Below the pieces are notes generated by a model. It made no database searches. It was not told the DNA's origin and saw only the letters and a program-made list of their open reading frames with translations. 55,720 nt of DNA from a virus (lineage: Duplodnaviria > Caudoviricetes), in IMG/VR virus record IMGVR_UViG_3300022685_000009, positions 1 through 55,720 of that record; one strand, given 5' to 3'. Made by a program: the position numbers and the translations under genes. Shown piece after piece: positions 1 through 55,720 of the stretch; the first letter of the stretch is position 1; each line of letters begins with the position of its first letter.

Positions 1-60
1 CCCAACTCCCGCGACGGTTACCGCAAGCACATCGCGTTCTTCAACGCCGGACGTGATTAT
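1..60. repeat. Terminal 60-bp direct repeat (identical to 55661-55720), circularisation overlap
   Basis: First and last 60 nt are identical, and the terL reading frame runs through the join. Confidence 0.95.
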
Positions 61-2367
61 CGCGAGCGGGTCATTTTTGGCGGAAATCGCACAGGAAAAG
101 CGCAACCACTACAAGAACTTGTAAGCACACCTTATGGCCCGACTAGAATGGGTGACTTGACTGTTGGAAGTCAAGTGACCGGCTCAAACGGGCGGCCTGT
201 TGTGGTCACGCACATACACCCGCAGGGTGAGCGAGAGGTGTGGCGCGTTACAACCAAAGATGGCTCAAGCACCCTGTGCGACAAGGAGCACTTGTGGCAG
301 GTGTCAACACGACGCGGAAAAGTTTATAGAGAAGAGGTTTTGCAAACAGACCAACTACGAGAGAACTTGGCGGCTCGCTCGTACTATCTACCGCCGCGTC
401 CGACTGTTCAGTACCAGTCTCGCGAGCTTTTGGTTGACCCGTATTTGCTCGGACTGCTTCTTGGGGACGGATCACTTACAGCCACACACTGCGCTCTAAC
501 CACGAAAGACGAGGAGCTGGCCGATTTTTGTGCTACGCAGGCTTCGTTGTGGGAGTGCGAGCTGCTGGCTCGCCCGCCTTATGGGTACCACTTCGCCACG
601 CTAATCTCTCCCGGAGGCCGGTGCCGCAACTTACTGACTGACGCTTTGCGAGCGTTGGGGGTGCATGGCTGTAACAGCTACCAGAAGTTCATCCCTGACG
701 AGTACAAGTATTCGCAGCCGCACGAACGACTGGCGGTTTTGCAGGGGCTCATGGACACAGACGGTACTATATCGACCGCTGGCACCCACGCGAGTTTTTC
801 CACGTGTTCACGTCGCCTCGCCGACGACTTTTTGCATTTGGCTCGCAGCCTTGGCTTGTACGCCAGCTTGGCGCAAAAGCGTGGAACCTATAAGCACCGG
901 GAGCGTTTGTCGTGGCGCGTGACACTGTACACCCAAAACGAGGTTCCTCTGTTCCGGCTTCGTCGTAAACTTGAGATTCAGCAGGGTTACACCGCCGCGC
1001 CTAACAAGGTGCTACGAGGGTCTCGTGTGGTGTCCGTTGAGTATGTTGGTGAAATGGAGTGCCAGTGTATTACGGTAGACTCGCCAGACCACTTGTATTT
1101 GACGGCGGAGTTTCTACCAACACACAACTCGGTCGCTGGCGCCACGGAAGTCGCTTACCACCTGACCGGCCTCTACCCCCACTGGTGGAAAGGCAAGCGG
1201 TTCAATCGCCCGATTCAGGCGCTGGCCTGCGGCAAGGAAGGCAAACTGACGCGAGACACCGTGCAGCAGATTCTGCTGGGCAAGCCGGACGAGTTTGGAA
1301 CCGGGCTGATTCCCGGCAACTGCCTCGACCGGGAGCGGTGCACGTCCTCTCGCGCAGCCGCCGGCTTGTTTGACGGGGTGCAGGTGAAGCACAAAGCTGG
1401 CGGTTGGTCGATGCTAAGGTTGAGGTCTTACGATCAGGGCCGAACCGCCTTCGAAGGCACGGAGCGAGATGTCGTCTGGGAGGACGAGGAGGCTCCGCAG
1501 GACGTGCACAACGAGAACCTCATGCGGACGATGACCACCAACGGCATTGTGCTCAACACGTTCACGCCGCTGAAGGGCGAGACGCCGCTGGTCCGCGACT
1601 TGCTTAACAGGGCTGAGGAAGGAACCGTCTTTAGCATTAACGTCTGGTGGGACGACGTAGGTCACATCACGCCGGAAATGATCGAAGACATGAAAGGGCG
1701 TTACCCCAAACACGAGATTCGCGCTCGCAGATTTGGAGAGCCTCAGCTCGGGTCAGGCGCGATTTTTACCGCTGACGAAGACAGCTTCGTTATCCGGCCT
1801 ATGGACTTGCCGGATTACTGGCCTCGGATTTACGGCCTTGATTTCGGCTGGACTCACCCCACCGCTGCTGTTTGGGGCGCCCACGACCGCGAGACGGATA
1901 CCCTGTACGTTTACTCGGAGCATTGCCAGTCGAAGGCGGAGGTTCCGATCCACGTTCAGGCCATTAAGATGCGGGGCGATTGGATCACGGGAATCTCTGA
2001 GACGGCGGGCACCAGCCAAGCGGACGGCAAGCGCATGATTGACTTGTACAAGGCGCACGGCCTAAAGCTGAAGAAGGTGATGAAGGGGGCGGGCAGTGTC
2101 GAGTCCGGCATAATGCGGCTTCAGGAGCGGTTCGCTTCGGGCACACTTAAGATTATGGAGACTTGCCCGATGCTGATCTCCGAACTTCGCCGCTACCACC
2201 GCAACGAGAAAGGGTCGGTGGTGCCGCAGAACGATGACCTCATCGACGCAATGCGATACATGGAGAGCGGCCTGAAGTATGCTAAGACCCGCACCGAAGC
2301 CCGTGGCGCCCTGTCGGGAGGGAATGTTCGGGAAGTTAATTTCTGGAGGCGAGGACTCAATGGCTGA
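1..2367 (+). CDS. terL: Terminase large subunit, main part (starts at TTG 55508 and continues across the join); intein-containing
   Basis: Frame is open from base 1; Walker A GGNRTGK|S is split by an intein; Walker B VWEDEE; nuclease motifs GLDFGWTHP and DDLIDAMRY; lies between terS and portal. Confidence 0.92.
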   Translation, partial: PNSRDGYRKHIAFFNAGRDYRERVIFGGNRTGKAQPLQELVSTPYGPTRMGDLTVGSQVTGSNGRPVVVTHIHPQGEREVWRVTTKDGSSTLCDKEHLWQVSTRRGKVYREEVLQTDQLRENLAARSYYLPPRPTVQYQSRELLVDPYLLGLLLGDGSLTATHCALTTKDEELADFCATQASLWECELLARPPYGYHFATLISPGGRCRNLLTDALRALGVHGCNSYQKFIPDEYKYSQPHERLAVLQGLMDTDGTISTAGTHASFSTCSRRLADDFLHLARSLGLYASLAQKRGTYKHRERLSWRVTLYTQNEVPLFRLRRKLEIQQGYTAAPNKVLRGSRVVSVEYVGEMECQCITVDSPDHLYLTAEFLPTHNSVAGATEVAYHLTGLYPHWWKGKRFNRPIQALACGKEGKLTRDTVQQILLGKPDEFGTGLIPGNCLDRERCTSSRAAAGLFDGVQVKHKAGGWSMLRLRSYDQGRTAFEGTERDVVWEDEEAPQDVHNENLMRTMTTNGIVLNTFTPLKGETPLVRDLLNRAEEGTVFSINVWWDDVGHITPEMIEDMKGRYPKHEIRARRFGEPQLGSGAIFTADEDSFVIRPMDLPDYWPRIYGLDFGWTHPTAAVWGAHDRETDTLYVYSEHCQSKAEVPIHVQAIKMRGDWITGISETAGTSQADGKRMIDLYKAHGLKLKKVMKGAGSVESGIMRLQERFASGTLKIMETCPMLISELRRYHRNEKGSVVPQNDDLIDAMRYMESGLKYAKTRTEARGALSGGNVREVNFWRRGLNG
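100..1128 (+). mobile_element. Intein (343 aa) with LAGLIDADG homing endonuclease, class 3 type
   Basis: Begins AQPL after GK and ends PTHN followed by Ser; block B EHLW; block F QCITV; endonuclease motifs LLGLLLGDG and LQGLMDTDG. Confidence 0.9.
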
Positions 2368-4849
2368 AAAAGCACCAAAAGTACCCACAGAGCGCGAGCT
2401 AAGGGAAAACGAAGAGCGCCGCGATCGGATGTTCTCCGCGCTGGCGAGTAACCTCGACCGCCAGCTCGGCGTAGCCCTCTCGGACAAGACGGTCACCGAG
2501 GCCCGCATGCTCGCTGACGAGGCGCAGTACTGGGGCGTGTCCGGCCAGATCGACAAAGAGGATGTCGCCGAAGGTCGTAGCAACACCACGCGCCCGAACA
2601 GTTCGATGCCGGTGGACAACAAGACCCGCTCCAAGACCCGCATCGCCGCTTCCCGAATTGGAGACATGCTGTTCCCGACCAACGCCCCCAACTGGGACAT
2701 GCGTCCGACGCCGTACCCCGACGTGCCGATCAAACTTCTCATGGAGGAGTACGAGGCCCAGATGGCCGCTGAGCAGCCCATCATGGAGCCGGGCATGGAG
2801 CCGGGCATGGAGCCGGGCATGGAGCCGGGCATGGAGCCGGGCATGGAGCCGGGCATGGAGGTTGAGGGCGTGGCGCCCGAAGCTTTGCAGCCGCTGGCCC
2901 CTCAAGCGCCGGCTGGCCCGCCTCCTGATTACGCGAAGTTGGCTTTGAAGGTGGCGACCAAACGTTGCCGCCGCATGCGCCAGCTCATTCGAGACGTGTT
3001 GACAGAGAACGACTACAACCGCATCGGGCGGCAGGTCATCATGGACGGCTGCAAGGTTGGCACCGGGGTCATCAAGGGACCGTACGTCACGTACACCACC
3101 AAGCGTAGTTACGAGCAGGTAGAGGACGAAGACGGCACACTTGCCGTGGTCAAGATTGAGCGGAAGACCATTCCCGGTGTCAGCCGGGTCTCACCGTGGA
3201 ACTTCTTCCCCCAACGCGCTTGCTCTATCGAAGACGCGGAGCATGCTTTCGAACTGCACACGCTCAACCGAACCCAACTGCTTCAGATGGTGGAATCGCA
3301 CGGGTTTTTTCCCCGGCAGGTATCCAAACTCCTTCAAATGAGGCCCACGCTCGGGAAAGTTCAGAGCGTGCTGGAGCAGCGAGCTACGATCACGAACTAT
3401 TCCATGCAGCGGTACGAGAACATGTACGCCGTGTGGGAGTACCACGGCCTCATCGACATCGAACTGCTAGAGGAGATGGGCTTCGAAGTCCCCGAGGAAG
3501 AAGACGGGATGCAGAACCTCAAGAGCATGATGGGTTCCGTCTGGTTCTGCGAGGGTGAAATTCTCAGGGTGGACATGGCCCCGATCGAGGCAACCTCCCG
3601 CCTTCCGTATCAGGTCTGGAACTACGAAGCGGATGAAACCAACATCTTCGGGTTTGGCGTGCCCTACATCATGCGTGACGACCAAGCCGTCATCGACATG
3701 GTCTGGTCTGCCATACTCCACAACACGGCGGTGTCCGCCGGGCCGCAGATGGCGATCGAGAAGGGGGTGATCACCCCCGCCGATGGCAACTTTGCGATCA
3801 AGGGGCCGAAGCTCTGGTACAAGAACGACGTAGACGTACCGATGGCTCAGGCCATGGAAGCGTTCGTCGTTCCCAACACGCTGTCAAACACCATGCCCGT
3901 TTACCAGCAGGCGCAAGCGAACGCTGACGAGAACACCATGCTTCCGCACATCTTGGGCACGAGTCAGGCCAAGGGGCAGGAGGGCGGCGCGTCCGGCATG
4001 GCGCACGTGGCGATGATGAACCAATCCAACATCGTGCAGCGACAGGCCGCGCACCAGTGGGACGACAACATCACCGACCCCCTCATCTCCGCCTTGTACC
4101 AGTGGTTCATGGAGAGTGGTGAGTCGGAAGCTGTAGAAGCCCACGGGGACTACGAGGTTGAGGTGCGGGGCGCCAGCCATCTTCTGGTCAAGGACACGCA
4201 GGCTCAGCACGTGCAGCTCCTGATGCAGATGGCAGCCAGCGATCCGAACATGGCCGCACAGTTGAACATGAACGACATCTATCGGTTGTATCTGACGTTC
4301 CTCGACGTGCCGGTAGACACTCTCATTAAGACCCCCGAGGAAGTAGAAGCTGAGCAAGCCAACCAACAACCAGACCCCTTTGTGCAAGCCGAACTTTCTC
4401 TCAAACAGGCTCAAGCGGAAGCTGCTGGCGCGAAGGCGCAGGCTGACATAGCTCGTGCTGAAGCGGACCAGATGCGAGCGCAAGCGACGCTGATGGAGGC
4501 CCAGAAGGGGCAGAGCATGGACGTGCTTGATCACAGCGAGGTCATGGCGCTGGAGCTACGTTACGCGGAGATGCGCGACAAGCAGAACGACCGCGACCTA
4601 CAGCTCCAGCTCAAGCTTATCGAGCGCGAAACCAAGCTGACCGAGATCGCCGCAAAGCAGGGTCTGGAGTACGACAAACTACAGGCCAAGATTCAGAGCG
4701 ACCGGGAGCGTGCGCTCGCCGACCTTCAGATCACGGAGTCGCAGACGCAGTCGAAGGACTACTTCGACGCCGCTCGACTGAGGCTCGACCAGTACAAGGA
4801 AGAGCTGAGAACTCGCAACCTCCAGAAGGGGTTTGACTCCTTTGGCTGA
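2360..4849 (+). CDS. Portal protein
   Basis: Follows terL; ATG 2360 preceded by GGAGGCGAGGA; GTGVIKGP, VSPWNFFP and GFGVPYIMRDDQ motifs typical of podovirus portals; coiled-coil C-terminus. Confidence 0.8.
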   Translation: MAEKAPKVPTERELRENEERRDRMFSALASNLDRQLGVALSDKTVTEARMLADEAQYWGVSGQIDKEDVAEGRSNTTRPNSSMPVDNKTRSKTRIAASRIGDMLFPTNAPNWDMRPTPYPDVPIKLLMEEYEAQMAAEQPIMEPGMEPGMEPGMEPGMEPGMEPGMEVEGVAPEALQPLAPQAPAGPPPDYAKLALKVATKRCRRMRQLIRDVLTENDYNRIGRQVIMDGCKVGTGVIKGPYVTYTTKRSYEQVEDEDGTLAVVKIERKTIPGVSRVSPWNFFPQRACSIEDAEHAFELHTLNRTQLLQMVESHGFFPRQVSKLLQMRPTLGKVQSVLEQRATITNYSMQRYENMYAVWEYHGLIDIELLEEMGFEVPEEEDGMQNLKSMMGSVWFCEGEILRVDMAPIEATSRLPYQVWNYEADETNIFGFGVPYIMRDDQAVIDMVWSAILHNTAVSAGPQMAIEKGVITPADGNFAIKGPKLWYKNDVDVPMAQAMEAFVVPNTLSNTMPVYQQAQANADENTMLPHILGTSQAKGQEGGASGMAHVAMMNQSNIVQRQAAHQWDDNITDPLISALYQWFMESGESEAVEAHGDYEVEVRGASHLLVKDTQAQHVQLLMQMAASDPNMAAQLNMNDIYRLYLTFLDVPVDTLIKTPEEVEAEQANQQPDPFVQAELSLKQAQAEAAGAKAQADIARAEADQMRAQATLMEAQKGQSMDVLDHSEVMALELRYAEMRDKQNDRDLQLQLKLIERETKLTEIAAKQGLEYDKLQAKIQSDRERALADLQITESQTQSKDYFDAARLRLDQYKEELRTRNLQKGFDSFG
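2783..2860 (+). repeat. Perfect 12-bp tandem repeat ATGGAGCCGGGC x6.5 (MEPG)
   Basis: Directly visible. Confidence 0.95.
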
Positions 4850-4869
4850 CAACACGTTGGAAATGTGCG

Positions 4870-5064
4870 ATGCTTGACAAACACAACCCCTCCGTCGTCA
4901 AGTTTAGAGAGGAGGTGGAGGAGCAGATTAAGACTCATCGGGATGCTCTGGAAAGACCGGGCAAGTCCGCTGAGCAGTACGACATCCACCGGGGGCAGGT
5001 AAAAGCCTTTCGGTGGGTTTTACAAACCATCACTCCAGAAGAGGAAAACTCGTTCGATGTCTGA
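4870..5064 (+). CDS. Small hypothetical protein (64 aa) between portal and scaffold
   Basis: In operon, overlaps next start; YDIHRGQVKA resembles the small post-portal proteins. Confidence 0.65.
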   Translation: MLDKHNPSVVKFREEVEEQIKTHRDALERPGKSAEQYDIHRGQVKAFRWVLQTITPEEENSFDV

Positions 5065-6115
5065 AGCAGCAAAACGGCAGGAGCCAATACCCGAAGACGA
5101 AGAATTCCTGTCTGATGAAGACCTGTTCGAACGCGCGTATCAAGAAAAGCATGGCGCATCGACTCCACAAGATGCCGAAGAACGCGATGCGGGTGCTGCT
5201 AAACCCGAGGGCTCTCGTGAGCCTGAATCGGAAGAACCTCAACCACGCGAAGGGGAGTCCAGTTCGCGTGGTGATGACGAAACCGCCGAGGATGACACCC
5301 CGGCATGGTTGAATGAACTGCCGGACGAGGCTCGTGACGAGTACATCCGGCAGCAGCAAGAACTTACCAACCTGCGGAACCAGTACAACTCGGTTCACAA
5401 CAGGTTGGCACCAGTCCAACAGGAAAACGCGCGACTTCGTCAGCAGCTTTCGGGAAAAAACCCGTCACCTGCAAACGGACAGAACTCGCAAGCGGCTCCG
5501 GTTGGTCAGTCGCAGTCTCCGGTCAAGTTTTCGCTGGACGATGTCGAGGAGTTCAAGGAATTCCGTGATTCGTTTCCAGACGAAGCCAAGGCCATGGAGG
5601 CTGCTTTAGCTCGGCAGGCCCAGTACGTAGGAAACTTGGAAAGCCAACTTTCCGAAGTGCGTCAGGGGATGCAGACCATACAGCGATCTTCTTACGAGAC
5701 CGCACGCCAGAACGAACTTCAGCGCCTGTCGGAGGCACACCCCGACTGGGCCACGGTTCGGCCATCCGAAGACTTCAACGATTGGCTGGAGACCCAGCCA
5801 GAGAGCGTCGCCCAGTTGGCGAGCTCCGCGAAGGCTGAGGACTGCATCTGGGTGCTCGATCGTTACAAGATGGATGTGTATCTGTACCAGCAGACTCAGA
5901 ACGGTGAGCAGGCTGGGCAATCCCCCGATCGGGACAGTCGAGCACAGCAGACGCGCGAGCGTCGGCAGCGTCTACGGTCTGTGCCCAATCCCCATCCCCA
6001 ACAGGATGGAGGTGTCGGCGCCCCTCAGATGGGGGGTGTCGCCATGTCTGACGAAGACATTTGGGCGCAGGAAGTGGAGCGCCGATTGCGAGCGCAACGC
6101 CAAGCCAATCGTTAA
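5057..6115 (+). CDS. Capsid scaffolding protein (putative)
   Basis: Acidic, coiled-coil, HPDW..V..S.DF..W motif; directly upstream of capsid gene. Confidence 0.7.
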   Translation: MSEAAKRQEPIPEDEEFLSDEDLFERAYQEKHGASTPQDAEERDAGAAKPEGSREPESEEPQPREGESSSRGDDETAEDDTPAWLNELPDEARDEYIRQQQELTNLRNQYNSVHNRLAPVQQENARLRQQLSGKNPSPANGQNSQAAPVGQSQSPVKFSLDDVEEFKEFRDSFPDEAKAMEAALARQAQYVGNLESQLSEVRQGMQTIQRSSYETARQNELQRLSEAHPDWATVRPSEDFNDWLETQPESVAQLASSAKAEDCIWVLDRYKMDVYLYQQTQNGEQAGQSPDRDSRAQQTRERRQRLRSVPNPHPQQDGGVGAPQMGGVAMSDEDIWAQEVERRLRAQRQANR

Positions 6116-6137
6116 CCACTTCTAAAGGAGACGGCAA

Positions 6138-7217
6138 ATGCCAACTCAAGTAGGGGGCGATACAGCCCGCCATTACGGAGGTGTAGACACGTACGGTAAC
6201 GGCTCGCCGACTGGCCCCGGTAACCGTACCAACGTCTACGCTGAACTCGACCTTCTGGAACGTGCGCGTCCCCAGCTTGTGCTGGACCTCGCATGTGACA
6301 AGAAGAACATCCCTGCCAACAAGGCGGAAACCATCGCATTCCGCCGCGCAGTCAACGCTGCGGTCAGCACCACGACCGTCACCGAAGGTGTGAACCCGGC
6401 CAGCCGGGGTCTCGCATACGAGGACGTGACCGGCACGCTCGGCGAGTACGCCGAGATTTACGAGATCACTTCTCGTATGCGTGAGCTGGGTGAAGACAAC
6501 GCCATCCGCGACTCCTCCGATGTTTTGGCCGATCTGGTCGCCAACATCAAGGAAGCTGTGTCGTGGGCTGCCTTCATCCAAGGCGCAAACGTGCTGTACG
6601 CTGGCGGCGTTGCCAGCCGTGACACGGTGGTCGCACCGATCAGCCTCGGCGAATTTCAGGAGTCCGTGCGATCCCTGATGGCCGCCAAGGCGCATCGCTT
6701 CACCACGGTCGATCACGGTGGTCTGAACGAGAACACCTACCCGATCGAGGCGGCGTTCTATGCGTTCACCCACACGGACATGCAGCCGGACCTGCGCATG
6801 CTGCCGGGCTTCAAGACCACCGCCGAGTACGGAGCGAAGAAGATCGTCTCCGAGTACGAGTTCGGTGCGATCGAGAACGTCCGCGTCATGACCACGCCTC
6901 AGCTCACTCCGATCATCGACGCCGGCGGCTCGGGCGGAACCAACGTGAAGAGCACGAGCGGCACCGACGCCGACGTGTACATCACGCTGGTGTGCGGCAA
7001 GCACGCTTTGGGCTGTGTCGATCTGAAAGGTGCTGGCAAGAGTGGCTACGGTGGCGCGAAAATCAACGTGCTGTCCGGCGCTTCCAAGTCTGACCCGACG
7101 GATCAGCGGTCTTACGTCGCCTGCCGCTGGTGGGACTTGAAGATGATCCTCAACGACGAGTGGGTCGTGCGGATCGAGTCAGCCTGCACGGACGATCTGT
7201 CCCAGCTGTACGTCTGA
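6138..7217 (+). CDS. Major capsid protein, N4-gp56-like family
   Basis: Strong RBS AAAGGAG; TEGVNP, EFGAIENVR and KSDPTDQR motifs; highly biased codons. Confidence 0.85.
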   Translation: MPTQVGGDTARHYGGVDTYGNGSPTGPGNRTNVYAELDLLERARPQLVLDLACDKKNIPANKAETIAFRRAVNAAVSTTTVTEGVNPASRGLAYEDVTGTLGEYAEIYEITSRMRELGEDNAIRDSSDVLADLVANIKEAVSWAAFIQGANVLYAGGVASRDTVVAPISLGEFQESVRSLMAAKAHRFTTVDHGGLNENTYPIEAAFYAFTHTDMQPDLRMLPGFKTTAEYGAKKIVSEYEFGAIENVRVMTTPQLTPIIDAGGSGGTNVKSTSGTDADVYITLVCGKHALGCVDLKGAGKSGYGGAKINVLSGASKSDPTDQRSYVACRWWDLKMILNDEWVVRIESACTDDLSQLYV

Positions 7218-7226
7218 CGACAACCT

Positions 7227-7254
7227 GTTGGGAGGGGCACTTGCCCCTCCCAAC
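7227..7254 (+). terminator. GC-rich hairpin after capsid gene (terminator/attenuator-like, no U tract)
   Basis: GTTGGGAGGGGCA-CT-TGCCCCTCCCAAC. Confidence 0.55.
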
Positions 7255-7279
7255 GCACTGCTAAGGAGAAGCCATCCTC

Positions 7280-8032
7280 ATGGATTTGAACGAAGCCGCC
7301 GCGAATGAATTCGAAGGCGCTGACCTCGACGCTCTGCGCTCGTACTGCGACCGCTTGGGGGTTGAGTACCATCCCAACATGAACGCCAGCACTCTGCGTA
7401 AAAAGCTCACTGCTGCACTGGGGGAATACCGCGAGACTCACGGGGACGAAACCGAAGGTCTCAACGTTGCCAGTCAGCAGACCGCGATCAAAAAGCTGGT
7501 GAGCTACAACCTCAAGTCCACGGGGGCATGGGAAGGCAAGCGTCGAATGATCCGACTTCATCGGAGCATGAGCCACGACAACACCTCGCGACCGCAGTTT
7601 TTCGCGTGGGGCCGTCTGCACGTTTACGTGCCGTTCGGCCAAGACGTGGCGATTCCGTACCCGATCTGGAACATTCTCAAGGACACGACCGGCAAGCGGA
7701 TGGACCGCAAGCGGCGGGTTGACGAGGATGGCCGAATCCGGTTCGAAGAGGTGTGGGCGCCGACGGAGCGGTTCATGTACTCGGACATGGGTGACGACCC
7801 GGTAACCGCCGATCGTCCCGAGGACGAGATACAGCGGATTCGCATGTTGCACGACCTGACTGATGGCTTCAAAGGCTATGGTGAGCGGCAGTTTCGCGCC
7901 ATGTGCAACGCGCTCCACATCCGCACCGTTGAGGGTTGGTCACCGACCGACCACAAGAACGCGGTGCTGATGCGTATCGGCATGTCTGATACGCACGTGG
8001 ACTTGAGCACGCCGGAGGAAGCTGTCGCCTAA
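7280..8032 (+). CDS. Hypothetical head-associated protein
   Basis: RBS AAGGAG; 250-aa ORF in structural operon. Confidence 0.7.
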   Translation: MDLNEAAANEFEGADLDALRSYCDRLGVEYHPNMNASTLRKKLTAALGEYRETHGDETEGLNVASQQTAIKKLVSYNLKSTGAWEGKRRMIRLHRSMSHDNTSRPQFFAWGRLHVYVPFGQDVAIPYPIWNILKDTTGKRMDRKRRVDEDGRIRFEEVWAPTERFMYSDMGDDPVTADRPEDEIQRIRMLHDLTDGFKGYGERQFRAMCNALHIRTVEGWSPTDHKNAVLMRIGMSDTHVDLSTPEEAVA

Positions 8033-8042
8033 GTGAGGCGAC

Positions 8043-8798
8043 ATGACGTTTCTTGAACTCGTAAAGGCGCTGGCCCAAGAGACCGGCGTAGAGCTACAAA
8101 GTAAGATCGAGACGACTGTCGTCGCTCCCGCCGCCGGGTATGGCGAGACGAAGGAGCACGTCGGTCGTCTTGTTCGTTGGACTCAACGAGCGTGGCGAGA
8201 CATTCAGAACGACCAGCCGCTGTGGAACTTTATGAAGCGGACGGGCGTGATGCCGCTCGCGGAAGGCGAGACGACCTACGACATCAAGCAGATCGTAGAC
8301 GCCTCGCTGCCCGCTGGTTTTGAGGACTGGCAGTACGAGGAACTACTGCCGTGGGTCGCCTCGTTCGACGCTCGCTACATCTGGATGGTCAACGGCGCTG
8401 CGGAGGAACCCCAGCGGAACTTCTGCTACTACGTACCACCTGAGCGGTTTTTTGGCAGCATCTCCCGCTACAACGACCGCAACGAAGGGTTGCCCGGTCG
8501 CTTTACGTTCGACCCCGGTGGGCACATCGTTTTCGACAGCAAGCCCCCGAACGATGACCTGTACATCCGCTTCGACTACCGCGCTGTTCAGCACACCTTG
8601 CAGGACGACGCCGATGAGCCGCGCGGTCTGCCGGAAAAATTTCACGACTTGATCGTCTACGCCGCGATGGCGAAGAACGCGCGGTTCGACGAGTCTGGCC
8701 CGCAGATTCAGGAGTCCCGAAAGTTGTACCGGGACATGATGAACAAACTGCGCTTGGAGCAGCTCCCCGCTTACTCGTTGCCGGGGACGTACACCTGA
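8043..8798 (+). CDS. Head-tail adaptor / tail tubular protein A-like
   Basis: MTFLELV start, W.DIQ...WNFM and PEKFHDLIVY.A motifs; position. Confidence 0.7.
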   Translation: MTFLELVKALAQETGVELQSKIETTVVAPAAGYGETKEHVGRLVRWTQRAWRDIQNDQPLWNFMKRTGVMPLAEGETTYDIKQIVDASLPAGFEDWQYEELLPWVASFDARYIWMVNGAAEEPQRNFCYYVPPERFFGSISRYNDRNEGLPGRFTFDPGGHIVFDSKPPNDDLYIRFDYRAVQHTLQDDADEPRGLPEKFHDLIVYAAMAKNARFDESGPQIQESRKLYRDMMNKLRLEQLPAYSLPGTYT

Positions 8799-8799
8799 C

Positions 8800-11700
8800 A
8801 TGGATGTAATCAACTTAGACGGCGGGGTCGATATGGCCCACAGCCCGACAGCTACTTCGGCGGGCAAGCTGAGAGAGTGCTTCAACTACGAAGTCGGCTG
8901 GTCTCGGGGCTATGCTCGCGTGGATGGGTTTGAGCGTTTTGATGGGCAGGTGAGTCCTTCGTCTACGTCGGTGTGGGTTGTCGAACTTGACTCTTCAGAC
9001 GTAACGGGCACGGATACCTTTACGACCGGCGACGCGTTGACGTGGGAGTTGGATGGAAACTCGGGCGACGCTGGAGTGCTGACCAGTATCCAAGCTTCCC
9101 CGCCGCCTGATTCACGCACCCGCTTTACGATCGCTCTCCGCGATGCCCGTAGAACTCCGCCTTTCGGAGCGACTATTTCCGCCGATGGGTTGGACGCACA
9201 GTTTGTTTTTGAAAAGCCCACGGGATCGCCGGGCGGGTTAACAGTTGAGAGACTGGAAAGCTTCGCTTCAGACCACGACAACTATCTTGGCCTGCTTAGC
9301 GCTGGAGCGGGAGAGCTTAGGAATCGCGTAAGGCCAGTACCCGGTGGCGGTATTATTGTGGGTCTGCATTGGCACGAAGACCGGCTGTATGCGGTACGAG
9401 ATGTGGAGACCATCACGGTTAGCAGTGACGATCTATCCAACTTAATCACTGGTATGTACGTCTACAACGCCGCCGGCCAAGTCGGACAAGTCGTTGAGAA
9501 GAACCCCGACACTTTTCAAGTAGATATTGCACCTGTGACCGACGCCGGGTTTTCTTTGCCGTCGACGACCACTTTAAGCATCGCCTTGCAACTTCGATTT
9601 TCTGGGGGCACCGCGCCCGAGTTCGCTGTCGGCGAGGTGGTAACGGTCCCCTCGCTTGGCGACTACAAGGTAGGTTACGTGACTACTCGCGCCAGCAACT
9701 GGGCCAGCGGTGCAGGTAAGGGCGATCTTGTTCTCATAGGAGGCCCGGACGGCACCGCCGTTTCTAGCGATCAGCTTGACGGCGAAAAAGGTGGGTCGTG
9801 CGTTGTAGACAAGGTTTACTTTGCTCACCGGTCGAATGAGGCCACGGTTATCACAGCTGCGAGTTCTTCGCGCATCGCCACGCTATGGAGAAGCTCGGAT
9901 GATGGGTGGGTGAACGCCGACGTAAGCCGTATCGTTCGGTTTACGAAAGGCACTACTGACCCTTTCAGCACCACCCCGGTGGAAGTAACACAAGAGATGA
10001 CGCTGGGCCGAGCCGGCACCGCAAACGACAACCCAGTGCCGGGCTGGTCCGCCACTGGGCAAGCTGGCGCTGATCCTACTGTTGCCGAGCTTACGGCGGC
10101 CATGCAAATAGACGACAATTTAGTGGGCGGCGCAGCGATTTTTGGCCAGCTTTATCCGGGCGGCCCGCTAATAGGCATGGCCGACCTGCTTGTGGGGGAG
10201 TTCCAACTTACGTCGGACCCGATCCCTAGTACAGCTAACGTCTCCGCAGTTTCAGTAGGGTTTCGCCTTAGCGCACTCGACCCGAGCGCCAGCCTGTTTG
10301 TCTCTCGCAACAGCGTAAAGTCGCCGACTCGGCAGATGGCCATACCCACTTCTCAAACGTTTGTGTGGGTCGGGGAAGATGGGAGCGGAACCCCTATTGA
10401 AAACTGGAACAAGAACTGGACACCCGCAGACATAAATAACGGAGCGTTCGCTTTTCGCCTTGATGGTTTTTACGCGTCTGGTTTCGGCGCCTCTACAACT
10501 GTTTCGATAGATGAGGTCCGCGCGAAGGTGCTTTACGAATTGGTTCCCGGCTCTACGTTGTATTTGTACGATGGGAGTTCTGACATAGGGCAGGTGCAAC
10601 TGACTGAGGCGGTTGTTGAAAGCGGCGCTTTTGATAACAACAACGCGACAGGGTTTTTTGTTTTAGAGGACTGGGACTTAATTTCTATTCCCGCCGGCAC
10701 TTCTATGTACACCGGCCCCGGCGGCACGGGTTTGTTGGTGGCTGAAGCGTCCAGCGATGTGATCCCTGTGAACCTGCCCGGCTCTGTAGCTTTGGCTGAG
10801 GAGCGGTCGCGGTACCAGTTCATCAGCTACAACTTCTACGCGACCGAGGAGCGCAACGCAATTTACGGTTGCTCCGGTGCTGGCCCGGCGTTTGTTTACG
10901 AGCCCCGCACGAACAAGCTGACGTTCATCTCTACAGGCGTGGCGGGAGAGGAAGACAAGCCCCGGCACGTGACGACTCACTTGAGTCGGTTGGCGTTGGG
11001 TTACAAGTGGGGCGAGGTTTATGTGTCCGCCCCCGGCGAGCCGACGAATTTCAACGGTGTAGACTTCGCGGCCAGCTATGGGTTTGGCGACAAGATCACA
11101 GGTATGTCTCCGACGGCAGGCGACGCCACGGCGGTCTTCACCGAGAGCTCCACGTGGATGATGGTGGGCGCAGCGGGTGATGGGTCGAACCCTCCCCGGC
11201 AGCAGGTCATCAACGCGAGAGTGGGGGCCATCGAATACACGGTGCAGTCGAGCGGCAATCGCCCTATCTTTACCAGCTTCAGAGGCATCGAGACGCTGGA
11301 AACCACGGAGCAGTTTGGTGAGTTTTTTACGGCCCCGATGACTTACGACGTGTCTCCGTGGTTGCTTGAGCGCTTGCAAACCGCTGCCGGCATGGAGGCA
11401 ACGAATCGTTCCGTTGTCAACTCGGTGGTAGTGAGGAACAAGAACCAGTACCGCCTGTTCTTCGCGGACGGCTATGTGCTGACTTTGACACAGGTGGGTG
11501 TTGAGAAGACCCCGCAAAGCACGATCCAGTATTACTACTTCAACAGCGATTTCGGCCAGTATGCCCGCGTGTTTGCCACGACCTCGGGCGTGACTGCGGA
11601 CGGTCGAGATCGGGCCTTCTTCTCCACCGAGTCGGCCCCGAAGCCTCCTGCCACCATGCCCCCTCCTTTCTACATGGAGGCTGTCCCGATGCCGCCGAGC

Positions 11701-12123
11701 AGCGACCCGATCGACTTCGCGTATGAGCTGGATCGGGGGGTGAGTTTCGACGGGGGCGTGATCAAGGCGGCGCTGACCCTTTTCTACAACTTCGGCTCGG
11801 GTCAGCAGAACACTATGACCACGGCGAACTACAATGTTATGCACTTGCATGGCCGAGGCGCGGGCTTCTCGTTGCTAAGGCTTAGCAGGGCGATAAACTA
11901 CGAGGACATCGACCTACCTCCACTAAACTACGAGTCGATGACTTTTGGCGCAAAGAGCAACCCGCCGGAGCCTACCCAGAAAGCGAAGTACACTAAGGGC
12001 AGACTCAGCGGACGCGGGTTCGCTATCTCCATGCGGATTGAGAGCGAAACCAACATGGAATTTCCGCACATTCTCCAACAGGTGACTCTGCTGGATGACG
12101 AACCAAACAGACTGAACAGGTGA
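8800..12123 (+). CDS. Tail nozzle / tubular protein B-like, with large internal insert
   Basis: N-terminal GG.D...NYE...GYARVDGFERFDG; beta-propeller-like C-terminal half; follows adaptor. Confidence 0.7.
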   Translation: MDVINLDGGVDMAHSPTATSAGKLRECFNYEVGWSRGYARVDGFERFDGQVSPSSTSVWVVELDSSDVTGTDTFTTGDALTWELDGNSGDAGVLTSIQASPPPDSRTRFTIALRDARRTPPFGATISADGLDAQFVFEKPTGSPGGLTVERLESFASDHDNYLGLLSAGAGELRNRVRPVPGGGIIVGLHWHEDRLYAVRDVETITVSSDDLSNLITGMYVYNAAGQVGQVVEKNPDTFQVDIAPVTDAGFSLPSTTTLSIALQLRFSGGTAPEFAVGEVVTVPSLGDYKVGYVTTRASNWASGAGKGDLVLIGGPDGTAVSSDQLDGEKGGSCVVDKVYFAHRSNEATVITAASSSRIATLWRSSDDGWVNADVSRIVRFTKGTTDPFSTTPVEVTQEMTLGRAGTANDNPVPGWSATGQAGADPTVAELTAAMQIDDNLVGGAAIFGQLYPGGPLIGMADLLVGEFQLTSDPIPSTANVSAVSVGFRLSALDPSASLFVSRNSVKSPTRQMAIPTSQTFVWVGEDGSGTPIENWNKNWTPADINNGAFAFRLDGFYASGFGASTTVSIDEVRAKVLYELVPGSTLYLYDGSSDIGQVQLTEAVVESGAFDNNNATGFFVLEDWDLISIPAGTSMYTGPGGTGLLVAEASSDVIPVNLPGSVALAEERSRYQFISYNFYATEERNAIYGCSGAGPAFVYEPRTNKLTFISTGVAGEEDKPRHVTTHLSRLALGYKWGEVYVSAPGEPTNFNGVDFAASYGFGDKITGMSPTAGDATAVFTESSTWMMVGAAGDGSNPPRQQVINARVGAIEYTVQSSGNRPIFTSFRGIETLETTEQFGEFFTAPMTYDVSPWLLERLQTAAGMEATNRSVVNSVVVRNKNQYRLFFADGYVLTLTQVGVEKTPQSTIQYYYFNSDFGQYARVFATTSGVTADGRDRAFFSTESAPKPPATMPPPFYMEAVPMPPSSDPIDFAYELDRGVSFDGGVIKAALTLFYNFGSGQQNTMTTANYNVMHLHGRGAGFSLLRLSRAINYEDIDLPPLNYESMTFGAKSNPPEPTQKAKYTKGRLSGRGFAISMRIESETNMEFPHILQQVTLLDDEPNRLNR
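11872..11888. promoter_or_regulatory. 17-bp palindrome, isolated copy inside the tail gene
   Basis: TTGCTAAGGCTTAGCAG. Confidence 0.6.
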
Positions 12124-12126
12124 CTT

Positions 12127-13308
12127 ATGGCCGCTCGTGAACCAGATAGAACTGGCCCCGTTGAAGAAAGCCCGGTCGAGGGGACGTATGTTCCGCCGAA
12201 TGGAACGGCCCCTCCGGTTGATGCACAAGGCAACCCGTACCAGCCGAACCCTGATCTCAACGAGTACGAGGGCCAGTCCGGCGTGGACGGACAACAAAAC
12301 ACCGACCTCAATCTTGGGGTGCCGGACGCGCTCATGGATTACGGCTCTCGTATCGCGGGCTCTCCTTACGCGGGCGTGGACTACCGGGGGCAAGCCAAAG
12401 CGCAGCAGGCAAGAGCGCACACGCGAGAGGCCCAGCAGAACGAGATGTCGGCCTACCATCTGGATCAGATGCTGGCTAGCGACTCACCGCTCATGCGCCG
12501 CGCGCGTATGCAGGCGATGGCCGGGGCTGGGGGTCGAGGCTTGATGAACAGCAGCATCGCACAGGGCGCAGCTATGGGTAGCATGATTGACCGCGCCCAG
12601 CCGTTCGCGCTTCAAGACGCGACCGCCCATCAGCGGGCGGCCACGGAGTCGCTCACCGCGAAGAATCAGGCGTCCCTCACCAACGCTGAGTTGGGAACGA
12701 GAGCAGGTATTGCAGGCATGCAGGCGAACGCCAACCGCGACCAGCTCATGATGCAGGCGGACATGTCCGGCAATCAGGACGTGCTACGGCACATCCTTGG
12801 TATGGAAGCCCGCGAAGACCAGCAGGCTTTTCAAGCGGCAGAGAATTTCGCCCAGCGGGATTGGCAGACCAAGGAGCGCGAAGGCGGGCAGGAGTTTCAG
12901 AACCAACAGCGCGAGTTCCAGAACATCTGGCAGAGCGAGGAGAACAAGGATCGGGCCGTCGAACGCTGGGTTGAGCTAAATCTCCAACGCAGCTCAAATC
13001 GAGAGGTAGCTATGGCGCAGACGCTAGCGCAGATTTACAGTAACCCGAACTTGACGGCCAGAGAGCAGGATGCTGCCGCCGCGCGGGCGAAGGAGATTTT
13101 GACGGCAAACCAGTCGTCACAAGACGCTTACCCCCCGCACCCGGTTTACGGCCAGAACAACACTTCCACGAGGCCGCCGGTAGACCCAGATGTCGCGGCT
13201 GCCAACGAGACGGCAGGGGAGGTTTACAACAGCCCGTCCAACACGGCAGCCGGGGATGTGTCTGCCGCGCTACCGCCTGTGAACGGCGAGCAGATGGGGC
13301 TAGGTTGA
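12127..13308 (+). CDS. Internal virion / ejection protein (putative)
   Basis: A/Q-rich helical; GRGLMNSSIA motif; position after nozzle. Confidence 0.6.
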   Translation: MAAREPDRTGPVEESPVEGTYVPPNGTAPPVDAQGNPYQPNPDLNEYEGQSGVDGQQNTDLNLGVPDALMDYGSRIAGSPYAGVDYRGQAKAQQARAHTREAQQNEMSAYHLDQMLASDSPLMRRARMQAMAGAGGRGLMNSSIAQGAAMGSMIDRAQPFALQDATAHQRAATESLTAKNQASLTNAELGTRAGIAGMQANANRDQLMMQADMSGNQDVLRHILGMEAREDQQAFQAAENFAQRDWQTKEREGGQEFQNQQREFQNIWQSEENKDRAVERWVELNLQRSSNREVAMAQTLAQIYSNPNLTAREQDAAAARAKEILTANQSSQDAYPPHPVYGQNNTSTRPPVDPDVAAANETAGEVYNSPSNTAAGDVSAALPPVNGEQMGLG

Positions 13309-13763
13309 TGAAGACACGAATTGCTCAATATCAGGATGTGATGAGGGTAGTCCGATACCTGCGGAAGACCCACGCGATGACGGGTTGGGACTGGGTACCG
13401 TTCGACGAGAAGCGCGTCCGTAACATGGTGACTTACCTTGTTAGAACGCGCGGGTCCGATGTCATCATGGCGGTGAACGACGCGAAACAGATCAAGGGCG
13501 CGTTGCTTGCGCAGACCGATCTGTTTTTCTGGTCAGGAAAGGCAAAGTATGCTTCGTCTGTTCACACTGTCGGCACCGGCGGAGGGCTTCATTGCCTACG
13601 TCGGTTTATCAAGTGGGCGGACGACGAAGGCTGCGACTGCATTGTCGAGTCGGTGGCTACGGACATTGCGCGAGCAGAGAAGGTTTACGAGAGGTTGGGG
13701 TTCAAGCGGCAGGGCAATGCGCTCGTGTACCGCTTCAACGAGGAACAGGAGGAAGCGGCATGA
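13308..13763 (+). CDS. GNAT-like virion assembly protein
   Basis: C-terminal A.KVYERLGFK motif; usual position among podovirus ejection genes; TGATG coupling. Confidence 0.6.
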   Translation: MKTRIAQYQDVMRVVRYLRKTHAMTGWDWVPFDEKRVRNMVTYLVRTRGSDVIMAVNDAKQIKGALLAQTDLFFWSGKAKYASSVHTVGTGGGLHCLRRFIKWADDEGCDCIVESVATDIARAEKVYERLGFKRQGNALVYRFNEEQEEAA

Positions 13764-13786
13764 GTTTTGCCGAGGAGAATTAGAAA

Positions 13787-14674
13787 ATGTCTTTCGTTAA
13801 AAAAGCCGTCAAGAAGGTCAAGAAGTTTGTGAAGAAGTACTGGAAGGTGATCGTGATCGCTGCGCTCGTCGTGTTCACGGCAGGGGTGGCGACCGTCGGC
13901 TTCGCTGCTTTCGCCGGAGCGTCGGGCTTCTCGGGCTTCATGGGCGCGGTAGGTCAGACCATGGTTGCCGGAGTGCAGGGTATTGCCGCGACCATTGGTA
14001 TCGGGTCGGGCGCGACCACCGCTGGAGGCGCGAAGGTCGGGCTTGGCGCCGCGTGGGGCGCGGGTGGTGGTGGCGGCTGGGCTACCGGCTCGGCGGCAGC
14101 CAAGATCACCGCTGCCAACAAGGCGGCAGCCGCAACCGGCTCGCTCGCCACCCCGCTGGTCTCTACCAAGGGGGCGCTTCAAGGGACGGTCGCCCAGAAG
14201 GCGGCAGCCACCGCTTCGAAAAAAGCCGCCGCTGGAATTCTCAGCACGGGCACTACGACCACTAGCGGCACCACGGTTGGCGGCATCCTCAAGGCGGGCA
14301 GCGCCATCGCTGGCCCGGCCCTGACGGCCTACGCCAAGATGAAAGAGACAGAGGCCCAGAACGCTCCACCCCTCGCCATGTGGGGTGTCGAGGTTGGTCG
14401 CGAAGACGAGTACTACGACAACATCATCGAGAACGAGGGTCAGCCCGCCGTGGGTAACGAAGCGTTGGCCCAGACCGGCGCGAACGCGACGGCCCCGCTC
14501 ATGCCCGGTGGAGCCCCAGTCGGATCGCAGGCGCTCGATCAGGTTGGTGTCCCCGGTGTTGGTCAGGCGGTCGAGCTTCCTTACCAGCCGGGTCAGATGG
14601 AGCAGCCTCAGCAGCCTCAGCAGCCTCAGCAGCCTCAGAACCCACTCATGATGCCGCAAGGAGGCTACGCCTGA
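13787..14674 (+). CDS. Membrane-inserting ejection protein (putative)
   Basis: Basic N-terminus KKAVKKVKK, long hydrophobic G/A-rich segment, QQP repeats. Confidence 0.6.
   Translation: MSFVKKAVKKVKKFVKKYWKVIVIAALVVFTAGVATVGFAAFAGASGFSGFMGAVGQTMVAGVQGIAATIGIGSGATTAGGAKVGLGAAWGAGGGGGWATGSAAAKITAANKAAAATGSLATPLVSTKGALQGTVAQKAAATASKKAAAGILSTGTTTTSGTTVGGILKAGSAIAGPALTAYAKMKETEAQNAPPLAMWGVEVGREDEYYDNIIENEGQPAVGNEALAQTGANATAPLMPGGAPVGSQALDQVGVPGVGQAVELPYQPGQMEQPQQPQQPQQPQNPLMMPQGGYA
14601..14638 (+). repeat. 9-bp tandem repeat AGCAGCCTC x4
   Basis: Directly visible. Confidence 0.9.
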
Positions 14675-15519
14675 TGGAACAGCGAGAGACACCGGTAGGC
14701 CAGTTCCCTGACGACGGGTCGGTAGACAGCGACTTCCTCAACATGCTGTCGGCAGAGGCCATCCAGTACATTCACGAGGACGCCACTAAGCAGATTGTGG
14801 AGGTTCTGACGAACACGGGCGACACGGCTGAGGCCGTTGCGGCCACGACCTACAAGATCACCAAGGGTCTGATGGATCGGCACAAGCCCGAAGCCATCTC
14901 GTTGGAGGCTGACTTGAACCACGCCATGGCTCTGGGCGCGGAGGTCACCGACATGCTTATCGAGGTGGCGCAGGCTGCGCAGCCTGACGCACAGCTCGAC
15001 GTAGAGAAGCTACGAGAGGAGGCACTGCTACGCGCTACCGTCATGCACGGTGAGGATGTGGAAGCCCGAAACGACCCAGAAGCCAAGCAAGAAGCTGCCG
15101 TCATGTACGCCGGGATGATGGAGGACGGCACGGTGGACGAGGCGCTTTCTTACGCGGACACGCGTTCGGTTGAGCTGGGCCTGAACACCAACGACACCAT
15201 GCGCAAGGGGATTGAGGAGGGAACGAAGTTTGGCGCTCAGACGCTGAAGAAGGCGCCGGTGGCTGAAGGCGTCTCGGAGGGAACGAGGCAGCTTGAGCGG
15301 ATAGGCAAGGTTGATCTTAGTGGCTCCAACGCCCCCGTAGCTTATAACCCCGAGCCCCCTATGGCTACGGCGACGCCCGAGACCGACGAAGAAACAACGG
15401 GCCTGATGGGTGAGCCTAGCGGGCTTCAGGGGGCCAACCACGTAGGTTCGGCGCCGCCGGATTCTATGGGCATGGCACTGCCCCGCAATTTGCCGGTTCT
15501 GCCGAGAGAGGAGGAGTAA
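14674..15519 (+). CDS. Hypothetical acidic virion protein
   Basis: GGAGG RBS; TGATG overlap. Confidence 0.7.
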   Translation: MEQRETPVGQFPDDGSVDSDFLNMLSAEAIQYIHEDATKQIVEVLTNTGDTAEAVAATTYKITKGLMDRHKPEAISLEADLNHAMALGAEVTDMLIEVAQAAQPDAQLDVEKLREEALLRATVMHGEDVEARNDPEAKQEAAVMYAGMMEDGTVDEALSYADTRSVELGLNTNDTMRKGIEEGTKFGAQTLKKAPVAEGVSEGTRQLERIGKVDLSGSNAPVAYNPEPPMATATPETDEETTGLMGEPSGLQGANHVGSAPPDSMGMALPRNLPVLPREEE

Positions 15520-15521
15520 AC

Positions 15522-16454
15522 ATGGGACGCGCGACACGACGAGGTAAATCCTACGCTGGGTTGGCTGCTGGCGGCGCGGCCTTGATGGGCGGGTACCAGT
15601 TCATCACGGACGAGGAGAAACGCAAGGCGCAAGAGCAGCGCATGGCCAGCCTTGAGCGGCTGAAGAATGCCGAACTGTCGCTCCAGTCACGCCGTCTCGA
15701 CGAAGCCGCTACGACGCGAGACCAGAACCGAGCCGACGCCGCGATGAACAAGTTCCTCAGCGAAGACCTGCCCGGTTGGCAGGCGAAGTACATCGGTACT
15801 GACGAGGACGCGAAGCTGCGAGAATCCGCGTGGGACGCCGTGTTCAGCGACGGGTACAACCTGACCAGCGAAGACGTGGATTTCGACGCCATCGCCGCTC
15901 GCGTCGAAGGGCAGTTTGGTGTCGGCAAGAGCGGCAAGCCGCTGCTGTCGGCTTCCGACATCGAGGAAGGCATGAAGGCGCTTCGCACGCGAGCAAAGCT
16001 GCGAGGCATTAGCGAAGACAGGCTGACGCCGGACGACCTGCGCAGCCTCATCACGACCGGGTTCAAAGTGGGCGAAGAGGCCGCCACACCTGCCGTGGGC
16101 GACGACGCCTTTGAGGACATTGGTGTCGAGGATTCCGCCGTGGTCGACGCGCTTATGGGTGAGGTCACCGGAGACGACAAACCGTTTGGGTTGGGGCTGT
16201 CGCAGAAGTTGTCGTCTCTGGGTGAGGCGCTCAACATCACAAAAGCGCCCGACTATTACAGAAACGGCGGCAGTGGCAACCAACCCAACCCTGAAGTCAT
16301 TGCGAGAGGTTTTGACCGAGGGATTATGCAGACGCCCAACATGACCGCACCTGCTGATTGGACCGCGAACTACGACCTCGACACGTTGTCGCGGCTTCCG
16401 CGCGAGACCTTGCCCCCGCAAGCTGTTGCCCGACTGGAGGCGGCAGGACTGTAA
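15522..16454 (+). CDS. Hypothetical internal virion protein
   Basis: GAGGAG RBS; N-terminal G/A hydrophobic stretch followed by coiled coil. Confidence 0.7.
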   Translation: MGRATRRGKSYAGLAAGGAALMGGYQFITDEEKRKAQEQRMASLERLKNAELSLQSRRLDEAATTRDQNRADAAMNKFLSEDLPGWQAKYIGTDEDAKLRESAWDAVFSDGYNLTSEDVDFDAIAARVEGQFGVGKSGKPLLSASDIEEGMKALRTRAKLRGISEDRLTPDDLRSLITTGFKVGEEAATPAVGDDAFEDIGVEDSAVVDALMGEVTGDDKPFGLGLSQKLSSLGEALNITKAPDYYRNGGSGNQPNPEVIARGFDRGIMQTPNMTAPADWTANYDLDTLSRLPRETLPPQAVARLEAAGL

Positions 16455-19400
16455 GTGAACACCATCGACATCAACTCACTGCTTAGCAGCGCGGCGGACA
16501 GGACGGGCCTCCCTCCCGACTTGTTGGAACAAATTGTTTTTCAGGAGTCGTCCAACGACCCTAACGCCGTGTCTCTTAAAGGCGCACAGGGGCTGATGCA
16601 GGTCATGCCCGGCACGGCACAGCAGCCGGGTTTCGGCGTGCCCGAGTTTGACCGCCAGCGCCCGCTTAACGACCCCGAAGAAAACGTCCGGTTTGGCGCT
16701 GACTACATCAACGCGATGAAAAAGCGGTATGGGGGAAACATCGAACATGCTCTGCTCGCTTACAACATGGGGCCGGGGAACACGGACGAGTGGGTCCAAA
16801 AAGGCGAAGACGCGACTCGGCTTGATGACGAACCTCTGTTTTATGTGGCCAACATCACCAAGCGGGTTGCCGACCAGCGCGGTGTTCAGATTGACAGCCC
16901 CTACATCCGCGAAGCTCGGCGCCGTTTAGAAGAGCGCGGCGAAGACCCCAGTTTTTTTGACCTGCCGGAGCCGGAGCGGCAGCAAACCGCAAGCCGCCAA
17001 CCGCCACCCGCTAACCGACGGCTGACGCTCGCCGAGGAAGACGACGCACCCGAGGGCGCACTTCAGTGGGTGGCCGACCACGCCGAGATGGTAGGCAAGG
17101 GCTTGTACACCAGCTTTATCGATCTTGCCTCGCTGGTCGCCGACGCCTCTGACCTTGGACAGGGGCCGGACAACGGGATCACCGATCGCATCGCCAACAA
17201 ACTGGAGAACCACGCCAGCCGGGTGCGCAATTCGCTTCCTGAGTACATCCGGCGCGACCTCGCTAAAGAAATTGTGACGCGTGACGAAGATGGAGAGCTT
17301 GAGTTCCACATGCCAAACCTACGGCAGGTGGCAAATCTCGTGCTGCAATCTGCGGCCCCGTCTGGCGCGATCGTGCTGGGCGGCAAGGCGTTGGTGAAAG
17401 GCGCGTCCGCCGTCAAGAAGCTGAAGGGTTTTGTCGAGAAGTCCCCTAAGCTGGCGAACGCCGCAGGATTGGGCACGGCCAACAGCGCGTACAACTCCGT
17501 GTCCGTTTACACCGACACGTACGATCAAGCCTTGGAAGACGCTCTCAGGGACGGGCTACCCAGAGACGAAGCTGAAGAGGAGGCCGCAAAAGCCGCAACT
17601 TTGGCGGCAGGTATTACAGCGCCGCTATCGTTAACCACGGGGGCACTTGGAGAAGGGCTCTCCGCCACCGGAAGCAACGTAACGAGCCGCCTACTCAAAG
17701 GCGTGCTCTACGGAGGCGTGACCGAAGCGCCGGAGGAGGCGGGCCAGTACGCCGCCGGTCAGATTGGCCGGGGCGAGGATGTTGAGTCCGCCGCCCTCCT
17801 GAACGCTGGCCTGATGGGGGCGCTTGGCGCTGGCCCGACCGAGGGTGTGATGGCGGCTGCGTTCGGCAACACCGGCGAAAGTCAAAGCCCCCGCCCGGTG
17901 CCGCCCGGCGACCCCGACCCGTCGCTGGTCGATGAGCCGGCGCCCCTGCCCAATGATGTTCCACGTGGAACAATCGGCGATCCCGACCAACTCAACTTGT
18001 TCCCTGACATTCCAACAGGAGAGTTGCCGCTCATGCCCGAGCAAGGAACGCTGTCGTTGGATGGTGGCCGGGCGGCTGACCCCAACCAACTACGGCTTGA
18101 TCTGCCGCTCCCTGCCGACGCGGCGGTAGCAGAGGACACACTGGAACCCTTGCCGGAGCAGCTCAACCTGTTCCCTGACATCCCGACGGAAGAGTTGCCA
18201 CTCCTTGACAACGGGCGGGGAACCTTGGAGTTGTCCGACAGTCGCTTCGACGCAGACCTGAACCAGCTTGAGCTTGACCTACCCTTCCCCAACGCAGCGG
18301 TAGCGGCGGGAGTCGCTGACACCGAGGCGGCGGTTGATGCCAGCCCGGTTCTGCCGAATGCGCAGGACGCGCTCGATGCCCCGGCTGAGGAGGACTTGGC
18401 TGAGGTTGAAGAGATCATCGAAGAGTCCGCAACAATGGCCTCGCAGATCACGCCGGAAGACGGCGAGATGAACATTCGTAATATCAACGCCTTACGGCCT
18501 GAGCGTGTTCCCGAGAACGAGTCTGCCGAGGACGAACTGGCTCGCCTGATCGCGGAGCAGCAGTCGCAAATGGAAGGGTCTGGCCTTGAGGCGTCGGAAA
18601 CGGCGCAGCGAGCCGCCGAAGTCAACGCCGAACAACGCCGTCGCCGGGCGGCAAAGGAAGCCGAGGCTGAAGCCACGGAGACTACGACGCCGCCAACGAC
18701 GCCGCCAACGACGCCGCCAACGACGCCGCCAACGACGCCCGCTGCTGAAGAACCCACCACGCCCGCTGCTGAAGGTGAGCCGATCTATGAGTTTAACGGC
18801 GCTACCTTCCGGCAGGACGATGTTGATCTGGCCAAGTCCGACCCCGACGCTTTCATCGAGCGCCTACGCGAGAACGGCTTCGATGACTACGAGATCAACT
18901 CAGCCCTTGATCACTTCGGGGAAGAGAAGACCGAGGTTAAGCCGACGCTGACGCTTCCGAACAAGACCGAGGTCGAGGCGCAGGTCGAGGCCAAGGAAGT
19001 GCAAGATGCGGCCAAGACCAAGGTTGAGGAACAGGAGACCCCGACCGAGCCGGACGGCGAGTACGAGTTCGAAGGCGAGACCTACACGAACGCCGACGTG
19101 CTGGAGGCCCGAGCCGACCCGCAAGCTTACTTTGACAGGCTGACCCAAGAGTACGGCTACAACTACGACGAGGCCGAGCGAGCCATTGAGTACCTTGAGG
19201 CCAAGGCCATGGCTTCCGCCGGCCCCACCAAGCAGGAGCTGGAGCTGGCTGAGCTTGCGCGGGAGAACCCGCAGGCTGCCTTCGAACAGGTCTTGAGGCT
19301 GGGCAGAACTCCAGAGGAGGCCGACGCTGTCATGGCCCGGCTCGCGCTTATCAATTCCACTAAGCCGCTGCCTGCGGAATCAGCGACGCCGGAAACGGCA

Positions 19401-22400
19401 CAGCGACAGGGAGAGCTACCGGTCACTCGCTGGCAACCTGTCCGCAACGACTTCGAAAGCCGTCTGCGGAAAGCGTGGCGCAAGTTGGTTGGCAAGAAGG
19501 CTACCCCGACGACCATGCCCGAGTACGAGCAGCGCATGGAGGCCGCTGGTGACCTAAAGGTCAAGCCCGGTGACGTGCTCGACATGTCGCACGGGACCAG
19601 CCGGGAGTTTGACCTGCACCAGCGGGCGGTCGCGGACGAGTCGCGCGGCATCATGTTCTTCACCAACGCCGATGCGGTGGCTTCGAAGTACAGTAACTGG
19701 CAGGGAGGCCGCAAACCACGTCGGTTCACGGCCCGCGCTATCCCGCGCAAGCCCAAGACGCTGCGCTGGGGCACGGAAGACGGCATCCAGAGCATCGAGG
19801 ATGTGCACGTGGCGGCGCTGGAGGCGCAGGCTAGCAAGCACGACATGCTCGTGATTGTTGGTGTGCCCAGCAACGTGGACAGCGTGGCTCCCGACACGGC
19901 GCAGGCGGGCCGAGAAACGGCGGAGTCCGTCGAGCCGGGCGTCCCCGGCCTGACCAACTTTTATGTGACGCTCGACCCGAACGTCGTTACCCACCGACCG
20001 GGAGCGGACACGCTCAATGGCGAGGTGGTGGGAGAGAGCGTACCGCTGGATCAGGACTTTCGAGACGAGAAAGGCGAGACCACGTCGCCGGTTCAGGAAG
20101 AAATGTTTGGTCCGAAGGGCGGGGTAAGGAGGCTGGCTCGCCAAGGGCCGGGTCGCGCGGTTCGTCGAGCTGCCCCGGCCACAGCCACAGCCACCGCGCC
20201 GGAGCCTGAAGCCGCTGACCCTGATGTAAAAGAGATCAAGCTGACCCGGCGTCAGCGAGACTTTCTTGATAAGAACCTGCCCGAGGAAGTGGTTGATCAA
20301 CTCATGCCCCTGCCCGCTGGCAAAAAGAAACGGCCCATGAAGCTGTTCCTCAACGAGGAGCAAGCTGCCGAAGTTCTCGCTCTCGTCAACCGTGAACTGG
20401 GGCCGGGTAAGGGGCGGGACGAGAAGCTCGTTAAGATGGGCGACAACCTGCGCAAGAACATCAACAAACAGTTTAAGCCTGACGAAACGGTGGCCGGAGA
20501 CGTGGTGGATGTTACCGCGCAGTACGCCGAGGCCACGGGCGCCGAGGTGGTGACGGAGGCCGAGAAGGAGGCTGAAGACGCCGAACCCAAGAGCGAGTAC
20601 CTGTACTTCCCCAAGAAGCGGCTCAAGAAGCTGGCCCGCGAGGCGCTCAAGGGCGACAAGAAAGCCCAAGCGTACTTCCGCAAGATGACCGACGACGAGC
20701 TACGCGCTCTGCACCGAGGCATCGCCGAAGAACTCATGGCCGCCAACCCCGGCCAGACCCAGCGTGCGCTCGACACTGCCATGGTCGAGGCTACGGTGGC
20801 GAAGATTCAGGAACTGTCCGGTTACTCTGCACCGGCGCCGGAGACGGAGGCCACTAGTGAACCTGACCCCGACCTTGCCAACGAGGAGGCAGCGGAGGCC
20901 GTCGCTGACAACGCGGCGGCAGCGACGATTACCGCTGCGCGTATGGCGCCGGACATGCAGACCCCGGCGCAGGCCGCCACTGCCCCGGCGGCGCAGCCGA
21001 GGGTGGTTGAAACCACCTACGAAACTCCGACCAGCCCCGAGCAGATTCCAGAGGAGGATCAGTCTGCGGCCAAGGGCAGCGATGCCACGCACAAGGGGGT
21101 GGACCCGAACACAGACAAGACCCAGACGACCCCAACGTCGGATCAGGTAGACGCCGGCTCTGCTTCCAAAATTGAAGCCGCCCAGACTGCCGACGGCGGC
21201 ATGGGTGGGCGGGGCGGCGATGCCGCAACCGAGCCGGGCGACATGCCCGGCGACCGGGGCGCTTCTGAGCAGGCCACCTACGACGAACTTCAGGAGGTTA
21301 TCGAAGCGCACTCTGGCCGGTGGGCTGACGTGTGGTACTACCTGTTCGCAGACACCGCAAAAGGCCGTCGGTACCACAAGCCACAGGCACCGGGTGAGTC
21401 CACGGCCCGAGGCGATGTCTTTGCCATGCAGAGGTACCGGCGCCGCCTGAAGCAGTGGAAGGCAGAGAAAGCTCAGGCCATCAAAGATGCCAAGGCCCGA
21501 GGCGATCAGGATTACGTTTTTCCTGATGACCCTCCCCTGCCGCCGTCCAAGCGGCGGGCGCGAGCCGACACGCGAGTGGATAAGTTCGACTGGGCCGAAT
21601 TCAGAGAGCTGGTGAAGCGGGCCATGGGTCGGTCGCGGGTGTACTGGATGGAGCGCATGGTGGATCAGCACTATGCGGTCAAGCTGATTCAGGACGTGGG
21701 CCGTATCACCGACGAGAACGGCTACATCCAAGACCCGTTTCAGCTCTATGAAGCCCTCACCCGTGTGGGTTCGAAGGTCGACGTGCGCATCAAAAAGTTC
21801 GCTGGCAACCAGAAGAAAGCGATCGAGGACGCTGCCAACGAGGCGGGAATGTCGTTCGACGAGGCCAACGAGTTTGCCGCCGTGTTGCACTCTCTCCAGC
21901 GGAACGAGTACATCTACAACCGCAACCTCAACAAGGAAGGCGTGGTGCCGCAGCGAATCCCCGACAATCAGGTGGGTTACAGCGGTTATTCCAACGAGCA
22001 GGCGCGGTTGGTTCTCGCCGAGTACGAGTCCCGGTTCGACCGTCAGGCGCTGGCCAAGCTGGAGGATGCCATCTTCGAGACGGCCCAGTTCCTGCGCACG
22101 GAGATGGACAACGGCAAGCTCATCGGCGACACCCAGAAGGATCAGTGGACAACCACGCCGGAGGGCAGCAGCTACATCCTCGACCGCTACCGGCAGCTTC
22201 GCAACTCGCAGGGCTACGCGGCGGCGCTTGACCCGGCGAACTACGATCTCAACCAGATTCCCGATAAAGAGTACGAGGGGCTGGACTACTCGCCCGATGA
22301 GGCCAAATTCCGACTGCTCAACGACACGCTGCACAACATCACATACGTGCCTCTGTCCGACATCCGCCCGGTGACCGTGGCCGAGGTCATCACTCAGCAG

Positions 22401-24608
22401 TTGAAGGTGAAGGCGGGCCGAAACTTCTACTCCGAGTACGACATCTGGGGCCAAGACATCGGCACGGCGTATGGCCGACAGGTGGAAGGCCCGGCCACGG
22501 CGCCGCTGACCCACCTCATCAGCCATGCCCAGCAAGCCATCATTCGCGGCGAGCACAACGTGGAACAGGCATCGCGCTTGCAGAACCTCGTCAAGAAGAT
22601 GGACGACCCTTACTTTGGCGTCGTGCTGCCGGAGATGGAGGAGGGACACTACAACGTGCCCGGCAACATCGAGAACGCGATCAACAATCACTACGCGAAG
22701 CTGGGGCTGGAGCCGCCGAAAATGCCGGTGAACGACATCGAGATGATCACATTCCGCAAGAAGAACGGCGACAAGTCCACGCCGACGGTGATCTTCGACA
22801 TGGCCACGGCCAACGCCCTGACCAACAGCTACAACGAGACGAACACGAAGCGGGTGTTCAACGCTATTGGCAACTCGTCCTCGTGGGTGCGGAAGTCCAT
22901 GACTGCGTGGTCGCCCCCGTTCCACGCCACCAACTATGTGCGCGAAGTGTTCAACGCCAAGATTCAGTCGCGCGGGATCAAGGGTCTGACCGAGGAGCAA
23001 CGGGCAGCGGTGTCTGCCAAGGCCGGGTTCGGCGAGTCGATGAAGTGGTTCAAGCCCATCTTCCAGCAGATGCGCGATCCGAACTTCGACGTGAACTCCA
23101 TCACTGATCCGGTGGAGAAACGTCGGGCGGAGACGTTCAAGGAGCTGCACGAGGCCGGGCTGGTCAGCGAGTTCTTCCACATCAAAGACCCGATCCAGTT
23201 GGAGCGGGAGCTAAGGGAGGCTGAGCGCGTCCTGAACAACCCCGGTCGCAGCTCCATGAAGAAGGTCAAGGGCGTGTTCAAGTCACTGGCCCAGAACCTT
23301 GAACTGATGGCTGCGGTGTCAGAGAACGCCGTGCGTATGTCCGTCGCTGCCGAGGTGTTGGCACAGACCGGCGACGTTAACTTCGCGGCGTCAGTGGGCA
23401 AGGACTTGTCGGTGAACTTCCAGCGGTACGGAACGTGGGGGTCTGCCATCAACAGCCTGTTTTTCTTCTACAACCCGACGGTGCAAGGGCTGTACCGGGC
23501 GAAGCGGGCGCTGCACCACAAGGACGTGCAGAAGGTAGTTGCCGGCATCGTCACTTCCAGCGCCATGCTGGCCGTGCTTAACCGGGCGCTGGCAGGAGAA
23601 GACGAGGAAGGGCGGAACTACTACGAGTCAGTGCCGGAATGGAAGCGGAAGACGAACATGGTCATCATGATCCCCGGCGGCGAGGGGCGCCATATCACCG
23701 TCCCCCTGCCGTACGTGTGGAACCTGCCGTATCTGGCGACGGAGAAGATTGCCAACACGATCATGTCCGACAGCGACCCCCGGCCCGCCGGGCAGCAAGC
23801 TACATCTCTCGCTGGCGACCTGCTGGGAGCGACGATGGAAGCGGTCAGCCCGGTCTCCTACTCGTCAGGGAACCCAACCCGCTCAATTATCCCGACCATG
23901 CTCCAGCCGGGGTACGACGTGCTGACCAACCAGACATGGTTTGGGGGTTATATCAACCCGCGCGTCACGGACTTCTCTGGTGCGCCGGTGACGGACGCCT
24001 ACAATATCCGCGATCCCGACCAGAAGAAGGTCTGGCAGAACATCGCCAAGACCGTTGCTATCGGGGGCAGTGAGTTTGAGAAGGGGCTGGTTGACGTGTC
24101 GCCGGGTACGCTGGAGTACCTGTTCAAGTACTACACCGGTGGCGCCGGGACGTTCCTCACCCGCACGATGGACACGACGGCTGCCGTCTTCGCCGGTGGC
24201 ACCGGGGAGACAGCGGAGGAAATCCTTACCAACGCGCCGATACTGAGGCGGGTGTACGGGCTGGGTGAGTTCGAACAGGCTGATGCCGACCGGTACTACC
24301 AGTTGCGGGGCGACCTCGCGGCGGTCAAGAACACGGAGAAGTCGCTGAAGGAGAGCCGAGACCGGGAAGGCTGGCAGCTCTTTAAGAACACGGAGGGTGA
24401 CCTGTACCGCGCCGGGGTCATGCGCGAGTTCGAACGTACCGAGAAGCGACTGCGCAAGCTCCGGCGACTGCGCAACGAGATCGTGAAAAAGGCGAACAAG
24501 ACCGAGGCGCAGCAGCGCCGGATTGACAGCTTGAACCAGCTCATCAGCAAAGAGATGGTGCGGTTCAACACCTACTACTTTGACCGGATTACCAAGGAGG
24601 CACTCTGA
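16455..24608 (+). CDS. Giant (2717 aa) ejection/polyvalent protein: N-terminal lytic transglycosylase, central ART-like domain, C-terminal LPD38-like domain
   Basis: SLT motifs QESS, GAQGLMQVMP, AYNMGPG; HGT...G.FFT...A.KY; YYESVPEWKRKTN...VPLPY. Confidence 0.8.
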   Translation: MNTIDINSLLSSAADRTGLPPDLLEQIVFQESSNDPNAVSLKGAQGLMQVMPGTAQQPGFGVPEFDRQRPLNDPEENVRFGADYINAMKKRYGGNIEHALLAYNMGPGNTDEWVQKGEDATRLDDEPLFYVANITKRVADQRGVQIDSPYIREARRRLEERGEDPSFFDLPEPERQQTASRQPPPANRRLTLAEEDDAPEGALQWVADHAEMVGKGLYTSFIDLASLVADASDLGQGPDNGITDRIANKLENHASRVRNSLPEYIRRDLAKEIVTRDEDGELEFHMPNLRQVANLVLQSAAPSGAIVLGGKALVKGASAVKKLKGFVEKSPKLANAAGLGTANSAYNSVSVYTDTYDQALEDALRDGLPRDEAEEEAAKAATLAAGITAPLSLTTGALGEGLSATGSNVTSRLLKGVLYGGVTEAPEEAGQYAAGQIGRGEDVESAALLNAGLMGALGAGPTEGVMAAAFGNTGESQSPRPVPPGDPDPSLVDEPAPLPNDVPRGTIGDPDQLNLFPDIPTGELPLMPEQGTLSLDGGRAADPNQLRLDLPLPADAAVAEDTLEPLPEQLNLFPDIPTEELPLLDNGRGTLELSDSRFDADLNQLELDLPFPNAAVAAGVADTEAAVDASPVLPNAQDALDAPAEEDLAEVEEIIEESATMASQITPEDGEMNIRNINALRPERVPENESAEDELARLIAEQQSQMEGSGLEASETAQRAAEVNAEQRRRRAAKEAEAEATETTTPPTTPPTTPPTTPPTTPAAEEPTTPAAEGEPIYEFNGATFRQDDVDLAKSDPDAFIERLRENGFDDYEINSALDHFGEEKTEVKPTLTLPNKTEVEAQVEAKEVQDAAKTKVEEQETPTEPDGEYEFEGETYTNADVLEARADPQAYFDRLTQEYGYNYDEAERAIEYLEAKAMASAGPTKQELELAELARENPQAAFEQVLRLGRTPEEADAVMARLALINSTKPLPAESATPETAQRQGELPVTRWQPVRNDFESRLRKAWRKLVGKKATPTTMPEYEQRMEAAGDLKVKPGDVLDMSHGTSREFDLHQRAVADESRGIMFFTNADAVASKYSNWQGGRKPRRFTARAIPRKPKTLRWGTEDGIQSIEDVHVAALEAQASKHDMLVIVGVPSNVDSVAPDTAQAGRETAESVEPGVPGLTNFYVTLDPNVVTHRPGADTLNGEVVGESVPLDQDFRDEKGETTSPVQEEMFGPKGGVRRLARQGPGRAVRRAAPATATATAPEPEAADPDVKEIKLTRRQRDFLDKNLPEEVVDQLMPLPAGKKKRPMKLFLNEEQAAEVLALVNRELGPGKGRDEKLVKMGDNLRKNINKQFKPDETVAGDVVDVTAQYAEATGAEVVTEAEKEAEDAEPKSEYLYFPKKRLKKLAREALKGDKKAQAYFRKMTDDELRALHRGIAEELMAANPGQTQRALDTAMVEATVAKIQELSGYSAPAPETEATSEPDPDLANEEAAEAVADNAAAATITAARMAPDMQTPAQAATAPAAQPRVVETTYETPTSPEQIPEEDQSAAKGSDATHKGVDPNTDKTQTTPTSDQVDAGSASKIEAAQTADGGMGGRGGDAATEPGDMPGDRGASEQATYDELQEVIEAHSGRWADVWYYLFADTAKGRRYHKPQAPGESTARGDVFAMQRYRRRLKQWKAEKAQAIKDAKARGDQDYVFPDDPPLPPSKRRARADTRVDKFDWAEFRELVKRAMGRSRVYWMERMVDQHYAVKLIQDVGRITDENGYIQDPFQLYEALTRVGSKVDVRIKKFAGNQKKAIEDAANEAGMSFDEANEFAAVLHSLQRNEYIYNRNLNKEGVVPQRIPDNQVGYSGYSNEQARLVLAEYESRFDRQALAKLEDAIFETAQFLRTEMDNGKLIGDTQKDQWTTTPEGSSYILDRYRQLRNSQGYAAALDPANYDLNQIPDKEYEGLDYSPDEAKFRLLNDTLHNITYVPLSDIRPVTVAEVITQQLKVKAGRNFYSEYDIWGQDIGTAYGRQVEGPATAPLTHLISHAQQAIIRGEHNVEQASRLQNLVKKMDDPYFGVVLPEMEEGHYNVPGNIENAINNHYAKLGLEPPKMPVNDIEMITFRKKNGDKSTPTVIFDMATANALTNSYNETNTKRVFNAIGNSSSWVRKSMTAWSPPFHATNYVREVFNAKIQSRGIKGLTEEQRAAVSAKAGFGESMKWFKPIFQQMRDPNFDVNSITDPVEKRRAETFKELHEAGLVSEFFHIKDPIQLERELREAERVLNNPGRSSMKKVKGVFKSLAQNLELMAAVSENAVRMSVAAEVLAQTGDVNFAASVGKDLSVNFQRYGTWGSAINSLFFFYNPTVQGLYRAKRALHHKDVQKVVAGIVTSSAMLAVLNRALAGEDEEGRNYYESVPEWKRKTNMVIMIPGGEGRHITVPLPYVWNLPYLATEKIANTIMSDSDPRPAGQQATSLAGDLLGATMEAVSPVSYSSGNPTRSIIPTMLQPGYDVLTNQTWFGGYINPRVTDFSGAPVTDAYNIRDPDQKKVWQNIAKTVAIGGSEFEKGLVDVSPGTLEYLFKYYTGGAGTFLTRTMDTTAAVFAGGTGETAEEILTNAPILRRVYGLGEFEQADADRYYQLRGDLAAVKNTEKSLKESRDREGWQLFKNTEGDLYRAGVMREFERTEKRLRKLRRLRNEIVKKANKTEAQQRRIDSLNQLISKEMVRFNTYYFDRITKEAL
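17957..17972. promoter_or_regulatory. parS: Perfect chromosomal parS-type palindrome
   Basis: TGTTCCACGTGGAACA matches the bacterial ParB-binding consensus. Confidence 0.75.
18684..18740 (+). repeat. 12-bp tandem repeat ACGACGCCGCCA x4+ (TTPP)
   Basis: Directly visible. Confidence 0.9.
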
Positions 24609-25288
24609 TGTCGTGGATGAGCAGGATGTACGGCAATGCCAAGCCGAAGAAAACCCAGACGAACACCGCCCAGATGGGCACCGGGCCGCAGATGAGGCAG
24701 GACACGCCTCGTTACGCAACGCCGGTGGCTCCGCCCAGCCGGGCGGTGACCCCGCCCCCGACCATGCGTGACATGGAGTATCGGGGTGGCGGCAACCCGG
24801 CGGCGTCGGAGCGGATAACACGGTCGACCCCCGGCTGGGCGAACCCCGGCTACGGTGGCGGGCTTGGGCCGGTGACCGGCGACTCGCGGCAGCCGGCGCG
24901 GGCGAACCGCTGGATGGACATGCAGCGGCAGATGATGCTCCGTCAGAAGATGGCCGGGCCGACCCAGCCGGTGATGCGGCCTGCTGTCCAGCCGGGTTTC
25001 CAGTCGCTAAGTCAGGAGGGTTATCAGACTCAGCCCCAGCAGCGGATGCTGGCTCAGCAGCGGATGCTGGCTCAGCAGCAGATGCGGCCTCAGCAGCCGG
25101 GCACCCAGCAGCAGATGCGGCCACCGTCGCCCCAGCAGTTTAACCAGCGCGGCATGCCCGCGCCCAGTCGCGCCAACCTGATCCCCCAACAGCAAGCCAG
25201 CAACATCATGCAGCGCCTGTACGGCGGGCAACGAGGGGCACCGGGCAGCCTGCCGATGCCCTCGATGAACCGCAATCGGGGCTACTAG
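24608..25288 (+). CDS. Low-complexity Q/P/M/R/G-rich protein
   Basis: AAGGAGG RBS; TGATG coupling to the giant gene; stop overlaps the convergent gene stop (CTAG). Confidence 0.7.
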   Translation: MSWMSRMYGNAKPKKTQTNTAQMGTGPQMRQDTPRYATPVAPPSRAVTPPPTMRDMEYRGGGNPAASERITRSTPGWANPGYGGGLGPVTGDSRQPARANRWMDMQRQMMLRQKMAGPTQPVMRPAVQPGFQSLSQEGYQTQPQQRMLAQQRMLAQQQMRPQQPGTQQQMRPPSPQQFNQRGMPAPSRANLIPQQQASNIMQRLYGGQRGAPGSLPMPSMNRNRGY

Positions 25289-28200
25289 TTCGCCGGTATC
25301 GGCGGGAACACGATGAGCACCCCCTTGTGGGGTGCTCCGTACTCAGCCTCCGACGCCTTCAGAAACACGTTCTTTGGTGGCTCGGACATGAAGCTTGGCC
25401 GGGCGTGGTTCACACCGTAGACCTTGGCTCCTGTCCGCAGCAGCGCCCGATACAGCTCCTCCCAATTTTCCGCTGCCAGCGCCGAATCTTTCTCGACCAG
25501 CGTCCGCAGGGTGCGGATCGGAATCTCCACGGCGCGTTCAATCTGCTTGAGCTTGCCCTTCTCTGACACCTCGGTGGCAAGGACGCGCCAGTTTGGCGAG
25601 TTGATGACAGGGTTGCTGATGTTAGCGAACATGCCGCTCTTCCCCTGCCCCCATTTCCTCTGCCGTGATCGCATCACGGCACGGGTCTCGTCCGCCCAGT
25701 GCGGCCACTTGCCGTCGTCGGTGCTGGCCGTGAACTCGGAGAGGTTGATGTTCACCTTGCCCATCTGGTCGTCGGTCAGCAAATCCCACAGCGCCTCCAT
25801 GTCGGAGTCCTGCGTCTGGTCTGTCATCGCATGCTGCTGGGTCGCCAGTGTGACCCCGGCCTGACCAATGTTCTGCGGGTTCCAGTCCACGAGGTTGAGC
25901 GCCCGGCAAATCTCGGCGGTGCTCATCACGGCTGCGAGGTAGCGCACCCAAAATCGGTACTGCCCTTTCGCTTGCTCACCCAGCTTCCCGGCCAGCCCTT
26001 GGCGGAATAGCTTCTGGTATTCGGTCAGTCGCCGCTTCACTGCCGCCCGGTTGGTAACCACGTACTGGGCGAACTGTTCCAGAGCGTGGCCGTTGTTCTC
26101 GATCAGCAGGTCAGCGGCGCGTTCCCACCGCTCCATGCTTACGCCTTCCACGATCGTGTACTCAGCGGGAATCTCAAGCTGCCGGGACTGGGCCGCCTCC
26201 AGTTGCAGACTGTCACCTTTCCCCTTGCCGCCGAAGGCAGCTGAAGTCGAGTAGTTCGATGTCAGCAGGAGGGACGAGTTCAGCGTCACGTTCTCTGACG
26301 GCGCCCAGCCTCCGTCAGCAGCTTGTTCCAGCCGGATGCGAGGCTTCCCTGACGTTACGGTGGTTAGGAGCGCGGAAACGGTCTCACGGCTCATGTTCAC
26401 CATGTCATCCACGGGTAGGAGAAAGACGCTGGACTGCTTAAGCATGTCCATCAGGGAGTTGATCGTGCTGTCACCCTGCACCACGCCCTCGTCGGGGTCG
26501 CCGACGAAACTGTTCATGGCCTTGATGAGCGTGGTCTTGCCCTTGCCCGCCTCACCGGTGAGCGCCAGCAGAATCCCGCCGCGCATGCTTGGCATCAGGG
26601 GGAACAGCATGTTGGCCAGCCCGCTCAGCAGGAGCAGGTGCGCGTACGGGTTATCGCCGTCGTACACGCTGATGGCTTGCTTCCACAGGCCCAGCTTGCC
26701 CTTGGGCCGACCGGCGCAGAACTTCTCAATCTGCTTCTGTTTCTGGCGCACGTGCTCGTGGTAGGTGTACCCCTTCACTGTCGATCCGTCGGGAAGGTAG
26801 CGTCTCGCTCCCAGCGTGAGGGCACCGAACGGAGTCCAGCCCTTGGTGTTGAAGTACGGTACCGGGCGGGTCGCGCACAGCCGGGCGATGCGTGACAGGT
26901 AGTTGCGGATGGCCGTGCTCTCTCGCGCCGTGTCGGCACGGAACGCCACGCCCACCTTGCGCAGCGGCTCGGTCGCCCGATCCAGTTGGTGCGAGGTCAG
27001 CCGGTCGAACGGCACGGCGATCTCGCAAGACTTGTTCCACGTCTCCACCTTCATGTGGATCATCACGTTGACCCGAACCTCGGTGCCGTCCTCGTACGTG
27101 TCGATCTGTTCAGAGGCGCCGATCAGGTGCAGGTGCCCGAAGATCAGACCCTCTTGTTGGTAGCCCTCTTCCCGGCCCTTGAACACGGGGATGGTGGTCA
27201 CCCGCTCCCTGCTTTCGTTGGTGTACCTGTGGTGGAAGTCAGGCGGGTGGGGCAGGAATCCTTTGTCATCCCGCTTACCCTTCAGCGCGTCCTGCACAAC
27301 GGCCCGTTCTCGCTTCTTGGTGACCTCAGCCTTCTTCTCTCGGGCCGGTATCTGGCTGGGTGTCCAGACCTTGTCACGCCACGGGCAGTGGAAGCAGTGC
27401 TTGGCGCCGCAGGTCTCGCGGAACTCGTCGCAGGACACGGTCGCCGCGTCGAAATTCTTGCGGATGTGGTTCATCTTGAACCGCACCTCGCTGGGTCGGT
27501 ACGACGGGTGACCGCTGCTGAACTTCTGCGCTGCCTTGTCGGCGTCCTTGCAGGTATTCAGCACCCTCAGCATCAGCATCCACTCAGGCTCGGGCACGTC
27601 GCCGAACTTGCTGGAGATGCGCCGCATCTGCCCGCACCCGCTGATGATGGGTCTTAGCGGCAAGTCTTTGAACTCGCTCTTCTTATCGAATCCCCCGGCC
27701 AGACTCTTGGCAGCGCCGGCAGCGTGAACCGGCGGCGCACTGCCGCTGATCAGGGGGCCGTCGAGGACGGCGTTGTCCTTTACCCACACGTTGCGAGTCT
27801 TGGCCTCCGCTGCCAACCCGGTGCGGAGGTCATCAAACGACACGGGTTTGCCGGCGCCCTTAACGGAGCAGTACTGTCGGCTCTCGTGCTTCGCGTTCCA
27901 TGTCTGAGGCAGCCGCATCACTCGTGCGGCGTCCTTCGTTGGTTTCGGGTCGGCAAGGAGCCGGGGGTCTACAGCCTCGGCCACCTTGGAAAACGTGTTT
28001 GCCACCGGCTGCCACTCGTTGACCGTGACGGGTCTGTCGAACACAAAGTAGGCATGGATGCCGTGGCCGGAGTCAATGATCCACGGTTTGGGTAGGCAGC
28101 GGACTTCCTTGTATAGCTTCAGGACGCCAAGCACGGCGTCCCTTTTGTTGGTGTAGTGAGGCCGGTCGCCCTTCAGGTCTACGTCGAGCAGCACGCACTG

Positions 28201-28458
28201 GATGCGGCTGACGTTCTTGCGCTCGCGTTTGCGGCTGGTGTACGACGCCACCCCCGTGTATACGTCCGTGTCCTTGTGCTTGTTTAGCTCGGCAAGGTGC
28301 TCGGCCAGTACGCCGTTCGCTGCCTGTTGGGGGGTAAAGAACTTCTGCGTCCACGGAGCTTTCACTCGGCCTTTGGCCGGAACGTTGCGAACGTGGGCTA
28401 TGCACAAAAGTTCATCGTCGGGTACAATCGCTTGCAGGAACTGAGCTACATCGCTCAT
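25285..28458 (-). CDS. Primase-helicase (AEP/RepB-like primase + Cys-rich linker + DUF927-like P-loop domain)
   Basis: LDVD, DSGHGIHAY, RVMRLP; C..F...C...C.HC; Walker A GEAGKGKTT; AAGGAG RBS. Confidence 0.8.
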   Translation of the reverse strand: MSDVAQFLQAIVPDDELLCIAHVRNVPAKGRVKAPWTQKFFTPQQAANGVLAEHLAELNKHKDTDVYTGVASYTSRKRERKNVSRIQCVLLDVDLKGDRPHYTNKRDAVLGVLKLYKEVRCLPKPWIIDSGHGIHAYFVFDRPVTVNEWQPVANTFSKVAEAVDPRLLADPKPTKDAARVMRLPQTWNAKHESRQYCSVKGAGKPVSFDDLRTGLAAEAKTRNVWVKDNAVLDGPLISGSAPPVHAAGAAKSLAGGFDKKSEFKDLPLRPIISGCGQMRRISSKFGDVPEPEWMLMLRVLNTCKDADKAAQKFSSGHPSYRPSEVRFKMNHIRKNFDAATVSCDEFRETCGAKHCFHCPWRDKVWTPSQIPAREKKAEVTKKRERAVVQDALKGKRDDKGFLPHPPDFHHRYTNESRERVTTIPVFKGREEGYQQEGLIFGHLHLIGASEQIDTYEDGTEVRVNVMIHMKVETWNKSCEIAVPFDRLTSHQLDRATEPLRKVGVAFRADTARESTAIRNYLSRIARLCATRPVPYFNTKGWTPFGALTLGARRYLPDGSTVKGYTYHEHVRQKQKQIEKFCAGRPKGKLGLWKQAISVYDGDNPYAHLLLLSGLANMLFPLMPSMRGGILLALTGEAGKGKTTLIKAMNSFVGDPDEGVVQGDSTINSLMDMLKQSSVFLLPVDDMVNMSRETVSALLTTVTSGKPRIRLEQAADGGWAPSENVTLNSSLLLTSNYSTSAAFGGKGKGDSLQLEAAQSRQLEIPAEYTIVEGVSMERWERAADLLIENNGHALEQFAQYVVTNRAAVKRRLTEYQKLFRQGLAGKLGEQAKGQYRFWVRYLAAVMSTAEICRALNLVDWNPQNIGQAGVTLATQQHAMTDQTQDSDMEALWDLLTDDQMGKVNINLSEFTASTDDGKWPHWADETRAVMRSRQRKWGQGKSGMFANISNPVINSPNWRVLATEVSEKGKLKQIERAVEIPIRTLRTLVEKDSALAAENWEELYRALLRTGAKVYGVNHARPSFMSEPPKNVFLKASEAEYGAPHKGVLIVFPPIPAN

Positions 28459-28501
28459 TTTCTCATGTCTCCTTCCTCTCCGGTTGGGCCATGTCTCGGA
28501 A

Positions 28502-28539
28502 GAACGGCGCCGCCTAGTCAGCGGCGCCGTTCGCTTTTT
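28502..28539. terminator. 12-bp stem hairpin, likely terminator
   Basis: GAACGGCGCCGC-ctagtca-GCGGCGCCGTTC, with a T tract on + and TTCTT on -. Confidence 0.6.
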
Positions 28540-28544
28540 ATGGC

Positions 28545-29579
28545 TCAGTCGAAGTCGAACTCGGCCAAGGCGTTCTCCAGATCGTCGTCGAATTCAGCGG
28601 CGTCATCGGCGTCATCGGCGTCATCGTCGTCCGCATCTTCGTCTTCAGGCTCAGGCTTCTTGGCGGCCTTCTTCTTGGTCGCCTTCTTCTTGGTCGCCTT
28701 CTTCTTGGTCGCCTTCGCCTTCGGCTTCGGAGCTTCCTCCTCTTCCTGCTCTGCTTCGGCCTCCGGCTCGTCCTCTTCTTCCTCGTCCTTCGGGTCAGGC
28801 TTGGACAGGAGCTTGTCGCGGAAACCGTCGTTGGCAGGGGCTTCTTCCTCGGCGCCGGCGGTCGTGACATCGTCGGTGCTGACCAGCGTCTCCAGCTCCC
28901 CGCTCTCCAGCAGAGGCATCACGTGCTCCTCGTGGAACTCGGCGGAGGTGTAGTCCGTGGCGCGGAACAGCACCTTCGGTACCGACTCGTTGACATCAAA
29001 CTCCAACGTTGTCACCACGGCGTAAGGCATGACTTTGTTCTGGTCGAGACGTTGGGCATAGTCTCGTAGGGAGAACAGCCCCTTGTCGGGGTAGCTTTTG
29101 CCGAACATACTCATAGCCTTCATGTCGGCGACCAGCGGGCCCAGCTCAGGCTGATCCACTAGCAGCAGCACAGTGCGCTTGTAGAAAGAACAGGCTCGGG
29201 TCTTGCCGCCGGTGTCGGTAACGGCGCTGCCCTTCTCGTTCATGGGGCAGACGTTACACGCCTTGGACTGCGGCTCGGCGATGGACGCCAGCGGCGTCAC
29301 GCCGTCGGCGCTGGCGCACTCGGGCCGGGAGCTGCTCTCGGGATCGTAGGCCGTGCCGTAAAAAACACGGGACACGTGCGGGTTGGCTTCAAGGATCACC
29401 ACCTTCAGCTCGGTGCCGCCCAGTACCCGCTCGTCGCCGCCCATGTTGATACGGAAACGGCTGCCTTTGAACCCAAGGCGAGGTGCGCCCGACCCACCCA
29501 TGTCGGACGCGAGGTTGGATTTGCCCGTGGCTTGGGCGTGGGCCGGGAGGTTCCCGTTGCTCTTAATCAGATCATTCAT
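28545..29579 (-). CDS. ssDNA-binding/annealing-like protein with Cys cluster and acidic tail
   Basis: C.SADG..P...C..CP.N.KGS...RAC; acidic C-terminus ending FDFD; replication module. Confidence 0.6.
   Translation of the reverse strand: MNDLIKSNGNLPAHAQATGKSNLASDMGGSGAPRLGFKGSRFRINMGGDERVLGGTELKVVILEANPHVSRVFYGTAYDPESSSRPECASADGVTPLASIAEPQSKACNVCPMNEKGSAVTDTGGKTRACSFYKRTVLLLVDQPELGPLVADMKAMSMFGKSYPDKGLFSLRDYAQRLDQNKVMPYAVVTTLEFDVNESVPKVLFRATDYTSAEFHEEHVMPLLESGELETLVSTDDVTTAGAEEEAPANDGFRDKLLSKPDPKDEEEEDEPEAEAEQEEEEAPKPKAKATKKKATKKKATKKKAAKKPEPEDEDADDDDADDADDAAEFDDDLENALAEFDFD
28666..28716 (-). repeat. 15-bp tandem repeat x3 (KKATK)
   Basis: GCCTTCTTCTTGGTC x3. Confidence 0.9.
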
Positions 29580-29593
29580 AGTCTACTACTCTC

Positions 29594-29998
29594 TTAGTCT
29601 CGGCGTACGTTAACAACTCGTTCCGTGTTCATGTCCACGCCCGGTGGCAGCTCGCCTTCCGTATCGTAGAACTCCTGCACGGCTCTACTTCCGACCCGCT
29701 TTTGCAGCAGGTCGATGTTCTGCGTTTCGAAGATGTGCTTCCAGAGGGCATCCCAGTCGGTGGCTCTCACGGTCACCTTCTTGGCGAGGTAGGCTTGACC
29801 TACACCCGCAACCTTCAGCGAGTCTGACCCCGCCTTGTTTAGCATCTTCAACAGCTCGCCTTCGACGAGGCCCATTTTCTTCCTTAGCGCCCCGTCGGCC
29901 TCGTCAAACTCGCGCTTGATCTGGCTACGTTTGTCACGCATACGAACGTATGCGGTGAGCAGACGTTCAAGGTTACTGCTTTCCTTCCGTTCTGTCAT
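29594..29998 (-). CDS. Conserved phage replication-module hypothetical protein
   Basis: ATGA overlap with helicase; N-terminal coiled coil, DWDA...LLQKRV...LPPGV. Confidence 0.75.
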   Translation of the reverse strand: MTERKESSNLERLLTAYVRMRDKRSQIKREFDEADGALRKKMGLVEGELLKMLNKAGSDSLKVAGVGQAYLAKKVTVRATDWDALWKHIFETQNIDLLQKRVGSRAVQEFYDTEGELPPGVDMNTERVVNVRRD

Positions 29999-31608
29999 TT
30001 GCTTGCTCCGATGGTTTCTTCGTACAGTTTCAAAATGCCCGCTTGTTGCGCCTCTCGGTCGCGCAGTCGGCGGTACGCTTTCCACTCCAATGGCGCCGCC
30101 CCAATGTGGACGATCGTCATCTTGTGCTGCTGCCCCGGTCGCGCCATGCGCTCGTTGGCTTGCAGGTATTGCTCGGTTGAAAAGATCGGGTTGAACCAGA
30201 CAATGGTGTCAGCCACCGTGAGGTTTAGCCCGTGACTCGCTGTCTTCGGGTGGGCAATGAGCACCTTCGGGTGCGGCTTGTCCATGTAGGCGGTGAGCAC
30301 GGAGTCACGCGCCTTCCCTGTCACGCCGCCGTGAATGACGGCGTTGGTTATCCCCTCCTTGGTGAGGAACTCCTGCACCCGGTTCAGGGCGTGGCGGAAC
30401 GAGGCAAACACGATCACCTTGCGGTCGCTGCCCTCAATCGCCTCCTTCAGCACGGCCAGCCGGTTGGGCATCGAGACCTTCGCATGCTTGCCGAACTCGC
30501 CGTACACGGCGCCGCTACAAATCTGAAGCAGTTTGCTCATCTTCACGGCGGCGTTTATCGCCGTCACTTCCACCCCGTGGCCAGCCTCGTCCACTGCCTC
30601 GGCTCTGAGCATCTTCTCCATGTCCACGTACGCCCGGCTCTGGTCGCCGCTGAGCGACGCCTCCCGGTCAACATACGTCACGGGTGGGAGCGACACGCAG
30701 TCGTCCTTCTTGAACCGCACGGCGGGCTGTAGGCGGGCGCGTACCACGCTCTGCGCGTTGGTCCTCGGCGCCCATTTGAACTGGGTAACCTTCTTCTCGA
30801 CGCTGTCACGGAACCGAACGAACGACAGGGGCATGCCCTGCGGGTTGGTCTCGGCGTTGAACGGGTTGACCAGTCGGCCCAGCGTCCAGCAGTCGGACGG
30901 TGTGTTGGGCGTGGGCGTACCTGTCATCAGCCACAGGCGTGGGCGGGTCTTGTTGACCATGTCTCGCAGGGTCTTGAACCTACGGGACTTCGGGGCTTTG
31001 ACCGCTGTCGCCTCGTCGTAAATGATCAGGTCGATGTCGCCCCTCGCTATCAGCTCGTCGGCAACGATGTGCAGTCCGTCGTGGTTGATCAGGAAGAAGT
31101 CCGGCATCTCCTCGGACGCCATCTCCTTCCGCTTGTTGCGAGCACCGTGCAGCACGGAGCAGGTGCGGGCGGGCGTGACGTTGAACATCTCCCGCTCCCA
31201 CGTCACACGGATCGTAGATAGGGGGCAGACGATCAACGCCCGCTGCACGAGCTTCTCCCGCATCAGCCAGTCCGCAGCCCACAGCGCTGCTGCTGTCTTG
31301 CCGGTGCCCATGTCGTTCAGGCACAAGCTACGGGTGTGTTGGGTGAAAAACTCAGCGGTCACCAGTTGGTGATCAAACGGTTCGAACTTGCCCGGCCAGT
31401 TGTACCGGGTCTCGATACTGCTCGGCACCGCAAGGCCCATCTTGCGGGCAGCGGCGACGGTGTCACTACGATGCGGCGCCGCCAGCATCAGACGGCCTTT
31501 CTTCTCCACCACCTTGCTTGGCTTCACGGTGGTGAGGAACCGCTCCGTGTCCTCCACGTTGGGAAAGAGCATGACCGGTCTCTCCGGATGCAGCAGAACG
31601 TCACTCAT
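29995..31608 (-). CDS. SNF2-family (SF2) helicase
   Basis: DMGTGKT, IYDEAT, MTGTP, HGLNLT, QANERMARPGQ; start chosen at GGAGG-preceded ATG. Confidence 0.9.
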   Translation of the reverse strand: MSDVLLHPERPVMLFPNVEDTERFLTTVKPSKVVEKKGRLMLAAPHRSDTVAAARKMGLAVPSSIETRYNWPGKFEPFDHQLVTAEFFTQHTRSLCLNDMGTGKTAAALWAADWLMREKLVQRALIVCPLSTIRVTWEREMFNVTPARTCSVLHGARNKRKEMASEEMPDFFLINHDGLHIVADELIARGDIDLIIYDEATAVKAPKSRRFKTLRDMVNKTRPRLWLMTGTPTPNTPSDCWTLGRLVNPFNAETNPQGMPLSFVRFRDSVEKKVTQFKWAPRTNAQSVVRARLQPAVRFKKDDCVSLPPVTYVDREASLSGDQSRAYVDMEKMLRAEAVDEAGHGVEVTAINAAVKMSKLLQICSGAVYGEFGKHAKVSMPNRLAVLKEAIEGSDRKVIVFASFRHALNRVQEFLTKEGITNAVIHGGVTGKARDSVLTAYMDKPHPKVLIAHPKTASHGLNLTVADTIVWFNPIFSTEQYLQANERMARPGQQHKMTIVHIGAAPLEWKAYRRLRDREAQQAGILKLYEETIGASK

Positions 31609-32008
31609 CGTCGGCCTCCCGAATTGCGGCTTGCTTAGCCTCCCAACTTTCTCTGTGAAGGACGGAGCTACCATTGTGGAACTCATACTCGGAGTCAATC
31701 TCCCAAGCCCGTTCGTGCCACCAGTCTTGTTCGGCCTCCAGCCGCTCGGCCTTGGCTTGTAGCTTATTAACGCCGCGCTGCGCCATCACTTTCGCTTCGC
31801 GTTCATCTTTGCGAAGCTGGTTGATGCGTCGGGATTCGGCCTCCAGACGTTTGACCTTGGCTTGTAGCTGCTTGGCCTTCTCCCGAGCTTCCTGCATTTC
31901 ATCATGGAACCAAACAGTGTCGTTTGTTGGCGGGTGGCTAAGCTCTCCCCATCTATAAAGCACAGGGCTGCCGTCGACTCTTTCGATTGTCCATTTATCT
32001 TCACTCAT
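31601..32008 (-). CDS. Hypothetical coiled-coil protein flanked by direct repeats
   Basis: AAGGAGG RBS; ATGAGTGA overlaps at both ends. Confidence 0.65.
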   Translation of the reverse strand: MSEDKWTIERVDGSPVLYRWGELSHPPTNDTVWFHDEMQEAREKAKQLQAKVKRLEAESRRINQLRKDEREAKVMAQRGVNKLQAKAERLEAEQDWWHERAWEIDSEYEFHNGSSVLHRESWEAKQAAIREADDE

Positions 32009-32441
32009 CGTCGACCTCCTTGGCGATCTCTTCCTTCGCCCTGCGCACCACATCCTCGGCCTCTTCCTGCGTCAAAGACTGCATGACCTTGCGCCGTTCG
32101 AAACCCCGCTCGATCTCGCCAAGAAAGAAGTCGAAGCCTTCAATAGACTTCGGCTCAGGGTACAGCGGAGCGATAGCGAGGCCGCCCGCCTTTGTCACCT
32201 TGTCGGCGAACAGGTCTTGCAGCGCCGTGAGTTTGTTGCCCAGCATCTTTAACTCAGCGCTCAGGTACAGTCCGTAATGGCACAGGATCAGGTCATGCAC
32301 ACCGTTAGTCCCCCGTCCCGTGTTGGTAATATTCGATACCAACGTGTTGGGGTAGTGCTTCTTCACCTGCTTCTGAACCCACCGGCTGAACGCAGCCTCG
32401 TTGGCAAACGTTTGCCCTTCTTTAAGTACGATCTTGCTCAT
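32001..32441 (-). CDS. VRR-NUC-like nuclease
   Basis: E....GVHDL...ELK.....T.LQ PD-(D/E)XK pattern. Confidence 0.7.
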   Translation of the reverse strand: MSKIVLKEGQTFANEAAFSRWVQKQVKKHYPNTLVSNITNTGRGTNGVHDLILCHYGLYLSAELKMLGNKLTALQDLFADKVTKAGGLAIAPLYPEPKSIEGFDFFLGEIERGFERRKVMQSLTQEEAEDVVRRAKEEIAKEVDDE

Positions 32442-32698
32442 CGGCCACCTCCTTGCAGATCAAGCTCTAGTTGTTCCGGTGCCGACTCGTCGGCAGGGGG
32501 CGGAGGTAGCGGTTCGCCGTTGCTCGTGTCGATACTAAAGCTCGTCACTTTCAGCTCTTCCATCCTGATCTTCGCGGTACCAAACATAAGCGTCTGATCG
32601 TGGTTCCACACCTCGTAGACGTACTCGCCACCCCGGTTCACGAAGCGGAAGTCCAGCTTCAGGTCGAGCACATGGTCGTTCGATATTCCTCGTCTCAT
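32438..32698 (-). CDS. Hypothetical protein
   Basis: GGAG RBS; ATGA overlaps both sides. Confidence 0.6.
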   Translation of the reverse strand: MRRGISNDHVLDLKLDFRFVNRGGEYVYEVWNHDQTLMFGTAKIRMEELKVTSFSIDTSNGEPLPPPPADESAPEQLELDLQGGGR

Positions 32699-33381
32699 CG
32701 TTGTCTCCAATGTTTGCAGTCCCTCACCGGGCACCACCCACACAGACCGCTAGGTCGTGCGGGCCAGTCCCCGATGTTGACGGCGTCGGTCAAGTCCCGA
32801 ACCACGGGCAGAATCTGACGCCAGATGTGTTTCTCACGATCTCGTGAGAATGTGACAGAGCTTATGTCGCACCCCTCTTTAAGCCACACGAACCCAGACT
32901 TCACGGTCTTGATCGTGGGGTAGTGCCGGAAGACGAAGGCGGCTTGTATCGCAAGCTGCCGGTCGTCGTCCTTCTTCTTGCCTGTCTTCCAGTCCCAAGC
33001 GACAGCGTTCCCTGTCTCCTCGTTGATGATGAGCAGGTCGAGGATGCAGCGGCCCCATGTCTGTGCGCCAAACCAATTGCACGGCTTAAGCTTCTGATCC
33101 ACGGCCAGCTGCTGTTCGCAGAGAATGTCGCCGGCCATCCGGTCGGCCACCTTGCTGGCCATGACGGCTGCCTTCTCGTACTGCGTCATGTTTGACGGCA
33201 GCTCGGCGCCGACGCCCAGCCTACGCTCCAGCGCTTTGTGCACTTGCTTGCCCCAGCGCATGGCCTCGCTCTCTTCGAACGGCACGTCCTTCGCCACGTT
33301 CAGGTGGAAGAACTTCTTCGGGCACTGAAGGAACGTAGTGTTACGGCTGTGGCTCCATGCAATTACAGGTTGGTTACTCAC
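32695..33381 (-). CDS. Cas4-like PD-(D/E)XK exonuclease
   Basis: WSHS...CP, G..VH..LE, LDL...DWKTGK, QL, CGWCP...C. Confidence 0.85.
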   Translation of the reverse strand: MSNQPVIAWSHSRNTTFLQCPKKFFHLNVAKDVPFEESEAMRWGKQVHKALERRLGVGAELPSNMTQYEKAAVMASKVADRMAGDILCEQQLAVDQKLKPCNWFGAQTWGRCILDLLIINEETGNAVAWDWKTGKKKDDDRQLAIQAAFVFRHYPTIKTVKSGFVWLKEGCDISSVTFSRDREKHIWRQILPVVRDLTDAVNIGDWPARPSGLCGWCPVRDCKHWRQR

Positions 33382-33728
33382 TCTTCATCTCCAAAGTCAG
33401 GGCGGCTCGGCTGGGTAGGGACAAAGATGATGTCCTTGTCCCGCACGTGCCGGTCGCCCTCGATTGTCAACATGTGGCGAACGACCACCTCGCTTTCCAA
33501 CTCGATGCGAGCGATCAGGTTGCGATCTCGTAGTCGTTTCAGCACCTGATACATGTAGTCCCGACTCGTTACCTTGCCGGTCACGCGATACAGGTAGACC
33601 AGAAGCTCGTCGATCGTGGCTGGGCCACGCTCGTTCATGTATGCCATCGTCAGGTCGTGCGTGTTGTGCTCCGTTCGACCCACCAGTTGTTCCGCCAGCT
33701 CGGGCGGTAAATCATTTGCAGTCGGCAT
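33378..33728 (-). CDS. Winged-helix-like DNA-binding protein
   Basis: GGAG RBS; ATIDELLV.LYR..G...R.Y.YQ.L.RL. Confidence 0.55.
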   Translation of the reverse strand: MPTANDLPPELAEQLVGRTEHNTHDLTMAYMNERGPATIDELLVYLYRVTGKVTSRDYMYQVLKRLRDRNLIARIELESEVVVRHMLTIEGDRHVRDKDIIFVPTQPSRPDFGDEE

Positions 33729-35094
33729 AACTCTCTCCTGCGTGTGCCTCCCCAAAGACCGGCAAGTCCGGCCACCACTCCGGCGACCTACCGAAGATTT
33801 CTTCTGCCCGATCCAACACCGGCTGTTTGTCCACGTGGTCGGGCACCACGCAGACGCTCTCATCGTGGATGGACATGACCGTGCGACACGCCGGGTCGAA
33901 CTCAGCGGTCAGCGCCGTGTCCAGCTCCACCTGTTGTTCAAACACCACGTTGCGGGCGACCGCTTGGCAGATATTCTCAAATGCCTTGGCGCCCCAGATA
34001 CGCACGTCCTCCTTCGCGGAGCCTCGGCCACCAGCCCAGCGGGTGTAGCTCAGCTCACCGTCCTGTCGCCGTAGCTCGGGGTAGGTGATGGACAGCCCCG
34101 TCCTTGGCATCGTGAAGCCCGCGACGCCCTTCTCTACCGACGGGTTGGCATAGACGATCTCGTCCATCCACCAGCCCTCGGCTTCGCCACGCCTCAGCTT
34201 GTTCAAGATGTAGTCGATCTGCTTCCAGACCCGAACGATCTTGGGGAAGGTGCTACGGTAGAGCGCCACGATCCGCATGGCTTCCTCCGCTTCGATCTCC
34301 ACGCCCCAGTTAAACGATGCGTTCATGAACCCCTGCCAGCCGGTGCCGTACTGGAGCGAGAGCATGGCAATCTTGCCTATCAGTCGCTCAGATTCCGTGA
34401 CCTCGTCCTCGGTCTTTCCGTACAGGTGGGCAGCGAACAACCGGTATAGGTCGAAGTCAGGGTCGTGCATGCGCTCGACCACCTCCCACTCCCCGGCGAT
34501 GCACATGGCGATGCGCAGTTCGATGTTGCTGCTGTCCACGGCGAACATCCAGAAGTTATCCGGTGCGATCACCGCCTTCCTCAGCGGCGACTTGCGCCCC
34601 AGATTCTGCGGGTTGCCGCCGCCACCCATCCCGCCGCTCAACCGGTGGGTAGTCTTCGCTCCCGACAGGTTGAGATCGACGGGCCACGTGCCTCGGTTGG
34701 CCACGTCCAGATAAGACTGCGCCCTCGTTTCGTTGATGCTGGACTTCACTCGCAACCGGGCGGCAACCAGCTTGGCTACCTCCTCGTTCTCGTGTTCTTG
34801 CAGCGCCACGAAATCCCGGTCGGTCTTGCTGAAAGCGTACGTCTCCTTGCCCGTGGTAGGAGACACCTTCGTCGGTGGCTCCACACCCAGCCCTTTCAGC
34901 AGGGTGGCAAGTTGCGCGTTGCTGTTCAGCGCCTTCTTGTTGGCAGCGACGCAGCTCTCAATGGCTGCTTGCTTCTCGCTCTCTTCGATGGCGATCAGCT
35001 CACCTAGCGGGTTGGGGTCCAGCTCCAGCACGGGGTCGGTGAACATGCGGGTCACGATGTCCACGGTTCTCAGGTTGAAATCCAGACTGTTCAT
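33712..35094 (-). CDS. polA: Family A DNA polymerase, polymerase domain (split gene)
   Basis: Motif A DSSNIELR, motif B RLIGKIAMLSLQYG, motif C IHDE; own GGAGG RBS. Confidence 0.9.
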   Translation of the reverse strand: MNSLDFNLRTVDIVTRMFTDPVLELDPNPLGELIAIEESEKQAAIESCVAANKKALNSNAQLATLLKGLGVEPPTKVSPTTGKETYAFSKTDRDFVALQEHENEEVAKLVAARLRVKSSINETRAQSYLDVANRGTWPVDLNLSGAKTTHRLSGGMGGGGNPQNLGRKSPLRKAVIAPDNFWMFAVDSSNIELRIAMCIAGEWEVVERMHDPDFDLYRLFAAHLYGKTEDEVTESERLIGKIAMLSLQYGTGWQGFMNASFNWGVEIEAEEAMRIVALYRSTFPKIVRVWKQIDYILNKLRRGEAEGWWMDEIVYANPSVEKGVAGFTMPRTGLSITYPELRRQDGELSYTRWAGGRGSAKEDVRIWGAKAFENICQAVARNVVFEQQVELDTALTAEFDPACRTVMSIHDESVCVVPDHVDKQPVLDRAEEIFGRSPEWWPDLPVFGEAHAGESYADCK

Positions 35095-35651
35095 GCCGCA
35101 GCCCTCCGTTGCATGCTCGTGTAGAAGATGTTGTAGAGCATATGCGTCTTGTCGCAGTCGCCGATGCAGTACACGCCCAGCTCGTGCGCCTCCTCTTTGG
35201 ACAGCCTACGCTTGCCCTCAACACTAAACAGGGCCGTTTGGTCTTTGATCTCGCCCGGCAGCAGCAGCTCGGTCAACGCTTTCAGCGAAGCGGAACGCAA
35301 GCTGTTCCCGTACAACATGTAGGCAAGGGAGCGGGTGCAGACCCAGCCCATCGGTCTTGTGTTGTAGTGGTGCGACAGCACCAGCCCGTCGAACTTGGCG
35401 TTGTGCGCCAGCATGACATGACCGGAGAAGTCCACCTTGTCGAAGAACGCTTTCACGTTCTTGGCTCCGTAAATCCACCTCGTCTGGTTGAACCCTTTCT
35501 TCACACCAACCCCGTGCGTCAGCCAGCGCGGGTGCCGTATGTACTCCTCGGTGTTCTGGTGGCTGAAACCCACCTTCTCCTTCTTGGAGAAGAAAGTTTC
35601 GAAGTCCACCGTTATCACCTTGTCGGGATGGAACATCTGCATGTCGCTCAT
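35091..35651 (-). CDS. 3'-5' exonuclease domain of family A DNA polymerase (split gene)
   Basis: ExoI DFET, ExoII HNAKFD, ExoIII YCIGD. Confidence 0.85.
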   Translation of the reverse strand: MSDMQMFHPDKVITVDFETFFSKKEKVGFSHQNTEEYIRHPRWLTHGVGVKKGFNQTRWIYGAKNVKAFFDKVDFSGHVMLAHNAKFDGLVLSHHYNTRPMGWVCTRSLAYMLYGNSLRSASLKALTELLLPGEIKDQTALFSVEGKRRLSKEEAHELGVYCIGDCDKTHMLYNIFYTSMQRRAAA

Positions 35652-35980
35652 TGAAGCGTCTCCTCGCGGCGGCGAATGGCGGACTGCGTTTCGACAATCA
35701 AGTCTTCTAACCGCGCCTCGTTGAAGTGGTGCAGTACGTTCGCGCAGACTTGCTCGACAGGCGGGTGCTCAGTTGAGCCCGTTCCCAACGTGAAGGCAGC
35801 ACTCGCCACCGTTGCCTTCTTGTCGGCAGGGGTCTTGCAGTCTACCCAGTCTTCAGGCTTGTCTGGCCGGACAAAAGCAACCACGCTAAAAGCGTAGTGT
35901 CCGTTGGGGTCAAGCACCCCCGACTTGTCGTTTGCGGTTAGGTAATCCATCAACCGGATAAGAACCTCTTCTTCGCTCAT
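35648..35980 (-). CDS. Hypothetical protein
   Basis: ATGA overlaps on both sides. Confidence 0.65.
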   Translation of the reverse strand: MSEEEVLIRLMDYLTANDKSGVLDPNGHYAFSVVAFVRPDKPEDWVDCKTPADKKATVASAAFTLGTGSTEHPPVEQVCANVLHHFNEARLEDLIVETQSAIRRREETLQ

Positions 35981-36222
35981 GACTTACTTCCTCTTTTGTA
36001 GCCGGCCTTGAAGCCTCTGTCGTAACCATCGTGGTAGCTGTCTTCCCCCAAGCGGGGCAGCGGAGCCAGCGGCGGGAACGGGGCGACGCAAAAGTCAGGG
36101 TCTCGACCAGCACCGGTGCACCAGCCTCGGTCCCACCCGTCTTCCCACCCGCTGGCGAATGTGGACGCCAGTGCGGTAGCGGCAACCAACACGGCGACAA
36201 GGAAAATTGATAGGCGTTTCAT
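35977..36222 (-). CDS. Small exported protein
   Basis: Signal peptide MKRLSIFLVAVLVAATALA; AAGGAGG RBS. Confidence 0.65.
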   Translation of the reverse strand: MKRLSIFLVAVLVAATALASTFASGWEDGWDRGWCTGAGRDPDFCVAPFPPLAPLPRLGEDSYHDGYDRGFKAGYKRGSKS

Positions 36223-36425
36223 CGGTCGCGTACCTCCTTCAGGTAGCTTATAAACTCGTCTACCTCAGCCGTGGGGATAACGACGCGTTGCCCCCCTTGC
36301 GTAAGGACAAGACTGTCGCAAACCTCGTCAGACGCAGGCTGCCACTCAATCTCTACGTCGTCGAAAAAGCAGTCTTTGGCGCAAGCGCTACGGTCAAACC
36401 GCACAGTTAAATTTTTCAGGTACAT
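36219..36425 (-). CDS. Hypothetical protein
   Basis: AAGGGG RBS; ATGA overlap. Confidence 0.6.
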   Translation of the reverse strand: MYLKNLTVRFDRSACAKDCFFDDVEIEWQPASDEVCDSLVLTQGGQRVVIPTAEVDEFISYLKEVRDR

Positions 36426-36436
36426 AGTCGTCCCCT

Positions 36437-36925
36437 TTACTCGGATTCAGATTCAGGTTTGTAGTGGTCAGGGAACCACGGCCACTCCGCTTTCGCGGCG
36501 TCGCTTACCACCACGTCGCCAATAAACTCCGTCCGCTTGTACGGGACGTTGCAGTACGGCGCTTCGTGTGAGCGTATTCGCGATGCGGTGCTCTTGCTCA
36601 GGCCGGTACGATCCGCCGCGCTGACTCCGTTAACGCCTATCATCAACAGGTCGCGGACTTGGTTAATACGTAGCGGCGTGGCTGACTGGTACTTTTTTCG
36701 TCCGGTGATTGTCCGGCCCGCTCTCGGGTTTTCGTCGTGGGCGACCTTGAGCATGTGCTCCAGCAGCTTCTTGATCCCTAACAACGGGGGGCGATGGGAC
36801 GGGGCCAAAGCCTGCGGGTCTCTCAGCACTTGGGTGAGGGCGTTAACCTGCTTAGCAAGCAGGGCTACATCCAACTCACTGATCGTGACAGATGCAAGAT
36901 CAACATCTGGGGAATTAATAGCCAT
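36437..36925 (-). CDS. HTH-containing protein
   Basis: AADRTGLSKSTASRIRS; AGGAG RBS; directly under a promoter. Confidence 0.65.
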   Translation of the reverse strand: MAINSPDVDLASVTISELDVALLAKQVNALTQVLRDPQALAPSHRPPLLGIKKLLEHMLKVAHDENPRAGRTITGRKKYQSATPLRINQVRDLLMIGVNGVSAADRTGLSKSTASRIRSHEAPYCNVPYKRTEFIGDVVVSDAAKAEWPWFPDHYKPESESE

Positions 36926-36955
36926 TGTTCAGTCTCCTGTAGTCTCGGTGCCTGT

Positions 36956-36984
36956 ATAATACAGGGTGTAAAGTTAAATATCAA
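36956..36984 (-). promoter_or_regulatory. Sigma70-like promoter
   Basis: TTGATA-17 nt-TATTAT on - strand; palindrome CCTGTATAATACAGG covers the -10. Confidence 0.65.
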
Positions 36985-37364
36985 GCGGCTTTTACCGCCT
37001 TCGCTTGCCAGTTAGTCCAGACTTCCTTCCATTCCTCCTCGGCATGATGGAGTTTGATCCCTGCCACCGGGTCGACACCGATGTCAACGCATGAATCCCA
37101 GATCGCTGACAGCACGGTGGCAGGGTCGGAATGGAACCACTCCAGTCGTACTCGCTTGTCGCGCAGGGTGTAGTGCACGCGCCGCTCCAGTTTGCACAGC
37201 AAGTGCGGGTCGAACACCTGCATGTCGAACAGCACGGTGTGTTTGAACGGTGAGCCGGTGTCCCAGTCTCCGATGCGTTTGTAAACGCTACGGCTGGTCA
37301 TGCCCACCTTCAGGTATCGGCCCATGTTGGGCCCGTCCAATCCGACTACGTATAGGTTGCTCAT
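36981..37364 (-). CDS. GIY-YIG / T5orf172-like protein
   Basis: LYVV...LKVGMT...KR...TGSP...LERRVH......EWF. Confidence 0.75.
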   Translation of the reverse strand: MSNLYVVGLDGPNMGRYLKVGMTSRSVYKRIGDWDTGSPFKHTVLFDMQVFDPHLLCKLERRVHYTLRDKRVRLEWFHSDPATVLSAIWDSCVDIGVDPVAGIKLHHAEEEWKEVWTNWQAKAVKAA

Positions 37365-37813
37365 GCTGCCTCCTCAAAAATGTCATCCCATGGCCCCCAG
37401 TGTTCACTGCGAACCATTTGCTTAAGGGTTTCTTCTGGGGTGTACCGACGCACTTCGTCGTGGTCGATCTCGCCCAGCTCGTAGTAGTACTGGCGGGGAA
37501 TGTTCACCGCCTGACCGTTGGAGTAGTCCACCATGACAGTCAGGTGATTCATCTTCTCGCCAAGATCGATCTCCACCCACGCATGGGTGTGGCGGCGTCC
37601 GTCTAGGGGCCGGGTCACGCTGCCGTGGACACACCTCACCGACTTGATGTCAGCGTCGTACTTCGCCACCAACTCGTCGTCAATGAGGGCGATGCCTTCG
37701 GACACACCGGGTTCACTCATCAGGAACAGGCGGTCGGCGAAAGCGCCGGCGATGCTTGCCGCCACCACGAAACAATTTCCGTTCGCTTTCTCAGTCGTTT
37801 TCTTCGGGTACAT
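37361..37813 (-). CDS. Transglutaminase/papain-like fold protein
   Basis: GNCF...HG...HAWVE...D Cys-His-Asp pattern. Confidence 0.55.
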   Translation of the reverse strand: MYPKKTTEKANGNCFVVAASIAGAFADRLFLMSEPGVSEGIALIDDELVAKYDADIKSVRCVHGSVTRPLDGRRHTHAWVEIDLGEKMNHLTVMVDYSNGQAVNIPRQYYYELGEIDHDEVRRYTPEETLKQMVRSEHWGPWDDIFEEAA

Positions 37814-38196
37814 CAGGTTGCCTCCTTGTTGGCGGTGTTGGGAACCAGCGCCTCGTAGTGCTGGCGTAGGGCGGTCTTGAGTTGTTGCGCTTCAAGAACG
37901 ATCTCGTCCAGCAGCGTAGTCACGCGCTCGTCACTCAGGTCATCGCACCGGTTCAGGGTGATGGCGTTGCTGGCCACGATGTACACCCGCACCTCGGAGC
38001 CGATAAAGTTTTCCACCATGGTGCGAAGCTTGATGCTTGCTACCAGCAGGTCGGTAACAAAGAGGCGCCAGTCCGTCTGCGCTTCGGGGTTACCGGCTTG
38101 CTGGGCGATGTCGGTCAGCAAGTACTGGATCGTGCCGTGTTCGTTCTTCAGGTTTCTCTCCGCTGCGAGATACAGCGATGCGGTTGTGTTGCTCAT
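37813..38196 (-). CDS. Hypothetical protein
   Basis: AAGGAG RBS overlapping a 17-bp palindrome. Confidence 0.7.
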   Translation of the reverse strand: MSNTTASLYLAAERNLKNEHGTIQYLLTDIAQQAGNPEAQTDWRLFVTDLLVASIKLRTMVENFIGSEVRVYIVASNAITLNRCDDLSDERVTTLLDEIVLEAQQLKTALRQHYEALVPNTANKEAT

Positions 38197-38394
38197 GTCG
38201 TTGTCTCCTTGCTAGGTCTTAGCAGTCTCGGTTGTGAAAGGCAGCCTCCCCACCCCGGCGAACCGGGGCATGGTGGGGAGGCTTGGTTGCGGCTGCATCC
38301 ACGTAGGTACATGAACCTGATCATCAGGCGGGGGCGCCCTACGCTTTGCGGTATCGGCGGGCCGCACCGCCGATAGGAAAATGCGCCCCCCTTT

Positions 38395-39900
38395 CTACAT
38401 CTTCTCCATCGGCAGGACGCAGGTCTTGCCCAGTCCCATGCGGTTGGCTTTGACGATGAACTTGTCGGTGCACCCCCACCCGTTGTTAACGAGCCCCCAC
38501 AGCAGGGGCTTCATGCCAAGGCGGGTGCGCCAAAAATCGTTGACCTCTCGCACCTCGTAATCGGACACGCCGCCGTCAGTCAGGTAGCTGATCACGGCAC
38601 AGTCGCTGTGCTCCTTGGCGATGCGTTCGAAGGCGGGCATGAAGTGGGTGCCACCTCCGCACTTGCGGCGGCGAGTGTCGATCGTGTCGCCGGGCTTGTA
38701 GCTGAACACACCCTCGGGGGGGATGTCATCGGAACACCAGATCACTACAGCCTCGTCGAACTGGACGCTGTCGAGTGCGTGCTGAAGCTCGGCGAGAGCG
38801 TAGCTGATAGCCTGTCCGCTCGTGCTTCCCGACGAGTCGATAACGAACACAATCTTTCCCAACTCCTTGCCAACCTTGCCGGGTCGGATCGGTTGGTTAC
38901 GAGCCACGCTGCGACGTGACCTACGGGAGTAGCTGAAGCTGGTCGGGCCGTTGGACTCAGCGTAGCGGCTGAGCTGCTGCCGCCAGCCGAAGGTGGCTCG
39001 ATACTGCGAGCGTTCGATCTCGCGGATGAACGGGTCAGGCTCGCCACGCCCCTCGCTGATGCCACGCATCGGCTGTGTCATGCGCTCAGCGTTGTGCGAC
39101 TTGGCGGCGTTGTCCAGCTCCATCTCCTGAATCTCCTGCTCGCTGGGCACGTTGTCGATGTCGCCGGCGTACTCGTCCGGCAGCATGATGTCGTCACCGG
39201 CGCCAGCTTGGGCGTCATCGGGGGCGTCGCCCTCGTCGTCACCTGCTCCGCCTGCCCCGCCTGCGTCGTCGTCGTCGGTGTTACCGTCGTCGTTCGTCGC
39301 CTGCTTGTCGGCAGGGTCGTCGCTCGTGTCCGGCTCGTCGGCAGGGGGTGAGCCTGCGCCGGCACTGTCGTCACCTGCGCTGGTCTGCTCGCTGTCTTCG
39401 GGCGCACCGGCGCCGGGGTTACTCGGCGGCTGAAAGGCGGAGGGGTTTTTAAGCAGCTCGTTGGCGATGGACTCGGTGGTGTGACTCATCGGGTTGCACC
39501 GGGGGTCGTACAGCCAGCCATCCATGAGCGGCAAGCCCCACTCGTGCTTGATGATCCAGTTGATGAAGTAGTCCTGCGCTCGGTTGAAAACGTCCAGCAG
39601 TTCTTTGCGAGGCACGTCGGGGTGCAGCTTCGCCCACCGTTCGAAGCGGGGGAAGAAGTTAAGGAACTTGTGGTAAACCTCATGCACCAGAGCTGACATG
39701 CACAGCTCGACGCTGGCAGCCGCGAAGTAACTCGGGGCGTACCAAATCTTGCGGACGCAGTCGGTAGCAGCGGTGCGCACCGACTCGCGTGCCACGATCT
39801 GCATTTGCATCAGGTACATGGCGATGGTGACGAAGCGCACTTCCGTTTGCATGCGGTACACCGCACGTTGAAAGTTGCTGACTTCAGGTTCGTTGTTCAT
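38395..39900 (-). CDS. DUF2201-like metallopeptidase + vWA protein
   Basis: TAATD, HEVYH zincin motif, acidic linker, MIDAS DSSGS, GGGT, TDG. Confidence 0.85.
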   Translation of the reverse strand: MNNEPEVSNFQRAVYRMQTEVRFVTIAMYLMQMQIVARESVRTAATDCVRKIWYAPSYFAAASVELCMSALVHEVYHKFLNFFPRFERWAKLHPDVPRKELLDVFNRAQDYFINWIIKHEWGLPLMDGWLYDPRCNPMSHTTESIANELLKNPSAFQPPSNPGAGAPEDSEQTSAGDDSAGAGSPPADEPDTSDDPADKQATNDDGNTDDDDAGGAGGAGDDEGDAPDDAQAGAGDDIMLPDEYAGDIDNVPSEQEIQEMELDNAAKSHNAERMTQPMRGISEGRGEPDPFIREIERSQYRATFGWRQQLSRYAESNGPTSFSYSRRSRRSVARNQPIRPGKVGKELGKIVFVIDSSGSTSGQAISYALAELQHALDSVQFDEAVVIWCSDDIPPEGVFSYKPGDTIDTRRRKCGGGTHFMPAFERIAKEHSDCAVISYLTDGGVSDYEVREVNDFWRTRLGMKPLLWGLVNNGWGCTDKFIVKANRMGLGKTCVLPMEKM

Positions 39901-39974
39901 GTCGATCTCCTAGTTGCTGCCGCCTCGGTGTGAGGCGGCATGTTCGTTGACAACCTGCTGCTAAGGTTTAGCAA

Positions 39975-41114
39975 TCAGGCAAAGGAAAGCAGTTCGTCGG
40001 CGCCGTTGCCAAGCTGGCTCTCCAACTCCTTGCGGGCCTCGGCTGCGCCGCTACGGGATACGTTCTGCCCGGCCTCCATGCGGGTGGCAAGCTGGCCGAT
40101 GTTCTTCGCCAGCGAATCGCGGAGCTGCTCATTCTTCTTGAGCGTGTCGATGTCCACACCGTTGGTGATGGCGAGTGCCTCGGTGGCGTTGCGGGTCAGC
40201 GCACTGTCGCCGGTGACCTCGCCGATAGCTTGCGCCTGCTCAGCCTGCGCTCGTAGGTTGTCGATCAGCTTGGGGTTCAGCGGCACCTTGCGCTGGGACT
40301 TGCGCTTGCCCGTGGTGTTGTTCATCTTCTGCACCGTCTCAGCATCGCTTGCCAGCATGGCGGCAGTGAACGTGAGCGTGTTGGTGAACACAACGCTGAA
40401 GTTCTCCCAGCCCTTGAGCAGGTGGTCCTGCACCCACTTGAGCGTGTTCGCCTTGGCTTGCGCAGCGATGTCGTTGCGGGCCACGTCATCCATGTTGATG
40501 CGGATGTCGGTGGCCGGGAACTCGATGTACTCCAGCTCGATCGACCAGCGGTTCGACCACTCTTCGAAGTCTGGCCACAGTTCAGGGTCGAACATGGTGT
40601 TCAGCTCCAGCTCGGTGTCACGGCGCAGCTCACCCCACGCTTTCTCCAGCGCCTCCTTGCCCTCCTGCTGTGCGGTGCGGCATCGATCCACCGCCATCTC
40701 CAGCGCAGCGAGGCGGCGGCGTAGCACCACTGTCCACGTGCCATCCCACTTCGACAGTCCGAAGTTGGCGTTGCTCTCGTTGGCGGCGTGACCGCCGGCA
40801 TTCTCGGCCTTGCCCACAGTGAGCAGCTCACGGGCGGCATGCATCGGTGCGGACACCGGCGTCACGGCGCCGTTGGCGAACAGCTTATTTTTCACCGTCG
40901 CCCACTGCTCGTTGGCGTTGTGGCGGGAGGCAAGTGCGTTCCTCTCCGCCTTGTTGGCAACGGTGGTCGGTGCACGGGTGGCCACGATGCGGGCCAGCAC
41001 ACAGCCGTCGGCGATCTTCTGCACACGGGTGCCGCCGCCAATGGCTTCGCGGATGTCAGCGTCGCTGATCTCGCCGGTGCGGATCATTTCAAGTACGTCG
41101 TCTCGGTTACTCAT
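39975..41114 (-). CDS. Helical hypothetical protein, partner of the AAA+/vWA pair (DUF3150-like position)
   Basis: 379-aa ORF with RBS between the ATPase and vWA genes. Confidence 0.7.
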   Translation of the reverse strand: MSNRDDVLEMIRTGEISDADIREAIGGGTRVQKIADGCVLARIVATRAPTTVANKAERNALASRHNANEQWATVKNKLFANGAVTPVSAPMHAARELLTVGKAENAGGHAANESNANFGLSKWDGTWTVVLRRRLAALEMAVDRCRTAQQEGKEALEKAWGELRRDTELELNTMFDPELWPDFEEWSNRWSIELEYIEFPATDIRINMDDVARNDIAAQAKANTLKWVQDHLLKGWENFSVVFTNTLTFTAAMLASDAETVQKMNNTTGKRKSQRKVPLNPKLIDNLRAQAEQAQAIGEVTGDSALTRNATEALAITNGVDIDTLKKNEQLRDSLAKNIGQLATRMEAGQNVSRSGAAEARKELESQLGNGADELLSFA

Positions 41115-41158
41115 GTCTCATTCCTCTCGGTTGGGTTGGGTTGCTAAGACTTAGCAGG

Positions 41159-42259
41159 TCAGTCAGACCGGCGCAGTTCGTTGGTGCGGGTGTGGTACTG
41201 CTGCGCCACGCTGGTGGCGAACAGCTCGGGGTGGCGCTTGAGCACTGGATCAACGACCGCCCCCTGCGTCTCAAGCGGGAGCCTCTCAACGTAGCGCATG
41301 ACAGTGTCGAAGTTGTCCGGCGCCGTGCGGTTGCCGACGTTGGAGCACAGCATCATCATGCTGGCGGGGTCGTTGGGGATCGGCGCCTCGCTTGGTGACG
41401 ACAGGATGGCAGAGAAAGGTACCAGCTTGTCGCGCAGGGCAAACACGGCGGCGATCTTGAGCGCAGCGGCGTCATGAATGTGACGGGCAAGGGTCTGCAC
41501 TCGCATGCCGTGGGTGATCTCGGTAGCTGTAGCCTCGCAGTACCGCTCCAGCGCATTCATCGCGCGGCTGGCGGCATGCAGGGAGCGAGGGGTGCTGTTC
41601 CGCATGCGGGTCGGATCATAGTCCTTGATCAGGCCGTCACCTTCCATTTTCATGGCGGCGATGACGATAGGATTCTCCCGCTGCTCCAGCCCCCACTCGA
41701 TGCGCTCCTGCGCAGTCGGGCCAGTCCACCTGATGTGGCCGTGCCTGTTGCCGGTGACCGCATTGTCGATGCACTCCAGCGCACCGTCTTCGACACCGTT
41801 GGCGAGGCCGATGCGGAACACGTGCTCCGGCCCAGTCCAATGCCCAACACGGGGGCGGCGCCCTTCCATGAGCATCATCGCCACCTTGTTGGCACCCTTG
41901 AGCTTGATCTCATCGATCACGAGGGTGTCACCGTAGCGCAAGCCGCTCAGCGTGGGGTGCAGGTGTGACTGGAGCTGGTCGCTACGGTCAACGTAAAGGG
42001 GGCCGGGGAAATCATAGTCCTCGTACAGCCCGATGCGCACCGTGTGCGTCTGCGGCCCGTCAGGGTGGAGCAGGTCGGGGTCGAACCCGTCCTGCATGGC
42101 GGCGGTGTACGCCCCGTCTTCGGTGATGGCTTCGGCGATCTCGGTTTTGCCCAAACCGGGAATGCCTTCGACCACCGTTGTGTTACCGGCGGCGCGGTCA
42201 ACGCCAAGCGCCAGCTTCAGCGCCGCAACGCCGTGTACTACATGCATTTCCTTGTTCAT
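41159..42259 (-). CDS. MoxR-like AAA+ ATPase
   Basis: Walker A GIPGLGKT, Walker B LVIDE, sensor TPRS. Confidence 0.85.
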   Translation of the reverse strand: MNKEMHVVHGVAALKLALGVDRAAGNTTVVEGIPGLGKTEIAEAITEDGAYTAAMQDGFDPDLLHPDGPQTHTVRIGLYEDYDFPGPLYVDRSDQLQSHLHPTLSGLRYGDTLVIDEIKLKGANKVAMMLMEGRRPRVGHWTGPEHVFRIGLANGVEDGALECIDNAVTGNRHGHIRWTGPTAQERIEWGLEQRENPIVIAAMKMEGDGLIKDYDPTRMRNSTPRSLHAASRAMNALERYCEATATEITHGMRVQTLARHIHDAAALKIAAVFALRDKLVPFSAILSSPSEAPIPNDPASMMMLCSNVGNRTAPDNFDTVMRYVERLPLETQGAVVDPVLKRHPELFATSVAQQYHTRTNELRRSD

Positions 42260-42345
42260 GTCGATCTCCTAGTCGGTGGCTGCTAAGTCTTAGCAGCCTG
42301 TCTCGGTTGTGCTCGTCGTTGCCGACGTGCGGGTAAAGAAACCCC

Positions 42346-42374
42346 ACTATACCACATATCAGGTGGGGTATCAA
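42346..42374 (-). promoter_or_regulatory. Sigma70-like promoter for the AAA+ operon
   Basis: TTGATA-17 nt-TATAGT with TG extended -10; inverted repeat ACCCCAC/GTGGGGT overlaps it. Confidence 0.7.
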
Positions 42375-42392
42375 GTCTTGTGTAATGTACGA

Positions 42393-42797
42393 TCAGGTAA
42401 GGGCTGTAAGCTCCCATGATTCAGCCACTTTGTTAAGACGCGCGGGCCATTCGTTTGGGTTATGGTTATCGTGCGTACTTTGCAGATCGGCCAGCAGCAG
42501 CCAGTCCTCCGTAGTTTTCGCGCCGACCTCGTGCCTCAGCACCTCGTACAAGGGGCGTTGTACTTCGGATGGTTCCTCTCCTCTGCGCACATGATCGGCT
42601 ATCGCCTGCGCCACAGCGTTCTCCATGTCCTGCGTATACTTGCTGTCCGGGATCAACGCTCCGACAGCGCACTTGCTACCGTGGTACCCCCGGTACATGC
42701 AGCGGGTGGAGTTCATGTACGGGTCGCGCACTTCCGCCTTTTTGTTTTGCGTCAGCAGGTGGGCGGCCACCTTTTCAAATACCGCTTGTTTATCCAT
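42393..42797 (-). CDS. Conserved phage hypothetical protein
   Basis: CMYRG..G.KCAVGALIPD and LQ..HD pattern; GGAG RBS. Confidence 0.7.
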   Translation of the reverse strand: MDKQAVFEKVAAHLLTQNKKAEVRDPYMNSTRCMYRGYHGSKCAVGALIPDSKYTQDMENAVAQAIADHVRRGEEPSEVQRPLYEVLRHEVGAKTTEDWLLLADLQSTHDNHNPNEWPARLNKVAESWELTALT

Positions 42798-42800
42798 TGT

Positions 42801-42989
42801 TTAGTTCTCCATGTTGATGATGATTTCAGTCATAACGTCGTCGCTTATGACGGGTACGGGGTGGCACTTGCCGTCACCGTGGTGTTGCAGCCACAGCCAG
42901 TGGCTTAGCAACATGCCGGCGACGAAGAGCCCCGCTGCCAACATGATGGCAAGGAGCGCGTGCCAATCGGTTACAGCTCTGTCAGTCAC
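42801..42989 (-). CDS. Small membrane protein
   Basis: GGAGG RBS, GTGA overlap, one hydrophobic helix. Confidence 0.55.
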   Translation of the reverse strand: MTDRAVTDWHALLAIMLAAGLFVAGMLLSHWLWLQHHGDGKCHPVPVISDDVMTEIIINMEN

Positions 42990-43177
42990 GAGAGCCTCCG
43001 CTTTTCCAGCGACCGCTTGGCGACCTCGCACTCGTGCTTGAGGCGCTCGATCAGGCTCACGGTGGTGGGGCCGATCGCTCCTTCAAACTGGTGCGGTACC
43101 CGCTCCAGCATCCATGCGAGGGCGTCTGCCTCGCTCTCGGTCACGGCCAGCGTGATCCATTGCTTGTGTTGTGTCAT
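42986..43177 (-). CDS. Hypothetical protein
   Basis: AAGGAG RBS. Confidence 0.65.
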   Translation of the reverse strand: MTQHKQWITLAVTESEADALAWMLERVPHQFEGAIGPTTVSLIERLKHECEVAKRSLEKRRLS

Positions 43178-43235
43178 GCGTATCTCCTTGCCGCCGTGTC
43201 GGCGGCGATTGCTAAGGCTTAGCGGTACGCCAGCC

Positions 43236-43703
43236 TTACATGTTGTCGAAGTAGTCGTTCAGGGTTTGCAGGTCGCGCTCGTCCGGCTCTGCCCGGCAGT
43301 CTGCGCAGATCACTACGCCGTCCAGACTGTGCACGGTCACGGTGCCACCCGCGCTACGGGTTTGCGAGACTGTTTCTTCCCGCTCCCAGCTATCGCTACC
43401 GCACTCGGGGCAGGTGGGGTCGGCGGGCACGAGCAACACCAGTTTCCAGACGTACCACGTCGAGACCTCGTCGAAAAACGACACCTTCGTCAGGTGCCCG
43501 CTCTCGCTGGTCTCGCACTCGCACCGCTCGTTGATGAACGCACCGACGGGGGTGCCGGAGTGGCTACGCCACGGGATGGTCTCGTTTTCGATGGACTTAA
43601 TCATTCCGCGCTCAGCGGCGGCGGCGGTGTCGTACTTCGGGCCTACCCACGACTCCAGCTTGTCGCGCTTTGTGCGTGCACCGGTAAATGTGTGCTCAAG
43701 CAT
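43236..43703 (-). CDS. Zn-ribbon-containing hypothetical protein
   Basis: CPEC...CADC; AAGGAGG RBS. Confidence 0.65.
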   Translation of the reverse strand: MLEHTFTGARTKRDKLESWVGPKYDTAAAAERGMIKSIENETIPWRSHSGTPVGAFINERCECETSESGHLTKVSFFDEVSTWYVWKLVLLVPADPTCPECGSDSWEREETVSQTRSAGGTVTVHSLDGVVICADCRAEPDERDLQTLNDYFDNM

Positions 43704-43724
43704 GCTTGCCTCCTTGTTGGCAGT

Positions 43725-43766
43725 GTTGATGTTGATGTTGATGTTGATGTTGGTGTTGGTGTTGAT
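43725..43766 (-). repeat. Intergenic hexamer repeat (GTTGRT)x7
   Basis: Directly visible. Confidence 0.9.
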
Positions 43767-43786
43767 GAGCTGCTAAGTCTTAGCAG

Positions 43787-44110
43787 TTACGCGCGTCCGC
43801 CCAGTGCGGCCACGCGCTGCTCCCACTCGCGGATTTTCCGCTTGCTGGAGAAGAACCCCGGCGGGTTCGCCGTGAGCTGGTGTAGCTCCTGTTCGCGCGG
43901 GTCGGTGGTGGCCTCGGCGAGCACCCGCTGGGCCTCTTGTAGCTCGCGGTCTGCCTCCGCCTTGTCGGCGAGGAGCGCCAGCGCCTGCTTGATTGCAGCC
44001 GTATCTTCATTCGCCTGTTTGATGGCTGCCTGCACATCCTTCGGATCAGGCAGGTCGATGGTCTCGTCCGCGCCAAGGTAGTTGCGGATCAGGTCAATGT
44101 TCACGTTCAT
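43787..44110 (-). CDS. Hypothetical coiled-coil protein
   Basis: AGGAG RBS; stop abuts palindrome. Confidence 0.7.
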   Translation of the reverse strand: MNVNIDLIRNYLGADETIDLPDPKDVQAAIKQANEDTAAIKQALALLADKAEADRELQEAQRVLAEATTDPREQELHQLTANPPGFFSSKRKIREWEQRVAALGGRA

Positions 44111-44175
44111 GTCGTACTCCTATGTCATGCCCTAGGGCACCATGCCCTAGGGCGGGGGGTGTCTCCTGCTAAGAC

Positions 44176-44394
44176 TTAGCAGGTCGTAACTTTCGCAACC
44201 GGATACACCGGATACGTGAGCTGGCTCACGTGCAGGATGCGTCCGGTCTCGTGGCACACCACGTGGCGACCGTCGACCTTGTGATAGTCCCAGTCATCCG
44301 CGAGAACGGTGTACGTCTTGAACGCACCGTCGGCGACGGTGTCGCCCGGTGCGGCCTTGCGCACGGTGCGCAAGGCTTGCTCAGTTTTGCTCAT
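44176..44394 (-). CDS. Hypothetical protein
   Basis: AGGAGG RBS; stop codon supplied by the palindrome. Confidence 0.65.
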   Translation of the reverse strand: MSKTEQALRTVRKAAPGDTVADGAFKTYTVLADDWDYHKVDGRHVVCHETGRILHVSQLTYPVYPVAKVTTC

Positions 44395-44428
44395 GTTTAC
44401 CTCCTATAAGTTGCTAAGACTTAGCAGG

Positions 44429-44728
44429 TCAGATAACCCTGACCCACTTGTAGGTGTGGCGCGGGAAGGCACGCGACGTTCCCTGCCGCCGCATCTCCCA
44501 TCGCCGGACGCGCACACGGTCAGGCATGACCGCGCAAACGTGCGCGGTGCGGGCGTTTTTCTTCCACTCCGCATTGTTGGAGCCGCGCGATTTTTCGACC
44601 TGCTCTTGGCAGGTCTCTCGGGCGCGGGCTATGGCGTAATCAACGTTCTGCGCTAGGGCATCAACGATGATGCGCTGGTCTCCCTGTTCGAAGGTGACTT
44701 CGTACAAAGCCAACGTGTTCGTATCCAT
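44429..44728 (-). CDS. Hypothetical protein
   Basis: AGGAGG RBS. Confidence 0.65.
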   Translation of the reverse strand: MDTNTLALYEVTFEQGDQRIIVDALAQNVDYAIARARETCQEQVEKSRGSNNAEWKKNARTAHVCAVMPDRVRVRRWEMRRQGTSRAFPRHTYKWVRVI

Positions 44729-44737
44729 GCGTACCTC

Positions 44738-44851
44738 CTAGCGGTAGCGGTTGCCCGCCTTGGGGAAGGCGGGGGTGCGGTGGGCGGGGGTGTAACGGGC
44801 AGGTTTTCCCCTGCCTTGTAACCAGTTGCTAAGTCTTAGCAGCAGCTTCAT
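44738..44851 (-). CDS. 37-aa basic peptide (MKLLLRLSNW...)
   Basis: GAGGAG RBS; palindrome lies within the first ten codons. Confidence 0.5.
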   Translation of the reverse strand: MKLLLRLSNWLQGRGKPARYTPAHRTPAFPKAGNRYR

Positions 44852-44918
44852 GGGGTGTTCTCCTCGTAAAATGTAAACGGCTTCCGCGCCTTGTGGGCTG
44901 CTAAGTCTTAGCAGCGGT

Positions 44919-45140
44919 TCACTTGTACAGGTGCGTGATATCCACGCACTTACTGGGTGCGGCGGCCTCGCGGCGCCACGCGCCCCTGTCCTTGTGCCAG
45001 CGGTTGACCTTCGCCTTGCCCGCTCTGGCACGTTGGCGCGAGGACATCCATGGCTTCCTTGTCTCCTCGATGGCAGCGATGGAGCCGCCAAGGCAGGAAT
45101 TCACCTGATGGCCGGTGTCGGCGCGTTTCTGTGGGTTCAT
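44919..45140 (-). CDS. Small basic hypothetical protein
   Basis: AGGAG RBS. Confidence 0.6.
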   Translation of the reverse strand: MNPQKRADTGHQVNSCLGGSIAAIEETRKPWMSSRQRARAGKAKVNRWHKDRGAWRREAAAPSKCVDITHLYK

Positions 45141-45262
45141 GCACTTGCTCCTATGTAGTGGGTGATGTCATGCACATATCTTGCTCTGGCATGGGTAAAA
45201 GCTGCTAAGTCTTAGCAACCTTTACCCATGCCGCCCCGTGCGGGGCGGCTGGGGGTGTGGGC

Positions 45263-45793
45263 TTACCCTTCGTCCTTCGTGAATTCGGCCACGAATGCCT
45301 GCAAGTGAGCCAGCGCCTCAGGTGCCCAAGCGGCGGCCTCGCTACGGTGCGCAGCGGCGACCAGCTTAGCGGCGGCTTCAACGTACGCATCCAGCGGGTT
45401 TTCCTTATCAGCGGCCTTGGGCTTGCCCAGTGCGGCCTTGCCGGCCTTGCAGAGCGCGTTGAACGTCATGTCCGCCGCGTCATCGCCGGACACCCAGATG
45501 CCCACGGTGGCTTGCGCCATGTGGGTCACATAGCCACGGTAGGACGAGTCCGTACCGGCGCCCAGTTCCTCCCAGATCGTGCGGGGGCAACCTTCGCCCT
45601 TTTCCATGAGCAGAGCGCGGAAGCCGTCGACGTGCTCAAGAGCGGCCACCGTAGGCGTGCCATCCTTGCGCAGCGGCTTAGCGGGGCCGGACTTGGCGGC
45701 CTCGCGGGCCGTGATCAGGAACAGCGCGTTCGACTTGGCAAACTTGCGCAGGTTGGCGATGAACTGGGCGGTATTGATGATCGACTTAGCCAT
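45263..45793 (-). CDS. Ala/Lys-rich hypothetical protein, first gene of the leftward arm
   Basis: AGGAG RBS; followed by GC hairpin 45230-45249. Confidence 0.7.
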   Translation of the reverse strand: MAKSIINTAQFIANLRKFAKSNALFLITAREAAKSGPAKPLRKDGTPTVAALEHVDGFRALLMEKGEGCPRTIWEELGAGTDSSYRGYVTHMAQATVGIWVSGDDAADMTFNALCKAGKAALGKPKAADKENPLDAYVEAAAKLVAAAHRSEAAAWAPEALAHLQAFVAEFTKDEG

Positions 45794-47099
45794 GGTTGAA
45801 TCTCCTATGTTGGCTGTTGAAATTGGGCAGAATGCCCGTGATTGTGCGCCGCAGGGCGCTTACCGGAACGCAACTGCTAAGACTTAGCAGCTGCACTCGG
45901 ATAAACGCCCGCCTCGGTGTGAGGCGGGCATCATCAATTCCGCATATTCGAAGCTCATTTTTACGTGGCAACCGGTGCGATTCGCAGCGAACATCCGTCT
46001 AGGGTAGTTGCCGGGCTCCGTCATCAGCTGCCAGCCATAGACTGGGGGCAAACGTAAGCGCTGTGATGGGCACTTACTGGGAGCTCGGGCATCCAAGCCG
46101 CAACAAGGGCCGGATGTTCGCTTCGCAGGGTTCAACCTGAGCATGGACTAACCCACCTTGCACCCGGCCCACGAAATCACTTCGTTGGCTACGCCCCGTT
46201 CTCCGGAGCGGCTATGTGCTTGATGGCACTTGTACCCCGCAGAAGCCGTCTCTGCGGTTGGCGGGACCGATGCTGCCAGCCTCGCCGCCCATCAGAAGAC
46301 CGCGCCGCGCCGCACGCGCACGCGTGAGGGCTGCTAAGACTTAGCGGCGTCATGCCTTCGGCATGGTCGGGCTCGAAACCCCGATTTGCAGGGCGACGCC
46401 GCCTCATTTCGGACCCTGCTGAGCGGCGAAGCCGCCGCGCCGTCCCACACGCCACACGCACAGGCTGAGCGGCGCTGGGCCTCGCGCATACGTATATATG
46501 CATGGAGTTCGGAAGCGGTCTTAGATTCCGCCTGACACACCTGATACCCCCCTTAGAGGAGCAAGAAAACCTTCTTTTTGCCCGTAGCCGCCGCGAAATC
46601 GGGTGTCGATCCAAAAGATTAGACGTTAGAAAACTCAGATTAGCGACGGTGTCGCCTTTGAAACCTAGCTGCCACGCGGCTTTCAGAGTTTAGTCGCCAA
46701 AAACCGACTAAAGTCGCGAAAAAATGATGTCCGACAAAAAACGAAAAAGCTATTTAACTTAAAACGAAAAACAGGTTAACACCCAATTTGACACCGTTTA
46801 AGTTAACAAAGCCTTGTACATATAAAGAATACAATTACACTACTTATATGTATTAACTAACTAAACTTAGAGCTGGCTGCCCTGAAACCCTCACTCTGCT
46901 TAGGTTTGAAGTTTAGCAGCCTTCTGCTTATCTTGGCCGAATCACTGCTTATCTTTCGTAAGTGGTTGATTTGCGGTATCCCACCGCCTGACGCCGCGCC
47001 ACCCTTGACTTTCTTAATTCCCTGTGGCCAAATACACGGAAGGCCCGGCTGCTACCAACAACCGGGCCTCCCTACCAACAAGGTCGCAAGGAGACCCCG
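45794..47099. other. Non-coding divergent control region (hairpin-dense part plus AT-rich part); candidate origin or genome end
   Basis: Strand switch point; no RBS-supported ORF; AT-rich 46680-46870. Confidence 0.6.
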
Positions 47100-47615
47100 A
47101 TGGATAAACCCACGCTAAACGACTTCTCAACCGCTGACAATCACGTGGACTTCGACGCCTATGAAGCCGCGAAGCTGGAGTACTACCGCTACCGAAAGAA
47201 GGTCAGGGAAGAGGGGCGTCGCATGGGGCGCCCGCCCAAGGTGTCGAATGAGAACGCCGCGAAACTGACGGAAGCCTACTTTGTAAAGAACCAGCGCGGC
47301 GACGCGCTTGAAGCGTTCGCTCGCGACGAGTTGGGGTTGAAGGTGTCCACTCCCACCCTGTATGCAACCATCACCCGGTTTGCTCAGGGGTCGGATAAGT
47401 TCAAAGGGTGCCGCCCCACCCAGCCGGGAGGTAACCCTTTGTTCAACGACTATCAGGCTATGCTGCTGGCGAGAGCGAAGGCCGAGTCCGGCCTGACGCC
47501 GCGAAAGATTCAACGTATGCTCACCGAGCGCTTTGGCGCTGAGCCAAGCAAAAGCCTAGTGAAGAACACCCTGAAGCGTGGCAAAGCCATACTGGAATCC
47601 CGAGGAGAACTGTGA
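47100..47615 (+). CDS. Tandem HTH DNA-binding protein (candidate regulator)
   Basis: GRPPKVS...GLKVSTPTLY and ...FGAEPSKSLVKNTLKR resemble two HTH units; AAGGAG RBS. Confidence 0.6.
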   Translation: MDKPTLNDFSTADNHVDFDAYEAAKLEYYRYRKKVREEGRRMGRPPKVSNENAAKLTEAYFVKNQRGDALEAFARDELGLKVSTPTLYATITRFAQGSDKFKGCRPTQPGGNPLFNDYQAMLLARAKAESGLTPRKIQRMLTERFGAEPSKSLVKNTLKRGKAILESRGEL

Positions 47616-47905
47616 TGACCAAACAAAAGAACGGCGGTATCTTCCGCGCTCGCTGCGCGGTGTCAGAGGTGACCTTCTACGCATGGCGCTACGATCCCAA
47701 CTTCCGCGACATGCCGCAGGGCTTCAAGGCGCGAACGTCCAGTCAGGGTCCGCAGGCGATACTGCCTCGCTCTGACGGGATTCACTGGACGATGGCGCCT
47801 TTTGATGTGGCGCTGAAGGTGGATGGGGGTGACTGGATTGCCCTCCCTGCTCAGGCGTTCGACGAGCTGTTTGAAGCGGTACCTACTAGGGGAGAAGCGA
47901 AATGA
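47612..47905 (+). CDS. Hypothetical protein
   Basis: GAGGAG RBS; overlap coupling. Confidence 0.65.
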   Translation: MMTKQKNGGIFRARCAVSEVTFYAWRYDPNFRDMPQGFKARTSSQGPQAILPRSDGIHWTMAPFDVALKVDGGDWIALPAQAFDELFEAVPTRGEAK

Positions 47906-48573
47906 GTGCAATGATGAAAGATGAGATGCCGGTGACGCAGGGGCAGATTGCTTTGCTGGAGGGGTACATTGAGGCCAAGCTGGCGGAGCAGGCCTTACAG
48001 GTTCAGGAGCTGGCGGACGAGAACAGCCGGCTCAGGAAGCAGGTCGAGACGCTTAAAAACAGGGTCGAGGTTAACGAGGTGACCGCAACCTGCTTCGAAG
48101 GAAGGGCTCCAACAAACGTTGTTCAGGATGACGTGATGACCTCGAAGGATATCCAGAACATGCGCGACACGCTCAAGGATATGAAGTCGAAGTGTTTGAA
48201 GTTTGAACCCAGCCAGTGGGTGAATGAGTGGGCGAAATACAAGCTCGCAAACCGGCCAGACCCCGAAACGGTGATCGACCGGTTCGACGACCGGTTCGAC
48301 GCCGAGAATTACACGGCTACAGGTCTGAGCCCACGGAAAAAAGCCATGGACCTAGTCGCTGACAAAAAGGCGTTGTACGAGGAACAAAACGCGATCTGCA
48401 AGGCGGCGGTCGCGTACGCCGAGGCCCAAGACGGGAAAAGCCTTGAGAAACTGGCCAAGTACGCAGAAACCCAAGGGCTTAAGCTGGTGTTCGCTAAGTC
48501 TGTAGTTGACTCTGAAAGCCCCTACATGGTCTCGGCGAACGGGGTGGTCATCTGGCCTACAGCGGAGGGATAA
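47902..48573 (+). CDS. Hypothetical coiled-coil protein
   Basis: ATGA overlap; GGAG RBS. Confidence 0.65.
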   Translation: MSAMMKDEMPVTQGQIALLEGYIEAKLAEQALQVQELADENSRLRKQVETLKNRVEVNEVTATCFEGRAPTNVVQDDVMTSKDIQNMRDTLKDMKSKCLKFEPSQWVNEWAKYKLANRPDPETVIDRFDDRFDAENYTATGLSPRKKAMDLVADKKALYEEQNAICKAAVAYAEAQDGKSLEKLAKYAETQGLKLVFAKSVVDSESPYMVSANGVVIWPTAEG

Positions 48574-48575
48574 GT

Positions 48576-48634
48576 TAAAACCCTAGGGTCTCTCCCACGA
48601 GGCCTAGCCACCTAGGTTTGACCCTAGGGTTTTA
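48576..48634. repeat. Perfect 15-bp inverted repeat TAAAACCCTAGGGTC / GACCCTAGGGTTTTA
   Basis: Directly visible; 29-nt spacer with two more CCTAG. Confidence 0.85.
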
Positions 48635-48733
48635 CAGGGGGCTTTCTTTTGGAGGCTCCCTGCCAACTCGTCGCTGTGCTATGCTCATAGAGCAACGATC
48701 ATCGCTGCACACCCACAACGCAGGAGGTCTACG

Positions 48734-49021
48734 ATGTCACACAAACGATCCACGCCCGAGTTCAAAGGCGCTGGTTTTACGCAACGCTACGCAAAGAAGC
48801 TTCAGTCCCAGTTTCGGCTGACGTGGTCCGCCGCGCTGGCCAAGGCCCAGCTGGAGTTAGAACCCGCGCCTTTTTCCACGGCCCCCGATGACCTTGAAGA
48901 CATGACGGTCTCGGAGCTGAAGGTACTCGCCTCGCAGGCAGGGCTGATTGGCTACAGCAACATGACCAAGGCCGAGCTGATCGAGCTGATCAACCACCCG
49001 CCGCCCCTGACTGACTCCTGA
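48734..49021 (+). CDS. Protein with Rho-N/HeH-like helical domain
   Basis: LEDMTVSELKVLASQAGLIGYSNMTKAELIELI; AGGAGG RBS. Confidence 0.7.
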   Translation: MSHKRSTPEFKGAGFTQRYAKKLQSQFRLTWSAALAKAQLELEPAPFSTAPDDLEDMTVSELKVLASQAGLIGYSNMTKAELIELINHPPPLTDS

Positions 49022-49191
49022 TGGCCGGTCACGGATCAAACCTAGGACTGAAACCCATCGGCTCTAGGGTGGACAAGTCCAACCCGAGGGAGTACCACCC
49101 GTGCCCGTGCACGCCGAACGAGCGGAACGGGCCGATGAAGCCCGACCGGCCAGATGATCTGAAAGGGTACAAGCCGTTTTCTGACCGGTAA
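49021..49191 (+). CDS. 56-aa hypothetical protein (not in ORF track)
   Basis: TGATG coupling; MAGHGSNLGLKP...PFSDR fills the gap to the next gene. Confidence 0.5.
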   Translation: MAGHGSNLGLKPIGSRVDKSNPREYHPCPCTPNERNGPMKPDRPDDLKGYKPFSDR

Positions 49192-49202
49192 GGGGCAAAG
49201 CT

Positions 49203-49907
49203 ATGGCGGGGCGTACGACACCAAAACAACTACTGCTTACAACCGCCATGGAGCTGGCGAAGTGGAAAGGTACCGCCCCTGCCGACGAGCTGGGGCCGGC
49301 GCAGTCGCTTATCGACGCGGTGGCAGCAGGCGACACCACTGAGCCTGTCTTAGCGCACCCCATGACCTATTGGGTGTCAGATCGGTTTAATGTGCCGTGG
49401 TCTATTGCCACTACAGGTAGCCTAGCCGCCGGAATCGGTGACGATACGATTGTCTACCCGCCGCTCACCGTGGACATTACCGCAGGCGCCAGTGGGGATT
49501 TCTATGGGTATGCAGACCCCAGCTCAACAGTTCCTGTTGGCGGTTCAATAACCCCAACTACATTTGATTTGCCGAACAATAGTGGATCGACGCTCTTAAT
49601 CGCGGCAACTACTTCTGATGTACTGGTTCCCGGTTTTACCGGCCCGTATGCGTTCTTGTTTGATTTTGAGCACCCGTCCGGGGTTGAAGAGGTAGATATT
49701 CAGGGCGTCCAAGTGTCGTTTAGCGGGAACACGATGTATCTGCCAAAAGACGCGGCGAACAGCACTGATAGCGTTACGGCTTTCGCGCTTGATGGCGCTG
49801 ACGAACCGCTGGTAGAAACCCTGCACCTAGCCTTTGTTGATTCGGCCAGTTCAGGGCCGCTGACCACCACGGTGTTCCTGACGTTCGAGTTCATCGCTAG
49901 GCCATGA
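49203..49907 (+). CDS. Putative virion structural protein
   Basis: T/S/G-rich beta-type composition; precedes tail fibre. Confidence 0.6.
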   Translation: MAGRTTPKQLLLTTAMELAKWKGTAPADELGPAQSLIDAVAAGDTTEPVLAHPMTYWVSDRFNVPWSIATTGSLAAGIGDDTIVYPPLTVDITAGASGDFYGYADPSSTVPVGGSITPTTFDLPNNSGSTLLIAATTSDVLVPGFTGPYAFLFDFEHPSGVEEVDIQGVQVSFSGNTMYLPKDAANSTDSVTAFALDGADEPLVETLHLAFVDSASSGPLTTTVFLTFEFIARP

Positions 49908-52900
49908 GCAACAACGATCGAGAGCTGAGAGGTCGGATAGCCGAGCTTGAGAAGCGGTTTCCGCAGGCTCCGCCTGAGAACCCGCCCGGTGTAGTCACCG
50001 AGGCGCCGCAGGACGGCGTTGACTATGTGCGGGTGGATGCCCAGTGGCGGGCCGCCGCCTATTTTTCAGGCCTGTGGGGTGACCTTGGCGGCGTCCCGTC
50101 CACTTTCCCGCCCTCCGCGCACACCCACGTCCTCGCAAACATCATTGACGCCGGTACGTTGGCTGGGTTTGACGACGCGCCCAGCGACGGAAACGACTAT
50201 GCGCGAAACAACGGGCGGTGGGTGCTGGTCTCGGGCGGAGGTTTCCCCGATGCCCCCAGCGACGGGAATGATTACGTTCGCCGCGATGCCAACTGGGAGA
50301 TAGCGAACTACTTCCCTGACGCCCCGTCGGACGGGAAAGAGTACGTCCGCCTGAACGGGGGCTGGGCGATAAACACCGGCGGCTCCGCGATGCCTGACGC
50401 GCCCAGCGACGGAAACGACTATCTACGTCGGGACGGAACGTGGGTGGTGGCCAACTACTTCTCCGGCGCATGGCGCGACCTTACCGGCGTACCTTCGGCC
50501 TTTCCGCCTGATTCCCACACGCACGCACTGGCCGACATTACCGACGCCGGCACGCTGGCGGCGGAAGACTTTCCGGCAGCGAGCAACGGGTTTTTCTTGC
50601 GCGATGACGGGACGTGGGCGCCGCCGGAGACCCGGATGAACTGGCGCGGCACATGGTCGCCGCTGACCTACTACGAACAGGACGTGGTCTACCAGAACGG
50701 TTACGCCATGGTCGCCAACAAGGAGACCACTGATCAGGCCGCGCCGACCGAGGTCGGACTGCCCGAGTACACACTCCCGGACGCCCCTATGTGGCAGAGC
50801 GTCCAGCAGGCTGCACGGATTTCCTCCGGCCACCTGTACGCCTTCACTACGATGGCCGAGGTGCGAGGGTTTCGGGTCTGGATACCGGCGGTCGGGCCAA
50901 GCATCGAGTACATCCTGACCTTTGTCAGAGACGGAGCGACCACACAGAAGGTAATTCTCAACCCGGTCATCGGCTGGAACCTAGTCCCTATCACCAGCAC
51001 CTTGTTCACTCCCGGTGCGCAGGTTCTGGCCTATCTGGAATCGGAAAACTCCAGCGGCAACACGATCATCACGGGCGGCTGGCAGCGAGGATCGAACAAC
51101 AACAATCGCGAGCCTGACAACCAGCAGTGGAACACGAACGTCCAGCAGAACGTACTACGTATTGATTTCAATGATGCCGACTCGGCTAATCGGCAGGCGC
51201 AACTGGAAAGCATCATCGCCGGCTCCACGATTGATTTCGTGGAGACCGCTAGCCCTGAAAACTTTGTCACGTTTCGCGTTACCGGGAACCCGACCACCGG
51301 CGCGACTTCGGTGATCTATCCGGTGCAGGTCACCAACACGGGCGCGGGCACGCCATCTACAGGTGATCTCACGACCATGACCGCCGACGTTCCGGTTGCT
51401 CAGCAGACGGAATTCGTGGGCATTGCGGACGGTTGGGCAGGCAACCAGCCGACATTTGCCGAAGTCACGTCGTACCTCGCCTTTGACGGGGTGGATCAAG
51501 GTGCCTCCTTGAACAACCAGTACGGCCTCGATCCACTGGTGCAGGAGCTGAACGCCAGCCCTGACTGGGACTTCCTGAGCGCCGTCGGCAGCGGTGGTGG
51601 CGGCGGTGGCGGTAGCTTCACCCCGGACATTTTTGAAGGTCCGGGCACGACGGGCTATGTTCCTGATCCCGTAACAGGGGGCAAACGTTACCTCGACGCT
51701 GACGCCAACTGGGGGCCGATTGATTACGACGATATCGCTAACACGCCAGACATTCCTACGGATTCTTTCTGGGAGGGTTCGCTGACAGGCAACATCAGCA
51801 ACGCTAATAGCGGCAACGTCGGTATGGGGACCAGCAGCCCGGTACGTCAGGCGCATGTGGTCAGCACTTCCAACTTCGTCATGCGTCTTCAGAGTTCCAA
51901 CGATTACTCGCTTATCGAGTTTCAGCAGGGCGCAAACAACATCTCGGTCGGGTCGAACCGGGGCGACTTTCAAATCCGCATCGCCAATGTTGGGCAGATG
52001 CTGATCAAGCAAGGCGCTCCGGCAGACAGCATCCACGTTGACGCGTCAGGGAATGTGGGCCTCGGCGTAACCAGTCAAGCGCAGCGGCTCCATGTTGACG
52101 GTGGCGCTAGGCTCGAAGACGGGGCTGTAGAGATACGCAGCCCGACGAATACCCCCCAGAGCCTGATCAGGACCGTAGACGCATCAGGCGCGAGTGTGGG
52201 GCAGTTGTCGGCACATGATTTTGACGGCGCTGGCGCTTCGACCGAGTGGCGCTTTGATTCTACAATCAAGAGCGTTCTCTTCCAGCAGGCTGTCCTGTTT
52301 GAGCCGCTACAGGGAAACGGGACCAGGAACGTCGTGGTCGATTCTACCGGCCAGATTGCTGCCGGTCCTTCGGTATCTGGCAGCGAGCCGTGGACCCCGA
52401 TAGGCAGTCTCAAGTATCGGATAGTCTGGGAAAACAACGTCAACGCAATAAACCGGGCCGCGTTCAACCTTGCGAGTAGCAACGCGACGACGATTATTCG
52501 CCTCGGCGGCGAGTCTATCGGCACGGACGGGGCGGACAGCGGCGCAGGCTCGACAGCGACCCGCCTCGCTAACGTGGTCCCCGGAGACCAGCTAAGGGTC
52601 GCCTCGGCAGAAGACCCCAGCAGGTACGCCTTGTACAACATCACGGCGATTACTGACGGGGGCGTTGATGGCAAAAACTACATCGTCGAGAGGACCGAAG
52701 GGGCCGGGCTGAATTCCGGGTCAGTCCCTGACGGTGAGCAGGTCATCGTGGACTTTGTCCCGAGGCAGCAGTCCGGAGAGTCTGGTACCGTCAACTGCGT
52801 GATCCGGTCCTCCGGCAACGCCAACCGGGGCAGCTTCACAGCGTACTGGGGCAGGACGGGTAGCGTGGTGTTCCTGTCCGGGATTGGCAACGCCAGCGGG

Positions 52901-53137
52901 ACATGGACCGAGATCGAGATACAGTCTCCGCCGTGGATGATGCGGACCAATACCCGTGGAGCGTTTACCGTTTCTGGCACATCAAGGGCAAACGGCTCAG
53001 GCACCTACGGCCCGGTCCGTGCAGCCGTGTACGATGTGGATAACAGGGTGAAGTTCAACAACAGTTTTAACGCGGGGGGTGATGACCATTACCAGAGCGG
53101 CCCGTGTAGTGTTCAGGGTAGCCTTTATGTGGAGTAG
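49904..53137 (+). CDS. Tail fibre / receptor-binding protein
   Basis: Five (D/E)AP.DG..Y.R...W repeats, two HTH (His-x-His) segments, GNVG.G motifs. Confidence 0.75.
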   Translation: MSNNDRELRGRIAELEKRFPQAPPENPPGVVTEAPQDGVDYVRVDAQWRAAAYFSGLWGDLGGVPSTFPPSAHTHVLANIIDAGTLAGFDDAPSDGNDYARNNGRWVLVSGGGFPDAPSDGNDYVRRDANWEIANYFPDAPSDGKEYVRLNGGWAINTGGSAMPDAPSDGNDYLRRDGTWVVANYFSGAWRDLTGVPSAFPPDSHTHALADITDAGTLAAEDFPAASNGFFLRDDGTWAPPETRMNWRGTWSPLTYYEQDVVYQNGYAMVANKETTDQAAPTEVGLPEYTLPDAPMWQSVQQAARISSGHLYAFTTMAEVRGFRVWIPAVGPSIEYILTFVRDGATTQKVILNPVIGWNLVPITSTLFTPGAQVLAYLESENSSGNTIITGGWQRGSNNNNREPDNQQWNTNVQQNVLRIDFNDADSANRQAQLESIIAGSTIDFVETASPENFVTFRVTGNPTTGATSVIYPVQVTNTGAGTPSTGDLTTMTADVPVAQQTEFVGIADGWAGNQPTFAEVTSYLAFDGVDQGASLNNQYGLDPLVQELNASPDWDFLSAVGSGGGGGGGSFTPDIFEGPGTTGYVPDPVTGGKRYLDADANWGPIDYDDIANTPDIPTDSFWEGSLTGNISNANSGNVGMGTSSPVRQAHVVSTSNFVMRLQSSNDYSLIEFQQGANNISVGSNRGDFQIRIANVGQMLIKQGAPADSIHVDASGNVGLGVTSQAQRLHVDGGARLEDGAVEIRSPTNTPQSLIRTVDASGASVGQLSAHDFDGAGASTEWRFDSTIKSVLFQQAVLFEPLQGNGTRNVVVDSTGQIAAGPSVSGSEPWTPIGSLKYRIVWENNVNAINRAAFNLASSNATTIIRLGGESIGTDGADSGAGSTATRLANVVPGDQLRVASAEDPSRYALYNITAITDGGVDGKNYIVERTEGAGLNSGSVPDGEQVIVDFVPRQQSGESGTVNCVIRSSGNANRGSFTAYWGRTGSVVFLSGIGNASGTWTEIEIQSPPWMMRTNTRGAFTVSGTSRANGSGTYGPVRAAVYDVDNRVKFNNSFNAGGDDHYQSGPCSVQGSLYVE

Positions 53138-53140
53138 ACC

Positions 53141-53476
53141 ATGAGTATCGAATATGCAGACAGAACCCGTAGAATCCTTGAGGGAGTACTTGGGGCGGAG
53201 CCGACGATTGATCAATACGAGTCGGCCTCGCAAGCGTTTTGGGTGCAAGACCCTTACCAGCTAAAGACCAAGCTATTCCCCGAGGTGCCGGAAGACCCGA
53301 GCAACGACGACCTGACCAAGCTGCACACAGAGACCGTGAAACAATTCCACCGGGGGCTGATTAACGCTGCGGCGGATACGATTGCTTTTCGTGACTTTGA
53401 GCAGGACATCATAGACCGTTCCGAAGAACTGAAGAAGCCGTTCGAAGACGAAGAGGTAGAACAACGATGCGACTAA
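53141..53476 (+). CDS. Hypothetical protein (possible fibre chaperone)
   Basis: GGAG RBS; directly after fibre. Confidence 0.6.
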   Translation: MSIEYADRTRRILEGVLGAEPTIDQYESASQAFWVQDPYQLKTKLFPEVPEDPSNDDLTKLHTETVKQFHRGLINAAADTIAFRDFEQDIIDRSEELKKPFEDEEVEQRCD

Positions 53477-54048
53477 TAATCACCCTGCTGGCAGGGATCG
53501 TGCTGTCGATGCCAGCACTTGCACAGGACGGGTGGTACTACGACCCCGTCACGCCTGACCTTGATAACGAGGGTGTGGTTCTGAACAGGGCCGGGGACGG
53601 TCTCGTGTTCAGTCTCTACAGCCACTTCGAGTCATGCTTTAGTGCTGACACCCCGCCTACCGTGTCGCCGCGACCACCCGAGAGGGAAAGCTGCCAGCCG
53701 GGCAGTCGGCCCCCTACGGTCTCACCACCGCCGCCAGACCCGCCCGGCCCTGTTGAACTGTCGTGCGACTGCGGCTTCCCGTTCTGGCTTACTGGTCTTT
53801 CGACCGAGTACGACCCGGAGCAGGGGCTGGCTAGCGGTGACATTATCTTCTCGCCTAACTTTGTCGAGGACGAAGGGGAAGCTATCCGGATCGGCACCTT
53901 CTTCATGGTGCTGGACCCAGCATCCCAGACCGTAGGGGTCGATATATCGTGGTCGCAGAATCCCTACTTCAACGAGTGCGCCCGAATCTACCGGGAGTAC
54001 CCGCTCGTGCGTCTGATCAATCCCGCTCTTACATCACCGGGCTGGTGA
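53467..54048 (+). CDS. Exported Pro/Cys-rich protein
   Basis: Signal peptide ending ALA; duplicated PPTVSP. Confidence 0.6.
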   Translation: MRLIITLLAGIVLSMPALAQDGWYYDPVTPDLDNEGVVLNRAGDGLVFSLYSHFESCFSADTPPTVSPRPPERESCQPGSRPPTVSPPPPDPPGPVELSCDCGFPFWLTGLSTEYDPEQGLASGDIIFSPNFVEDEGEAIRIGTFFMVLDPASQTVGVDISWSQNPYFNECARIYREYPLVRLINPALTSPGW

Positions 54049-54051
54049 GTT

Positions 54052-54303
54052 ATGCGCACCCGGTCTATTCCGGCAGTCCTTGTCTCCTGTCTGGCCGTGA
54101 CTGGGTGCGCTCTTTTTGACCGGGAAGGGAACGGTCTCATGGCGCAGATCATCTACGCCGAGGGCTGCATCCTGTTTGTCGAGGCCGAGAGTCTGGCGGT
54201 CCTTGAGGACTATCTCAGGGAGTGGGACTTCGCAAAAAACTGCGAGGTCCGGGTCACCACCGGGATCGGTGATGTAGACACACTGGTGCCGGGTTCGCCG
54301 TAG
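54052..54303 (+). CDS. Lipoprotein
   Basis: Lipobox-like VTGC after a hydrophobic stretch. Confidence 0.55.
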   Translation: MRTRSIPAVLVSCLAVTGCALFDREGNGLMAQIIYAEGCILFVEAESLAVLEDYLREWDFAKNCEVRVTTGIGDVDTLVPGSP

Positions 54304-54467
54304 TGGCATCTCGTGGCTGTCAGCGTTGTAAGAAGGGTGAGAAACCGATTGAGCCGGGGGGCCGGTGCTTGTACTGCGGCCACCAGCCCATCGACTGGTT
54401 TGAGATGGGGGTTATTCTGTCTGCTGCTGCGGCGCTGATCGCGGGGCTGATCTGGGTCAACCTATAG
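54303..54467 (+). CDS. 54-aa Zn-ribbon + C-terminal TM peptide (not in ORF track)
   Basis: TAGTG coupling; CQRC...CLYC then VILSAAAALIAGLIWV. Confidence 0.5.
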   Translation: MASRGCQRCKKGEKPIEPGGRCLYCGHQPIDWFEMGVILSAAAALIAGLIWVNL

Positions 54468-54479
54468 AGGAAGCGAGCT

Positions 54480-54719
54480 GTGAGCCGAAAACTATTTTTC
54501 TTTGAAGGCCGCAACACAGGCATCGTCGCAAACTCCGCCGCCGAGGCGCGGAAGAAGAAAAAGCGCGGTGGTGATAAGATCGTTGCTGTGAGGTCGCTCT
54601 CCGCTGCCGACAAGAAGGCAGCGGCGAAGAACCGTTGGATTCGCACTCGCAAGGACGGCAAGTCACCAGCCAAAAGTAAGCACGGAAAAGGGAGGGGCTA
54701 CGGGCCACCGAGAAAGTGA
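54480..54719 (+). CDS. Small highly basic protein
   Basis: GAGG RBS; K/R-rich. Confidence 0.6.
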   Translation: MSRKLFFFEGRNTGIVANSAAEARKKKKRGGDKIVAVRSLSAADKKAAAKNRWIRTRKDGKSPAKSKHGKGRGYGPPRK

Positions 54720-54726
54720 ACACCAC

Positions 54727-55524
54727 ATGAACGTTTTTAGAGACCCAGTAGACGAGTGGCTCAAGGAGACTATCGGCTCCGCGTCCAACAAAATGGTCAC
54801 GCTGCTGGACAAGCTGACTGACCAACAGTACCTGTTTTGTCTGGAGTACGTGAAATGCGGTTCGCCGAGAAAGGCCGCCGAAAAGGCGAAACTGCCGAAG
54901 TCGTCCAACCCCCATATGCTCGTGCATCTACCCAAGGTGGCGGCCTGCATAAACATCCTGAACGCCAAGCGTGAGGCGGACGCCGGCGAGAAGTCTACCG
55001 CCGAGATCGTGGATCGCCTGAGCAAGACGCCTCTGCTGGAGGAAGACGATTTCGACTTCTCCGAGGACGCCGTGCTGGATCGCGAGGAGAAGCTCGCTCC
55101 CAACGGGGAGGCATTGAAGGGCCAGTCTGCCAACGAGCTGCTAGAGAACGTTCACGCTGCCACGGTGGATAACGGCATCATGCAGCTCCCCAAGGTCAAG
55201 GTGCCGCAGGCCCAGTCTTTCGGCCCGCAGTGGATTATCGAGCGGTTTGTGACTGTAGCCGAGCGGTGTCTTCAGATCGAGCCGGTGTACGACCGCAAGG
55301 GTCGCCCGATCGGCCAGTTCAAGTTCGAAGCCAACGCCGCGTTGAAGGCGCTGGAGATGTTGGGCAAGACCATGGCCATGTTCCGTGACCGGGTGGAGGT
55401 CGCGCACGAGGTGCAGAACTTCTCCGATCAGGAGCTGGATGGCCGCCTCAAGGTGCTGGCCGAGCAGTTCCCCGAGTTCAAGACGCTGATTGAGGGGGAG
55501 GTTGAAGTTGTCAACGCCGACTGA
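54727..55524 (+). CDS. terS: Terminase small subunit
   Basis: LTDQQYLFCLEY...AAEKA N-terminal pattern; KALEMLGK..MF; directly precedes terL. Confidence 0.75.
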   Translation: MNVFRDPVDEWLKETIGSASNKMVTLLDKLTDQQYLFCLEYVKCGSPRKAAEKAKLPKSSNPHMLVHLPKVAACINILNAKREADAGEKSTAEIVDRLSKTPLLEEDDFDFSEDAVLDREEKLAPNGEALKGQSANELLENVHAATVDNGIMQLPKVKVPQAQSFGPQWIIERFVTVAERCLQIEPVYDRKGRPIGQFKFEANAALKALEMLGKTMAMFRDRVEVAHEVQNFSDQELDGRLKVLAEQFPEFKTLIEGEVEVVNAD

Positions 55525-55720
55525 AATTCCGTTCGAAGCGACCAAAGCTGGATTGCCGGAAGACAAACGCGCCGCAAAAGAAGAACTTCTCAAACTGCTG
55601 GAAGAGCGAGTCAAACGAAAGAACGAGTCAAAACTCCACGACTTTTTCACCGACACCGGTCCCAACTCCCGCGACGGTTACCGCAAGCACATCGCGTTCT
55701 TCAACGCCGGACGTGATTAT
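55508..55720 (+). CDS. terL: Terminase large subunit, N-terminal part (continues at base 61)
   Basis: GAGGGGGAG RBS, TTG start, open frame MSTPTEIPF...YRKHIAFF in register with frame 1. Confidence 0.8.
   Translation, partial: MSTPTEIPFEATKAGLPEDKRAAKEELLKLLEERVKRKNESKLHDFFTDTGPNSRDGYRKHIAFFNAGRDY

Follow-up and report, generated by a model that had tools for sequence, protein, structure and literature searches.

A short palindrome repeated through the early genes of an uncultured podophage

What purpose is served by a short palindrome that is repeated again and again between the early genes of a phage? The question is raised by a 55,720-nt stretch of phage DNA, which was analysed as a whole and is called the window here. 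A sequence-only reading had listed 13 copies of CTGCTAAG-N-CTTAGCAG and had offered four explanations, i.e., recombination joints, a multi-operator array for a dimeric protein, mRNA-processing hairpins, and sites protecting first-injected DNA. Here we describe the sites, compare them with those of related phages and weigh these and other explanations.

The palindrome and its setting

All 13 copies are present where that reading had placed them. A search of the 55.7-kb window for CTGCTAAGNCTTAGCAG with up to two mismatches returned 14 matches, i.e., these 13 and one at 11872, which the earlier list had lacked; 100 dinucleotide-preserving shuffles returned a mean of 0.03 and a maximum of 1. The site is a perfect dyad of 15–17 bp, in which nearly invariant 7-bp half-sites flank a free central base (A, T or G on the + strand) that has no orientation. 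The core 15-mer, TGCTAAG-N-CTTAGCA, is exact in 10 copies and carries one mismatch in four, no core site with two or three mismatches occurs in the window, and the background begins at four (10 sites). Since every site has at most one core mismatch and none has two or three, this tight distribution fits one recognising factor and not a loose structural requirement. Thirteen of the 14 copies lie within 8.1 kb, spaced 72 to 1749 bp apart with genes between them. The copies, listed without strand, are:

46331–46347: copy 1, one mismatch; within the non-coding leader of the leftward operon
45874–45890: copy 2, exact; the first early gene starts 80 nt downstream
45202–45218: copy 3, part of a longer inverted repeat (arms 45188–45209 and 45211–45232, 22 nt each, 91% complementary)
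44898–44914: copy 4, exact; stop codon of 44919–45140 lies 4 nt before it
44826–44842: copy 5, within the doubtful 37-aa ORF 44738–44851, in the motif's only open frame
44411–44427: copy 6, 1 nt past the stop of 44429–44728; next ATG 16 nt on
44166–44182: copy 7, exact; supplies TAA as the stop codon of 44176–44394
43770–43786: copy 8, exact; 0 nt from the stop of 43787–44110
43209–43225: copy 9, 17-mer with two mismatches; 10 nt past the stop of 43236–43703
42280–42296: copy 10, exact; 5' untranslated region, with the conserved promoter on one side and the ATPase gene on the other
41141–41157: copy 11, ATPase gene stop 1 nt before it (gene end 41159)
39958–39974: copy 12, 0 nt from the stop of 39975–41114
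38209–38225: copy 13, the operon's last; overlaps the ribosome-binding site (CCTAGCAAGGAG) of 37813–38196
11872–11888: copy 14, in frame within the late tail gene 8800–12123

The surrounding features are:

42346–42374, minus strand: sigma-70-type promoter with extended -10 (TTGATA-17-TGGTATAGT), conserved in a sister phage
45263–45793, minus strand: first early gene, encoding an all-helical protein of 176 aa; candidate binder
45794–46600, minus strand: leader of about 800 nt with no sign of coding; its predicted folding is better than that of shuffled sequence
46600–47100, no strand: AT-rich control region lying between two divergent operons, the leftward early one and the rightward one
47100–47615, plus strand: helix-turn-helix protein of 171 aa, the sole predicted one near the array; candidate binder

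The placements claimed earlier were borne out by fresh gene calls, with stop-to-motif gaps of 0 nt (39975, 43787), 1 nt (41159, 44429), 4 nt (44919) and 10 nt (43236), a stop codon supplied by the motif itself (44176–44394) and the overlap with a ribosome-binding site (38209). Overall, 11 copies follow a gene, and in seven of them the gap is 10 nt or less. On the other side, gaps to the next ATG go down to 12–20 nt, and several copies lie 12–26 nt before a start codon. The 13 early copies fall outside confident leftward-strand genes, the exceptions being a 7-nt overlap with a gene end (44166) and the doubtful ORF (44826). Intergenic sequence makes up 13% of 38197–45793, a figure that leaves out the doubtful 37-aa ORF containing copy 44826, and the 11 copies there are all outside confident genes bar the 7-nt overlap. 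Some of this bias follows from the motif itself, since on either strand it puts TAA and TAG into two of the three frames. The earlier statement that most intervals hold one to three short genes stood as to number (10 of 12 intervals, the majority with a single gene) but not as to size, three of the genes being 366, 379 and 501 aa long. Two of the 12 intervals, 46331–45874 and 44898–44826, are without a convincing gene.

In 37500–47500 only one sigma-70-type promoter is close to a copy, which it precedes by about 50 nt. Its conserved counterpart in the sister phage likewise has that phage's own palindrome after it. No copy overlaps a recognisable promoter, and no promoter hexamers at a fixed distance from the palindromes were found in the sequences inspected. 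The control region has no full palindrome site. It does contain half-site-like sequences (CTGCTTA at 46896, 46924 and 46945; TTAGCAG at 46913). Their enrichment is weak, the density of 2 hits per 100 bp being attained in 2.5% of windows. Rfam gave no match.

Copy 14 encodes L-L-R-L-S as TTG CTA AGG CTT AGC. These are mostly uncommon codons, four of the five being used for 7–14% of their amino acid, and their probability is 3e-5 given the peptide and the phage codon usage. None of 200 synonymous resamplings of the full gene set produced such a site, and relative to the sister phage the copy is not an insertion.

Symmetry, folding and relatives

The sister phage (G001; 61,690 bp) has a capsid protein 83% identical to that of the window and an ATPase about 56–62% identical, and contains no copy of the window's motif. 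Instead, its syntenic early region holds five exact copies of TGTTACT-N-AGTAACA, one of which has the same conserved promoter upstream and the same ATPase gene downstream. Because the palindromes have been exchanged at equivalent places, a co-evolving pair of protein and site is likely. More distant relatives carry other palindromes; those of L041 and StenR_269 abut or overlap the ribosome-binding site, and StenR_269 shares the motif family TTTAA-NN-TTAAA with DES1, although their early proteins are mostly unrelated. The hosts of these two are related (Stenotrophomonas, Xanthomonas).

The symmetry includes the centre of the site in each of the four palindrome families (window G-N-C, sister T-N-A, L041 AG|CT, StenR_269 AC|GT). 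A hairpin loop needs no such self-complementarity, whereas a dimer on duplex DNA does, and the symmetry is that of duplex DNA. The arms are evidently under purifying selection: the near-identical relatives L038 and L039 differ by 75 substitutions in 2,958 aligned columns, yet four palindromes have kept all 56 of their arm positions. One substitution changed a central base, and the copy concerned has three more, at positions -2, -1 and +1.

Folding is weak in most copies and does not favour the transcript. The 42280 copy with flanks reaches -14.2 kcal/mol and three other copies -3.3 to -4.4, with -3.5 in the sister phage, -6.5 in L041 and -1.7 in StenR_269. The mRNA strand is the better folder in 5, 4 and 5 of the 13 early copies with flanks of 4, 12 and 20 nt, and the opposite strand in 8, 9 and 8. 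Long stems occur only at 45874 and 45202 (-20 to -38 kcal/mol with flanks), where pairing is best on the mRNA strand, through G-U pairs; at 45874 it is the flanks that lengthen the stem on that strand. Ten of the 12 single-base departures from consensus put a C-A mismatch into the mRNA-strand stem and a G-T pair into that of the opposite strand. As DNA hairpins on the template strand, the best copy reaches -9.4 kcal/mol and others -2.7 to -3.1, and the relatives -1.6 to -5.4.

The idea that the motif might be a host repeat found no support, as no stretch among the genomes of 185,579 species had it in multiple copies. The exact 17-mer occurred in 29 stretches of scattered taxa, always as a single copy, and in six single-copy stretches of IMG/VR. 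Single-copy hits indicate that the 17-mer is not a host repeat family; the scan was of exact matches, with which degenerate host sites remain compatible. These comparisons of sequence show that the sites exist, are under selection and are both phage-specific and lineage-specific.

Competing explanations

The explanation that we favour, at a little under an even chance, is that the palindromes are operators for a phage-encoded dimeric DNA-binding protein that blocks or insulates early transcription. This develops the earlier suggestion of a multi-operator array, which is favoured by the centre symmetry, the weak and strand-neutral hairpins, the sister's different palindrome, and arms that stayed intact while adjacent and central bases changed. 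The recognition sites would be double-stranded DNA with 7-bp half-sites, and the binder a homodimeric, sequence-specific protein encoded by the phage. As it accumulated, this protein would occupy the 13 sites in the leftward early and middle transcription unit and the 14th in the late tail gene, and the bound sites would block or insulate host RNA polymerase at many points, with the outcome that early genes would be shut down or metered. Protein and sites would co-evolve, giving sister lineages different palindromes. We infer that a protein binds the sites, that the phage encodes it and that its binding impedes transcription.

There are two candidate binders. The product of 47100–47615 has a transposase-type bipartite fold, not that of a classic dimeric repressor, with no homologue in the sister phage or among 1.84 billion representative proteins. 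The product of 45263–45793 is weakly similar to the sister phage's first early protein (pairwise E 4e-4), which suggests a fast-evolving positional counterpart. It counts against the operator explanation that no binder can be named, that the only helix-turn-helix protein lacks a sister homologue, that no copy overlaps a recognisable promoter and that the control region has no full site. The location of the sites within transcription units leaves only a roadblock or insulator role, and the authors who described the Cluster O repeat (see below) thought a transcriptional role unlikely for it. Furthermore, the long mRNA-strand stems at 45874 and 45202 hint at an RNA role there, and the palindromes next to ribosome-binding sites in L041 and StenR_269 would also suit translational control.

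The sites might be bound by a host regulator or nucleoid protein, with each lineage carrying its own host's operator in order to tie early expression to the condition of the host or to titrate that protein. The failure of protein scans to yield a nameable phage-encoded binder is in keeping with this, as is the common TTTAA-NN-TTAAA of StenR_269 and DES1, which have related hosts despite mostly unrelated early proteins. We nonetheless consider it quite unlikely, given that the exact 17-mer is single-copy wherever present in the 185,579 species' genomes, that full-text literature containing both arms and 'operator' gives primer sequences only, and that sisters with 83% identical capsids and wholly different sites would need different hosts.

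Action at the RNA level is unlikely, although less so than a host factor: here the palindrome would be a 7-bp hairpin in a polycistronic early mRNA, read by a sequence-specific RNA-binding protein or endoribonuclease of phage or host, whose effect would be to split the transcript into pieces of gene size, to shield 3' ends or to regulate how the gene that follows is translated. RNase III cuts the early mRNA of T7 between genes, at long irregular hairpins of about two helical turns, and REP elements near stop codons affect the upstream gene. Like the T7 sites, the palindromes are conserved structured elements between stop codon and next ribosome-binding site in a polycistronic early transcript, with the close stop-to-motif spacing, the G-U-paired stems at 45874 and 45202 and the ribosome-binding sites abutted or overlapped in L041 and StenR_269 all pointing the same way. 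Unlike them, the stem is of 7–8 bp, and the RNase III requirement of about 20 bp of double-stranded RNA is reached, with flanks, by 45874 and 45202 only and not by the array overall. Long stems in two of 13 copies and an mRNA strand that is the better folder in only 4–5 of them also weigh against the earlier suggestion of mRNA-processing hairpins. The hairpins of most copies are weak (-1.7 kcal/mol in StenR_269), 10 of 12 consensus departures are C-A mismatches on the mRNA strand, and a hairpin does not explain symmetry across the would-be loop in all four families; copy 14 lies within a late coding region, and there is no Rfam match.

Recombination joints, i.e., short homology or recognition points for the gain, loss and swap of early accessory genes, would parallel proposals for T4-type PeSL motifs or integron attC sites. 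Among the genes lying between the ATPase gene and the control region, all but the first early gene lack a detectable sister homologue; the flanking genes are shared, and the majority of intervals contain a single gene. Set against this, in the one gene-replacement event that we could map, between L038 and L039, the breakpoints have no palindrome closer than 394 and 1177 nt, i.e., they are away from the motif, where PeSL-type breakpoints would fall, and one is in a repeated translation-start sequence. The sister has replaced the genes lying between those for VWA and T5orf172, where it has no palindrome, and ahead of the ATPase gene one palindrome has taken the place of another between a promoter and a gene that both stayed homologous. 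Pfam and PHROG scans of the predicted proteins found no integrase, recombinase or transposase catalytic domain in the 55.7-kb genome, and a 1-bp centre is too small for the staggered cutting that known site-specific recombinases carry out. Deletions in Cluster O phages did arise by recombination between dyad repeats (PMC4351075), and this speaks for joints, which we still regard as very unlikely here. A combined scheme is of similarly low probability: the palindrome and an unrecognised phage protein would form a punctuation system of insulating cassette boundaries and recombinase-free exchange points, through which co-infecting phages would trade anti-defence and host-takeover genes with the lineage's palindrome as a compatibility code.

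Promoter hairpins in phage N4 have a stem of 5–7 bp and a 3-nt loop. The palindromes match this shape, and as DNA hairpins with a 7-bp stem and 3-nt loop, extruded on the template (+) strand, they could be read by an injected virion RNA polymerase hidden in a cysteine-free virion protein of 2717 aa. Ten of the 12 consensus departures retain G-T pairs on the template strand, and the giant protein has 0 cysteines and about 2,000 residues without assigned function. The giant protein of a distant relative was guessed to be a virion polymerase, although its authors cite no homology evidence (PMC10747016). We nevertheless find this extremely unlikely. No polymerase domain or motif was found in the 2717-aa protein or elsewhere in the genome, with which a very divergent enzyme would be compatible, and the protein has no similarity to that of StenR_269. 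Several copies lie 12–26 nt from a start codon, one falls within a late gene, the palindromes of the relatives are too short and too rich in A+T to extrude, and conserved sigma-70-type promoters exist. The earlier suggestion that the sites protect first-injected DNA has no basis: the two ends of the record overlap by 60 bp within the large terminase gene as a result of assembly, and as such are not informative on physical ends.

Known systems and significance

The sequence-only reading took the array for an undescribed system, and here it was overtaken by a precedent. Cluster O mycobacteriophages carry a 17-bp dyad repeat, TGTTCGG-NNN-CCGAACA, in more than 30 (34) copies genome-wide, with function unexplained; its authors read it as sites for dimeric proteins and thought a transcriptional role unlikely (PMC4351075). 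This is the closest precedent, as a class and not as a homologous family. Both have 7-bp invariant arms, a free centre and multiple copies in one phage genome (14 here), both are enriched in the narrow gaps that separate the genes of a leftward operon and also have copies within coding sequence, and the repeat is absent from host genomes there and not repeated in the genomes of 185,579 species here. They differ in the centre (3 bp there, 1 bp here), in distribution (34 copies genome-wide, against 13 of 14 within 8.1 kb), in sequence, phage type and host, which are unrelated (a siphovirus of Mycobacterium there), and in the sister lineage with a different palindrome that is found here.

Other systems fit less well. 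Plasmid RK2 has a dozen short palindromic KorA/KorB operators for dimeric global repressors, some acting at a distance; these are likewise short palindromic sites spread over a replicon, but with half-sites in the opposite order, and Pfam found no KorA, KorB or ParB domain in any protein scanned. Integron attC sites, which go with a neighbouring IntI-type tyrosine recombinase and attI site, are imperfect inverted repeats of 57–141 nt with unpaired bases, and were rejected because the sites here are perfect palindromes of 15–17 bp in a 55.7-kb genome without a recombinase domain. A CRISPR array, with its regular period of repeat and spacer, was rejected on the spacings of 72 to 1749 bp with genes between copies, and REP/BIME elements, of which a host chromosome has hundreds spread by a RAYT transposase, on finding no multi-copy genome and no transposase. 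Stoperators lie in short intergenic gaps and co-evolve with their repressor. Those of Cluster A mycobacteriophages are many copies of one short site at which the phage repressor stops elongation (PMC9283540), and so resemble the present sites in being spread through transcription units. Stoperators are asymmetric, transcription-oriented and monomer-bound sites of temperate phages with an immunity repressor, whereas here the dyad is perfect and its centre without orientation. Pfam and PHROG scans of the window's predicted proteins found no stoperator-type immunity repressor or integrase families, so a stoperator-type temperate system is not matched and the phage looks virulent. T4-type PeSL are repeated motifs that flank small variable early genes and are linked to modular shuffling (PMC2839356, PMC4122927). 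The likeness is in the genes beside the motifs; the motifs there are described as composites of promoter and terminator, and here no promoter hexamers stand at a fixed distance. PeSL were rejected on the single promoter near a copy, about 50 nt upstream, and on ATG gaps down to 12–20 nt.

Dyad repeats scattered in phage genomes are a feature already reported elsewhere, and left unexplained in Cluster O. What is new here is the same architecture in an unrelated group, uncultured podophages of Gram-negative type, with the repeats concentrated in the early and middle operon and with closely related lineages that have swapped palindromes at equivalent places. Two specificities in otherwise similar genomes give a clean experimental handle. 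If the palindromes are exchange points, they would be relevant to the shuffling of accessory genes by phages. If they act as roadblocks or insulators in a virulent phage, such operators would offer a compact and portable means of gene timing or silencing.

A palindrome array among the early genes

Fourteen sites in the window match CTGCTAAG-N-CTTAGCAG with up to two mismatches, compared with a mean of 0.03 in shuffled sequence. All 13 copies listed by the sequence-only reading were recovered by this motif scan at their coordinates, together with one unlisted copy at 11872, and the placements relative to genes that it had described were all correct against independent gene calls. The 15-bp core is exact in ten copies and departs by one mismatch in the other four; no site carries two or three core mismatches, and the background starts at four. 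Between 38197 and 45793 all 11 copies fall outside confident genes, save for 7 nt by which one copy overlaps the end of a gene, in a region that is 13% intergenic, a figure that omits a doubtful 37-aa ORF containing the copy at 44826. With TAA and TAG in its sequence, the motif can be coding in only one frame per strand, and its stop codons explain part of this intergenic bias, but not all of it. The copies at 46331 and 45874 lie within ~ 800 nt upstream of the first early gene (45263-45793, minus strand), in sequence without a coding signature.

At 11872 the palindrome is part of the reading frame of a late tail gene (8800-12123), where it specifies L-L-R-L-S. At the equivalent position G001, a sister phage, has I-R-L-S and aligns without a gap, therefore this copy is not an insertion. 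Four of its five codons (TTG CTA AGG CTT AGC) are uncommon, each making up 7-14% of the codons for its amino acid, while AGC is the commonest serine codon in this phage. For this peptide the chance of that exact codon choice is 3e-5, and no site arose in 200 synonymous-codon resamplings of all genes, which shows that the DNA sequence itself is kept at 11872.

The window is the entire IMG/VR virus record (55,720 bp), and the "terminal repeat" of that record is a 60-bp overlap. The frame of the large terminase gene is open from base 1 and the small terminase gene ends at 55524, and in the sister phage the small terminase gene is followed directly by the large one; the record thus ends inside the large terminase gene, and its ends are an assembly join rather than physical genome ends. 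Pfam and PHROG scans of the window revealed a podovirus-like gene set, and no catalytic domain of an RNA polymerase, integrase, recombinase or transposase.

Gene content of the window (Pfam and PHROG scans)
Packaging and capsid: terminase with LAGLIDADG insert; portal; major capsid; SU10-type adaptor
Polymerase, helicases and nuclease: family A DNA polymerase, SNF2 helicase, DUF927 primase-helicase, PD-(D/E)XK nuclease
16455-24608: 2717-aa virion protein, lytic transglycosylase N-terminal and LPD38 domain C-terminal

From 25285 to ~ 45800 the genes are on the minus strand, running leftward from an AT-rich divergent region (46600-47100), and the rightward genes run on into the tail fibre, lysis, terminase and structural genes. 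A tRNA search found none. The virion protein contains no cysteines, and ~ 2,000 residues without recognised function separate its two domains. The large terminase gene (1-2367 and 55525-55720, across the record ends) carries LAGLIDADG_3 and Hom_end domains (Pfam); relative to its 494-aa counterpart in the sister phage it has ~ 250 extra residues, therefore it probably contains an intein or homing insert. Two overlapping ORFs, 33712-35094 and 35091-35651, encode the family A DNA polymerase, one of them a 186-aa exonuclease part and the other a 460-aa polymerase part, where the sister phage has a single 645-aa gene; a split gene, a frameshift and a sequencing error are all possible causes.

The ~ 800-nt leader from the control region to the first early gene (45794-46600, minus strand) has the same GC content at the three codon positions in every ORF. 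Compared with 20 shuffles its folding is the more favourable (z = -3.45), and the stretch could represent either an extended structured leader or a non-coding RNA made early. Searching Rfam gave no family at the gathering threshold and one chance-level microRNA match, in the leader. A gap of similar length is found in G001, with almost no sequence similarity to the window leader except TCTAAGGGGGGT. Several other repeated sequences accompany the array. Near-identical GC-rich hairpins of the type GCCGCCTC-N5-GAGGCGGC, without a clear U-tract, adjoin the palindromes at 39958 and 45874 (39919-39939 and about 45912-45934), and a GC-rich hairpin at about 45910-45935 lies near the end of the leader. 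Three genes nearly share the translation-start sequence CTAGGAGATCGACATGAAC (39895-39921, 42254-42280 and 44105-44131, minus strand), and G001 likewise repeats one of its own before three genes. A run of CAACAT/CAACAC hexamers (43715-43770) stands between the palindrome at 43770 and the start of gene 43236-43703, and CA-rich leaders precede several other early genes.

Palindromes in related phages

A near-identity search with 38000-46600 found no match among GenBank phages, none of which is close: the capsid protein is 38% identical to that of a Pseudoalteromonas phage and 29-33% to those of Stenotrophomonas phage StenR_269, Xanthomonas phage DES1 and Pseudomonas phage Rollin. No sequencing run covering 38000-47200 was found, RNA runs included. 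Searching IMG/VR with the capsid protein gave 13 loci, one of them from G001, a complete 61,690-bp record with a capsid 83% identical and most replication and structural genes 45-80% identical to those of the window.

The window motif, with up to two mismatches, has no copy in G001 or in four fragments of related records. G001 has five exact copies of TGTTACT-N-AGTAACA (shuffles, 0), all inside 386-4139, a region syntenic with the window array from the ATPase gene (downstream of the palindrome at 42280) to the divergent control region. Three further members of its clade (G002, L038 and L039) have the same five copies. As a single-protein query the ATPase had no match in IMG/VR; searching with alignments recovered the G001 clade and a distant contig, L041, only, and a metagenome scan added two further G001-clade contigs. 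L082 is identical to G001. Nearer ATPase relatives (88%, 78%, 77% and 73% identical) were found as proteins only, two of them encoded on ~ 60-kb contigs. The window and G001 share a conserved sigma-70-type promoter with an extended -10; in each phage its own palindrome comes next, and then the ATPase gene.

Conserved promoters upstream of the ATPase gene
42374-42346, minus strand, window: TTGATA-17-TGGTATAGT, conserved in G001
Upstream of the G001 ATPase gene: TTGACA-17-TGGTATGAT

Relative to a shared CCGAGAC the two palindromes fall on different sides, and strictly they therefore do not occupy one insertion point. G001 has a further sigma-70-type promoter, TTGACC-17-TGATATGTT (locus L026, about 16880-16900, minus strand), the -10 of which is overlapped by the half-site TGTTACT of its palindrome. 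It also encodes an Acb2/Tad1 hairpin-domain protein, of an anti-defence sponge family, and an Nmad5 nucleotide-modification-domain protein (locus L024, 14854-15090 and 780-1490), neither of which has a counterpart in the window.

More distant phages carry palindromes of their own. L041, with an ATPase 26% identical, has seven copies of TTTTCTTAGCTAAGAAAA between early genes, one of them 6 nt upstream of a TTGACA-17-TATTAT promoter, and exact IMG/VR scans found several copies of this palindrome in no contig but its own. StenR_269, which has no close relative within the phage collection, contains ten exact copies of TTTAACGTTAAA in early and middle gene gaps, often abutting the ribosome-binding site; the available part of its paper (PMC10747016) makes no mention of multi-copy palindromes. 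DES1 has TTTAA-NN-TTAAA 18 times (expected, 0.19). No repeated palindrome was found in Rollin, though it has replication genes in common with the window.

Recognition as DNA, RNA or recombination joints

Five lines of evidence favour recognition of the palindromes as duplex DNA over their action as RNA-level hairpins in early mRNA, one of the options raised by the sequence-only reading and now the less likely one. All four palindrome families are symmetric through the centre, where a hairpin loop cannot pair and needs no self-complementarity. Hairpin stability is not conserved, and the better-folding strand is inconsistent: among the 13 early copies, flanks of 4, 12 and 20 nt favour the mRNA in 5, 4 and 5 cases and its complement in 8, 9 and 8.

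RNA folding energies of the palindromes
Window copy 42280 with flanks: -14.2 kcal/mol
Three other window copies: -3.3 to -4.4 kcal/mol
G001 palindrome: -3.5 kcal/mol
L041 palindrome: -6.5 kcal/mol
StenR_269 palindrome: -1.7 kcal/mol

Ten of the 12 single-base departures from consensus produce C-A mismatches in the mRNA, and one palindrome is retained in a protein-coding late gene. Leaning towards RNA are the copies on either side of the first early gene (45874 and 45202), which sit in long stems with G-U pairs on the mRNA strand, and the palindromes of L041 and StenR_269, which touch the ribosome-binding site; such contact is, however, unavoidable for a 12-18 bp element in a ~ 35-nt gap of a compact genome. 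The remaining line in favour of duplex DNA comes from L038 and L039, between which there are 75 substitutions in 2,958 aligned columns and none in the arms of four palindromes, while one central base and positions -2, -1 and +1 of the same copy have changed. With only about 1.4 arm changes expected, this is suggestive of purifying selection on the arms rather than proof of it.

The proposal that the palindromes are joints for cassette exchange is not supported by the sole replacement that could be mapped. The nearest palindromes are 1177 and 394 nt away from the two breakpoints of the segment replaced between L038 and L039; the left breakpoint falls in GGAGTAACACCATGACC, a translation-start sequence that recurs ahead of three genes. 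G001 has also swapped the genes between its VWA and T5orf172 genes, where no palindrome is present. With one clean event only, this test and the evidence it provides against the motif as an exchange point are thin. In Cluster O phages recombination between dyad repeats has deleted DNA, according to the part of the description available (PMC4351075), and by analogy recombination at the palindromes here could be a side effect too.

Hairpin promoters of the phage N4 type are a less likely explanation. The window palindrome is shaped like the N4 promoter hairpins, and the absence of any cysteine from the 2717-aa virion protein fits this reading. That protein, however, shows no polymerase domain or motif and is not similar to the StenR_269 protein, and stable DNA hairpins are not predicted for the palindromes of the relatives. 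The "virion RNA polymerase" label of the StenR_269 protein is itself, in the part of the paper available (PMC10747016), a conjecture of its authors from size and composition.

A putative phage-encoded binder and the nearest known systems

Among the genomes of 185,579 species the exact 17-mer occurs in 29 stretches from scattered taxa, and in IMG/VR in six contigs, always as single copies, so the motif is not a host repeat family. A text search of the literature for the two arms plus 'operator' returned primer sequences only. That two sister phages have different palindromes points to a phage-encoded partner, which would change along with its sites. Only one protein near the array has a predicted helix-turn-helix (47100-47615; Pfam HTH_32, under the curated cut-off). 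Neither G001 nor a set of 1.84 billion representative proteins contains a homologue of it, and its single-sequence AlphaFold model is of low confidence (pLDDT 64). Similarity between the first early proteins of the window and G001 is faint (29% over 68 residues, pairwise E 4e-4); they are fast-evolving positional counterparts, as would be expected of a co-evolving binder. Word-based search and the Atlas gave no DNA-binding marks in them; the window protein had no homologue by the former and matched unnamed phage clusters only in the latter. The two phages also have in common a conserved small protein with a Rho_N/SAP-like tail, the N-terminus of which is too alike in both to account for a change of specificity. 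Half-site-like sequences in the G001 control region ranked top of 6,159 windows and those in the window control region clustered marginally or unremarkably, in a test confounded by AT-richness.

The palindrome array is a genuine, strongly non-random feature on which selection acts, and it is both phage- and lineage-specific. The most likely reading, which we hold tentatively, is the one that had proposed a multi-operator array for a dimeric phage protein: a putative phage-encoded dimer would act at these operators on transcription within the early operon, by a mechanism we infer. Cluster A mycobacteriophage stoperators are a precedent for phage proteins that can halt elongation at many intragenomic sites (PMC9283540, in part); unlike the window palindrome, they are asymmetric and a feature of temperate phages. 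At least one defining feature is missing here for each of the other systems compared: PeSLs, attC sites, CRISPR repeats, REP elements and RNase III sites.

The nearest described element is the 17-bp dyad repeat of Cluster O mycobacteriophages, which in the part of its description available (PMC4351075) has invariant 7-bp arms, a free centre and 34 copies, is enriched in the intergenic gaps of a leftward operon, is absent from host genomes and is unexplained in function. The suggestion of an undescribed system gives way in that Cluster O phages offer a precedent: the palindrome array is a variant of an already known, unexplained kind of phage feature.
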